NCBI GenBank assembly: GCA_001768555.1
Contig: MEOD01000027.1
Span: 1-26,551, forward strand
Reading direction: 5' to 3'
DNA length: 26,551 nucleotides
From: Bacteroidetes bacterium GWF2_29_10
Lineage (GTDB): Bacteria > Bacteroidota > Bacteroidia > Bacteroidales > GWE2-29-8
The notes below the pieces were generated by a model. The model saw only the letters and a program-made list of their open reading frames with translations, ran no database searches and was not told where the DNA came from. The stretch's first letter is position 1. Every line of letters begins with the position of its first letter. Position numbers and translations under genes: made by a program. Shown in pieces: positions 1 to 26,551 of the stretch.

Positions 1-584
1 ATTTTGATTAAATCAAAAAAAGTTATTGTCTCATTTTATTTAAAATATATTATTGACCAAAAAGAAAAACTTATTTTTTTATTTATTATAAAAATAGAAT
101 TTATGAATAATTTAGGACAAATAAATTGATATTAAAAAATTTCTAATGGACAATTTGGGATAATTTAATGCTGCTATATAATTAAAAATAATTTGCAATA
201 TTCTTTAGGTTTAAGGAGGCTTTTTTTAGTTCAATAATAATCAATGATAATTATTAGATATTTGTATTATTAAATTCTCCGTTATTGTTATTTCTGATAA
301 AATATTTTTAATTACCAAAATATCAAATTAATTATAAGTATAGCATTTGAGTTTTTTATTAAGCCTTAATTAACATAAAATTAACAATAGGTAATTTTAA
401 TATACTTATTTGTAGCGATTTATGCTTAATATTTTATTACTACCTATCTCTTAATTAACGTAAACTAAATCTTAACTTAATGTTAAATTAACCTTATTGC
501 ACTTCTTTTGTACTTGTAATCAGAGTATATTAATATAAAGTTAATAAGAATAAATAAAAAAAATTAAGTAATCAAAACAAAAAA

Positions 585-1439
585 ATGAGAATTATGAATA
601 CAAAAAACAGTTCAAAACTATTAATATTGTTAATGGTGTTAACATCAATAGGATGTGGTTCAAAAAAACAGCAAGAATCTTTAAAAATAAAAGGTAGCGA
701 TACATGTTTACCTCTTACTCAAAAAGCTGCAGAAAATTATATGAAAAAGAACAAAGAAGCTTCAATAATGGTTACAGGAGGAGGTTCTGGAGTTGGCCTC
801 GCTGCATTATTAGATGGAACTACAGATGTTGCAATGGCATCAAGGAAAATGAAAATGGATGAAATATTACAATTAAAAAAAACAGGTAATTCTGAATATA
901 AAGAGATAACCATTGCAAATGATGCAATTGCAGTAATCGTTAATCCCTCAAATAAAATTAGTAAACTAACAAGAGAACAAATAGAGGACATATATACAGG
1001 AAAGATTGATAACTGGAAAGATTTAGGAGGTGATGACATAAAAATTATAGCTTATTCAAGAGAATCAAGTTCAGGAACTTATGAATTTTTTAAAGAACAT
1101 GTATTAAATAAAAAGAATTTTGGACCTTCAATGTTGTTAATGCCAGCTACAGGAGCAATAGTACAGTCGGTTAGTCAAACTGAAGGAGCAATAGGATATG
1201 TTGGGGTTGCATACATAGAGAATAGTATAAAAGCTTTGTTAATATCGTATGACAATGGACAATCTTATATTGAACCTACAATTGAAAATGCAAAAAGCAA
1301 ATTGTATCCAATATCTCGACCATTGTATTACTATTATTTAACAAAATCCGAAAGCTTGGTTAAGCCATTTGTTGATTATTTATTATCAGAAGAAGGACAG
1401 AAAATTGTTGTAAGTGAGGGATATGTTCCTGTTAAGTAA
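585..1439 (+). CDS. pstS: Phosphate ABC transporter substrate-binding lipoprotein PstS
   Basis: 284 aa. N-terminal signal peptide with a lipobox-like SIGCGS. PBP-fold phosphate-binding motifs (TGGGSG, AMASR, NWKDLGG). First gene of a pstSCAB-phoU array. An alternative ATG lies at 594. Confidence 0.85.
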   Translation: MRIMNTKNSSKLLILLMVLTSIGCGSKKQQESLKIKGSDTCLPLTQKAAENYMKKNKEASIMVTGGGSGVGLAALLDGTTDVAMASRKMKMDEILQLKKTGNSEYKEITIANDAIAVIVNPSNKISKLTREQIEDIYTGKIDNWKDLGGDDIKIIAYSRESSSGTYEFFKEHVLNKKNFGPSMLLMPATGAIVQSVSQTEGAIGYVGVAYIENSIKALLISYDNGQSYIEPTIENAKSKLYPISRPLYYYYLTKSESLVKPFVDYLLSEEGQKIVVSEGYVPVK

Positions 1440-1472
1440 GGCTATCTTTTTTTAATCAATACAAAGAAAAAA

Positions 1473-2684
1473 ATGCAAAAATATTCATTTAGATATTTCA
1501 AAGAAAAAATAGCCGAAAGCATATTGTTATTGAGTAGTTTATTTACATCAATTGCTGTTATTTTTATTATAATATTTTTATTTAAAGAAGGATATGGGTT
1601 ATTTAATGAAAAACCTATAGAGAAAGGTTACAATTTATCAATACATCCATCTAATAAATTAAATAACTTAACAGCAAAACAGATTAAATTAATATTTGAC
1701 AGAAATGTAACCAATTGGAAGGATTTAGGAGGAGATGATAGAAAAATAAATTTACTTACAATTGAAAAAATGACAGATATATACACAAAAAAAGAGCTTG
1801 GCGAAGGATTTGAATATTTATCTTTGAAAATAAATGAATATGTAATTAAGGATAGTGGTGTAGTTGCATTTTTTGCAGAACAATTTTTAGATGCAAACTT
1901 TAAAGGAAAAAAAGTTCTGATTGATGATAATAAAATTAAAGATTTTATAACTGATAAAGAGTGGTATCCAACAGCAAGTCCTGCTGCTCAATTTGGGACA
2001 TTGTCTTTAATAATGGGAACATTGTGGGTTAGTCTAGGAGCAATTCTTTTTGCTTTACCTTTTGGTTTGTCTGCAGCGATATTTTTAGCAGAAGTATCTA
2101 ATCCGAAGCTAAGAAATATTTTAAAACCATTGATTGAATTGTTAGCTGGTATTCCATCTGTAGTTTATGGTTTCTTTGGCTTGGTTGTTATAGTTCCATT
2201 TATTCAACAATTATTTAATTTGCCTGTAGGAGAAACGGCTTTAGCAGGAAGTTTAGTTCTTGGGATAATGGCTTTGCCTACAATAATAACTATTTCAGAA
2301 GATGCTTTAAGAACTACACCTCAATCATTGAAAGAGGCAAGTTTAGCATTAGGAGCAACTCGTTGGCAAACAATTTTAAAAGTAACAATTCCTTATTCTA
2401 TATCGGGAATAACCGCAGCTGTTATGCTGGGTATGGGTAGAGCAATAGGAGAAACTATGGCGGTTTTAATGGTTACAGGAAATGCCGCTGTAATTCCAAC
2501 TAGTTTCCTGCAACCAATAAGAACAATTCCTGCAACAATTGCAGCTGAATTAGGAGAAGCTCCTGCAGGAGGAATTCATTTTAAGGCTTTATTTGCATTA
2601 GGAATAATATTATTTTTAATTACTCTTATTATAAATCTTACGGTTGAATTTATTAAAATATCTAAAAAATCTCCAAGGTTATAA
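1473..2684 (+). CDS. pstC: Phosphate ABC transporter permease PstC, carrying an N-terminal periplasmic extension with a PstS-like fragment
   Basis: 403 aa. Multiple TM helices and the ABC permease EAA-like region (SLKEASLALGATRWQTI). Its position between pstS and pstA. Residues ~59-100 (PSNKLNNLTAKQIKLIF..NWKDLGGDDRKI) closely mirror PstS residues ~121-160. Confidence 0.85.
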   Translation: MQKYSFRYFKEKIAESILLLSSLFTSIAVIFIIIFLFKEGYGLFNEKPIEKGYNLSIHPSNKLNNLTAKQIKLIFDRNVTNWKDLGGDDRKINLLTIEKMTDIYTKKELGEGFEYLSLKINEYVIKDSGVVAFFAEQFLDANFKGKKVLIDDNKIKDFITDKEWYPTASPAAQFGTLSLIMGTLWVSLGAILFALPFGLSAAIFLAEVSNPKLRNILKPLIELLAGIPSVVYGFFGLVVIVPFIQQLFNLPVGETALAGSLVLGIMALPTIITISEDALRTTPQSLKEASLALGATRWQTILKVTIPYSISGITAAVMLGMGRAIGETMAVLMVTGNAAVIPTSFLQPIRTIPATIAAELGEAPAGGIHFKALFALGIILFLITLIINLTVEFIKISKKSPRL

Positions 2685-2690
2685 AATATT

Positions 2691-3551
2691 ATGAAAAGAA
2701 ACAATAGATTAAAAGAAAAGATTGCATTTACAATATTTAGCATAGTAAGTTTTATTATTGTTATAATATTATTTTTAATAATTGCTTTTATATTTGTTAA
2801 TGGTATTTCTGTAATTAGTTGGGATTTTATAAGCAAAATGCCAACAGATGGAATGACTGGAGGAGGAATATTGCCTGCAATAGTAGGGACTCTTTGTTTA
2901 ATGTTGGGCAGTATTGTGTTTTCGTTTCCAATAGGAGTTCTCTCTGGTATATTTATTAATGAGTATCTAAAGGACTCAATATTTAAAAAGTTTTTAAGTT
3001 TAATGACTAATAATTTAGCTGGGGTTCCTTCAATTGTTTTTGGTCTTTTTGGTATGTCTTTATTTGTTAATCATCTTAATTTTGGAGATTCAATAATTGC
3101 AGGATCACTTACTTTAGGATTATTAACATTACCCGTTATTATAACAACTACGGAAGAAGCTTTGAAATCTGTGGATAATTCTGTTAGAATAGGAAGTTAT
3201 GCTTTAGGTGCAAGTAAATTACAAACAATAAAACGAGTTGTTCTCCCTATTGCATATCCTAATATTATAACAGGTCTTATATTATCTTTAAGTAGAGTTT
3301 CAGGAGAGACAGCTCCTATATTGTTTACCGTAGCTGCATATTTTTTGCCTAGATTACCAAATAGTATGTTTGATCAGGTTATGGCTCTTCCGTATCATTT
3401 ATATGTGTTAACTACAAGTGGAACAAATATTGAGCAGTCTAGACCAATGGCTTATGGTACAGCTTTAGTTTTAATACTAATAGTTCTCATATTTAATCTG
3501 ATAGCTAATATTATTAGGAAAAAGTTAGGTCAAAATGTTAAGATGAAATAA
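2691..3551 (+). CDS. pstA: Phosphate ABC transporter permease PstA
   Basis: 286 aa and 6 predicted TM segments. Permease signature ([30 protein letters not shown]). Located directly downstream of pstC. Confidence 0.85.
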
Positions 3552-3567
3552 AATATCAAAAAAAAAA

Positions 3568-4317
3568 ATGAAAGTAATAACTAAAAACGTCAACCTGTTT
3601 TACGGTGATTTTCAAGCTCTCAAGGATATTAATCTTGAGATGGAGATGAATACCGTGACTGCATTGATCGGTCCCTCTGGTTGCGGAAAGTCCACTTATT
3701 TGAGATTGTTTAACAGGATGAATGATCTTATAGACAATGTTAAAATTACAGGCGAAGTATTAATTGATGGGCAAAATATATATGATAAGTCAACTCAAGT
3801 TGATGAGTTAAGAAAAAAAATTGGGATGGTATTTCAAAAACCAAATCCATTTCCAAAGAGTATTTTCGAAAATGTTGCTTTTGGATTAAGAATAAATGGG
3901 ATTAATGATAAAATATACATTGAGGAAACGGTTAAAAACTCATTAATACAAGCCGCTCTTTGGGATGAAGTAAAAGATAAATTGAAAAAATCAGCCTTTG
4001 AGCTTTCAGGAGGACAACAGCAAAGATTATGTATTGCAAGAACGCTCGCAATACAACCTTCCATTGTGTTAATGGATGAACCTGCTTCAGCTTTAGATCC
4101 AATATCAACAGCAAAAATAGAGGATTTGATTTATGATTTGAAGAAAAAATATACAATAATAATAGTAACACATAATATGCAGCAAGCAGCTCGCATTAGT
4201 GACAAAACTGCATTCTTCTATATGGGTGAACTTATTGAATATGACAAAACTTCAAAGATTTTCACAAAACCAGAAAAAGAACAAACACAAAATTATGTTA
4301 CAGGACGTTTTGGTTAA
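3568..4317 (+). CDS. pstB: Phosphate ABC transporter ATP-binding protein PstB
   Basis: 249 aa. Walker [13 protein letters not shown] signature LSGGQQQRL, Walker [13 protein letters not shown] and an H-loop VTHN. The typical PstB length. Confidence 0.92.
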
Positions 4318-4377
4318 AATATATTTTTTACTTTTAGAAATTAATAACAATAAAAACAATTTAATAAAATAAACAAT

Positions 4378-5049
4378 ATGACACATCTTGATGTTGCTCT
4401 ACCAATCATAAAAAAAGATTTGTTAAAAATGATGATGATGGTAAAATCTCAAGTTTCTTTAAGCAAAGATTGCTTAGAAAAATTTGATAAAGAATTGGCT
4501 TATGAAGTATTATCTAATGAAAAAAAAATAGACGCATTTGAGTTAAAATTAAATATGGATTGTGAAAATGTATTAGCTCTATACAATCCTGTTGCTATAG
4601 ACTTGAGGTTTGTTATGGCTTCTTACACCATAACTGCTGATTTGGAAAGAATAGCAGATAAAGCCGCCAGTATCGCACGGTTTGTTACAGATTTAGAAAG
4701 TCCTTTAGCAGAAAATATAAGTAAAAAACTCCAAATAAAAGAAATGTATGAACAAGCATTGATAATACTTGATGATGTTTACGATGTGCTTGAAAATGAA
4801 GATACTGCTTTAGGTAGGGAGGTATTTAAAAAAGATGATTTATTAAATAATATTTATAAAAATTCAACGAAAGCATCTCTTGAATTAATAAAAGAAAATC
4901 CAAATAATTCCGCTCAAATACTTTACGCTTATTCTAGTGTAAAGAAAATTGAACGCATTGGAGATTTAGCCAAAAGCATTATTGAGGAAATAATTTTTTA
5001 TATAGAAGCAAAAGTAATGAAGCATTCAAAATTAGATAAAAATAACTAG
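4378..5049 (+). CDS. phoU: Phosphate transport system regulatory protein PhoU
   Basis: 223 aa and all-helical. Two PhoU repeats with conserved Asp/Glu-x-x-x-Asp patterns (DLERIADKA, KIERIGDLAK). The last gene of the pst operon. Confidence 0.85.
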   Translation: MTHLDVALPIIKKDLLKMMMMVKSQVSLSKDCLEKFDKELAYEVLSNEKKIDAFELKLNMDCENVLALYNPVAIDLRFVMASYTITADLERIADKAASIARFVTDLESPLAENISKKLQIKEMYEQALIILDDVYDVLENEDTALGREVFKKDDLLNNIYKNSTKASLELIKENPNNSAQILYAYSSVKKIERIGDLAKSIIEEIIFYIEAKVMKHSKLDKNN

Positions 5050-5062
5050 AAAAATATTTTAT

Positions 5063-5103
5063 AAAAAAAAAGGCAACTTTTATACAAAGTTGCCTTTTTT
5101 TTT
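5063..5103. terminator. Bidirectional rho-independent terminator shared by phoU (+) and the convergent lipoprotein gene (-)
   Basis: A perfect 10-bp stem aggcaacttt / aaagttgcct (5071-5080 / 5087-5096) with a 6-nt loop. Flanked by an A8 run on the left and a T9 run on the right. It sits between the two convergent stop codons (5049 and 5118). Confidence 0.85.
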
Positions 5104-5117
5104 GCTTTAAAAAATAA

Positions 5118-5372
5118 TTATTTTTTTCCTTTAGCTGTTTTTTCACTTGCGTTAGCAATTGAGTCAGCAGTAGCAGTAGCAACAGCAGCAGCAGCAGCAG
5201 CATTGATAGAATCTTGTATAGCTTGTTGATTTGCAGCTTCCATTTCAGCTTCAACTTTAGCTATAGAATCTTGAATTCTTGCTTCTTCTTTAGCTTTTTC
5301 TTCAGCAGAAGGACCACAAGCAACAAATGAAGCCATACCGGCTACTAATAAAATGGTAAAAAGTTTTTTCAT
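5118..5372 (-). CDS. Small Ala/Glu-rich lipoprotein of unknown function
   Basis: 84 aa. Signal peptide MKKLFTILLVAGMASFVAC with a lipobox Cys. The remainder is predicted helical and Ala/Glu/Lys-rich. Locally GC-rich because of GCN codons. Strong terminator downstream. No family recognised. Confidence 0.6.
   Translation of the reverse strand: MKKLFTILLVAGMASFVACGPSAEEKAKEEARIQDSIAKVEAEMEAANQQAIQDSINAAAAAAVATATADSIANASEKTAKGKK
5165..5202. repeat. Imperfect (CAG/GCW)n trinucleotide repeat encoding the poly-Ala/Thr stretch of the small lipoprotein
   Basis: cagcagtagcagtagcaacag followed by a pure (CAG)6 at 5183-5202. On the minus strand this reads GCT GCT ..., encoding AAAAAAVATATA. Confidence 0.8.
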
Positions 5373-5661
5373 AATTTTAAGTTTTAAATAAATTAATGCT
5401 GCAAAATTACTTTATTTTTTATTTGAAATTATTTTTTTTAAAGTTTTTTTTAAAGTTTTTTTTTTTGTTATTAAAACGATTGAAAAACGTTCTTTTTTTT
5501 GTCTCTTCCTAAATAGGTTTACACAAAAAAATTAGAATTAAGGGAAAAAGTTTTAACCTTAATTTCAGGTTTATCTAAAAATAGAAATATGCGTTATATC
5601 ACTTTTCAATATTTATATCATGCTTATTGTTAATATTTTACTAAAAAAAATAGTTTTTTTT

Positions 5662-5671
5662 GGGGGGGGGG
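5662..5671. repeat. G10 homopolymeric tract in an intergenic region
   Basis: Ten consecutive G (ttttGGGGGGGGGGtgg) in a window that is otherwise ~75% AT. It lies in a 740-bp gene-free region. Confidence 0.9.
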
Positions 5672-6114
5672 TGGCTTTTAGGTAAAGTAATATAATATAA
5701 TGTAATGAAATGGAAATAAGACAGTTTACTCAAATTATGCTATTGATTTATTTATAACGTTTTAACAATTAGTGATTGTGTAAATAAGTATTAATTTTAT
5801 TTGGCTATAAAATATGGCTACCCATAAATACTTACTCATACAAATCTGCTGAATGAAGTACAATAATTTTTATTTTTGATAATGCCTACTTTGCAAATCC
5901 TATTTTATGGTATTATTTATGTTTTCATGCTAATTAATATACAAAATATCATCATTTCAATAATTGGTTTTAATGAAGTATTTGCAGTAGATGGGTGTGG
6001 TTACTTATATGCACATAAAAAAATTGTTTTAGGATTAGAATTACTATTTAAATATCAAATTAATTATAATCATAAAAAAAATAATTAGTAAATTTGTAAA
6101 AAAATTAAATAATC

Positions 6115-6672
6115 ATGGAAAATAATATTGAAGAAAAAGAAGCTATTAGTTTATTTAAAAATTCGTACACATTTGGTGCTTATACAGGGTTAGGTTTACT
6201 CATTGTTCATTATATTTTATATATAAGTGGAGCTTTGTTAGAAAGTAGCTTTATGGGTATATTTATTTATATAGTTTTAATAGTTGGTATGTCTTACGGA
6301 ACAACAGTATATAGGAATAAAGCTTTAAATGGATTTATCAATTATAGTAAAAGCTTAAAATCATGTACAATGATAGGTTTCTTTGCCTCATTGTTTATAG
6401 GACTATTTTATTTTTTAGTATTTTATTTTGATGCGAGTTTTATAGATAAACAAATAGATGCAGCTTACAAACAGTTAAGCCAAATTAGTTTTATAAAAGA
6501 GAATGACATGGAACTAGCAATAGAAAAAATAAAAGAGCAAACACCTTTTGGTGCTTTTATGAGCAATTTTATTTCTTTTACTTTGATTAGCACCTTTTTA
6601 GGTCTTCTAATATCTATATTTGTAAAGAAAAAAGACAACTCTTTTGAGTCTAATTTTAAAGAAACAGAATAA
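6115..6672 (+). CDS. Small polytopic membrane protein (about 4 TM) of unknown function, possibly DUF4199-like
   Basis: 185 aa with four hydrophobic segments and a hydrophilic C-terminus. Translationally coupled to the downstream GT2 (stop 6672, next start 6675). The family assignment is from memory of Bacteroidota gene neighbourhoods only. Confidence 0.5.
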   Translation: MENNIEEKEAISLFKNSYTFGAYTGLGLLIVHYILYISGALLESSFMGIFIYIVLIVGMSYGTTVYRNKALNGFINYSKSLKSCTMIGFFASLFIGLFYFLVFYFDASFIDKQIDAAYKQLSQISFIKENDMELAIEKIKEQTPFGAFMSNFISFTLISTFLGLLISIFVKKKDNSFESNFKETE

Positions 6673-6674
6673 GC

Positions 6675-7628
6675 ATGAATATTTCAATTGTAATACCTCT
6701 TCTGAATGAAGATGAATCTATTTCTGAATTAACTTCATGGATAGAAAGAGTTATGGCTACAAATAATTTTTCTTATGAAATAATATTTATTGATGATGGG
6801 AGCACGGATAATTCATGGCAAATAATATGTGATTTATCAAAAATAAACACAAACATAAAAGGGCTTAAGTTTAGGAGAAATTATGGGAAATCGGCTGCAC
6901 TAAATTGCGGGTTCGAAGCAGCTAAAGGAGATGTTATTATTACCATGGATGCGGACTTGCAAGATAGTCCTGACGAAATTCCAGAACTTTATAATATGAT
7001 AATATCGCAAGATTATGACATTGTTTCTGGATGGAAAAAGAAACGTTATGATCCAATAACAAAGACATTACCAACCAAATTATTTAATTGGGCTACAAGA
7101 AAAATGTCTGGTATATATTTGCATGACTTTAACTGTGGGTTAAAAGCTTATAAGAATGAGGTAATAAAAACTATTGAAGTTTATGGGGAAATGCACCGTT
7201 ATATCCCTGTAATAGCAAAATGGACTGGGTTTAAAAAAATAGGAGAGAAGGTTGTTACTCATCAAAAACGAAAATATGGTACAACTAAATTTGGTATAGA
7301 ACGTTTCACAAATGGATTTTTAGATTTATTATCAATTTCTTTTGTTTCTAAGTTTGGTAAAAAGCCTATGCACTTTTTTGGAACAATAGGCACTCTTTCA
7401 TTTATCATGGGAGGAGGCGTTTCTATATGGATTATATTTGAAAAAGTATATCAAATTGTAACTTCCGGAGGATATAAAAGAGATATAACTGATAATCCTT
7501 TATTTTTTATAGCTCTTCTAGCTATGATTATAGGTACACAATTGTTTTTAACTGGTTTTCTTGCAGAAATGATTTCAAGAAACTCAACAGATAAAAATAA
7601 ATACATAATAAAAGACAAATGCAATTAA
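6675..7628 (+). CDS. GT2-family polyprenyl-phosphate glycosyltransferase (GtrB/ArnC/DPM1-like)
   Basis: 317 aa. N-terminal GT-A fold motifs (VIPLLNE, DDGSTD, DADLQD). Two C-terminal TM helices typical of bactoprenol-phosphate sugar transferases. Confidence 0.8.
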   Translation: MNISIVIPLLNEDESISELTSWIERVMATNNFSYEIIFIDDGSTDNSWQIICDLSKINTNIKGLKFRRNYGKSAALNCGFEAAKGDVIITMDADLQDSPDEIPELYNMIISQDYDIVSGWKKKRYDPITKTLPTKLFNWATRKMSGIYLHDFNCGLKAYKNEVIKTIEVYGEMHRYIPVIAKWTGFKKIGEKVVTHQKRKYGTTKFGIERFTNGFLDLLSISFVSKFGKKPMHFFGTIGTLSFIMGGGVSIWIIFEKVYQIVTSGGYKRDITDNPLFFIALLAMIIGTQLFLTGFLAEMISRNSTDKNKYIIKDKCN

Positions 7629-7663
7629 ATGGTATTGTTTTTTATACCGTTTTAAATTTTGTT

Positions 7664-8629
7664 TTAAAGATATTTATGCTCAGTAAGATAGTTTTGAATG
7701 TAATCTTTAATCCCGCTATTTAAGTTATAGAACTGATTATTGTATCCTATATTTATAAGTTTTGCCATATCAGCCTGAGTGAAGTATTGATATTTTTCAC
7801 GAATATCTAAAGGAATATCAATAAACTCTATACTTGGTGATATTTGCATAGAATCATAAACGGCAAGAGCTAAATCGTTAAAAGATTGAGCTTTTCCAGT
7901 GCCTAAATTGTAAATTCCACTATTTTGCTTATGATTTAACAAGAAGTATATAACAGAGCAAATATCTTTAACATAAATAAAATCTCTTAATTGCTGTCCG
8001 TCTTTGAATTCTGGTTTGTGTGATCGGAATAGTTTTAGGTTATTTCCATTTTTTATTTGATTATATGCATGAAATATAACAGATGCCATTCTAGCTTTGT
8101 GATATTCATTAGGACCGTAAACATTAAAGAATTTTAGTCCATACCAATATGGAGGTTTTGTTGTTTGTTGTAACACCCATTTGTCAAATTCGTTTTTAGA
8201 TTCTCCGTAAGGGTTTAAAGGTTTAAGTTTAGAGATAATGTTGTCATCATCTTTATATCCGAGTTCTCCATTTCCATAAGTTGCAGCAGAAGATGCGTAT
8301 ATAAACGGGATGTTGTATTTGGCACATTTATTCCAAAGCTGTTTTGAATAGTTTAGATTTAATTCGTCAAATATATTTTTATCAAACTCGGTGGTATCAG
8401 TTCTAGCTCCTAAATGTATTACAAGTGATATATCTTTGAATTGTTTGTCAAAAGAAGGAATGAAAAGGTTTCGATCTATTTTGTCAAAGTATTTTTTATC
8501 TTTAAAGTTTTCGTTCTTTAAAGGGTTATTAAATTTATCTACTAATAAAATATCATAAATTCCTTCTTGATTAAGTTTGCTTAATACGCAACTTCCTATA
8601 AATCCAGCAGATCCTGTAAGTACTATCAT
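7664..8629 (-). CDS. hldD: ADP-L-glycero-D-manno-heptose 6-epimerase
   Basis: 321 aa. N-terminal Rossmann motif GSAGFIGS. HldD-specific blocks FIYASSAATYG, FNVYGPNEYHKARMASVIFH, YNLGTGKAQSF and YQYFTQADMAKL align with E. coli HldD/RfaD. Confidence 0.85.
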   Translation of the reverse strand: MIVLTGSAGFIGSCVLSKLNQEGIYDILLVDKFNNPLKNENFKDKKYFDKIDRNLFIPSFDKQFKDISLVIHLGARTDTTEFDKNIFDELNLNYSKQLWNKCAKYNIPFIYASSAATYGNGELGYKDDDNIISKLKPLNPYGESKNEFDKWVLQQTTKPPYWYGLKFFNVYGPNEYHKARMASVIFHAYNQIKNGNNLKLFRSHKPEFKDGQQLRDFIYVKDICSVIYFLLNHKQNSGIYNLGTGKAQSFNDLALAVYDSMQISPSIEFIDIPLDIREKYQYFTQADMAKLINIGYNNQFYNLNSGIKDYIQNYLTEHKYL

Positions 8630-8635
8630 TTTATA

Positions 8636-9451
8636 TTATTGTTTTATTATAAGTTTTTGTTTTAACGCAATTTTTTTTAAATTATTGATTGATTTTTGAC
8701 CAGTTTCTCCCATGTTAACAGTAAAGTCATTTACATACATATTGATATGGTTCTGTATTGTATCAATATCAAGTTCTTGTGCATGTTTTTTTACAAATTC
8801 AATAGAATACGAAGGGTTTGCAATAGCATATCTAACACTATCAGATAAAATTTGATTTATCTTTTGAATAACAGATTGATTAAAAGAAGATTTAATCACA
8901 AAACAACCAAGGGGTAGTGCTAAGCCTGTTTTGTCCTCCCAAAATTGCCCAAAGTCAAAAAAGCATTTTAAGTTTTTCTTTTGAAAGCTAAATCTTGTTT
9001 CGTGTATTATTACACCAGCATTAGCTTTATTAGAAAGTATGCTGTTTTCAATTTGATTAAAAAACATAAATTGTTTTTTATGAATTTCAGGAAACGCAAT
9101 ACTTAACAATAAGTGAGCAGTTGTGTTTTTTCCAGGTATTGCAATGGTACTGTTTGAAATATTGTTTATGTCGAACTCTTGTTTAGCTATTAATAAAGGC
9201 CCGTTAGCTTTTCCTATTGCGCTGCCAGAGTTTAACAATGAATAATTTGTAGTTTGCAAATATCCGTAAACACTCATTTTACTTACATCTATTTCAGATG
9301 CTAGCACCATGCAATTTAAAGTTTCGACGTCCTGCATTACAAATTCAAAATCAAAACAACACCAATCTATAACTTTACTAATAAGAGGGTAAAGTATATA
9401 TGTATCATTTGGACAAGTAGATAGTCCTATTTTAACTTTGATTTTTGACAC
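8636..9451 (-). CDS. mqnD: MqnA/MqnD-family protein, likely 1,4-dihydroxy-6-naphthoate synthase (futalosine menaquinone pathway)
   Basis: 271 aa. N-terminal GLSTCPNDTY motif characteristic of MqnD (the SPCPNDTF block). Periplasmic-binding-protein-like fold length. Confidence 0.55.
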   Translation of the reverse strand: MSKIKVKIGLSTCPNDTYILYPLISKVIDWCCFDFEFVMQDVETLNCMVLASEIDVSKMSVYGYLQTTNYSLLNSGSAIGKANGPLLIAKQEFDINNISNSTIAIPGKNTTAHLLLSIAFPEIHKKQFMFFNQIENSILSNKANAGVIIHETRFSFQKKNLKCFFDFGQFWEDKTGLALPLGCFVIKSSFNQSVIQKINQILSDSVRYAIANPSYSIEFVKKHAQELDIDTIQNHINMYVNDFTVNMGETGQKSINNLKKIALKQKLIIKQ

Positions 9452-9474
9452 TTATTGAAACTTTTTGTAAAGAA

Positions 9475-11007
9475 TTAAGACTTTAGATTATCCTTTTCTT
9501 CTTTTTTTTCAGTTTTGTTTTCCGCTTTTAAGTCTTTATCGTTTTCTCCTTTTAAATATGAAGGAAGATTTAATCCTGCCATATTGAATAAGTCATTTAA
9601 AGGAGGAACTGTTTTCATCATTCCAGATACAAAGTTTGCTGTAGTTGTGTTTCCATTATTTTCATTTCCCGAATCCCAAACAGTTATTTTATCTATTTTA
9701 ATATTTTTAACAGCTTCCACTTGAGTTTTTACTAACTCTGGTAGTTTTTCAATTAGTAATAACTGGAATGCCTTATTTGGATCTCCACCGGCAGCCTTGA
9801 CAACTTGCTCGTATCCGTTTGCTTGTTTTGTTAGTATTTCATAAAGCCCTTTAGCTTCAGCTTCCATTTTTGCAAATATTGCATCAGCTTGTCCTTTTGC
9901 ATTGATTTTAATTCTTTCAGCTTCCGCCTCAGCTTGTATTATAGCTTTTTGTTTGTCTATTTCTGCAGGTACAACAATGTTTGCTATTTGAGTAGAACGT
10001 TCTCTTTCGGAACGAGCTAATTCTGCTTTTTGCTCAGACAAATATGATTCTTCAAGAGCTTTTGCTGATTGTACTTTTTCTGCAGTTATAGCAATACGCA
10101 AGGCTTCGGCTTCTTTTTCACGTCTAAGCGCGTCAGAATTTGCAATATTTATTTTAGCTTCATTTTCTCCTCTAACAGCAATTGCATTTGCTTCAGATGT
10201 TTTAATACGGTTGTCTCTTTCTGCTTCAGCTTTACCTATTGCTTCATCTTTATATGCAGATGCAATACTAATTTCTTTATCTTTATTTGTTATAGCAATT
10301 TTAACATCTCTGTCTCTATGGGTTTCAGCTATTTGTACATCTTTTTCTCTGTCAGCAAGCGCTTTTCCTGTTTCTCCTATTTTTTCTTGTTCAGCAACAC
10401 TAATTTTAGCTTCATTTATTGCTTTGGCCGCAGCTTCTTTACCAAGAGCTTCAATATATCCAGATTCGTCTCTAATGTCAGTTACGTTAACATTTATAAG
10501 TTTTAGTCCTATTTTTTTTAATTCATTGTCAATATTATTTGAAATGTTTACTAAAAATTTATCTCTGTCAGAGTTTATTTCCTCTATAGTCATTGTTGCA
10601 ATAACTAAACGCAGCTGACCAAAAAGAATATCTTTAGCAAGTTCTTGTATTTGCTCATGTGTTAATCCAAGTAATCTTTCAGCCGCATTATTCATGCTAT
10701 CTGATTCAGTCGAAATGGCTATTGTAAAACGGCAAGGTACGTCAACTCTAATATTCTGACGACTAAGGGCGTTTGTAAGATTAGCTTCAATAGATAATGG
10801 TTTTAAATCAAGATATGCAAAATCTTGTATTACAGGCCAAATAAACACACCTCCACCATGAATACATTTTGCAGAAGTGCCTCCAGTTCTCCCATAAACA
10901 ACCAGAATTTTATCAGAAGGACATCTTTTAAAACGAGATATTAAAGCAGATATAGTTATAAAAATAACTATTATTAAAATTAGAACTAGAATAGCAGGAT
11001 TAATCAT
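9475..11007 (-). CDS. floT: Flotillin (SPFH/band-7 domain, FloT-like)
   Basis: 510 aa. N-terminal TM anchor, an SPFH domain, then a long Ala/Glu-rich coiled-coil flotillin domain (EA repeats). Its size and architecture match B. subtilis FloT/YuaG. Immediately downstream of an NfeD gene. Confidence 0.85.
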   Translation of the reverse strand: MINPAILVLILIIVIFITISALISRFKRCPSDKILVVYGRTGGTSAKCIHGGGVFIWPVIQDFAYLDLKPLSIEANLTNALSRQNIRVDVPCRFTIAISTESDSMNNAAERLLGLTHEQIQELAKDILFGQLRLVIATMTIEEINSDRDKFLVNISNNIDNELKKIGLKLINVNVTDIRDESGYIEALGKEAAAKAINEAKISVAEQEKIGETGKALADREKDVQIAETHRDRDVKIAITNKDKEISIASAYKDEAIGKAEAERDNRIKTSEANAIAVRGENEAKINIANSDALRREKEAEALRIAITAEKVQSAKALEESYLSEQKAELARSERERSTQIANIVVPAEIDKQKAIIQAEAEAERIKINAKGQADAIFAKMEAEAKGLYEILTKQANGYEQVVKAAGGDPNKAFQLLLIEKLPELVKTQVEAVKNIKIDKITVWDSGNENNGNTTTANFVSGMMKTVPPLNDLFNMAGLNLPSYLKGENDKDLKAENKTEKKEEKDNLKS

Positions 11008-11022
11008 AATTATTTTAAGTTT

Positions 11023-11589
11023 TTAAAGTTTGTTAACAAGTAATAAATTATCGTTTAATATTTTTACAACACGAACTAATGTACCGCTGTCTATCTTTTC
11101 ATTTTCAGTAATTGCATCTAACTCATGAAATGCACCATTAACAGTAATTTGTATTTTTCCTGTTCCAGTTTTTTTCTCTGGAATAGAAATATAAACTTGT
11201 GCTGTTTTGTTTATTGTTTTTTCTATTTTGAAGGTGTTATCTTCTGCTAATTTTTGTATTTGCTTAATAATATAGAAAAATATAACTATAAATATAATTC
11301 CACATATAATAGAAATTAATAAAAGAAGAGTTTTATTGCTAATGATATCATAAAAAGAAATACCAGCCCAAGAAAAACCTAACAAAAAATTAATTAAATT
11401 ACGAAAAGAAAATAATTGAACAGGAGATAATGAATCCATCAAATTTCCATCAAAATCAGCATTTAAGCCATCATTAGAATCCATTCCTGCAAATGTTATT
11501 ATTGACAATATTATAAAAATTGCACTAACGGATAATGCAATATACCAAAGTATTTTTAGTAAAGGTTCTGCATTTTGTATAAATTCCAT
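11023..11589 (-). CDS. NfeD-family membrane protein (YuaF-like flotillin partner)
   Basis: TM helices followed by a C-terminal OB-fold-like beta domain (GKIQITVNGAFHELDA...GTLVRVVKI). Positioned 15 bp upstream of flotillin, as in yuaF-floT. The ORF is open to 11667. I chose M27 (11589) as the start because the longer N-terminus would overlap the divergent gene at 11671. Confidence 0.65.
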   Translation of the reverse strand: MEFIQNAEPLLKILWYIALSVSAIFIILSIITFAGMDSNDGLNADFDGNLMDSLSPVQLFSFRNLINFLLGFSWAGISFYDIISNKTLLLLISIICGIIFIVIFFYIIKQIQKLAEDNTFKIEKTINKTAQVYISIPEKKTGTGKIQITVNGAFHELDAITENEKIDSGTLVRVVKILNDNLLLVNKL

Positions 11590-11670
11590 AATAAAATATA
11601 TTTGTTTACAAATATAGAATTTTAAATTTAATAAATAAAAAAAACTATTTTTACCTAAAAATTTCAAGAG

Positions 11671-12567
11671 ATGAAACTACGCAAGATAGTATTTGCAATA
11701 TTATTTTTATTTATAAATACGGCGATTTTAGGACAATCATTTGTTGATATTTTAAATTTAGATTACAGTTTTTATACTCCAGCTCATTATGAAAATAATA
11801 AAGATATAAAATTAAGCTCGGGAAAATACAAATCTGAAATATTATTACCTGTTAAAATTTCTGATAATACAATGCTCCTATTTAATAATGTTATTCAAAA
11901 AACGATGTTTCATTATGACGGGCTACATAATAATAGCCAGAGTGCACTAAGTTTAATGTATTTATTTGCAGGAATAAATAGTTCTTTAAATAAGAACAAA
12001 AAATGGAAATATTCTCTACTTGGAGGGGCTAATTTTTATTCAGATATGAAGGACATAAATAGTAAACATTTTCAATATTCTTTTTACAGTATTTTATCAA
12101 ATGAGCGTTCTAAAAAACTAACATTAAAATATGGAGTCTATTTTACAAAAGAACCTTTTAAATTATTTATAACGCCTTTAATTGGTTTATGCTGGCATAT
12201 TAATCAAAATCTAAATGTGTTTGGAGAGTTACCATTAAATATGAATATAGAATACAAAATAGCAAAAAGGAGTTACGCTAATCTAGAATACAAAAACACA
12301 AATGGAGCATATATGTTGTCAGGAAATGATAATAGGTATTTTGTGAGAGAAGGAGATAAGTTTTTTGGAAATAACCAATTAGTTATTAGTTATAATTATC
12401 ACGTGAAAGACAAGTACAACATAAAGATAGGAATAGGGCATACTTTTTATAGGTTTTTTGAAACATATAATAATAATCTGGAAAAAGATATTATTTCAAA
12501 TATTTATCAAAAAACAAGGGATACATTTTTAATAAATATTGGATTATCGTATAGAATTAGAATATAA
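11671..12567 (+). CDS. Secreted hypothetical protein, probably an outer-membrane beta-barrel
   Basis: 298 aa with a signal peptide (MKLRKIVFAILFLFINTAILGQS). Alternating hydrophobic/polar beta-strand patterning and an aromatic-rich C-terminal strand. No family recognised. Confidence 0.45.
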   Translation: MKLRKIVFAILFLFINTAILGQSFVDILNLDYSFYTPAHYENNKDIKLSSGKYKSEILLPVKISDNTMLLFNNVIQKTMFHYDGLHNNSQSALSLMYLFAGINSSLNKNKKWKYSLLGGANFYSDMKDINSKHFQYSFYSILSNERSKKLTLKYGVYFTKEPFKLFITPLIGLCWHINQNLNVFGELPLNMNIEYKIAKRSYANLEYKNTNGAYMLSGNDNRYFVREGDKFFGNNQLVISYNYHVKDKYNIKIGIGHTFYRFFETYNNNLEKDIISNIYQKTRDTFLINIGLSYRIRI

Positions 12568-12646
12568 AATATTTTTATTTATTTAGAATTTAAACAAGCA
12601 TCTTTAATATTTTCATTAATGTTTTTATAATTAAGAATATTTTGTG

Positions 12647-12654
12647 TACTTTTG
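12647..12654 (+). promoter_or_regulatory. Candidate Bacteroidota sigma-A -7 element (TAnnTTTG) upstream of the T9SS adhesin gene
   Basis: TACTTTTG at 12647-12654, about 24 bp upstream of the ATG at 12678. TTTG-containing sequence lies upstream. Confidence 0.3.
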
Positions 12655-12677
12655 TGTAATATTTATTCTAAAAACTA

Positions 12678-15515
12678 ATGAAGAAATATCTACAATTTTG
12701 TGTACTAAATGTAATAATTCTGGTGTTTTCTATAAATGTTAATGCTCAATTAATTTATGACTTTAATGCTGACACTAATGCATTAGTACAAAAATTAATG
12801 AGTAATGCTTGTGTTACGTTTAGTAATGCTAAATATAAAGGAGCAAAAGGAGCAAAAGCTATTATAGTAGGTGGCACAAATCCAATGGGAATAAATAGTG
12901 GAATAGTATTATCTACAGGGAATGCTACTGGAGCTGATGCAACTCCTCCATATCCTCAGACTTATAGTATAAACAATAATATGCCAGGAGACGCAGATCT
13001 TGATGTGTTAGCTAGTCCAAATGTTACTTATGATGCATTTGTCCTTGAATTTGATTTTGTACCTTTAGCGGACAGTATATTTTTTAAATATTTATTTGGT
13101 TCGGAGGAATATCATGATGGATTTGATGGTTCTACAGCTTTTGATCTTTTCGCATTCTTTATAAGTGGTCCTGGAATAACAGGATTAAAAAATGTAGCAG
13201 AAATACCAGGAACATCAATTGAGGTAGGGCGAGGAACCATTAACAGAACCGTAAATACTCAATATTTTCATGATAATAATATGCGAACACAAAATGCTTA
13301 TAGAGGTTGGACATCAGTATTTCGTTCGGGAATTAAATTACAGATAGGTCAAACATACCATGCAAAACTTGTTATTGCAGATGTGAGTGATTATTCGATT
13401 GATTCAGGAGTACTTATAGAAACAATAGAATGTCCTCCTCCAGCTCCCTTGCCACCAGTATTTACAGTAAGCACATCATCATCAAGTAATCCAAATACAC
13501 CACAAAATTCATTCTATGAAGGATGCGAAAATATTATAATAAAAGTTAAAGCAAACAAAAAGTTAACAGCAGCAACAACGGTATCAATAGCCTTGAGTGG
13601 CACTGCAACAAATGGAAGTGATTATTCGGCAAATGCAACTTCTGTAACTATTCCTATTGGGAGTGATTCTGCTATTTTTACATTAACAATACTAAATGAT
13701 AATTCAACAGAAGCAGATGAAACAATTAATGTTGATTTTAATCCTTCATCATTAAGTATTCCGCCGATAATAGGATTAATAATAAAGGATGTTACACCTA
13801 TTCAAATAGATTTAACTTCGGATTATACTATATGCCAAGGCAGTACTATAAATATAAGTCCTTCAATCAGTGGAGGGCGTCCAGATTATACATATGTATG
13901 GGAAAATGGGAAAACAACTGAAAGTATTTCAGAAAGTCCCAATATAGAAACAACTTATAAATTAACGGTTACAGATGCTTGTAACAATACTAATACAGCA
14001 CAAACTGTTGTAAATATAGAAATTGGGTCTGCTGAAGCTGGCGACGATCAAAGTATATGCTTTGGGAAATCAGCAACATTAACATCTAATCCTGCAAGCT
14101 CTTACATATGGAGCAATGGAGGCATAACACAATCAATAACAGTAAGTCCAAATCAAACAACAAAATATTATTTATCGGCTACTTCTAATTGTATGGCTGT
14201 TGATAGTGTTATTGTTACTGTTTATCCAATAATGCCAGTAAATATTATTACATCTAAAAATACAATATGTTTAGGAATTGAAGCAAACATGTCATCAAAT
14301 GCAACTGCAAATACATATTTTTGGTCGTCTATACCAAATGATACATCCTTAACTAACCAAAATACAAAAAGCTCGGTTATTGCAAAACCAACAATAAGTA
14401 CTATCTACAGTCTTATGATAACAGATTTTAATGGGTGTTCAAATACGACAAGCATAAAGATAAATATAGATAATGGTCCTAGTGCTTCATTTAGATTTTC
14501 GGCACCAAAAGGATGTGTTTCATCTCCAATAGACATAACTAGTAACACAACTGGTAATTACATATACTTATGGAATTTTGGCTATGGCAGGTTAATTTCG
14601 GGAAACAATGGAGCATCTAATAAGGTTGCATGGGATTCATTAGGGTTTATGAAAGTATCTTTGCAGATAAAGTCAGAGAATGGATGTCTTGGAGATATTA
14701 TTACAGATTCTATTGAAATATTTGATATTCCGATGGTCGATTTTTATGCTATTGATACAGCGGGTTGTCCTCCGTTAGTTGTTTTGTTTAATAATGATTC
14801 ATTAAACCAATATCCAGATGCAGAATATTATTGGGAATTTGGAGATAAAGGAACATCTTCGGACAAAACACCTGTGCATTTATATAAAAATTCAGGCAAA
14901 TTCTCAGTAAGTCTAAAAATAACAAATGCGGGTTGTAGTAATTCGGAAACAAAAAACAATATCATAAATGTTTACCCTGTTCCTAAATCAGAATTTGTTG
15001 TAAAGCCAGAAGAAACATCTATATTTTATCCAGATGTAGTTTTTTATGATGTTACAAAAAATGCGGACTCCACCACTTGGTATTTATTATGGAATGATTC
15101 TACTTTTGGGAACACCCAAAAATTTGAATATGAATTTCCAGATACTGGTGTACAACAATTTTATTTAATAGCAATAAATAGTTTTGGATGTATTGATTCT
15201 GGATTAGGAGAAGTCCTAATTAAAGAAGATTTTACTCTTTACCGTCCAAAATGTTTTACACCCAATGAAGATGGATTAAATGATGTATTTGACATAAAAG
15301 GAATTGGGATAATTGAATTTAAGCTCACAATATATAATAGATGGGGTGAAATTATATATTACTCTGAAGATCTTAATGAAAAATGGAATGGTAAATTAAA
15401 AAATACAGGAAAACTAGTTCAAACAGGTATTTATCCTTATAGAATAGAATTTAAAAATAGTTTGTTAAAACGTAGCACAATATTTGGTCATGTTATGGTT
15501 TTATATAAAAAGTAA
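12678..15515 (+). CDS. T9SS-secreted multidomain surface protein/adhesin (choice-of-anchor L-like N-domain, Calx-beta, 3 Ig-like repeats, 2 PKD, T9SS type-B C-terminal domain)
   Basis: 945 aa with a signal peptide. Calx-beta-like block (aa ~285-355, G..DY...L.F..GE....I.V). Three tandem ~70-aa Cys-containing repeats (aa 377-598). Two PKD signatures (WNFGYG..., YYWEFGDKGTSSDKTPVHLY). C-terminal CFTPNEDGLNDVF...YNRWGE motif of the gliding-motility/T9SS type-B sorting domain. Confidence 0.8.
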   Translation: MKKYLQFCVLNVIILVFSINVNAQLIYDFNADTNALVQKLMSNACVTFSNAKYKGAKGAKAIIVGGTNPMGINSGIVLSTGNATGADATPPYPQTYSINNNMPGDADLDVLASPNVTYDAFVLEFDFVPLADSIFFKYLFGSEEYHDGFDGSTAFDLFAFFISGPGITGLKNVAEIPGTSIEVGRGTINRTVNTQYFHDNNMRTQNAYRGWTSVFRSGIKLQIGQTYHAKLVIADVSDYSIDSGVLIETIECPPPAPLPPVFTVSTSSSSNPNTPQNSFYEGCENIIIKVKANKKLTAATTVSIALSGTATNGSDYSANATSVTIPIGSDSAIFTLTILNDNSTEADETINVDFNPSSLSIPPIIGLIIKDVTPIQIDLTSDYTICQGSTINISPSISGGRPDYTYVWENGKTTESISESPNIETTYKLTVTDACNNTNTAQTVVNIEIGSAEAGDDQSICFGKSATLTSNPASSYIWSNGGITQSITVSPNQTTKYYLSATSNCMAVDSVIVTVYPIMPVNIITSKNTICLGIEANMSSNATANTYFWSSIPNDTSLTNQNTKSSVIAKPTISTIYSLMITDFNGCSNTTSIKINIDNGPSASFRFSAPKGCVSSPIDITSNTTGNYIYLWNFGYGRLISGNNGASNKVAWDSLGFMKVSLQIKSENGCLGDIITDSIEIFDIPMVDFYAIDTAGCPPLVVLFNNDSLNQYPDAEYYWEFGDKGTSSDKTPVHLYKNSGKFSVSLKITNAGCSNSETKNNIINVYPVPKSEFVVKPEETSIFYPDVVFYDVTKNADSTTWYLLWNDSTFGNTQKFEYEFPDTGVQQFYLIAINSFGCIDSGLGEVLIKEDFTLYRPKCFTPNEDGLNDVFDIKGIGIIEFKLTIYNRWGEIIYYSEDLNEKWNGKLKNTGKLVQTGIYPYRIEFKNSLLKRSTIFGHVMVLYKK
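13806..14471 (+). repeat. Three tandem intragenic ~210-bp repeats encoding Ig-like/SprB-like modules inside the adhesin gene
   Basis: The repeat pattern C.G......S....Y.W.NG......V.P..TT.Y.L..TD..C...D.V.V.I recurs three times, at aa 377-448, 449-518 and 519-598. Confidence 0.6.
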
Positions 15516-15519
15516 AGTT

Positions 15520-15990
15520 ATGATAAAAATTAAATTTCACATAGGAATAATAATTTTGTTTATTACAACATTTTCTTTAGCACAAAAGGCTCCAACACCA
15601 GAATTGAACTTGCAAATTGTAAAAATTATAAAGAGTAATATTAATAAAACTATCGACAGAGGAGAATGTTGGGATTTGGCAAATTTAGTTCTCTCTGAAA
15701 CTAATGCAAAATGGGACCATCAATTTGGATTTGGAAGAGAAATAAAGTACTCCATAGATAGTATTTATGCTGGCGATATTATTCAGTTTACTAATGCAAA
15801 GATACAAATGGCAGATGGAGTTGTTTGGCGTTTTGGGCAACATACTGCTATAATTTATGAAATAGATAAAAATAAAAAAATAAAAATAGCACACCAAAAC
15901 GTGAATAATGTTCGCAAAGTTATAATAAGTGATTTTGAGCCAGAAGGATTAATTGAGGGCAAACTTAAAATTTATAGACCTATAAAATAA
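15520..15990 (+). CDS. Small secreted protein, possibly a papain-like (CHAP/NlpC-P60 superfamily) hydrolase
   Basis: 157 aa from the ATG at 15520. The upstream ATG at 15484 would overlap the adhesin stop. Signal peptide MIKIKFHIGIIILFITTFSLAQ. A conserved-looking Cys (GECWDL) and a downstream His in a hydrophobic strand (QHTAIIYEI), consistent with a Cys-His papain-like dyad. The assignment is weak. Confidence 0.4.
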   Translation: MIKIKFHIGIIILFITTFSLAQKAPTPELNLQIVKIIKSNINKTIDRGECWDLANLVLSETNAKWDHQFGFGREIKYSIDSIYAGDIIQFTNAKIQMADGVVWRFGQHTAIIYEIDKNKKIKIAHQNVNNVRKVIISDFEPEGLIEGKLKIYRPIK

Positions 15991-16113
15991 TTTATTAAGT
16001 AAACAACAATAAATGCCCTTTTCAAAATCAGAAACTGACCCAAATCATTTATAGAAAGAACTTGAAATGCTGTAATGACATAATATGAATTGTTTTAATA
16101 ATAATACTTGTTC

Positions 16114-17811
16114 TTAAAGTGTTATATCTTCATTTGCTTTTTTTTTTGCATCTAATATTTGCTTCCTATCAATAGTTCTAGGTATTTCTTTATTAAGAGC
16201 TATATTATAATTTTTAATTGCATTAATTTTGTCATTTTTTAATCTATAATACTCTCCAATAACATAATAAGTATAATAATAATTAGGATTTAAGTTTCGA
16301 TAATAATTTATCTCCTTATCAGATATATTCATTACATTATCGTTTGACATGTAATACTTAAGCATTTTTGTTTTTATTTTATATTCTTTATATTTTTTAA
16401 ATTCTGGTGATTTCAAAAAAGCATCTTCCTTTATCGTTAAGGATGAATCGTATAAATCATCTAAAACATTTACATGTTTGCCAAATATATCATTAAGATT
16501 GTATGATATGTAAGCACCTAATTGATATGGATTTGATGATACCCAAATTTGCAATTTTTCTGGTTTAAAAATTACAGAGTGATGTGCAATAAGTTGGTTT
16601 ATTGATTTTTCATTTCCCATACCAATATCTTTATTATTTTTTCCTTTTTGATCTCTTAATATTAAGGCAAATGACTCTACATTGTGTTTTTTGCATTTAT
16701 TTAACAATTCTGCTGTTCTTTCCCAACGATATAAAGAAGCGCCTTCTTTTAAACTTTGAATGTTTATCTCTGTGTTTTTTAATTTTTCACCCTGATAATG
16801 ATTAGTTAGTATTAATTGATTAGAACCTGTTTCAAATAATCCTATATTATCTGTTGATTTTTCTATAACAACCGTTTTTTTATCTACAGAAGAACTAATT
16901 AAAAAAGATTCAGAAACAAAAATTTGCATTTTATTAGCTATAGCATAAGCTTCATCTATATTCGAAGCATATTGCAGTATCATTCTTGCTAGAATTGAAA
17001 CAGGCGTTCCTGTAGAAGTTGGGATTTTTGATTTTGCAGCATTTAAAGTCACGACAAGTCCTTTATCATTCATTCCAGATATAACTCCAATCATGCCTCC
17101 CCATGTAATGGTACAAAATTTATGTCCACTATCAGGCTCATAAAACGCTATTATTTTATTTTCCGCGAAGTCATCACCTGAAGAGAAATCCATATTTTTG
17201 CCAATTAATATTGTACTGTCTTCAGATTTATCTCCACTAACTTCAAAAGCCGTACACCCCACTAAATTCATATTTTGCAAAGTATGCCCAATATCATGAG
17301 CAGCATGATAATTAAGCATTCTATGATAAGCAGGACCTATGTAATTAAATTTATCAGAGGCATGTAATGAAACACCATATATTTCTTTTTGAAATTCCAG
17401 AGGTATATGTTCATCTATATTTCTATTAAACCACAATATAAAATACTTTAAAACATTTAAATACATTTTGGAAGGAACCATTTCGTTTATATTCTCTAAA
17501 AATATAGCTTCTTGTTGTTCTATTAATTCTGAGGATAGTATTCCATTTTTCACACCTAATTCGAAAGCACTACCTTTAAGGTACATTTCCCATAAACCAT
17601 ATTTATTTTTTTTCAGCCAACTATCTTTACATATGTATACATTGGGGGAAATCTCTTTTCTATAAATATTTTTAGTTATTTTATAATCAACTAAAGGAGG
17701 GTGAACTTTTATAGATAATACAAATACAGAAACAATAATACCTAAGATTACCAATATTATAATCAGTAGTTTAAATAATTTGCTTTTGTAAATAGGCTTA
17801 TTGTTTTTCAT
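16114..17811 (-). CDS. Membrane-anchored C45-family peptidase / Ntn-hydrolase acyltransferase-like protein with a C-terminal TPR-like region
   Basis: 565 aa. N-terminal TM helix. A Gly-Cys autoprocessing-like site (LVG|CTAFEV; Cys186 at nt 17254-17256), as in acyl-CoA:6-APA acyltransferase/C45. C-terminal Tyr/Asn-rich helical repeats (YYTYYVIGEYYRLKNDKINAIKNYNIAL) resembling TPR. It is the last gene of the leftward operon. Confidence 0.55.
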   Translation of the reverse strand: MKNNKPIYKSKLFKLLIIILVILGIIVSVFVLSIKVHPPLVDYKITKNIYRKEISPNVYICKDSWLKKNKYGLWEMYLKGSAFELGVKNGILSSELIEQQEAIFLENINEMVPSKMYLNVLKYFILWFNRNIDEHIPLEFQKEIYGVSLHASDKFNYIGPAYHRMLNYHAAHDIGHTLQNMNLVGCTAFEVSGDKSEDSTILIGKNMDFSSGDDFAENKIIAFYEPDSGHKFCTITWGGMIGVISGMNDKGLVVTLNAAKSKIPTSTGTPVSILARMILQYASNIDEAYAIANKMQIFVSESFLISSSVDKKTVVIEKSTDNIGLFETGSNQLILTNHYQGEKLKNTEINIQSLKEGASLYRWERTAELLNKCKKHNVESFALILRDQKGKNNKDIGMGNEKSINQLIAHHSVIFKPEKLQIWVSSNPYQLGAYISYNLNDIFGKHVNVLDDLYDSSLTIKEDAFLKSPEFKKYKEYKIKTKMLKYYMSNDNVMNISDKEINYYRNLNPNYYYTYYVIGEYYRLKNDKINAIKNYNIALNKEIPRTIDRKQILDAKKKANEDITL

Positions 17812-17836
17812 TTTTTTTATTTTGCTATATTTAACC

Positions 17837-19345
17837 TTATTTTATTTCTCTAATATCTTTAATCAGCTTATTAATATCAATGAATGCAGAGCATGATATT
17901 ATAGCACTTATTGTTACGCCTAATATCCCGTGTAAGCCAACATTCTGTCCTGTAAGATATAAATTTGGAATTTTTGTATATGTTGAAATAAAAGTACTAA
18001 TAGGATCATTGCAATCTTTTATTATTCCATACATAGAGCCTTCAGGTACTCCAGTGTAATCTCTATATGTTAATGGTGTTGAGCTATAAAATGTTTCAAT
18101 AGAATCTTCAATGTTGTTAAATTTTTTGCTAACTAGCTTAATTAATTTATTGCTTCGATCTTTTTTAAATACATTGTAATCCTCATCTCTTTTACCTGTT
18201 ATAGAATCTTTCCATTTTTTAACATCTTCAAATTTCATAGAAGAAATAACAGTAATGCTTTTTGCAAACTCTAAATTGTTCTCATCAGGACAAGTGTATA
18301 GCATATATCCCGTAGGCCAATCTGATTGTTTATAATTATTTGCGGTCCATACATCTTTAGATTTTGAATAATAAATATTTGAGTTTATATGTTTAATTTT
18401 TTTCTTTTTTAAAATAATATATAAAACAAAAGACCCTATTGAGTTTTCTAAATTACTAATTCTTTGTATATAAACTTTCCTTAATTTACCTTCATCCTTT
18501 ATAAGCTGATTTGTTTGTGCAGGATGAATGTTTGAAATAAATGAATTACCAAATACTATTGACTTATCTTTAGTTTCTAGAGATAAAACTCTATTATTAT
18601 TAAAATTTATTTGCAAAACTTCCTTATTTGTGAAAATAACTCCATTGTTTTCCTCAATTACAGATTTAAGAGCATATACTAAATTATCACTGCCATTTTT
18701 AAATTTAAAAGCACTTTGAATAAAAAAAAGATTAATTAAAGCATGAATATGAAAAGGCGTTTTATCAGGAATGCCAGCATATAAACCATTTGTTGCAACA
18801 AGCAATGTTCTTAATTCTGTATTTTCTGTTATACTGTTTATTACTTTACTAACACTTTCTGTCAACATGTCTATTTTCATAATATGTTCATGTTGATTGG
18901 GTAGATTTTTTAAAGCTAAAATGTTTGTGGCATCCCATGCTTGCTGGAGTTTATTGATGTAATTTAATATATTATCTTTTTCTTCAGGAAAGTAAGCAAA
19001 CAATTTCTCTCTGAAATTATTTATTCCCATAGAATAACAATACTCTTTTTCTTCAATAAATATTTTTTCGAAACAATCTTCATCCAACCTAACTAGTTCT
19101 AATCTATCAAGTATTCCAATATATTTGAATATTTTATTTAGTATTTGCCCATTGTCCAAACTCCCTACATAATGCATACCAGTGTTAAACTTACAACCCT
19201 TTCTTTTAAATGTCTGCAAATTGCCCCCTAATTGAGAATGTTTTTCTAAAATGCATACAGAATAACCATTTTTGCTAAGAATAGCACCACATAATAAACC
19301 TCCTAAACCACTACCAATTATCACTACATCATATTTTTCAGACAT
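17837..19345 (-). CDS. FAD-dependent oxidoreductase, phytoene-desaturase (CrtI)-like family, copy B
   Basis: 502 aa. N-terminal dinucleotide-binding motif VVIIGSGLGGLLCGAIL...LEK...GG. Conserved C-terminal block LYLTGQNVGLHGILG. Paralogous (~45-50% identity by eye) to the adjacent upstream gene. Confidence 0.75.
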   Translation of the reverse strand: MSEKYDVVIIGSGLGGLLCGAILSKNGYSVCILEKHSQLGGNLQTFKRKGCKFNTGMHYVGSLDNGQILNKIFKYIGILDRLELVRLDEDCFEKIFIEEKEYCYSMGINNFREKLFAYFPEEKDNILNYINKLQQAWDATNILALKNLPNQHEHIMKIDMLTESVSKVINSITENTELRTLLVATNGLYAGIPDKTPFHIHALINLFFIQSAFKFKNGSDNLVYALKSVIEENNGVIFTNKEVLQINFNNNRVLSLETKDKSIVFGNSFISNIHPAQTNQLIKDEGKLRKVYIQRISNLENSIGSFVLYIILKKKKIKHINSNIYYSKSKDVWTANNYKQSDWPTGYMLYTCPDENNLEFAKSITVISSMKFEDVKKWKDSITGKRDEDYNVFKKDRSNKLIKLVSKKFNNIEDSIETFYSSTPLTYRDYTGVPEGSMYGIIKDCNDPISTFISTYTKIPNLYLTGQNVGLHGILGVTISAIISCSAFIDINKLIKDIREIK

Positions 19346-19346
19346 A

Positions 19347-20840
19347 TTAAGCTTTTTTTATTTTGTTAAACAAATAATCCCTACCTATTATTTCAGAACA
19401 AGTAAGAGCAGCTCCTATTGATACGCCCAATATACCATGCATATTCAAATTTTGGCCAGTAAAATATAAATTTTCAATGCGTGATCGAGGTGTAATTATA
19501 GTTGATAGCAAATTATCTTGTTTTTTTAATATTCCATAAGCAGAACCATTTGGAGTCGCTGTATAATCTCTATAAGTAAGAGGTGTTGATGTGTAATAGC
19601 ATTCTATTTTTTCTCTTAATCTTGGAAATTTCACTTCTATAAAATCTATAAGTTTTTCAGCTTTCCTTTGCTTAAACTCTAAATATTCATCACTTCTATT
19701 TTCGGTATAAGTGTCTTCCCATTTTTTCACCTCATTATATTTCATATACGTTATAGCAATAATTCCATTTGCCCATATATCTGAATTTGAATTAGACGGG
19801 GTGTATAACATGTAGTGTTCCGGCCAATATGCTTCATTATAGTTTGTAGTCCATGTATTTACTTTTGAAAAATGGTGGTGATTATAATTAAGATAAGGAA
19901 ATTGTTTTTTTTTCAAAACTATGTATAAAGAAAACATTCCTATAGTATTTTCAAGAGAACTTATTCTTGACTTAAATGCCATTTTGTTTATATTTCTATC
20001 AACTATATCTAGTGTTACTTTAGGATGTATATTTGAAATTATTTTTTTTGCATAAATTCTCTCCCCGTCTTCAGTATCAACATAATCAACTTTTTTATCA
20101 CCACCAAAAGACACGACCTTTTTAGAAAGTCTAATAATCCCTCCATTTTTATATATTTCATCTGCAATTCTTGCTGCTAATTGAGATCCTCCATCAATAA
20201 TGCGCCATGCGCTTTTTATAAATGTATAATTTATTAAAGAATGAATATACAATGGAGTTTCAGCTTGAACTCCAGCATAAAGCGAATTCATACCTCCAAG
20301 TATATTATTAAGTTTATTATTTGAAGTTATTGAAGATAAGTAATTATATGCATTAGTTTGTAACTTATTTAAACCAATTGCGGATAAATCCATAGAATCA
20401 TTTAATGTATAAAAAGGAAACGAATTACATACATGTTTCATATCCTTTATATATATTTTAAGATTTTCTTTTTCTTTAGGAAAATATTCTGCTAACGATT
20501 CTATAAAATTATTATAACCTTGAGCAAATGGGTATTCATTGTTATCTTCCGAAAAACTAATACGTTCAAAACCTTCTATATCCAAGCGCTTCAACTTAAG
20601 CTTATCTATTATGTTAAAATACTTAAAATATCTATTTAAAACCTCCCCTTCCCCTAAACCTTCTGTATAATTTAACCCAGTATTAAATATTGTTTTATTT
20701 TTTGCAAAAGACTGAATACACCCTCCAATCATTTTATTTTTTTCTAACAAGCAAACTTTCAACCCCTCCCTACTCAATATATTTCCACACAATAGTCCAC
20801 CAAGACCTGCACCAACTATAACAATGTCATATTTTTCCAT
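19347..20840 (-). CDS. FAD-dependent oxidoreductase, phytoene-desaturase (CrtI)-like family, copy A
   Basis: Start chosen at M22 (MEKYDIVIVGAGLGG; 20840). The ORF is open to 20903 but that would overlap the upstream gene by 77 nt. GxGxxG motif. C-terminal LYFTGQNLNMHGILG block. Tandem paralogue of 17837-19345. Confidence 0.75.
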   Translation of the reverse strand: MEKYDIVIVGAGLGGLLCGNILSREGLKVCLLEKNKMIGGCIQSFAKNKTIFNTGLNYTEGLGEGEVLNRYFKYFNIIDKLKLKRLDIEGFERISFSEDNNEYPFAQGYNNFIESLAEYFPKEKENLKIYIKDMKHVCNSFPFYTLNDSMDLSAIGLNKLQTNAYNYLSSITSNNKLNNILGGMNSLYAGVQAETPLYIHSLINYTFIKSAWRIIDGGSQLAARIADEIYKNGGIIRLSKKVVSFGGDKKVDYVDTEDGERIYAKKIISNIHPKVTLDIVDRNINKMAFKSRISSLENTIGMFSLYIVLKKKQFPYLNYNHHHFSKVNTWTTNYNEAYWPEHYMLYTPSNSNSDIWANGIIAITYMKYNEVKKWEDTYTENRSDEYLEFKQRKAEKLIDFIEVKFPRLREKIECYYTSTPLTYRDYTATPNGSAYGILKKQDNLLSTIITPRSRIENLYFTGQNLNMHGILGVSIGAALTCSEIIGRDYLFNKIKKA

Positions 20841-23800
20841 AATTTTTCTTTCTAAGTACATATGTAATATTCGACGTGTAATACGAATTGTCAAAAATTT
20901 CACAAATTAATTCATTTGCTTTTGCAAAATCTTGTATCTTTTTACCAGAAATAAACGTCAGTTTACATTTAGTTTTATTAAATTTAAATATTTTTGTTGA
21001 TTGTATTTCTGTTAATTTTGTTCTTTTTGTTCTTTTTTTCAAATCTGCATCAGCATCTCTAATAATAATCATTCCATCGGAAGAAACATTTCTAACACAT
21101 TCAGACAAAACATTTATTTGTACATTTTCTGGCATATAATGCAATACATCATTTAAAATAAACACATCTGCATTAGGTAGCTTACTTTCACTTATATCTA
21201 GGACTTTAAAATTAAGGCAATCGTCTTTAATCGGAATATTGTTTGCAATACTAATTTTCTCTTCATCATAGTCTATACCTGTTACTATTCTGTTTTTAGA
21301 AACCATTCTAAGCATACAAGAAAGAAATCCATAACCACAACCAATATCCACAATATTAGAATTCATAGGGATTATATTATTATAAAATTTATATTGTTTT
21401 TCCATTCTTATTTTCACTCTGAGATACCATTCTAAAACAGGACCTTTATAAATATATTGATGAATCAACTGATGATAATAGAAATCTGGGGTTTCTTTTT
21501 CTAATCGTAGTTTTGCATATTCGCTTCTATAAAATTTCAACACTTTTTTTGTTTGTTCTCGATAAGTAACACCGCATGATGTTTGCATTGGAGTTTCAAC
21601 CTCAAATTTATCAAACACTTTGATAGTTATATGTCCTGATTTTAGAAAAAAATCGGTTTTAGACAAACAGTTATAAGCTCCATGTATCATTATAGGCTGG
21701 ATAGCTATACCTAATTCATGTGCGATATTAAATGCTCCTTGTTGAAATCTGTTAATTTCGCCATCAAAAGTTCTTTTTCCTTCTGGGAAAATTAATATAG
21801 AATATCCATCATTAACTTTTCTTTTTATTTTTTCAATGTCATTATTTAAACCTTTGTATGCTGGATAAAATTCGGCATATCTTATTATAAAGCCATAAAA
21901 AGGATTATTCCAAACCCATTGATTTGTAAATACTATAATTTTAGGATTTAACATTAATAGTAAAACAAGGTCTAAATGAGATTGATGATTAGAAATAATT
22001 ATAGAAGGTTTTGAAAAATCTAATTTTTGCATATCTATATAATCTCGTTTAATTGTAATATTAACATAAACAATAAATTTAGAGAATATATAGATAATAT
22101 AGCTCATAAAATATTTTTTTGACTTTTTTCTTATTGGTGTACAGAAAAGTATAGGCAATAAAGTTGTCATCGTTATAGAACCTAATAAAAATATAAAAAA
22201 TGAACCTATAGATATTATAGAATTAACTAAATTGATAGGTTGAATTCTTTTGTTTTTTCCATTATTTATGATAAAATTAAAAAATAAAGGCAATATCGTA
22301 TATGAAAAAACTAAAGCAGAACTAATACCAATAATTGAGACTATTGCAATTGATTTAAGTGCAGGATGTTCAGCTAATATCAAAACTCCAAATGCTCCTA
22401 TAGTAGTTATAGCAGAAAGAAAGACTGATAATTTATATGAAACAAGGCTAACATTTCCGTATTTATAATTATCTATCAAACCACTCATTATAAATATACT
22501 ATAATCAAGACCTAGTCCAAATATAAAACTTAAAACAATTACATTAAATATATTAAATTCAATATTAAAAAAGCCCATTAATCCCAAAGTCCACAACCAA
22601 CATAATGCTACGGGTATAAAAGTTATTATTGCTATTTCAATTCTTCCAAAAAAGATTAACAATAAACAAAAAACGACTAACATTGATAATAATGATAATT
22701 TATTGAAATTTTCTTTTAGTATATCAAATAATTTATTTACAAAAATTTGTTTATCAAAAACAATAATACCCTCTATATTATTTAGTTTTTTTAGCAATTC
22801 GTTTTTATGCTTTAAATCAACCTTTAGTATAGATGCAACATAGTAAGTATTATTTGTAGAATTAATATAATTACTAAGAAAATTATTTTTAATTAATTCA
22901 AATTCATCAATTGAAACAGTTGAAAAATTTTTATCAAGCAATTTATAAAAATCATTAAAAGCTGATTCCTTAAAATGAAAAAGTTTTCCCTTTTCTGATA
23001 TAGTTTTTTTTAATGTTTTTTTGTTATTTTTATCCCAAAACTTATTCCATTTATCAATCTTCTGTTGCTGCATATAAGCACTCATTATTAAATCTGATGC
23101 AGAAGATACAGCTGTTATTGTCGCATCTGAAATGAGCTTTTGAAATAAAGTCTTTTGTTGTTCACTTTTTCTTATTGCAGAATCGAGTATTGTATCCTGA
23201 GCTATTACATATACAGCGCTATTAGCTACGGAACTTATGCTTTTTAAATTATTTTCTGCTGTAGAAAGTTTTTTTGTAATGTAATTAAGAGTTCCAATAT
23301 CACTATTAAATTTCAAATTTTGTGAACTAAAAATAAAAAAAACAGATAAAATCATTATTGATATTATTAAAATTTTATTTTTATCATAATTTAATCCTAT
23401 AATTTTTTCCAAATATTTTGTTTTAAAATTAGGAGACTTTATATTAGCAACTTCTTTTAGAAAAAAAGGCATTATTACTAAAACAGATAATGAAGTAAAT
23501 GTAATTGCAAAAGCAGCAAACATACTTAACTGTTTAATAGCTTCTGAATGTATAACAAATAAGCACATGAAAGTAGCAGATGTAGTCATACTACTAAGAA
23601 GAACTGGAAGAGCGATCTTCTTTATTGTATTTTTTACCGAGTTACTTTCTCTATAATGAGTAAAAGCATGTAATGGGTAATCAACAGAGATACCTATTAG
23701 TATAGCTCCTATTCCTAAAGATATTATAGAAATAGCACCATTAACAATAGACAACATTGCTAATGATAAAAGAGCTCCTATAGCAACTGGTAAAAATAAT

Positions 23801-24687
23801 AATAAAATTACCTTAAAACGTCTAAAAAACAACCAAAATATTATAGACAAAAATATTATGGATATTGAAACTGTAATTATTATATCCTGCTTTATCTGGG
23901 TTGAGTTTGCTACAGCAACTGCAGTCCCCCCATAATATTCAACATTAATATTAGAAGATGTTTTTATAACATTAATCAGTGCATTATCTAATAATGTAAT
24001 TAACTTACTATTCATCTTTGTATTATTTGATGGATAATATGGTTCGATAAATATTAGCAGATGCTTTTGGTCGTTAGTAAATATACACGAATTGTAAATA
24101 GTAAAGTTTTTGTCAATCTGAAAACTTTGAAGTTTTTTTAGAGCTAAAGGAGTTATACTTAAAGGATCATTGAATATATATTTTTTTGTTGCAATTCCAG
24201 TTGGAGAAATTAATACTTTTAAATTGTTTTCAAGTTTATGTTCTATATATTTATCATTAAGAAGAGATTGAATATGCTCATAATCTTTATCATCTAAATA
24301 TAAAGGTAAATTATTGTATATAAAATCATAAACATCAAGAAATGTCTTTTCATTTATCTTAAACTTAATTTCTTTTATGTATGTAGAATCTTTTGATAAT
24401 TGAGCGACTAAATTATCTGCTACCTCTATTAATTTATCTGGATTATTAGAAATACTATATTTAAATGATATGTTAAATATTATCTGACTGGCAAGTTTTG
24501 AATTGTTAAATGCTAAATTTAATTCATCTATTCTACTATCTTGAGGAACTATTGAGTTAATATTTTCTTCAAAATCTAATCTAAATAGGAAATACACCGA
24601 AACTATTAACAAACATGCAAGCATAATTAAAGAAGCAAGTTTGTGTTTATATAGAAAATTGTTTATACTTATAAAAAAGTTACCCAT
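20827..24687 (-). CDS. Tri-domain fusion protein: MMPL/RND-like exporter + PlsC-type lysophospholipid acyltransferase + class I SAM-dependent methyltransferase
   Basis: 1286 aa. Residues 1-~830 form two periplasmic domains, each followed by a TM bundle (GISVDYPLHAF and GLGLDYSIFI GxxxD-type motifs of MMPL/RND exporters). Residues ~870-1060 are an acyltransferase with the HX4D motif ISNHQSHLD (nt 21969-21995) and FPEGKR block. Residues ~1090-1286 are a methyltransferase with VDIGCGYGFLS (nt ~21320-21350) and an acidic motif II. Confidence 0.7.
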   Translation of the reverse strand: MGNFFISINNFLYKHKLASLIMLACLLIVSVYFLFRLDFEENINSIVPQDSRIDELNLAFNNSKLASQIIFNISFKYSISNNPDKLIEVADNLVAQLSKDSTYIKEIKFKINEKTFLDVYDFIYNNLPLYLDDKDYEHIQSLLNDKYIEHKLENNLKVLISPTGIATKKYIFNDPLSITPLALKKLQSFQIDKNFTIYNSCIFTNDQKHLLIFIEPYYPSNNTKMNSKLITLLDNALINVIKTSSNINVEYYGGTAVAVANSTQIKQDIIITVSISIIFLSIIFWLFFRRFKVILLLFLPVAIGALLSLAMLSIVNGAISIISLGIGAILIGISVDYPLHAFTHYRESNSVKNTIKKIALPVLLSSMTTSATFMCLFVIHSEAIKQLSMFAAFAITFTSLSVLVIMPFFLKEVANIKSPNFKTKYLEKIIGLNYDKNKILIISIMILSVFFIFSSQNLKFNSDIGTLNYITKKLSTAENNLKSISSVANSAVYVIAQDTILDSAIRKSEQQKTLFQKLISDATITAVSSASDLIMSAYMQQQKIDKWNKFWDKNNKKTLKKTISEKGKLFHFKESAFNDFYKLLDKNFSTVSIDEFELIKNNFLSNYINSTNNTYYVASILKVDLKHKNELLKKLNNIEGIIVFDKQIFVNKLFDILKENFNKLSLLSMLVVFCLLLIFFGRIEIAIITFIPVALCWLWTLGLMGFFNIEFNIFNVIVLSFIFGLGLDYSIFIMSGLIDNYKYGNVSLVSYKLSVFLSAITTIGAFGVLILAEHPALKSIAIVSIIGISSALVFSYTILPLFFNFIINNGKNKRIQPINLVNSIISIGSFFIFLLGSITMTTLLPILFCTPIRKKSKKYFMSYIIYIFSKFIVYVNITIKRDYIDMQKLDFSKPSIIISNHQSHLDLVLLLMLNPKIIVFTNQWVWNNPFYGFIIRYAEFYPAYKGLNNDIEKIKRKVNDGYSILIFPEGKRTFDGEINRFQQGAFNIAHELGIAIQPIMIHGAYNCLSKTDFFLKSGHITIKVFDKFEVETPMQTSCGVTYREQTKKVLKFYRSEYAKLRLEKETPDFYYHQLIHQYIYKGPVLEWYLRVKIRMEKQYKFYNNIIPMNSNIVDIGCGYGFLSCMLRMVSKNRIVTGIDYDEEKISIANNIPIKDDCLNFKVLDISESKLPNADVFILNDVLHYMPENVQINVLSECVRNVSSDGMIIIRDADADLKKRTKRTKLTEIQSTKIFKFNKTKCKLTFISGKKIQDFAKANELICEIFDNSYYTSNITYVLRKKNYGKI

Positions 24688-24688
24688 C

Positions 24689-25870
24689 TTATTTTTTTCT
24701 AAATAATTTTAATAATAAAAATGAAAATAAACCAAAAAAAACAGACAACATAAACGCAAAAACAATACTCCCTATAAGATATTGTTTTAAATTAGCCTTA
24801 ACTCCTTCAATGCTTAATTCTACATCTACATTCCAACTCCCATTTTCCAGCACATAACTTCCCGTAATATAACTTAAATAAAGAATAATAGGTAACAATG
24901 GAGGGAAACTAATATTTGCAGCAAGAAAGAAAATAGCCTTATTTAATTTGAAAAAATGTGCTATTATAAAACCAATTATAAGCTGAAATCCCCATATAGG
25001 AACAATACCCATAAATACACCAAATGCTATAGAGGAAGCGATTATATGATTTGAAGTATTAACATCTAATATATCTTCTTTAATTATTTGTTTGAAAGTT
25101 TTTTTTCTGTATACATTAAGTATTTTTTTTGGGCGGTAATAAATTAGAGCCATTGTTACCAAAACAATATTTAATAAGCTTATTCTTAAAAAATCTTTAA
25201 AAGGACGAAAATGTGATATTCTATTTTCTTTTTCAGGGTAATAAACGTCTATAGGTACGCACAAAACATCAATATTTGCCCAAGAAGCTCTAACAATTAT
25301 TTCTAACTCAAATTCATATTTGCCCGAAAAAAACTTTATTGATTTCATTTCTTTTAATGGATATAACCTATATCCTGATTGTGTATCGGGTAATTCAACA
25401 CCAGTTTCTATATTAAACCAAAAATTAGAAAACTTATTTGCAAAATTGCTTTTAGATGAAATATTAGAGTTTTTAAGCGAGCGGGAACCTATGATAATAG
25501 AATTAGAATTACGATCAAGGGCTTCCAAAAAAACGGGTAAATCTTTAGCAAAATGCTGTCCATCAGAATCAATTGTAATAGCATAATTAAAGCCTGCATC
25601 TAATACATTTTTAAAACATGTACGTAAAGCGTATCCTTTTCCTTTATTTATTGGATATGAAATAATATTAATTGTCGAAAACGGTTTAATTATATCTAAA
25701 GTATTATCAGTGCTTCCATCATTAATTATAAAGATATCATCACAATATGGGATTAAATCTTCAATAACTTTTTTTATAAATGTAGCATTATTGTATGTTG
25801 GCATTACAATGCAACACTTTTTTTGCCTAAATATATTTTTACATTGATTTGCGTTATTATTTGAATTCAC
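24689..25870 (-). CDS. GT2-family glycosyltransferase with a C-terminal polytopic membrane domain
   Basis: 393 aa. N-terminal GT-A motifs (CIVMPTYNN, INDGSTDNT, DSDGQH). The C-terminal ~150 aa contain four hydrophobic helices. Overlaps its neighbours by 1-14 nt (operon). Confidence 0.75.
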   Translation of the reverse strand: MNSNNNANQCKNIFRQKKCCIVMPTYNNATFIKKVIEDLIPYCDDIFIINDGSTDNTLDIIKPFSTINIISYPINKGKGYALRTCFKNVLDAGFNYAITIDSDGQHFAKDLPVFLEALDRNSNSIIIGSRSLKNSNISSKSNFANKFSNFWFNIETGVELPDTQSGYRLYPLKEMKSIKFFSGKYEFELEIIVRASWANIDVLCVPIDVYYPEKENRISHFRPFKDFLRISLLNIVLVTMALIYYRPKKILNVYRKKTFKQIIKEDILDVNTSNHIIASSIAFGVFMGIVPIWGFQLIIGFIIAHFFKLNKAIFFLAANISFPPLLPIILYLSYITGSYVLENGSWNVDVELSIEGVKANLKQYLIGSIVFAFMLSVFFGLFSFLLLKLFRKK

Positions 25871-26219
25871 CTTTAAACTTTAGATATTTTATTTCGTCTG
25901 AATATAATAAGCCTGTAACTGATATTCTCCCCGTATCTGTATATTTATAATTAATAATGCTTTCTATTTGAGCTTTTTCAAGCGGATTATGCATTGCTAA
26001 AAATTTAACTTCACTTAATAGCTCTATCATCAAATTTATTTTTAATTCTTTTTTTAATATTTCTTTTATAATTAATATTTGGCAAACACCTGGTGTAATT
26101 GGGATATTAGGAAAATGTCCTTTATATATTAAGTTGTCTTTATTTAGTATAATACTTGCACGTATTTCACTATCTGTTTTGCTTATGATATTATATTTGT
26201 AAAGATCATTAATTAGCAT
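25857..26219 (-). CDS. Hotdog-fold 3-hydroxyacyl-ACP dehydratase-like protein (FabZ/ApeI-ApeP-like)
   Basis: 120 aa. The block GHFPNIPITPGVCQILIIKE matches the FabZ/FabA active-site motif GHFPxxPxxPGV (His in the catalytic position). Small hotdog size. Confidence 0.65.
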   Translation of the reverse strand: MLINDLYKYNIISKTDSEIRASIILNKDNLIYKGHFPNIPITPGVCQILIIKEILKKELKINLMIELLSEVKFLAMHNPLEKAQIESIINYKYTDTGRISVTGLLYSDEIKYLKFKGEFK

Positions 26220-26514
26220 TGTTTTGAACTTTTATTAATTTTAAGTTTATACTTAATCTTATTCTGCTATGGCTTATGTTTATTGAATCCAATAAATCTT
26301 CAGAATTTTTTACAATAGATACATTTATTGTTTTAAAAAAACCAGCTTTCTTATATATTCTGAAAACATCAAAATTCGAACGGTAAAAATAAAAATATTT
26401 ATCCGAAAGATGTATGAATTTTAAAATTTTAAAATCATTTACCTCTTTTATTGAAATCTTATTTGTTTCTATTTTTGACAAATCTTGAACAATGCTTCTA
26501 AAGTCACTTTGCAA
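26209..26514 (-). CDS. Hypothetical protein, first visible gene of the leftward operon; may be N-terminally incomplete or extend upstream
   Basis: 101-aa ORF overlapping the dehydratase start by 11 nt. No family recognised. Only 37 nt remain to the window edge, so the true start is uncertain. Confidence 0.3.
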   Translation of the reverse strand: MQSDFRSIVQDLSKIETNKISIKEVNDFKILKFIHLSDKYFYFYRSNFDVFRIYKKAGFFKTINVSIVKNSEDLLDSINISHSRIRLSINLKLIKVQNNAN

Positions 26515-26551
26515 AATGTTTATTATCTGTTTTTTGTTAAAAAAGTCTTTA

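What the first reader, a model, noticed from the sequence alone, without database searches (positions are those of the whole stretch)
16114..26551. Leftward operon of seven or more genes resembling an aryl-polyene/flexirubin-type lipid-anchoring and export module, in an unusual fused form and without the polyketide core in view
All ORFs from the window edge to 16114 are on the minus strand, with overlaps or gaps of <=25 bp. In order they are a small ORF, a FabZ-like hotdog dehydratase, a GT2 with a membrane tail, an exporter-acyltransferase-methyltransferase fusion, two CrtI-like FAD oxidoreductases and a membrane-anchored C45/Ntn acyltransferase-like protein. In E. coli/Xenorhabdus aryl-polyene and Bacteroidota flexirubin loci, dehydratases, a lysophospholipid acyltransferase, a glycosyl/acyltransferase, an O-methyltransferase and an MMPL exporter are separate genes. 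Those genes are thought to anchor the pigment to a lipid and move it to the outer membrane. Here those functions are condensed, and additional redox (2x FAD) and Ntn-hydrolase enzymes are appended. This could be the tailoring/export half of a flexirubin-like cluster whose KS/ACP genes lie beyond 26551. Alternatively it could be a distinct, uncharacterised pathway for a modified, methylated, glycosylated membrane lipid. The assignment to a named pathway is inference only.
Basis: partly seen in the sequence, partly recalled or inferred. Interest (0 to 1): 0.8.

Follow-up and report, generated by a model that had tools for sequence, protein, structure and literature searches.

The report
Ordinary flexirubin-type pigment export operon
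This gene run is the well-known tailoring and export half of the flexirubin-type (aryl-polyene) pigment gene cluster of Bacteroidota, including its usual three-in-one exporter/acyltransferase/methyltransferase protein, so it is an ordinary new member of a described cluster type, not a new pathway.

Summary

The genes are collinear, one for one, with flxR-flxW of the published Chitinophaga pinensis flexirubin cluster (Schoner 2014, Table S4) and with Fjoh_1076-1084 of Flavobacterium johnsoniae.

[quoted passage not shown] NCBI names it a trifunctional MMPL transporter/lysophospholipid acyltransferase/methyltransferase. It was found in more than 541 GTDB species.
- **The "appended" enzymes are standard.** The FAD oxidoreductase is FlxV and the C45 enzyme is FlxW. 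FlxV is tandemly duplicated here, as in a Marinilabiliales-like clade.
- **The operon extends upstream.** Identical metagenome contigs (Bacteroidetes bacterium GWE2_29_8) show four more genes just past 26551: KS, CLF, polysaccharide deacetylase and LolA2. That gives an 11-gene operon, flxN-flxW.
- **One real peculiarity.** About 48 kb of contiguous sequence holds no ACP, ketoreductase, thioesterase, starter CoA-ligase, ammonia-lyase or DarA/DarB. These must lie elsewhere in the genome or be missing.

Low interest: a new member of a known kind.

The parts
26209..26551 (-). 3' part (114 codons) of a lolB2/flxR-type gene, cut by the window edge. The full gene is 218 aa with a lipoprotein-like N-terminus.
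   Evidence: Frame stays open to the edge. The full gene in L001 7823-8479 scores 83.1 bits against a cutoff of 60 for NCBIfam NF053540 LolB2_flexi. LolB2 = Fjoh_1084 in the flexirubin operon (PMC11885536).
25857..26219 (-). FlxS/ApeI-type hotdog dehydratase (120 aa).
   Evidence: Pfam ApeI-like E 0.005 and FabZ E 1e-3. phmmer to E. coli CFT073 ApeI gives 1e-4. GHFP motif with H35 is invariant in 39 orthologues. Same position as flxS/Fjoh_1081.
24689..25870 (-). FlxT: GT2 glycosyltransferase fused to a DUF2062 membrane domain (393 aa; alternative start 25804 gives 371 aa).
   Evidence: Pfam Glycos_transf_2 7.8e-22 and DUF2062 2.6e-17. phmmer to the ApeJ GT2 domain gives 7e-29. Conserved acidic motifs (D51, D55, D101xD103, E188, E190) in 71 orthologues. 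Adjacent to the fusion gene in 69/75 loci.
22273..24687 (-). FlxU domain 1 (aa 1-~805): MMPL/HAE3-type RND exporter, related to ApeM.
   Evidence: NCBIfam HAE3 6e-32, HpnN 4e-31, Pfam MMPL. phmmer to ApeM gives 7e-23. Hydropathy fits TM1-loop-TM2-6-TM7-loop-TM8-12. Asp-Tyr pairs 'VDY' (TM4) and 'LDY' (TM10) are conserved.
21508..22272 (-). FlxU domain 2 (aa ~806-1060): PlsC-type lysophospholipid acyltransferase, related to ApeD.
   Evidence: Pfam Acyltransferase 1.9e-18. phmmer to ApeD gives 3e-14. The catalytic NHQSHLD (HX4D) and FPEGKRT motifs are conserved in all homologues.
20827..21507 (-). FlxU domain 3 (aa ~1061-1286): class I SAM-dependent methyltransferase.
   Evidence: Pfam Methyltransf_31/12/11/25. 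Motif I DIGCGYG is conserved in all ~1280-aa homologues and degenerate in the 1205-1227-aa Flavobacteriia versions. No detectable similarity to ApeB.
19347..20840 (-). FlxV paralogue 1: CrtI/RetSat-superfamily FAD oxidoreductase. The ORF is open to GTG 20903; the likely start is ATG 20840.
   Evidence: Pfam NAD_binding_8 and Amino_oxidase; NCBIfam CrtD and carotenoid isomerase hits are well below their cutoffs. 41% identical to paralogue 2 and 55-69% to first-copy orthologues in L005, L007, L009, L011, L016 and L029. [quoted passage not shown]
17837..19345 (-). FlxV paralogue 2: CrtI/RetSat-superfamily FAD oxidoreductase (502 aa).
   Evidence: As above. The only full-length PDB sequence match is gamma-carotene desaturase 4rep, E 1e-9. 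The GxGxxG motif and 47 positions are at least 95% conserved in 69 orthologues.
16114..17811 (-). FlxW: membrane-anchored C45 (Ntn, Cys-nucleophile) autoproteolytic acyltransferase/hydrolase with a C-terminal helical repeat domain. Last gene of the operon.
   Evidence: NCBIfam C45_proenzyme 210.6 bits against a cutoff of 85; Pfam AAT 1.1e-23. Cys186 is invariant in 60/60 orthologues. AF2 model pLDDT 87.4; the best PDB fold match is isopenicillin N acyltransferase 2x1c (E 1e-16, TM 0.76), then acid ceramidase and NAAA. TM helix at 16-34. Equivalent to flxW/Fjoh_1076.

Best explanation
The region is the flxR-flxW segment of an 11-gene operon (flxN-flxW). The operon starts about 4 kb beyond the window edge and belongs to the flexirubin-type aryl-polyene gene cluster family of Bacteroidota (MIBiG BGC0000838/839).

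**Shown**
- One-to-one collinearity and homology with the published C. pinensis and F. johnsoniae clusters and with dozens of other Bacteroidota loci.
- Intact catalytic motifs in every enzyme.
- Homology of KS, CLF, DH, GT2, the RND domain and the acyltransferase domain to E. coli ApeO, C, I, J, M and D.

**Inferred, by analogy to the Xenorhabdus and E. coli APE-lipid pathway and to Schoner's proposal**
1. The KS/CLF pair with the hotdog dehydratase extends a polyene acyl chain on an ACP encoded elsewhere.
2. The cytoplasmic PlsC domain of FlxU and the GT2-DUF2062 protein, helped by the polysaccharide deacetylase, attach the acyl chain to a glycerolipid or amino-sugar lipid carrier.
3. The fused methyltransferase methylates the product, most likely the aryl head group.
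4. The CrtI/RetSat-like flavoenzymes adjust the polyene by desaturation, saturation or isomerisation.
5. The RND domain of FlxU extracts the lipid from the inner membrane and passes it to LolA2 and LolB2 for delivery to the outer membrane.
6. The membrane-anchored C45 Cys-Ntn enzyme performs a final acyl transfer or amide/ester cleavage. Schoner et al. proposed that it couples the polyene to the dialkylresorcinol. Its N-in anchor suggests that it acts on the periplasmic side.
For: - **Gene order.** L001 and L087 carry KS-CLF-deacetylase-LolA-LolB-DH-GT2-fusion-FAD-FAD-C45. This matches Table S4 of PMC3992019 (flxN KS, flxO condensing enzyme, flxP deacetylase, flxQ LolA, flxR, flxS dehydratase-like, flxT GT2, flxU, flxV, flxW) and Table S5 (Fjoh_1076-1085).
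- **Curated equivalogs.** NCBIfam LolA2_flexi scores 204 bits against a cutoff of 125, and LolB2_flexi scores 83 against 60. LolA2 and LolB2 were 'always found in loci dedicated to flexirubin-like pigments' (PMC11885536).
- **Related loci.** The same order is seen in L005, L006 and many of 80 GTDB loci, including Chitinophaga, Mucilaginibacter, Niabella, Carboxylicivirga and Marinilabiliaceae. Identities to the Chitinophaga locus L018 are 30-51% over full length.
- **Link to the E. coli ape cluster.** phmmer E-values are 6e-59 (ApeO), 2e-6 (ApeC), 1e-4 (ApeI), 7e-29 (ApeJ), 7e-23 (ApeM) and 3e-14 (ApeD).
- **Catalytic residues.** All are conserved.
- **C45 fold.** It matches isopenicillin N acyltransferase.
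- **Published roles of the Ape counterparts.**
Against: - About 48 kb of contiguous sequence around the operon holds no ACP, ketoreductase, ApeP-type dehydratase, thioesterase, starter CoA-ligase (FlxY), ammonia-lyase (FlxA) or FabH-like DarB. In the nearest relatives, TE-KS-FlxL-ACP lie directly upstream and the ligase directly downstream. The pathway cannot be completed from this locus alone.
- No step of lipid attachment or export has been shown biochemically for any flx cluster. The roles of FlxV, FlxW, FlxP and the methyltransferase domain are inference.
- The methyltransferase domain is not related to ApeB, and LolA2 and LolB2 are not detectably similar to ApeL and ApeN at E<=0.01.
- The organism is an uncultured MAG, so no pigment phenotype is known.
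Confidence: 0.85

Rival explanations
1. A stand-alone pathway. In this organism the 11-gene operon works without dedicated ACP, KR or starter genes. It uses housekeeping AcpP, FabG and acyl-ACPs to make and export a methylated, glycosylated membrane lipid that is not an aryl-polyene pigment.
For: No ACP, KR, TE, ligase, TAL or DarAB in about 48 kb. The operon has its own 490-bp AT-rich upstream region with TAnnTTTG-type motifs. All enzymes keep their catalytic residues, which suggests selection.
Against: Every gene is orthologous to a flexirubin-cluster gene. The closest relatives (L070, L005, L009) have the full cluster with ACP and ligase. Split flexirubin clusters are documented in C. pinensis, which has two loci. 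MAG contigs are short (at most 34 kb), so absence in cis says little about the genome.
Confidence: 0.08
2. A decaying remnant. The upstream TE-KS-FlxL-ACP block and the downstream ligase were lost by rearrangement, and the remaining genes are on the way to pseudogenisation. No product is made.
For: The canonical neighbours are missing, and unrelated genes abut both ends: a TPR protein and UvrD upstream, a T9SS adhesin downstream.
Against: All 11 ORFs are intact and tightly coupled, and all catalytic motifs are retained. The sequence is identical in several independent samples. Divergence from relatives is 45-65% identity with no frameshifts, which is not expected for a neutral remnant.
Confidence: 0.05
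3. An LPS, capsule or exopolysaccharide-lipid pathway unrelated to polyenes, built from GT2, deacetylase, acyltransferase and exporter.
For: The GT2, polysaccharide deacetylase and PlsC domains are generic envelope-biogenesis domains. A lipid A acyltransferase gene and a Kdo transferase gene lie 5-30 kb away.
Against: KS/CLF and an ApeI-type dehydratase lie in the same operon. The LolA2_flexi and LolB2_flexi equivalogs score above their cutoffs. Collinearity with MIBiG flexirubin clusters is strict. The GT2 hits to named LPS/EPS equivalogs are all far below their cutoffs.
Confidence: 0.02

Closest known systems
Chitinophaga pinensis flexirubin cluster flxA-flxY (Cpin_1853-1877; MIBiG BGC0000839; Schoner et al. 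2014)
   Same: [quoted passage not shown] The Chitinophaga locus L018 is 30-51% identical over full lengths.
   Different: FlxV is tandemly duplicated here. flxA-flxM (TAL, SDR, KSs, ACPs, TE, MT, halogenase), flxX (holo-ACP synthase) and flxY (4-coumarate-CoA ligase) are not adjacent and are absent from about 48 kb. The presence of darA/darB is unknown.
Flavobacterium johnsoniae flexirubin cluster (Fjoh_1075-1110; MIBiG BGC0000838) and the F. macacae locus L006
   Same: Same order: C45 (Fjoh_1076), reductase (1077), exporter plus acyltransferase fusion (1078), GT (1079), DH (1081), LolB2 (1084) and LolA2 (1085). A plasmid with Fjoh_1078-1089 complemented a pigment-negative mutant.
   Different: The Flavobacteriia fusion proteins (1205-1227 aa) have a degenerate methyltransferase domain (motif I lost). 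They carry extra OMP beta-barrel genes between lolB2 and the DH gene, have a single FlxV, and have the CoA ligase adjacent.
Proteobacterial aryl-polyene (ape) cluster of E. coli CFT073 / Xenorhabdus doucetiae (ApeA-R) and its APE-lipid product
   Same: Homologous KS/CLF (ApeO/ApeC), hotdog DH (ApeI), GT2 (ApeJ N-terminal domain), RND exporter (ApeM) and lysophospholipid acyltransferase (ApeD). Both use LolA/LolB-like carriers. The proposed logic is the same: acylate a glycerolipid or sugar anchor, export by RND plus Lol-like proteins to the outer membrane.
   Different: In ape loci the exporter, acyltransferase and methyltransferase are separate genes. ApeB is an unrelated O-MT-type enzyme. 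ApeN is DUF3261. There is no polysaccharide deacetylase, no CrtI-like flavoenzyme and no C45 enzyme. ApeG (COG4648) is absent here.
Isopenicillin N acyltransferase (C45, PDB 2x1c) and lipid amidases of the Ntn fold (acid ceramidase, NAAA)
   Same: FlxW shares the alpha-beta-beta-alpha Ntn fold, the autoproteolytic Gly-Cys site (Cys186) and a disordered pre-cleavage linker.
   Different: Only about 19% identity. FlxW has an N-terminal membrane anchor and a roughly 100-aa C-terminal helical-repeat domain. Its substrate is unknown.

Membership tests
Flexirubin-type (flx) biosynthetic gene cluster of Bacteroidota | Collinear block: KS-CLF-deacetylase-LolA-LolB-DH-GT2-FlxU-FlxV-FlxW | tested here: met
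   the same order as Cpin_1866-1875 and Fjoh_1076-1085, and as many GTDB loci.
Flexirubin-type (flx) biosynthetic gene cluster of Bacteroidota | Dedicated LolA2/LolB2 pair (NCBIfam equivalogs NF053544 and NF053540) | tested here: met
   204 bits against a cutoff of 125, and 83.1 bits against 60. The window fragment alone scores 22.8 bits, below the cutoff, because it is truncated.
Flexirubin-type (flx) biosynthetic gene cluster of Bacteroidota | FlxU-type fusion of exporter, acyltransferase and methyltransferase | tested here: met
   All three domains are present with intact motifs. 37-39% identity over the full length to Chitinophaga FlxU orthologues.
Flexirubin-type (flx) biosynthetic gene cluster of Bacteroidota | Complete type II PKS set in the cluster (ACP, ketoreductase, second dehydratase, thioesterase, further KSs) | tested here: not met
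   Only KS, CLF and one DH are present. tblastn at E<=1 with ACP, KR, TE, ApeP and FlxL queries finds nothing in window+L001+L087. The Pfam lists of all flanking genes are negative. The rest of the genome could not be searched.
Flexirubin-type (flx) biosynthetic gene cluster of Bacteroidota | Starter-unit genes: tyrosine ammonia-lyase FlxA and 4-coumarate-CoA ligase FlxY | tested here: not met
   No AMP-binding or lyase gene in about 48 kb. In related loci the ligase follows C45 in 37/64 cases. Elsewhere in the genome: not testable.
Flexirubin-type (flx) biosynthetic gene cluster of Bacteroidota | DarA/DarB dialkylresorcinol genes. These define flexirubin proper as against other aryl-polyene lipids. 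| not testable with these tools
   No FabH-like or DarA-like gene appears in the Pfam lists for the 48 kb. In C. pinensis they lie in a separate locus, and the whole MAG could not be searched.
Flexirubin-type (flx) biosynthetic gene cluster of Bacteroidota | Pigment with a reversible KOH colour shift | not testable with these tools
   Uncultured groundwater MAG.
Proteobacterial ape (aryl polyene) cluster | ApeO/C KS-CLF, ApeI DH, ApeJ GT2, ApeM RND and ApeD acyltransferase homologues | tested here: met
   phmmer against the CFT073 proteins gives 6e-59, 2e-6, 1e-4, 7e-29, 7e-23 and 3e-14.
Proteobacterial ape (aryl polyene) cluster | ApeE/F ACPs, ApeQ KR, ApeP DH, ApeH ligase, ApeK TE, ApeG, ApeN (DUF3261) and ApeB MT as separate genes | tested here: not met
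   No hits. LolB2 has no DUF3261. The MT domain is fused and unrelated to ApeB. The locus is therefore related to the ape subtype but not a member of it.
C45 autoproteolytic Ntn acyltransferase/hydrolase | Family HMM above cutoff, conserved Gly-Cys self-cleavage nucleophile and Ntn fold | tested here: met
   NF040521 scores 210.6 bits against 85. Cys186 is present in 60/60 orthologues. Foldseek top hit is 2x1c, E 1e-16.
CrtI/CrtD phytoene-desaturase family proper | Score above the family or equivalog cutoffs | tested here: not met
   crtI_fam scores 79 and 68 bits against a cutoff of 238. CrtD scores 135 and 116 against 550. [quoted passage not shown]
RND/MMPL (HAE3) transporters | 12-TM topology with two large periplasmic loops and Asp-Tyr proton-relay pairs in TM4 and TM10 | tested here: met
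   Hydropathy profile, with conserved VDY at position 335 and LDY at position 727. The HAE3 and HpnN HMM hits are partial and below the equivalog cutoffs.

The most novel reading that the evidence does not exclude
In this deep-branching, low-GC groundwater lineage the 'attachment and export' half of the flexirubin-type cluster (flxN-flxW) has become an autonomous 11-gene operon, separated from all starter, ACP, KR and resorcinol genes. It may make a different outer-membrane polyene lipid or fatty-acyl glycolipid with housekeeping FAS components. The membrane-anchored, probably periplasm-facing C45 enzyme would carry out the last transacylation outside the cytoplasm. That would show the module to be a separable, general lipid-to-outer-membrane delivery system and not a pigment-specific accessory.
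Probability: 0.1. Interest if true: 0.45.

Novelty: new member of a known kind. Interest (0 to 1): 0.15.

Why it matters
It matters little as a discovery. The cluster type, including the trifunctional fusion, the FAD reductase and the C45 enzyme, has been in the literature since 2009-2014, is in MIBiG, and is detected by standard tools.

Three points have modest value:
1. The functions of FlxP, FlxT, FlxU, FlxV and FlxW are still unproven in any organism. The strict conservation of the GT2-FlxU-FlxV-FlxW block seen here marks it as the core to test in F. johnsoniae: 69/75 (GT2), 65/73 (FlxV) and 54/68 (FlxW) of the loci with enough flanking sequence.
2. The methyltransferase domain is intact in the Chitinophagia/Bacteroidia-type proteins and degenerate in the Flavobacteriia-type proteins. 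This could be correlated with ring methylation of the pigments.
3. This MAG shows that the distal half can be physically separated from the rest of the pathway.

Tried and rejected
1. **Walking out of the window.** I used the look-up of encoding contigs on the fusion protein, UvrD and PstS. This extended the view to about 48 kb. It found KS/CLF/PDA/LolA2 but no ACP, KR, TE, ligase, TAL or DarAB. The contigs end there, at 34 kb or less.
2. **Relaxed tblastn for the missing genes.** Queries were E. coli Ape proteins and relatives' TE, FlxL, ACP, ligase, Fer4 and rSAM proteins, at E<=1 against window, L001 and L087. Only noise came back.
3. **The source genome in GTDB.** The MAG GCA_001769085.1 did not appear among the top genome-contig hits, so the whole genome could not be interrogated.
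4. **PDB sequence searches.** C45 gave nothing. The FAD enzyme gave only a distant full-length hit to gamma-carotene desaturase. This does not discriminate desaturase, isomerase and saturase chemistry.
5. **Promoter and terminator scan at the operon's 3' end.** The sigma-70/terminator scan was at chance level and is not suited to Bacteroidota promoters.
6. **tRNA and Rfam scans of the window.** Nothing found.
7. **Literature check of flexirubin phenotype in Carboxylicivirga-type relatives.** Nothing usable in the held papers. McBride 2009 is not held.
8. **LPS/capsule reading.** Rejected because of the KS/CLF/DH genes, the LolA2/LolB2 equivalogs and strict flx collinearity.

Full report
**1. 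Observation**

The window is AT-rich (about 27% GC). From 16114 to the right edge, every ORF of 90 aa or more lies on the minus strand.

| Coordinates | Product | Main evidence |
|---|---|---|
| 16114-17811 | C45 Ntn enzyme | NF040521 210.6 bits against a cutoff of 85 |
| 17837-19345 | CrtI-superfamily FAD enzyme | NAD_binding_8, Amino_oxidase |
| 19347-20903 | CrtI-superfamily FAD enzyme | same |
| 20827-24687 | 1286-aa fusion protein | MMPL/HAE3 RND, PlsC acyltransferase, class I SAM methyltransferase |
| 24689-25870 | GT2 plus DUF2062 | Pfam hits |
| 25857-26219 | 120-aa hotdog | weak ApeI-like/FabZ hits |
| 26209-26551 | open frame running off the window | see below |

Three corrections apply.
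- The 'small ORF' is the C-terminal half of a 218-aa LolB2-type gene.
- The first FAD gene probably starts at ATG 20840, giving 497 aa as in its orthologues.
- The operon continues beyond the window.

**2. Source and the missing upstream part**

The fusion protein is found, residue for residue, on several groundwater metagenome contigs. It also appears in NCBI as a hypothetical protein of 'Bacteroidetes bacterium GWE2_29_8'.

Locus L001 shows what lies directly beyond 26551. Four more co-directional genes precede LolB2:
- a FabF-like KS (398 aa);
- a KS-like chain-length factor (348 aa);
- a polysaccharide deacetylase;
- a LolA protein.

The LolA and LolB proteins score above the curated cutoffs of the NCBIfam equivalogs 'flexirubin biosynthesis/transport protein LolA2' (204 bits against 125) and 'LolB2' (83 against 60).

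Upstream of the KS there is a 490-bp AT-rich spacer with Bacteroidota-type TAnnTTTG motifs. Then come unrelated genes: a small ORF, a TPR protein, UvrD, a lipid A acyltransferase, Impact, PhoH, a TonB receptor and a two-component system.

Downstream of the C45 gene the window holds a T9SS adhesin, DUF6268, Band 7, MqnA, an epimerase, a GT2, DUF4199 and pstSCAB-phoU. Further left lie a hypothetical gene and a Kdo transferase. The operon is therefore 11 genes long and stands alone in about 48 kb.

**3. What it is**

Schoner et al. 2014 (PMC3992019), Table S4, lists the C. pinensis flexirubin cluster:

| Gene | Annotation |
|---|---|
| flxN | KS |
| flxO | condensing enzyme |
| flxP | polysaccharide deacetylase |
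| flxQ | LolA |
| flxR | hypothetical |
| flxS | dehydratase-like |
| flxT | GT2 |
[quoted passage not shown] | flxW | 'peptidase C45 ... Ntn_hydrolase' |
| flxX | holo-ACP synthase |
| flxY | CoA ligase |

Table S5 gives the same order for F. johnsoniae: Fjoh_1075 ligase, 1076 C45, 1077 reductase, 1078 exporter plus acyltransferase, 1079 GT and 1081 DH. De Smet et al. 2025 identify Fjoh_1084 and Fjoh_1085 as LolB2 and LolA2.

The window operon is thus gene-for-gene flxN-flxW. A plasmid carrying Fjoh_1078-1089 restored pigment to a flexirubin-negative mutant.

**4. How common it is**

The fusion protein has more than 100 full-length 90%-identity clusters in the protein database. One is named 'trifunctional MMPL family transporter/lysophospholipid acyltransferase/class I ...'.

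The best 80 cover residues 1 to about 1280. They include Chitinophaga (among them C. pinensis), Mucilaginibacter, Niabella, Terrimonas, Ferruginibacter, Carboxylicivirga and many Marinilabiliaceae and Bacteroidales.

Counts among those loci that have enough flanking sequence:

| Feature | Count |
|---|---|
| GT2-DUF2062 directly before the fusion gene | 69/75 |
| FlxV-type FAD gene after it | 65/73 |
| Two FAD genes after it | 13/73 |
| C45 gene | 54/68 |
| FlxY-type ligase | 37/64 |
| KS-CLF-PDA-LolA2-LolB2-DH block upstream | about 29/62 |

The two FAD genes here are 41% identical paralogues. Each has its own orthologues in L005, L007, L009, L011, L012, L015, L016 and L029, so this is an old tandem duplication within a Marinilabiliales-like clade.

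The Flavobacteriia versions of the fusion protein (1205-1227 aa) have lost methyltransferase motif I.

**5. Relation to proteobacterial aryl-polyene clusters**

I fetched the E. coli CFT073 ape locus (L090) and compared proteins with phmmer.

| Protein here | E. coli counterpart | E-value |
|---|---|---|
| KS | ApeO | 6e-59 |
| CLF | ApeC | 2e-6 |
| DH | ApeI | 1e-4 |
| GT2 | ApeJ | 7e-29 |
| FlxU N-terminal domain | ApeM | 7e-23 |
| FlxU middle domain | ApeD | 3e-14 |

The methyltransferase domain does not match ApeB. LolA2 and LolB2 are too diverged to match ApeL and ApeN.

It is not true for Bacteroidota.

**6. Integrity and mechanism**

All catalytic signatures are present and conserved in orthologue alignments:
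- KS: Cys160, His293, His328.
- CLF: no active-site Cys.
- Hotdog: His35.
- Deacetylase: Asp74, Asp75, His125, His129.
- GT2: conserved acidic motifs.
- RND domain: TM4 and TM10 Asp-Tyr pairs.
- PlsC domain: HX4D and FPEGxR.
- Methyltransferase: DIGCGYG.
- FAD enzymes: GxGxxG.
- C45: Cys186, present in 60/60 orthologues.

An AlphaFold model of the C45 protein was built from a 28-sequence alignment (pLDDT 87.4, pTM 0.88). It shows an N-terminal TM helix, an Ntn core with a low-confidence linker just before Cys186, and a C-terminal helical-repeat domain. Its best PDB fold matches are isopenicillin N acyltransferase (E 1e-16), then acid ceramidase, NAAA and bile-salt hydrolases.

The Lys-rich N-terminal flank of the anchor suggests an N-in orientation, which would place the catalytic domain on the periplasmic side. 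This is an inference from the positive-inside rule.

The SAM-dependent methyltransferase domain must be cytoplasmic. The hydrophobic stretch at 830-848 after TM12 is therefore best read as the interfacial helix motif of PlsC-type enzymes and not as a 13th span. This too is inference.

The working model follows the Xenorhabdus APE-lipid pathway. There, ApeD acylates a lysophosphatidylglycerol, ApeJ adds GalNAc and the aryl polyene, and ApeM, ApeL and ApeN export the product. It also follows Schoner's proposal that FlxP-U export the pigment and that FlxW couples the polyene to the dialkylresorcinol. The steps are:
1. Polyene acyl chain built on an ACP.
2. Attachment to a glycerolipid or amino-sugar lipid by the FlxU acyltransferase domain, FlxT and FlxP.
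3. Methylation by the FlxU methyltransferase domain.
4. Polyene adjustment by FlxV.
5. Extraction by the FlxU RND domain.
6. Transfer through LolA2 and LolB2 to the outer membrane.
7. A FlxW-catalysed transacylation or cleavage as the late step.

Only the homologies and motif conservation are shown. The chemistry is inferred.

**7. What is unusual**

The nearest relatives carry TE-KS-FlxL-ACP directly upstream and the ligase downstream. These are L070 (Breznakibacter, 56% identity in FlxU), L005 and L009. Here those genes, and every other core or starter gene, are absent from about 48 kb.

C. pinensis also keeps its pathway in two loci, and the MAG's contigs are short. A split cluster is therefore the most economical reading, but I could not search the rest of the genome. 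Whether the product is a true flexirubin (which needs DarA and DarB) or another aryl-polyene lipid stays open.

**8. Verdict**

The pathway family is right and KS genes do lie beyond the edge. The claims of an unusual fusion and of appended extra enzymes are wrong, because both are canonical and published features.

This is a new member of a known cluster family, of low interest. A small residual possibility remains that the distal half works as an autonomous module in this lineage.

Noticed in passing
window 585-5049 (+): A complete high-affinity phosphate uptake operon, pstS-pstC-pstA-pstB-phoU. The PstC-like protein (403 aa) carries an extra N-terminal stretch with a weak PBP_like_2 hit.
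   Followed up: partly
window 5118-5372 (-): An 84-aa Ala/Glu-rich ORF with a lipoprotein-type signal (…FVAC), lying in an otherwise non-coding 1-kb gap (5050-6114). No Pfam, tRNA or Rfam hit in this gap.
   Followed up: partly
window 8636-9451 (-): An MqnA-type (VitK2_biosynth) gene. It suggests that menaquinone is made by the futalosine route in this Bacteroidota MAG.
   Followed up: no
window 11671-15990 (+): DUF6268 protein, a 945-aa adhesin-like protein (Calx-beta, PKD, CHU_C type IX secretion signal) and an overlapping 168-aa AIM3/BBC1 cysteine-proteinase-fold protein. These converge on the end of the flx operon. The 123-bp convergent spacer (15991-16113) has no recognisable intrinsic terminator.
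   Followed up: partly
L001 4060-4112 (about 100 nt upstream of the KS start; outside the window): An A-run, a 12-bp hairpin and a T-run (aaaaaagaaaaagtaagactagacttactttctcttttttttt). It looks like a bidirectional terminator, placed between the divergent upstream ORF and the flx operon promoter region.
   Followed up: no
L087 13258-14139 (+), directly after uvrD and about 5 kb upstream of the KS gene: A 293-aa lipid A biosynthesis acyltransferase (Lip_A_acyltrans) gene. The C. pinensis cluster has a gene with the same annotation (flxE), so this could be a stray cluster member or simply the housekeeping LpxL. Not resolved.
   Followed up: no
L005 18519-21987; L009 and L011 at similar positions: In some Marinilabiliales-like relatives a membrane 4Fe-4S ferredoxin-type protein sits between the C45 gene and the CoA-ligase gene. 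In L005 a B12-binding radical SAM gene follows. These accessory genes are absent from the published flexirubin clusters and from the window.
   Followed up: no
A1 alignment; P0107 and P0112 (Aureibaculum, Flavobacterium): The Flavobacteriia FlxU orthologues keep a C-terminal extension that aligns to the methyltransferase domain but has lost SAM-binding motif I. C. pinensis has both FlxJ and the FlxU methyltransferase domain, and its flexirubin carries a methionine-derived ring methyl. F. johnsoniae has no FlxJ homologue in Table S4. This is a possible genotype-chemotype link worth testing.
   Followed up: partly
P0121 (UvrD/AddA-like helicase, L087 10001-13243): Its best non-self database hit is only 38% identical. 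The flx proteins top out at about 56-69% identity. The source MAG is therefore a deep-branching, poorly sampled Bacteroidota lineage.
   Followed up: no

Follow-up and report, generated by a model that had tools for sequence, protein, structure and literature searches.

A predicted FlxW-type C45 Cys-Ntn proenzyme with a putative extracytoplasmic catalytic domain ends the lipid-anchoring half of a flexirubin/aryl-polyene cluster in an uncultured Bacteroidales bacterium

Flexirubins serve as chemotaxonomic markers of Bacteroidota, and aryl-polyene (APE) clusters are reported among the most widespread bacterial biosynthetic clusters. To our knowledge no experiment has assigned the step by which the polyene is linked to its final partner, the flxW gene being the standing candidate. 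What kind of enzyme does such a gene encode, on which side of the membrane does it act, and from which donor would it take an acyl chain? These questions are raised by a locus of Bacteroidetes bacterium GWF2_29_10, whereby the window, i.e. the whole stretch of DNA analysed, comprises 26,551 nt of contig MEOD01000027.1. A summary of the features is given in Table 1.

Table 1. Features of the C45 gene, its product and the neighbouring operon genes in the window.
Feature	Coordinates	Strand	Details and basis
Complete ORF, FlxW-type C45 Cys-Ntn proenzyme (predicted)	16114..17811	-	565 aa + stop; ORF listing
N-terminal signal-anchor helix, residues 13-35, preceded by five Lys	17707..17775	-	Hydropathy scan, model
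Alpha chain / pro-region, residues 36-185	17257..17706	-	Invariant columns, model
Invariant motif A171-H172-D173-x-G175-H176 in the pro-region	17284-17307	-	Invariant columns
Cys186 codon; predicted Gly185/Cys186 autoproteolysis site and N-terminal nucleophile of the beta chain	17254..17256	-	Invariance, alignments
Beta-chain Ntn core, residues 186 to ~445	16477..17256	-	Foldseek, residue alignment, invariant columns
C-terminal Tyr/Asn/Lys-rich helical TPR-like tail, residues 464-565	16117..16422	-	Model, family profile
Two tandem FlxV-type FAD oxidoreductase genes	17837..20903	-	502 aa + 518 aa; Pfam NAD_binding_8 + Amino_oxidase
FlxU-type trifunctional protein (MMPL exporter + PlsC-type acyltransferase + SAM methyltransferase)	20827..24687	-	1286 aa
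FlxT-type GT2/DUF2062 glycosyltransferase	24689-25870	-	Pfam
FlxS-type ApeI-like dehydratase	25857-26219	-	Pfam; ApeI-like called on source contig

An initial annotation, made from the letters of the window, had read this gene as a membrane-anchored Ntn hydrolase of the C45 type. The ORF is real: at a GC content of 27.6% in the window and with over 6400 homologues of equal length it is no chance product. The proposed anchor is borne out by a single hydrophobic segment (residues ~13-35, Kyte-Doolittle ≤3.4) in the hydropathy scan, which the AlphaFold2 model (pLDDT 90, pTM 0.90) renders as a helix of residues 11-34. The motif LVGCTAF occupies residues 183-189 and includes Gly185-Cys186. Just N-terminal of this predicted cleavage site the linker residues 180-182 drop to a pLDDT below 50, at most an indirect hint of autoproteolysis. 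The beta-chain core is marked by N206/D208, which are invariant in the family, and by GDDFAENK (212-219), N257, H338, GNEK (399-402) and H410-H411.

By sequence and model the gene product is a FlxW-type Cys-Ntn proenzyme of peptidase family C45, in agreement with the initial reading. It matches NCBIfam NF040521 (C45_proenzyme, in full ‘C45 family autoproteolytic acyltransferase/hydrolase’) with 210.6 bits (cut-off 85) over residues 79-421 and model positions 1-312/313, and Pfam AAT (PF03417) with 84.5 bits against a cut-off of 23.2 (E = 1.1e-23). The Ntn core is likewise recovered at the level of structure. Using Foldseek against the PDB, the best match is the isopenicillin-N acyltransferase IAT of Penicillium chrysogenum (2x1c/2x1d, with a target-normalised TM-score of 0.76 at E = 2.6e-14). 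Acid ceramidase, NAAA and bile-salt hydrolases come next, and the best 50 of the 90 matches at E ≤ 0.001 are all Ntn hydrolases. Likeness to the bile-salt hydrolase / C59 fold is looser, with a target-normalised TM-score of ~0.5. Choloylglycine hydrolase (C59), suggested alongside C45 as a family to compare, does not hold for the window protein. It has no match to CBAH (PF02275) at E ≤ 1, and C59 membership was rejected on this basis. Weak matches to the model are seen in only 5 of 63 close orthologues (best E = 3.5e-5).

Cys186 is well placed as the presumptive nucleophile, as had been claimed. Residue alignment with IAT pairs Gly185-Cys186 with G102-C103 and N206/D208/F209 with N119/D121/F122, and in a profile of the 63 orthologues the Cys186 column falls on residue 1 of the mature NAAA beta chain (E = 5.9e-6). 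Both Cys186 and Thr187 are invariant among these orthologues (63/63). Of the two, only the cysteine is kept in a wider set of Bacteroidales plus Flavobacteriales (15/15), two Flavobacteriales orthologues carrying Ser in place of Thr187. Self-cleavage before Cys186 is strongly predicted. The initial annotation had described LVG/CTAF as a typical Gly-Cys site. Such a site is indeed present, but the glycine is not conserved: the residue preceding the cysteine is Ala in 46 and Gly in 9 of the 63 close orthologues. The wider alignment shows Gly in all nine Flavobacteriales and Ala in its two Bacteroidales loci. Gly-Cys as a family signature was rejected, Ala-Cys being the commoner pair among the close orthologues.

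IAT (2x1c/2x1d/2x1e) is the type member of C45 and shares the Ntn fold at an identity of only ~19%. It is a soluble peroxisomal enzyme of 357 aa which uses acyl-CoA. The window protein differs from it by a membrane anchor, a TPR tail, a predicted extracytoplasmic location and a longer alpha chain with the invariant AHDxGH motif that IAT lacks. Acid ceramidase and NAAA share the fold and an N-terminal Cys after self-cleavage (predicted in the window protein). They differ in being amide hydrolases of another family of the same superfamily, with 13-14% identity. Both are lysosomal, membrane-associated enzymes that act on lipid acyl chains without nucleotide or CoA cofactors, and we know of no TPR tail in either.

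The C-terminus is Tyr/Asn-rich and helical, as initially described. Residues 431-565 contain 17 Tyr and 16 Asn in 135 positions, compared to 35 and 49 in the 565 residues of the whole protein, and the model shows five helices in the tail (469-489, 498-507, 512-524, 528-540 and 546-564). Its likeness to TPRs is upheld by the family and not by the single protein. The tail of the window protein alone gives no Pfam TPR match at E ≤ 1. The 63-orthologue profile, however, aligns with consensus TPR proteins at E = 1.7e-6 and 1.3e-5 (profile positions 504-554), and TPR_2, TPR_8 and TPR_1 are found in 15, 12 and 12 of the 63 orthologues, respectively. At the level of the family profile the tail is a predicted TPR; the window protein by itself remains below threshold.

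The C45 gene is the last gene of the lipid-anchoring/export half of a flexirubin/APE cluster. It lies 25 bp from the upstream oxidoreductase gene, and a convergent gene is found 123 bp downstream, so that the proposed end of the lipid operon is supported. No terminator was found on scanning the DNA downstream of the gene, and the window yielded neither tRNA nor Rfam matches. The operon continues directly upstream with the two FlxV-type genes, which are phytoene-desaturase / amine-oxidase-like and 40.8% identical to each other. The 1286-aa protein (Pfam MMPL, Acyltransferase and Methyltransf_31) corresponds to flxU of Table S4 in Schoner et al. 2014 (PMC3992019). The organism is represented by contigs of about 30-34 kb, and genes for KS, KS/CLF, a polysaccharide deacetylase, LolA and a 218-aa protein of no assigned family are found further upstream on sister contigs. 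The resulting order, KS, KS/CLF, deacetylase, LolA, 218-aa protein, dehydratase, GT2, MMPL-AT-MT, reductase and C45, is that of flxN to flxW (PMC3992019).

Synteny was evaluated for 17 genome loci. The LolA/ApeI/GT2/MMPL block precedes the C45 gene in 12 of them; ten loci carry one FlxV-type copy directly upstream of the C45 gene, and two further loci (L002 and L003) have two copies, like the window. Among the remaining five of the 17, three are short and show adjacent genes only (MMPL and/or FAD oxidoreductase) and two are without a visible neighbour. Myroides, Flavobacterium, Arenibacter, Bizionia and Aquimarina are represented among the loci. Using an E. coli FabH query, no darB-like gene was found within 10 kb of any C45 locus. 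In F. johnsoniae darB is ~25 genes distant, so a search of this reach is not informative.

Because the gene order matches flxN to flxW and synteny is kept in 12 of 17 loci, we assign the window gene as an orthologue of flxW (Cpin_1875) and Fjoh_1076. Identities to the syntenic orthologues of Flavobacterium, Myroides and Arenibacter, used as a proxy for Cpin_1875/Fjoh_1076, are 41-46%, that of Flavobacterium macacae being 43%. The shared features are the C45 / Ntn hydrolase annotation and the place in the flxN to flxW order. There are differences as well. The window has two FlxV paralogues, and no flxX/flxY follows the C45 gene, hence the operon ends there. Moreover its protein is anchored by a TM helix whereas the Flavobacteriales orthologues carry a lipoprotein signal, and its host is an uncultured metagenome bacterium of low GC in contrast to Chitinophaga pinensis and Flavobacterium johnsoniae.

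Consequently the gene is not new to these loci. The initial annotation had stated that its role is not described for flexirubin/APE loci, which does not stand as far as the listing is concerned. flxW (Cpin_1875) and Fjoh_1076 are tabulated as ‘peptidase C45 ... | Ntn_hydrolase’ in PMC3992019, where a ligase-like FlxW joining the aryl-polyene to dialkylresorcinol was put forward as a proposal. Kumagai et al. 2018 (PMC5932025) include the same orthologous group in a set of 16 APE synthesis/transport genes, and it co-distributes with APE genes in marine Flavobacteriia. Furthermore a table of a 2026 taxonomy paper has the entry ‘W (76): Ntn hydrolase’. No functional study of the subfamily turned up in the literature searched on flexirubins or aryl polyenes and C45/Ntn enzymes. 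The family is already known, named by NCBI and ordinary as genome annotation, and its mechanism is only predicted. What is added here is the predicted extracytoplasmic catalytic domain together with fusions to pathway proteins in other phyla.

The apeA-R clusters of E. coli CFT073 and Xenorhabdus doucetiae offer a second comparison. ApeM (MMPL), ApeL (LolA), ApeJ (GT2/DUF2062), ApeD (PlsC acyltransferase), ApeB (methyltransferase) and ApeI (dehydratase) are homologous to the neighbours of the C45 gene. However, C45 enzymes, FlxV-type oxidoreductases and deacetylases are all missing from the published apeA-R gene lists, and an Ntn hydrolase is never named among the 18 genes of the E. coli APE paper. 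Both the E. coli and the Xenorhabdus clusters produce APEL glycolipids, and in their end product the aryl-polyene stays on the glycolipid.

On which side of the membrane the enzyme acts was deduced from the helix flanks, from lipoprotein signals and from domain fusions. In the 63 orthologues the flank N-terminal to the helix has a net charge of +4.0 and the C-terminal flank one of -0.43, with a K/R excess on the N side in 54 of them. Bacteroidales orthologues are predicted to have an N-in signal anchor, which is replaced by a lipobox (L-x-S-C-G) in all nine Flavobacteriales orthologues. Four independent fusions show a cytoplasmic partner, then an Arg-rich stretch, one TM helix and the C45 domain. 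The partners are the MMPL C-terminus (P0263 and P0241), a PlsC acyltransferase (P0208) and a deacetylase region (P0249). P0263 is found on five contigs from two assemblies within an APE-type cluster; P0208 comes from several Planctomycetota MAGs with four cluster members and is also located in an APE-type cluster. An origin by assembly artefact was rejected for both on account of these numbers. These four fusions stem from other phyla, the partners being joined through one extra membrane helix.

Since charge bias, lipoprotein signals and cytoplasmic partners ahead of the TM helix point the same way, the protein is very probably inserted N-in/C-out, such that the catalytic domain and the TPR tail would face the periplasm. 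Acyl-CoA and acyl-ACP are absent outside the cytoplasm. With a catalytic domain predicted there, a reaction fed by acyl-CoA or ACP is therefore unlikely, and the analogy to the CoA thioesters of the fungal C45 enzyme drawn in the initial annotation fits poorly.

Our best reading, which as a whole we favour tentatively and place slightly short of an even balance, is a thioester-mediated hydrolysis or transacylation of the pigment lipid after its export. After self-cleavage the alpha chain would keep the membrane anchor and the beta chain would begin with the nucleophile Cys186. Acyl-CoA and acyl-ACP being unavailable on this side, the donor is probably an exported ester- or amide-linked lipid, plausibly one freshly delivered by the MMPL exporter. 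A candidate is an APEL-like glycolipid of the Xenorhabdus kind, wherein the aryl-polyene is esterified to GalNAc-phosphate-diacylglycerol. An acyl-S-Cys186 thioester would form as the intermediate, and the acyl chain would then go either to water or to the final acceptor, which in flexirubin producers would be dialkylresorcinol. For the TPR tail the most plausible role would be to dock the enzyme to the exporter or the LolA-like carrier. Donor, acceptor and the choice between transfer and hydrolysis are presumed from this arrangement, and dialkylresorcinol production may be absent from the window organism altogether. The active site is predicted to lie outside the cytoplasm, next to or fused to the exporter; hence lipid-linked donors rather than CoA/ACP thioesters are the substrates worth testing.

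Within this best reading a bolder version can be formulated, which we consider rather unlikely in its full form. FlxW-type C45 enzymes would be CoA-independent envelope transacylases placed where the MMPL exporter opens into the periplasm, moving the aryl-polyene from an exported APEL-like glycolipid carrier to the Cys thioester and on to the acceptor. If so, the ester bond of flexirubin would be made without ATP. Moreover it would be explained why flexirubin clusters hold the full glycolipid-anchoring machinery while no trace of it is left in the final pigment, and a bacterial C45 enzyme would gain its first biosynthetic role.

As a rival reading, the enzyme could be a purely hydrolytic amidase or esterase in the periplasm, comparable to PvdQ, acid ceramidase or NAAA, which would trim an exported precursor (e.g. 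take an N-acyl group or a carrier off an aminosugar head group) and would be partnered by the polysaccharide deacetylase of the cluster. Lipid amidases (acid ceramidase and NAAA) are among its fold neighbours, and the family profile matches the NAAA beta chain as given above. The deacetylase gene is conserved in the operon, a deacetylase::C45 fusion exists (P0249), and a GalNAc amide is present in Xenorhabdus APELs. No amide, however, is known in flexirubin itself (PMC3992019), and in the structural and HMM searches the transferase IAT is matched best, rather than the amidases. Furthermore the deacetylase domain of Breznakibacter lies behind two TM helices that start N-in and is thereby presumably cytoplasmic, in a compartment other than that of the C45 domain. 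Such a trimming enzyme seems to us an unlikely, though still respectable, explanation.

Less probable again is an IAT-like acyltransferase facing the cytoplasm, which would transfer the aryl-polyene from CoA or ACP either to dialkylresorcinol, as proposed in 2014, or to an amino lipid, as considered in the initial annotation. It can draw on the closest solved relative, an acyl-CoA:isopenicillin-N acyltransferase, and on the ligase-like FlxW of PMC3992019. One fusion would also favour it. P0153 consists of C45-TPR directly followed by a GT2 domain without a TM helix in between and has its positive charges on the C side of the anchor, an arrangement which would make the C45 domain cytoplasmic. 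However, this ‘partial’ protein comes from a single 2.5-kb contig, and the fusion is likely an assembly artefact. The N-in positive-inside bias in 54 of the 63 orthologues, the lipoprotein signals throughout the Flavobacteriales and the cytoplasmic partners ahead of the TM helix in four fusions all oppose a cytoplasmic active site, so that we regard it as improbable.

That the gene is a mere neighbour without a role in the pigment pathway, e.g. a peptidase acting on envelope proteins, would suit the lack of a functional study of the FlxW subfamily in the literature searched and a TPR tail suggestive of protein-protein contacts, but is highly improbable given the synteny conserved across Bacteroidales and Flavobacteriales, the co-distribution with APE genes in marine Flavobacteriia (PMC5932025), the MMPL, PlsC and deacetylase fusions inside APE-type clusters of other phyla, and the closest characterised fold relatives, which act on small-molecule or lipid acyl groups and not on proteins.

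The C45 protein of the window, an orthologue of FlxW, is a C45 Cys-Ntn proenzyme. It matches NCBIfam NF040521 (C45_proenzyme) over residues 79-421 with 210.6 bits (cut-off 85) and Pfam AAT (PF03417) with E = 1.1e-23, in line with the initial annotation. At a window GC content of 27.6% an open frame of 565 codons is far longer than chance would produce. Homologues of ~560 aa number more than 6400; most are from Bacteroidota, and many already bear the name 'C45 family peptidase' or 'C45 family autoproteolytic acyltransferase/hydrolase'. The Ntn fold proposed initially is likewise borne out by AlphaFold2, which from 63 orthologues gave a model with mean pLDDT 90 and pTM 0.90. The model's top Foldseek match in the PDB is isopenicillin-N acyltransferase (IAT, 2x1c/2x1d; E = 2.6e-14, target-normalised TM-score 0.76), followed by acid ceramidase, the lipid amidase NAAA and bile-salt hydrolases. 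Two segments have a pLDDT < 50, one being residues 180-182, the linker immediately ahead of Cys186.

Aligned pairwise with 2x1d, the protein places C186, N206, D208 and F209 opposite C103, N119, D121 and F122 of IAT, and the Cys column of the family profile corresponds to residue 1 of the mature NAAA beta chain. Self-cleavage before Cys186 is predicted. Cys186 and Thr187 are both invariant in the 63 close orthologues; in the wider set of Bacteroidales and Flavobacteriales only Cys186 is, Thr187 being replaced by Ser in two Flavobacteriales orthologues. The site had been described as a typical Gly-Cys. Gly185-Cys186 is indeed present (LVGCTAF) and its Cys aligns with that of IAT, but Gly-Cys was rejected as a family signature because Ala (46/63) is commoner than Gly (9/63) before the Cys in the close orthologues. 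All nine Flavobacteriales orthologues carry Gly there.

An H-A-A-H-D-I-G-H motif of the alpha chain, 10-17 residues ahead of the cleavage site, has no counterpart in IAT in the alignment. From Bacteroidales through Flavobacteriales there is no variation at A171, H172, D173, G175 and H176, and HxxHD is retained even in distant fused C45 forms. Together with the further invariant histidines H338 and H410-H411, the motif possibly represents a metal site or lines the pocket.

The Tyr/Asn-rich tail (17 Tyr and 16 Asn in the final 135 residues) is TPR-like at profile level, not as a single sequence. On its own it stays below threshold for the Pfam TPR models, while the family profile matches consensus TPR proteins with E = 1.7e-6 and 1.3e-5. 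Among the 63 orthologues Pfam reports TPR_2 in 15, TPR_8 in 12 and TPR_1 in 12. The model shows five helices at residues 469-564.

Features of the window and C45 fusion proteins of other loci
Feature	Position	Strand	Remarks
Complete phosphate-uptake operon	585-5049	plus	PstS-like binding protein, two permeases, ATPase, PhoU
Ala-rich predicted lipoprotein ORF, 84 aa	5118-5372	plus	signal ends FVACG; inside 5050-6114
VitK2_biosynth gene	8636-9451	minus	futalosine-route menaquinone
Predicted type IX secretion cargo, 945 aa	12678-15515	plus	CHU_C sorting domain, PKD, Calx-beta
168-aa protein	15484-15990	plus	AIM3/BBC1-type cysteine-proteinase fold, weak CHAP match
C45 gene	16114-17811	minus	ORF listing, 565 aa
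H-A-A-H-D-I-G-H motif	17284-17307		residues 169-176 of C45 protein
Tandem FlxV-type FAD oxidoreductases	17837-19345 and 19347-20903	minus	40.8% mutual identity
FlxU-type trifunctional protein, 1286 aa	20827-24687	minus	MMPL exporter, PlsC-type acyltransferase, SAM methyltransferase
P0263 (1308 aa)	L021/L022 10001-13927		MMPL, one TM helix, C45, TPR
P0241 (935 aa)			MMPL C-terminal half, one TM helix, C45, TPR
P0208 (846 aa)	L023 4845-7385		PlsC acyltransferase, one TM helix, C45, TPR
P0249 (1012 aa)	L024 5181-8219		polysaccharide deacetylase, additional sequence, one TM helix, C45

The window is part of a 30.8-kb metagenome contig, and the full operon was seen on sister contigs. It encodes, in this order, a ketosynthase, a KS/CLF-like protein, a polysaccharide deacetylase, a LolA-like protein, an unknown 218-aa protein, an ApeI-like dehydratase, a GT2/DUF2062 glycosyltransferase, the MMPL + PlsC + methyltransferase fusion, two FAD oxidoreductases and the C45 protein. 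The C45 gene follows after 25 bp, and as a convergent gene comes 123 bp beyond, it closes the operon, as had been noted. Compared with aryl-polyene (APE) clusters, the 1286-aa protein unites the roles of ApeM, ApeD and ApeB in a single polypeptide. Its ORF overlaps the next gene by 77 bp at the latter's upstream-most start; the source contig annotation calls that gene 14 codons shorter.

The operon proteins were searched by tblastn against 17 genome loci encoding a C45 relative. The LolA/ApeI/GT2/MMPL block lies directly upstream of the relative in 12 of them. It was not found at L005 and L007, and L001, L006 and L011 are too short to reveal more than adjacent MMPL and/or FAD oxidoreductase genes. 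An FAD oxidoreductase is immediately upstream in 12/17 loci, those of the cultured genera Myroides, Flavobacterium, Arenibacter, Bizionia and Jejudonia among them. The FlxV duplication is common only to L002 and L003, with a single copy at ten other loci and none at four marine Flavobacteriaceae loci (L008, L014, L015, L017). Three of these (L014, L015, L017) hold a ~294-aa ORF in this position, confirmed as Cupin_8/JmjC-like for L014 only; L008 has no ORF there. At L004 (11805-15487), from a Breznakibacter MAG, the operon continues beyond the C45 gene with genes for a secreted PAF-acetylhydrolase-like alpha/beta hydrolase, a FlxY-type AMP-ligase and an additional PlsC-like acyltransferase.

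The gene order equals flxN to flxW of Chitinophaga pinensis and Fjoh_1088 to Fjoh_1076 of F. johnsoniae (flexirubin cluster order from Table S4/S5 of Schoner et al. 2014, PMC3992019). Kumagai et al. 2018 (PMC5932025) name 16 genes for APE synthesis and transport, the C45 orthologous group included, that are jointly enriched in rhodopsin-lacking marine Flavobacteriia, a bias not shared by darA and darB. A 2026 taxonomy paper tabulates 'W (76): Ntn hydrolase'. Hence the gene belongs to a known, already listed group, and the earlier claim that no such role had been described for flexirubin/APE loci was wrong. Our literature search found no experimental work on a FlxW-type protein. The argument on the compartment and the fusions to the exporter are new here and open the mechanism to testing.

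The proposed membrane anchor is present as a single strongly hydrophobic segment (residues ~13-35, sequence scan) preceded by five lysines. In the 63 orthologues the mean net charge is +4.0 in the 15 residues before this helix and -0.43 in the 15 after, and K/R are more numerous on the N side in 54/63. By the positive-inside rule the anchor is thus predicted to be N-in with the catalytic domain outside the cytoplasm. In all nine Flavobacteriales orthologues (L008-L010, L012-L017) a predicted lipoprotein signal peptide ending L-x-S-C-G replaces the anchor, so the domain seems exported there too. Acidic residues are absent after the lipobox Cys; judged by the Bacteroidota lipoprotein export signal, these proteins are presumably not surface-exposed.

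Fusions occur among the longer of 348 relatives that a search of 1.84 billion cluster representatives gave at E <= 1e-30. P0263, P0241, P0208 and P0249 each show an Arg-rich stretch, then the extra helix, then a conserved (E/P)PP motif. MMPL/RND transporters have their C-terminus in the cytoplasm. In FlxU of the window it is followed by the acyltransferase and SAM-methyltransferase domains, which require cytoplasmic substrates. One more helix would therefore place C45 of the fusions in the periplasm. The sole contrary case is P0153, in which C45-TPR directly joins a GT2 domain without a helix between; it is annotated 'partial' and stems from a single 2.5-kb contig. We infer that the C45 enzyme acts in the periplasm.

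A one-off artefact was rejected as explanation of the fusions. P0263 occurs on five contigs of two assemblies (64.7% GC), P0208 in several Planctomycetota MAGs, and P0249 is preceded by a KS/CLF gene. P0263 neighbours encode LolA, a weak DUF3261 match, a GT2::lipid-A-acyltransferase fusion, ACP, KR, KS, an amine-oxidase-like oxidoreductase and ApeP/ApeI dehydratases; P0208 lies downstream of an oxidoreductase, an MMPL protein, an ApeI-like dehydratase and ACP. As these APE-type clusters sit on high-GC contigs (58-74% GC), Planctomycetota MAGs included, the association is not confined to Bacteroidota. In at least three lineages C45 is thus shown to be linked genetically to that half of APE/flexirubin clusters which serves lipid anchoring and export.

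Since the periplasm lacks CoA and ACP thioesters, the acyl donor should be an exporter-delivered lipid-linked ester or amide. From this carrier lipid the enzyme would form an acyl-S-Cys186 intermediate and pass the acyl chain to the final acceptor. Flexirubin is not known to contain sugar, phosphate or glycerol; flexirubin clusters retain the entire glycolipid-type machinery (GT2, PlsC, MMPL). In Xenorhabdus, homologues of these proteins make an APE glycolipid, the aryl-polyene being esterified to GalNAc-phosphate-diacylglycerol. No C45 enzyme is mentioned in the published accounts of the E. coli and Xenorhabdus clusters. Transacylation from a carrier lipid would reconcile the sugar-free flexirubin, the retained machinery and the 2014 proposal that FlxW joins the aryl-polyene to dialkylresorcinol. 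In general terms we tentatively favour a post-export acyl-enzyme reaction on the pigment lipid, at slightly less than even odds; specific acyl transfer to the dialkylresorcinol is doubtful. A periplasmic lipid amidase that only hydrolyses would share compartment and fold, NAAA ranking behind the acyltransferase among the structural matches, and is rather unlikely. Still less probable is a CoA/ACP-dependent transferase facing the cytoplasm, for which P0153 could be cited and which runs against the predicted topology. That C45 is a neighbour unrelated to the pigment pathway is very improbable given the conserved block and the fusions.

Elsewhere in the window, ~1 kb (5050-6114) contains no ORF >= 100 aa and no tRNA or Rfam match in the scans. 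The cargo gene overlaps the gene of the 168-aa protein, the pair being convergent with the pigment operon. The VitK2_biosynth gene adjoins genes for an NAD-dependent epimerase and a 510-aa SPFH/Band 7 protein.

What the first reader, a model, noticed from the sequence alone, without database searches (positions are those of the whole stretch)
20827..24687. A single 1286-aa polypeptide fusing an MMPL/RND-like exporter, an HX4D lysophospholipid acyltransferase and a SAM methyltransferase
Directly visible in the translation are two periplasmic-loop/TM-bundle halves with GxxxD-type motifs (GISVDYPLH, GLGLDYSIF). Next comes a cytoplasmic PlsC-type domain with ISNHQSHLD and FPEGKR. Last comes a Rossmann methyltransferase with DIGCGYGF. 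Making, methylating and exporting an acylated lipid in one protein would be a compact 'acylate-methylate-export' machine. I am not aware of this tri-domain architecture being characterised. There is no internal stop or frameshift, so it is not an assembly merge of three genes.
Basis: seen in the sequence. Interest (0 to 1): 0.75.

Follow-up and report, generated by a model that had tools for sequence, protein, structure and literature searches.

The report
Flexirubin-cluster exporter–acyltransferase–methyltransferase fusion protein
The 1286-residue three-domain protein is real, but it is the standard, already catalogued (though never biochemically studied) lipid exporter/acyltransferase/methyltransferase of flexirubin-type pigment gene clusters, found in hundreds of Bacteroidota species.

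Summary
Window 20827-24687 (-) is one uninterrupted 1286-codon ORF. It is not an assembly artefact. The identical protein occurs in at least 4 metagenome assemblies, and at least 557 species genomes encode relatives. The best 80 match over the full length.

The claim of novelty fails. This is the orthologue of gene U (FlxU/Fjoh_1078) of the reference flexirubin cluster. [quoted passage not shown] It sits in the conserved order KS-CLF-deacetylase-LolA2-LolB2-ApeI dehydratase-GT2/DUF2062-fusion-CrtD-like oxidoreductases-C45 acyltransferase.

The transporter aligns end to end with E. coli ApeM. The acyltransferase aligns with ApeD starting at ApeD's own membrane anchor. The fused methyltransferase is not ApeB. 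Fuller clusters carry a separate ApeB orthologue (52% identity to the E. coli protein). C. pinensis flexirubin carries only one methionine-derived methyl. The fused methyltransferase has decayed in Flavobacteriia. Its substrate is the one open question.

Most likely function (inferred): acylation and methylation on the cytoplasmic face, coupled to proton-driven export towards LolA2/LolB2.

The parts
20827..24687 (-). [quoted passage not shown]
22264..24687 (-). Residues 1-808: ApeM-type MMPL/RND lipid exporter. It has 12 TM helices and two periplasmic domains (about residues 36-263 and 457-660).
   Evidence: Hydropathy. AF2 model of residues 1-1090, pLDDT 85.8, pTM 0.77. Foldseek best hits are HpnN and MmpL3/4/5. 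hhalign against E. coli ApeM gives 99.7% probability, E 1.7e-26, covering ApeM 10-763 of 772.
23668..23694 (-). TM4 motif GISVDYPLH (D336-Y337), half of the putative proton relay
   Evidence: Asp-Tyr pairs of MmpL3/MmpL5 are described in PMC12122801.
22492..22518 (-). TM10 motif GLGLDYSIF (D728 invariant, then Y729), the second half of the putative proton relay
21496..22263 (-). Residues 809-1064: ApeD-type PlsC acyltransferase. It includes its own two-helix membrane anchor (helices 820-849 and 854-875) and the catalytic core.
   Evidence: Pfam PF01553. 5KYM by sequence, E 1.7e-11, and by fold, TM 0.82. ApeD by BLASTP, 34% identity, E 3e-14. hhalign 98.4%, starting at ApeD residue 12.
21970..21990 (-). 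PlsC block I, NHQSHLD (HX4D catalytic dyad H901/D906)
   Evidence: Invariant in 41 and 75 homologues.
21772..21789 (-). PlsC block III, FPEGKR
   Evidence: P968, E969 and R972 are invariant.
20830..21495 (-). Residues 1065-1286: class I SAM-dependent methyltransferase domain, not of the ApeB type
   Evidence: Pfam. PDB matches are generic class I MTs. AF2 of residues 800-1286 gives pLDDT 94.2, pTM 0.90. No similarity to the ApeB type.
21325..21348 (-). SAM-binding motif I, DIGCGYGF. GIDYD (21265-21279) and DVLHY (21136-21150) follow.
   Evidence: Conserved in the ~1280-aa homologues and degenerate in the 1205-1229-aa Flavobacteriia forms.
24689..25870 (-). GT2 glycosyltransferase with a DUF2062 membrane domain (FlxT type). 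Its N-terminal half is homologous to ApeJ. Its stop codon lies 1 nt before the fusion's ATG.
   Evidence: It lies directly upstream of the fusion in 66 of 74 related loci.
25857..26219 (-). ApeI-like hot-dog dehydratase (120 aa)
   Evidence: Precomputed Pfam PF22818 on the identical gene in L001.
26209..26551 (-). C-terminal part of LolB2 (flexirubin-type). The gene runs off the window end.
   Evidence: The full 218-aa protein in L001 scores 83.1 on NF053540 LolB2_flexi, cut-off 60.
19347..20861 (-). CrtD/CrtI-like FAD oxidoreductase 1. Its start overlaps the 3' end of the fusion.
   Evidence: An oxidoreductase lies directly downstream of the fusion in 60 of 72 loci.
17837..19345 (-). CrtD/CrtI-like FAD oxidoreductase 2
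16114..17811 (-). C45-family autoproteolytic acyltransferase/hydrolase (AAT; FlxW type)
   Evidence: Pfam AAT. NF040521 scores 210.6 against a cut-off of 85.

Best explanation
The ORF is the Bacteroidota version of the attachment-and-export module of aryl-polyene/flexirubin-type pigment clusters. It is orthologous to gene U (FlxU/Fjoh_1078) of the reference flexirubin cluster.

Anatomically it is an ApeM-type RND lipid exporter. After TM12, its cytoplasmic C-terminus runs straight into an ApeD-type PlsC acyltransferase. That acyltransferase keeps its own two-helix membrane anchor. A class I SAM methyltransferase follows and is predicted to pack rigidly against the PlsC domain. Both enzyme domains therefore sit on the cytoplasmic face beside the transporter's membrane domain.

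Proposed mechanism:
1. The PlsC domain (H901/D906) transfers a cluster-made acyl chain, probably a polyene from an ACP thioester, onto a hydroxyl of an inner-leaflet lipid acceptor. By analogy with ApeD the acceptor is a lyso-glycerophospholipid.
2. The MT domain methylates an as yet unknown position of that lipid or of a precursor.
3. The RND part is driven by the proton-motive force through the TM4/TM10 Asp-Tyr pairs. It extracts the finished lipid and passes it to the periplasmic LolA2 and the outer-membrane LolB2 encoded just upstream.

Shown here: domain identities, intact catalytic motifs, conservation, synteny, topology and orthology to ApeM and ApeD. Inferred: the substrates, the order of steps, direct channelling, and the hand-over to LolA2/LolB2.
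For: Single ORF with three domains.

The name is already in UniRef, and a published table of the reference cluster shows the same flanking genes. LolA2_flexi and LolB2_flexi pass NCBI's curated cut-offs. lolA2 and lolB2 are reported as always lying in flexirubin-type loci (PMC11885536). Gene order is conserved: GT2-DUF2062 lies upstream in 66 of 74 loci and an FAD oxidoreductase downstream in 60 of 72.

Orthology of the parts. ApeM: BLASTP is collinear over residues 17-732, E 2e-16; hhalign gives 99.7% across the whole of ApeM. ApeD: 34% identity, E 3e-14; hhalign gives 98.4% starting at ApeD's N-terminal anchor helix. ApeJ's C-terminal half shows no similarity.

Motif integrity and conservation. 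AF2 models are confident: pLDDT 94.2 and pTM 0.90 for PlsC+MT, 85.8 and 0.77 for MMPL+PlsC. Fold matches are HpnN/MmpL for the transporter and TmPlsC, including its N-terminal helices, TM 0.82.

Roles of ApeD, ApeM, ApeL and ApeN in Xenorhabdus and E. coli come from 10.1101/2020.12.19.423268 and PMC8253772.

Tight operon coupling: a 1-nt spacer upstream and an overlap downstream.
Against: No biochemical or genetic data exist for this protein or for any orthologue. Substrates are inferred by analogy with a proteobacterial pathway whose final lipid differs from flexirubin.

The window's locus lacks ACP, ketoreductase, aryl-starter genes, DarA/B and an ApeB-type OMT on the 34-kb contig. It is therefore not shown that this organism makes an aryl polyene at all.

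The MT has no assigned product. C. pinensis flexirubin has one methionine-derived methyl, and the ApeB orthologue most likely accounts for it.

Model coordinates could not be inspected, so the geometry between the PlsC active site and the transporter's entry is untested. NCBIfam HAE3 and HpnN scores are far below their cut-offs.
Confidence: 0.72

Rival explanations
1. Assembly or gene-calling artefact: three adjacent genes were merged into one ORF.
For: In one related contig (L008) the MT is called as a separate overlapping 248-aa gene. Three other loci have interrupted ORFs.
Against: The identical 1286-aa protein occurs in at least 4 assemblies. 83 of 87 loci have an uninterrupted ORF of at least 1200 codons. 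The 4 exceptions are long-read assemblies, and L008 also has a second gene split. At least 557 species genomes have relatives, and the best 80 are collinear over residues ~1-1280. AF2 predicts a rigid PlsC-MT unit with pTM 0.90.
Confidence: 0.01
2. The PlsC domain is the missing flexirubin esterifying enzyme. It would join the aryl-polyenoyl chain to the phenolic OH of the dialkylresorcinol, rather than acting as an ApeD-like lysophospholipid acyltransferase.
For: The enzyme that makes the flexirubin ester bond is unknown. Schoener et al. only proposed FlxW. PlsC-family enzymes make O-esters from acyl-ACP or acyl-CoA donors. The fusion is universal in flexirubin-type clusters.
Against: The domain is homologous to ApeD of DAR-less proteobacterial clusters, including its anchor helix. 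The conserved neighbours (GT2-DUF2062, deacetylase, LolA2/LolB2) point to a glyco/phospholipid product. No DarA/DarB was seen on the window's contig.
Confidence: 0.13
3. In this organism the fused MT acts as the aryl-ring methylase, substituting for ApeB/FlxJ.
For: The window's locus has no ApeB-type OMT on its 34-kb contig. The fused MT is intact.
Against: In fuller clusters the intact fused MT co-occurs with a true ApeB orthologue (52% identity, E 2e-140), so the two are not redundant. The fused MT has no similarity to the ApeB type and lacks its dimerisation domain. The rest of the genome was not searched.
Confidence: 0.1
4. The MT domain is a non-catalytic structural or regulatory module that supports the PlsC domain and may only bind SAM.
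For: In Flavobacteriia the domain persists as a truncated remnant with a destroyed SAM loop, while MMPL and PlsC stay conserved. AF2 predicts rigid packing on PlsC. The known flexirubin has no spare methyl.
Against: In this protein and in about 100 relatives, motif I (DxGCGYGF), GIDYD and DVLHY are strictly conserved. The MT domain is as conserved as PlsC: 63% against 68% identity to the nearest homologue. This is the pattern expected for an active enzyme.
Confidence: 0.08

Closest known systems
[quoted passage not shown]
   Same: It has the same three domains in the same order and a similar length (~1280 aa). It has the same neighbours: DUF2062 glycosyltransferase upstream, phytoene-desaturase-like and Ntn/C45 genes downstream, and KS, CLF, deacetylase and LolA further upstream. 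Chitinophaga homologues match over residues 1-1280 at 35-39% identity.
   Different: The window protein is at most 56% identical to any other sequence and comes from an uncultured groundwater Bacteroidota lineage. Its locus is a reduced version without ACP, KR, ApeB-OMT, thioesterase or CoA ligase. Neither this protein nor the reference proteins have been characterised. Schoener 2014 only lists an acyltransferase and a predicted exporter among flxP-flxU.
ApeM + ApeD (+ ApeB) of the proteobacterial aryl-polyene lipid pathway (E. coli CFT073, Xenorhabdus doucetiae)
   Same: The transporter part is collinear with ApeM over ApeM's whole length. The acyltransferase part is homologous to ApeD, including the N-terminal anchor. 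The context is shared: KS/CLF, ApeI-type dehydratase, LolA-like carrier and an ApeJ-like GT2.
   Different: In Proteobacteria these are separate genes that are not even adjacent. The fused MT is not ApeB (E 0.014 and 2.1), and the true ApeB orthologue is a separate gene in full Bacteroidota clusters. Bacteroidota clusters add a NodB-type deacetylase, CrtD-like flavoproteins and a C45 acyltransferase. Their GT2 carries DUF2062 instead of ApeJ's C-terminal half.
Lipid-exporting RND transporters HpnN and MmpL3/4/5 (including the MmpL5-AcpM complex)
   Same: They share the 12-TM fold with two periplasmic domains (Foldseek E 1e-22 to 1e-15). [quoted passage not shown] MmpL5 binds the acyl carrier protein AcpM on its cytoplasmic face (PMC12122801). 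That is a non-covalent version of docking lipid biosynthesis onto an RND exporter.
   Different: Sequence similarity is low (10-16% identity). The scores are far below the NCBIfam cut-offs for HpnN and HAE3. None of those transporters carries covalently fused enzymes.
Thermotoga maritima PlsC (PDB 5KYM)
   Same: HX4D and the FPEGxR blocks are shared. The fold matches with TM 0.82 over 245 columns, nearly the whole chain, so the N-terminal two-helix membrane motif is included.
   Different: TmPlsC is a free-standing housekeeping LPA acyltransferase. Here the domain is tethered to an exporter and an MT and sits in a pigment cluster.
LplT-Aas type fusions (NCBIfam PRK08633, acyl-[ACP]--phospholipid O-acyltransferase, 1147-aa profile)
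   Same: The PlsC region and its preceding membrane segment hit this profile (residues 776-1006 against profile 322-556, E 4.5e-11). From my own knowledge, that family fuses a lysophospholipid transporter, a PlsC-type acyltransferase and a third enzyme. It uses the same design logic of transporter plus acyltransferase plus helper enzyme.
   Different: The transporter class is different (MFS, and an importer/flippase). The third domain is different (acyl-ACP synthetase). The transport direction is opposite. The score is far below the cut-off of 1221 bits.

Membership tests
RND superfamily, MMPL-type lipid exporter (Pfam PF03176) | 12 TM helices with large periplasmic loops between TM1-2 and TM7-8 | tested here: met
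   Hydropathy. AF2 secondary structure. Foldseek hits to HpnN and MmpL3/4/5.
RND superfamily, MMPL-type lipid exporter (Pfam PF03176) | Conserved Asp(-Tyr) proton-relay residues in TM4 and TM10 | tested here: met
   D336-Y337 and D728-Y729 are present. D728 is invariant. Where TM4 has N instead of D, TM10 gains a second D. The reference for MmpL pairs is PMC12122801.
RND superfamily, MMPL-type lipid exporter (Pfam PF03176) | Profile score above the curated threshold | tested here: met
   PF03176 scores 44.2 bits against 20.5.
HpnN / HAE3 equivalogs (NCBIfam TIGR03480, TIGR00921) | Score above NCBI's curated cut-off | tested here: not met
   107.7 against 751.85, and 110.5 against 351.9. It is related to these families but not a member.
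ApeM-type aryl-polyene exporter ('APPE' family as cited by Grammbitter et al.) | Full-length collinear homology to ApeM, and location in a cluster with KS/CLF, an ApeI-type dehydratase and a LolA-like carrier | tested here: met
   hhalign 99.7%, E 1.7e-26, covering ApeM 10-763 of 772. Context.
ApeM-type aryl-polyene exporter ('APPE' family as cited by Grammbitter et al.) | Export of an aryl-polyene lipid to the outer membrane | not testable with these tools
   This needs genetics and lipid localisation. Even for ApeM it is inferred, not shown.
PlsC/LPLAT acyltransferases (PF01553) | HX4D catalytic block and the FPEGxR block | tested here: met
   N900, H901, D906 and P968, E969, R972 are invariant in 75 sequences.
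PlsC/LPLAT acyltransferases (PF01553) | PlsC fold with an N-terminal two-helix membrane anchor | tested here: met
   AF2 helices 820-849 and 854-875 followed by the alpha/beta core. 5KYM matches with TM 0.82.
PlsC/LPLAT acyltransferases (PF01553) | Acyl transfer to a lysophospholipid | not testable with these tools
The acceptor and donor are unknown.
Class I SAM-dependent methyltransferases | Glycine-rich motif I, an acidic residue after beta-2, and the Rossmann-like fold | tested here: met
   DIGCGYGF, GIDYD and DVLHY are conserved. Pfam Methyltransf_31/11/12/25 score above their cut-offs. Fold hits have probability 1.00.
ApeB/FlxJ-type aryl methyltransferase | Dimerisation2-like N-terminal domain plus a Methyltransf_2 core, with sequence similarity to ApeB | tested here: not met
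   There is no dimerisation domain. BLASTP E is 0.014 against E. coli ApeB and 2.1 against the Bacteroidota ApeB orthologue. That orthologue is itself 52% identical to ApeB.
Flexirubin-type biosynthetic gene cluster | LolA2/LolB2, KS+CLF, ApeI-type dehydratase, deacetylase, GT2-DUF2062, fusion, CrtD-like oxidoreductase and C45 enzyme in the conserved order | tested here: met
Flexirubin-type biosynthetic gene cluster | Genes for the chromophore itself: ACP, ketoreductase, tyrosine ammonia-lyase/CoA ligase, ApeB-type OMT, DarA/DarB | tested here: inconclusive
   None is on the 34-kb contig that holds the window.

The most novel reading that the evidence does not exclude
Flexirubin may not be the only or the final product of these clusters. 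Under this reading, the conserved module makes a still-undescribed methylated glyco- or phospholipid anchor for polyene chains. It would be a Bacteroidota counterpart of the Xenorhabdus aryl-polyene lipids. The module consists of GT2-DUF2062, the NodB-type deacetylase, PlsC, the orphan fused MT and the C45 acyltransferase. The fused MT would methylate that anchor, for example the amine freed by the deacetylase, by analogy with NodC/NodB/NodS/NodA. The last acylation and methylation would take place on a platform covalently docked to the RND exporter. The reduced locus of this uncultured lineage could make such a lipid without any aryl chromophore.
Probability: 0.2. Interest if true: 0.6.

Novelty: new member of a known kind. 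Interest (0 to 1): 0.28.

Why it matters
Aryl-polyene/flexirubin clusters are among the most widespread bacterial biosynthetic gene clusters. How their products are anchored and exported is still only a model. The Bacteroidota fusion is natural 'Rosetta-stone' evidence that the ApeD-type acylation and ApeM-type export steps work together physically. It is also an attractive single-polypeptide target for cryo-EM and biochemistry.

The only real open point found here is the fused methyltransferase. It is not ApeB. It is strictly conserved in most orders but decayed in Flavobacteriia. The known flexirubin structure does not account for it, which hints at an undescribed lipid product. None of this makes the window's gene unusual. 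It is the ordinary, database-named member of its family.

Tried and rejected
(1) Assembly-merge hypothesis: rejected.

(2) Fused MT as the ApeB equivalent: rejected by pairwise tests and by finding the true ApeB orthologue as a separate gene.

(3) Fused PlsC as ApeJ's C-terminal acyltransferase half: no similarity.

(4) HpnN or HAE3 membership: scores are far below the cut-offs.

(5) Literature searches for the fusion. 'aryl polyene + MMPL + acyltransferase + methyltransferase' gave 0 papers. Fjoh_1078/FlxU are mentioned only in Schoener 2014. The 'trifunctional...' name appears only in one taxonomy paper's table.

(6) Foldseek against afdb50 was not available. Model coordinates are not exposed, so the distance and orientation between the PlsC active site and the transporter's lateral entry could not be measured. 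The protein exceeds the 1200-aa limit, so it was modelled as two overlapping pieces.

(7) PDB sequence and fold neighbours of the MT are generic small-molecule O-, N- and C-methyltransferases and give no substrate hint.

(8) tRNA and Rfam scans of the window found nothing.

(9) One call failed on a frame error and one on a length limit. One script failed on a file name.


Full report
OBSERVATION. The ORF listing shows one ORF at 20827..24687 on the minus strand. It has 1286 codons, an ATG start and no internal stop. Pfam finds MMPL (two stretches), PlsC-type Acyltransferase (residues 888-1001) and several class I methyltransferase models (about 1109-1222), all above their gathering thresholds. 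NCBIfam adds weak, sub-threshold similarity to the HAE3, HpnN, BstA and actII RND families.

NOT AN ARTEFACT. The exact protein is deposited as a hypothetical protein of 'Bacteroidetes bacterium GWE2_29_8'. It is encoded on contigs of at least four ENA assemblies made with different assemblers. More than 100 clusters at 90% identity share the ~1280-aa three-domain layout at 35-56% identity. The best 80 match collinearly over residues ~1-1280. They span Bacteroidales, Marinilabiliales, Chitinophagales (including C. pinensis), Sphingobacteriales, Cytophagales, Aureispira and Flavobacteriales. In 83 of 87 loci the ORF is uninterrupted. The four exceptions are long-read assemblies. One of them (L008) also has a neighbouring gene split. 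A search of 1.84 billion representatives with the PlsC-MT half alone gave 490 clusters at E <= 1e-30. Most are ~1260-1300 aa with the match at ~810-1280.

WHAT IT IS. The window holds only the 3' part of a minus-strand operon. The longer contig L001 shows the full order: KS, KS-like chain-length factor, NodB-type polysaccharide deacetylase, LolA, a 218-aa protein, ApeI-like dehydratase, GT2-DUF2062, the fusion, two CrtD/CrtI-like FAD oxidoreductases and a C45/AAT-family enzyme. NCBIfam places the LolA and the 218-aa protein above the curated cut-offs of LolA2_flexi (204 against 125 bits) and LolB2_flexi (83 against 60). De Smet et al. report that lolA2 and lolB2 are always found in flexirubin-type loci (PMC11885536).

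A 2026 taxonomy paper tabulates the reference flexirubin cluster of F. johnsoniae and C. pinensis. [quoted passage not shown] The flanking genes are T (DUF2062), V (phytoene desaturase), W (Ntn hydrolase), and P, Q, N and O (deacetylase, LolA, KS, KS-like). This is the same order as here (PMC12968099). UniRef gives the same name to the Carboxylicivirga homologue P0054. Across the fetched genomes GT2-DUF2062 lies directly upstream in 66 of 74 loci, and an FAD oxidoreductase lies directly downstream in 60 of 72. In the window the upstream stop codon is 1 nt from the fusion's ATG, and the downstream gene overlaps the fusion's end. So the gene is the FlxU/Fjoh_1078 orthologue. The architecture is already catalogued. 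No experimental work on it was found. Schoener et al. only list an acyltransferase and a predicted exporter among flxP-flxU, which may be involved in export 'by yet unknown mechanisms'.

RELATION TO THE CHARACTERISED APE PATHWAY. I fetched the E. coli CFT073 ape cluster (L005). The transporter part aligns with ApeM over ApeM's whole length. BLASTP covers residues 17-732 against 19-705 with E 2e-16. The family profile against ApeM gives 99.7% probability, E 1.7e-26, covering ApeM 10-763 of 772. The acyltransferase part matches ApeD at 34% identity, E 3e-14. The profile alignment gives 98.4% and starts at ApeD residue 12. ApeD's own N-terminal hydrophobic helix therefore aligns with fusion helix 817-850. 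ApeJ's C-terminal half shows no similarity. The GT2 neighbour matches ApeJ's N-terminal half, E 2e-32. The fusion is thus ApeM's C-terminus joined to ApeD's N-terminus.

In Xenorhabdus, ApeD is proposed to put a conjugated fatty acyl on the sn-2 position of a lysophosphatidylglycerol. ApeJ is proposed to add GalNAc and the aryl polyene, and ApeM with the LolA/LolB-like ApeL and ApeN to move the lipid to the outer membrane (10.1101/2020.12.19.423268; E. coli genetics in PMC8253772).

THE METHYLTRANSFERASE IS NOT ApeB. The fused MT matches E. coli ApeB only at E 0.014. Fuller Bacteroidota clusters (Carboxylicivirga L006, Chitinophaga and others) contain a separate 355-aa O-methyltransferase in addition to the fusion. 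It has ApeB's Dimerisation2-like + Methyltransf_2 architecture. It is 52% identical to E. coli ApeB over the full length, E 2e-140, and is unrelated to the fused MT, E 2.1. In Xenorhabdus, deleting apeB gives desmethyl lipids. In C. pinensis, [methyl-2H3]methionine labels flexirubin by +3 Da only, in the polyene fragment. So there are two methyltransferases but one known methyl group, and the substrate of the fused MT is unaccounted for.

Across the family the MT's SAM motifs (DxGCGYGF, GIDYD, DVLHY) are strictly conserved in the ~1280-aa forms. They are partly eroded in P0103 and P0104. In the 1205-1229-aa Flavobacteriia forms they are replaced by a truncated remnant with a dead SAM loop (IADDYGE). 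MMPL and PlsC keep 35-40% identity throughout. In the window protein the MT is as conserved as PlsC, at 63% against 68% identity to the nearest homologue. It is therefore most likely active.

STRUCTURE AND TOPOLOGY. Hydropathy gives the canonical RND layout. TM1 is followed by a periplasmic domain at ~36-263, TM2-7, a second periplasmic domain at ~457-660, and TM8-12, ending near residue 806. A basic stretch follows, then two further hydrophobic helices separated by IRKKSKK. An even number of extra segments, or a monotopic hairpin, keeps PlsC and MT cytoplasmic, as the positive-inside rule also suggests.

AlphaFold2 with a 75-sequence alignment gives confident models. Residues 800-1286 reach pLDDT 94.2 and pTM 0.90, so PlsC and MT are predicted as one rigid unit. 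Residues 1-1090 reach pLDDT 85.8 and pTM 0.77. Foldseek matches the C-terminal half to T. maritima PlsC (5KYM, TM 0.82 over nearly the whole chain, including the N-terminal two-helix membrane motif) and to generic class I methyltransferases. It matches the N-terminal part best to the lipid exporters HpnN and MmpL3/4/5, then to Patched/NPC1, and only distantly to drug pumps.

TM4 and TM10 each carry an Asp-Tyr pair, as in MmpL3 and MmpL5, where these pairs form the proton relay (PMC12122801). In a subclade where the TM4 Asp is Asn, TM10 gains a second Asp. That covariation fits a conserved relay. MmpL5 also binds the acyl carrier protein AcpM on its cytoplasmic face. This is a non-covalent precedent for docking lipid synthesis onto an RND exporter.

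MECHANISM (inferred). On the cytoplasmic face the PlsC domain acylates an inner-leaflet acceptor with a cluster-made chain. By analogy with ApeD the acceptor is a lysoglycerophospholipid. The MT methylates an unknown position. The proton-driven RND part extracts the lipid and hands it to LolA2 and LolB2 for outer-membrane insertion. The domain identities, motifs, topology, conservation and synteny are shown. The substrates, the order of steps and direct channelling are not.

CAVEATS. The window's locus is a reduced cluster. No ACP, ketoreductase, thioesterase, ApeB-type OMT, CoA ligase, ammonia-lyase or DarA/B lies on its 34-kb contig. Upstream are a TPR protein and UvrD. Whether this organism makes an aryl polyene cannot be decided here.

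VERDICT. The novelty claim is not supported. This is an ordinary, database-named member of a large Bacteroidota family belonging to flexirubin/aryl-polyene-type clusters. It is uncharacterised biochemically. The residual interest lies in the orphan fused methyltransferase, and in the fusion as evidence for physically coupled acylation and export.

Noticed in passing
Homologues of window 23668-23694 and 22492-22518 (alignment A1): In a subclade (P0075, P0090, P0091, P0093, P0097, P0100, P0103, P0104; P0106 has Ser at the TM4 position) the TM4 Asp is replaced by Asn. TM10 then changes from G-x-D-Y to G-D-D-Y/F. This is compensatory-looking covariation within the putative proton relay.
   Followed up: partly
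Homologues of window 20830-21495: P0103, P0104, P0105, P0107, P0108, P0112, P0117, P0119: The fused methyltransferase domain decays stepwise. It is intact in ~1280-aa forms, partly eroded in 1248-aa forms, and truncated with a destroyed SAM loop in the 1205-1229-aa forms (named examples: Flavobacterium macacae, Aureibaculum). The MMPL and PlsC parts stay equally conserved.
   Followed up: yes
L006:326-1393 and the Chitinophaga loci L021, L023, L028, L040, L041, L047, L060: Full clusters encode two methyltransferases, an ApeB orthologue and the fused MT. C. pinensis flexirubin incorporates only one methionine-derived methyl. The fused MT therefore has no known product.
   Followed up: partly
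Window 16114-26551 and L001:4203-18574: The cluster in this organism is a reduced version: KS, CLF, deacetylase, LolA2, LolB2, ApeI-type dehydratase, GT2-DUF2062, fusion, two CrtD-like oxidoreductases and C45. There is no ACP, ketoreductase, thioesterase, ApeB-type OMT or CoA ligase on the 34-kb contig. A TPR protein and UvrD lie upstream.
   Followed up: partly
Window 17837-19345 and 19347-20861: Two tandem paralogous CrtD/CrtI-like FAD oxidoreductases follow the fusion. In many related loci both queries hit a single gene, so the duplication is lineage-specific. Their role in a polyene or lipid pathway is unknown.
   Followed up: no
Window 12678-15515 and 15484-15990: A 945-aa T9SS cargo protein (Calx-beta, PKD, CHU_C sorting domain) is overlapped at its 3' end by a 168-aa ORF on the same strand. 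That ORF has a CHAP/AIM3-type cysteine-protease fold.
   Followed up: no
Window 585-5049: A complete phosphate-uptake operon, pstS-pstC-pstA-pstB-phoU. The PstC-like protein carries an extra N-terminal PBP-like stretch.
   Followed up: no
L008, L017, L053, L063: These are the only four related loci in which the fusion ORF is interrupted, and all come from long-read assemblies. In L008 a neighbouring oxidoreductase gene is also split. The breaks are probably indel errors rather than real gene splits.
   Followed up: partly
L044 and L078: A full-length homologue sits in a MAG labelled Chlorobiota without any of the usual neighbours (L044). Another sits in a MAG labelled Hyphomicrobiales with a typical Bacteroidota cluster context (L078), which is probably a binning error.
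   Followed up: no
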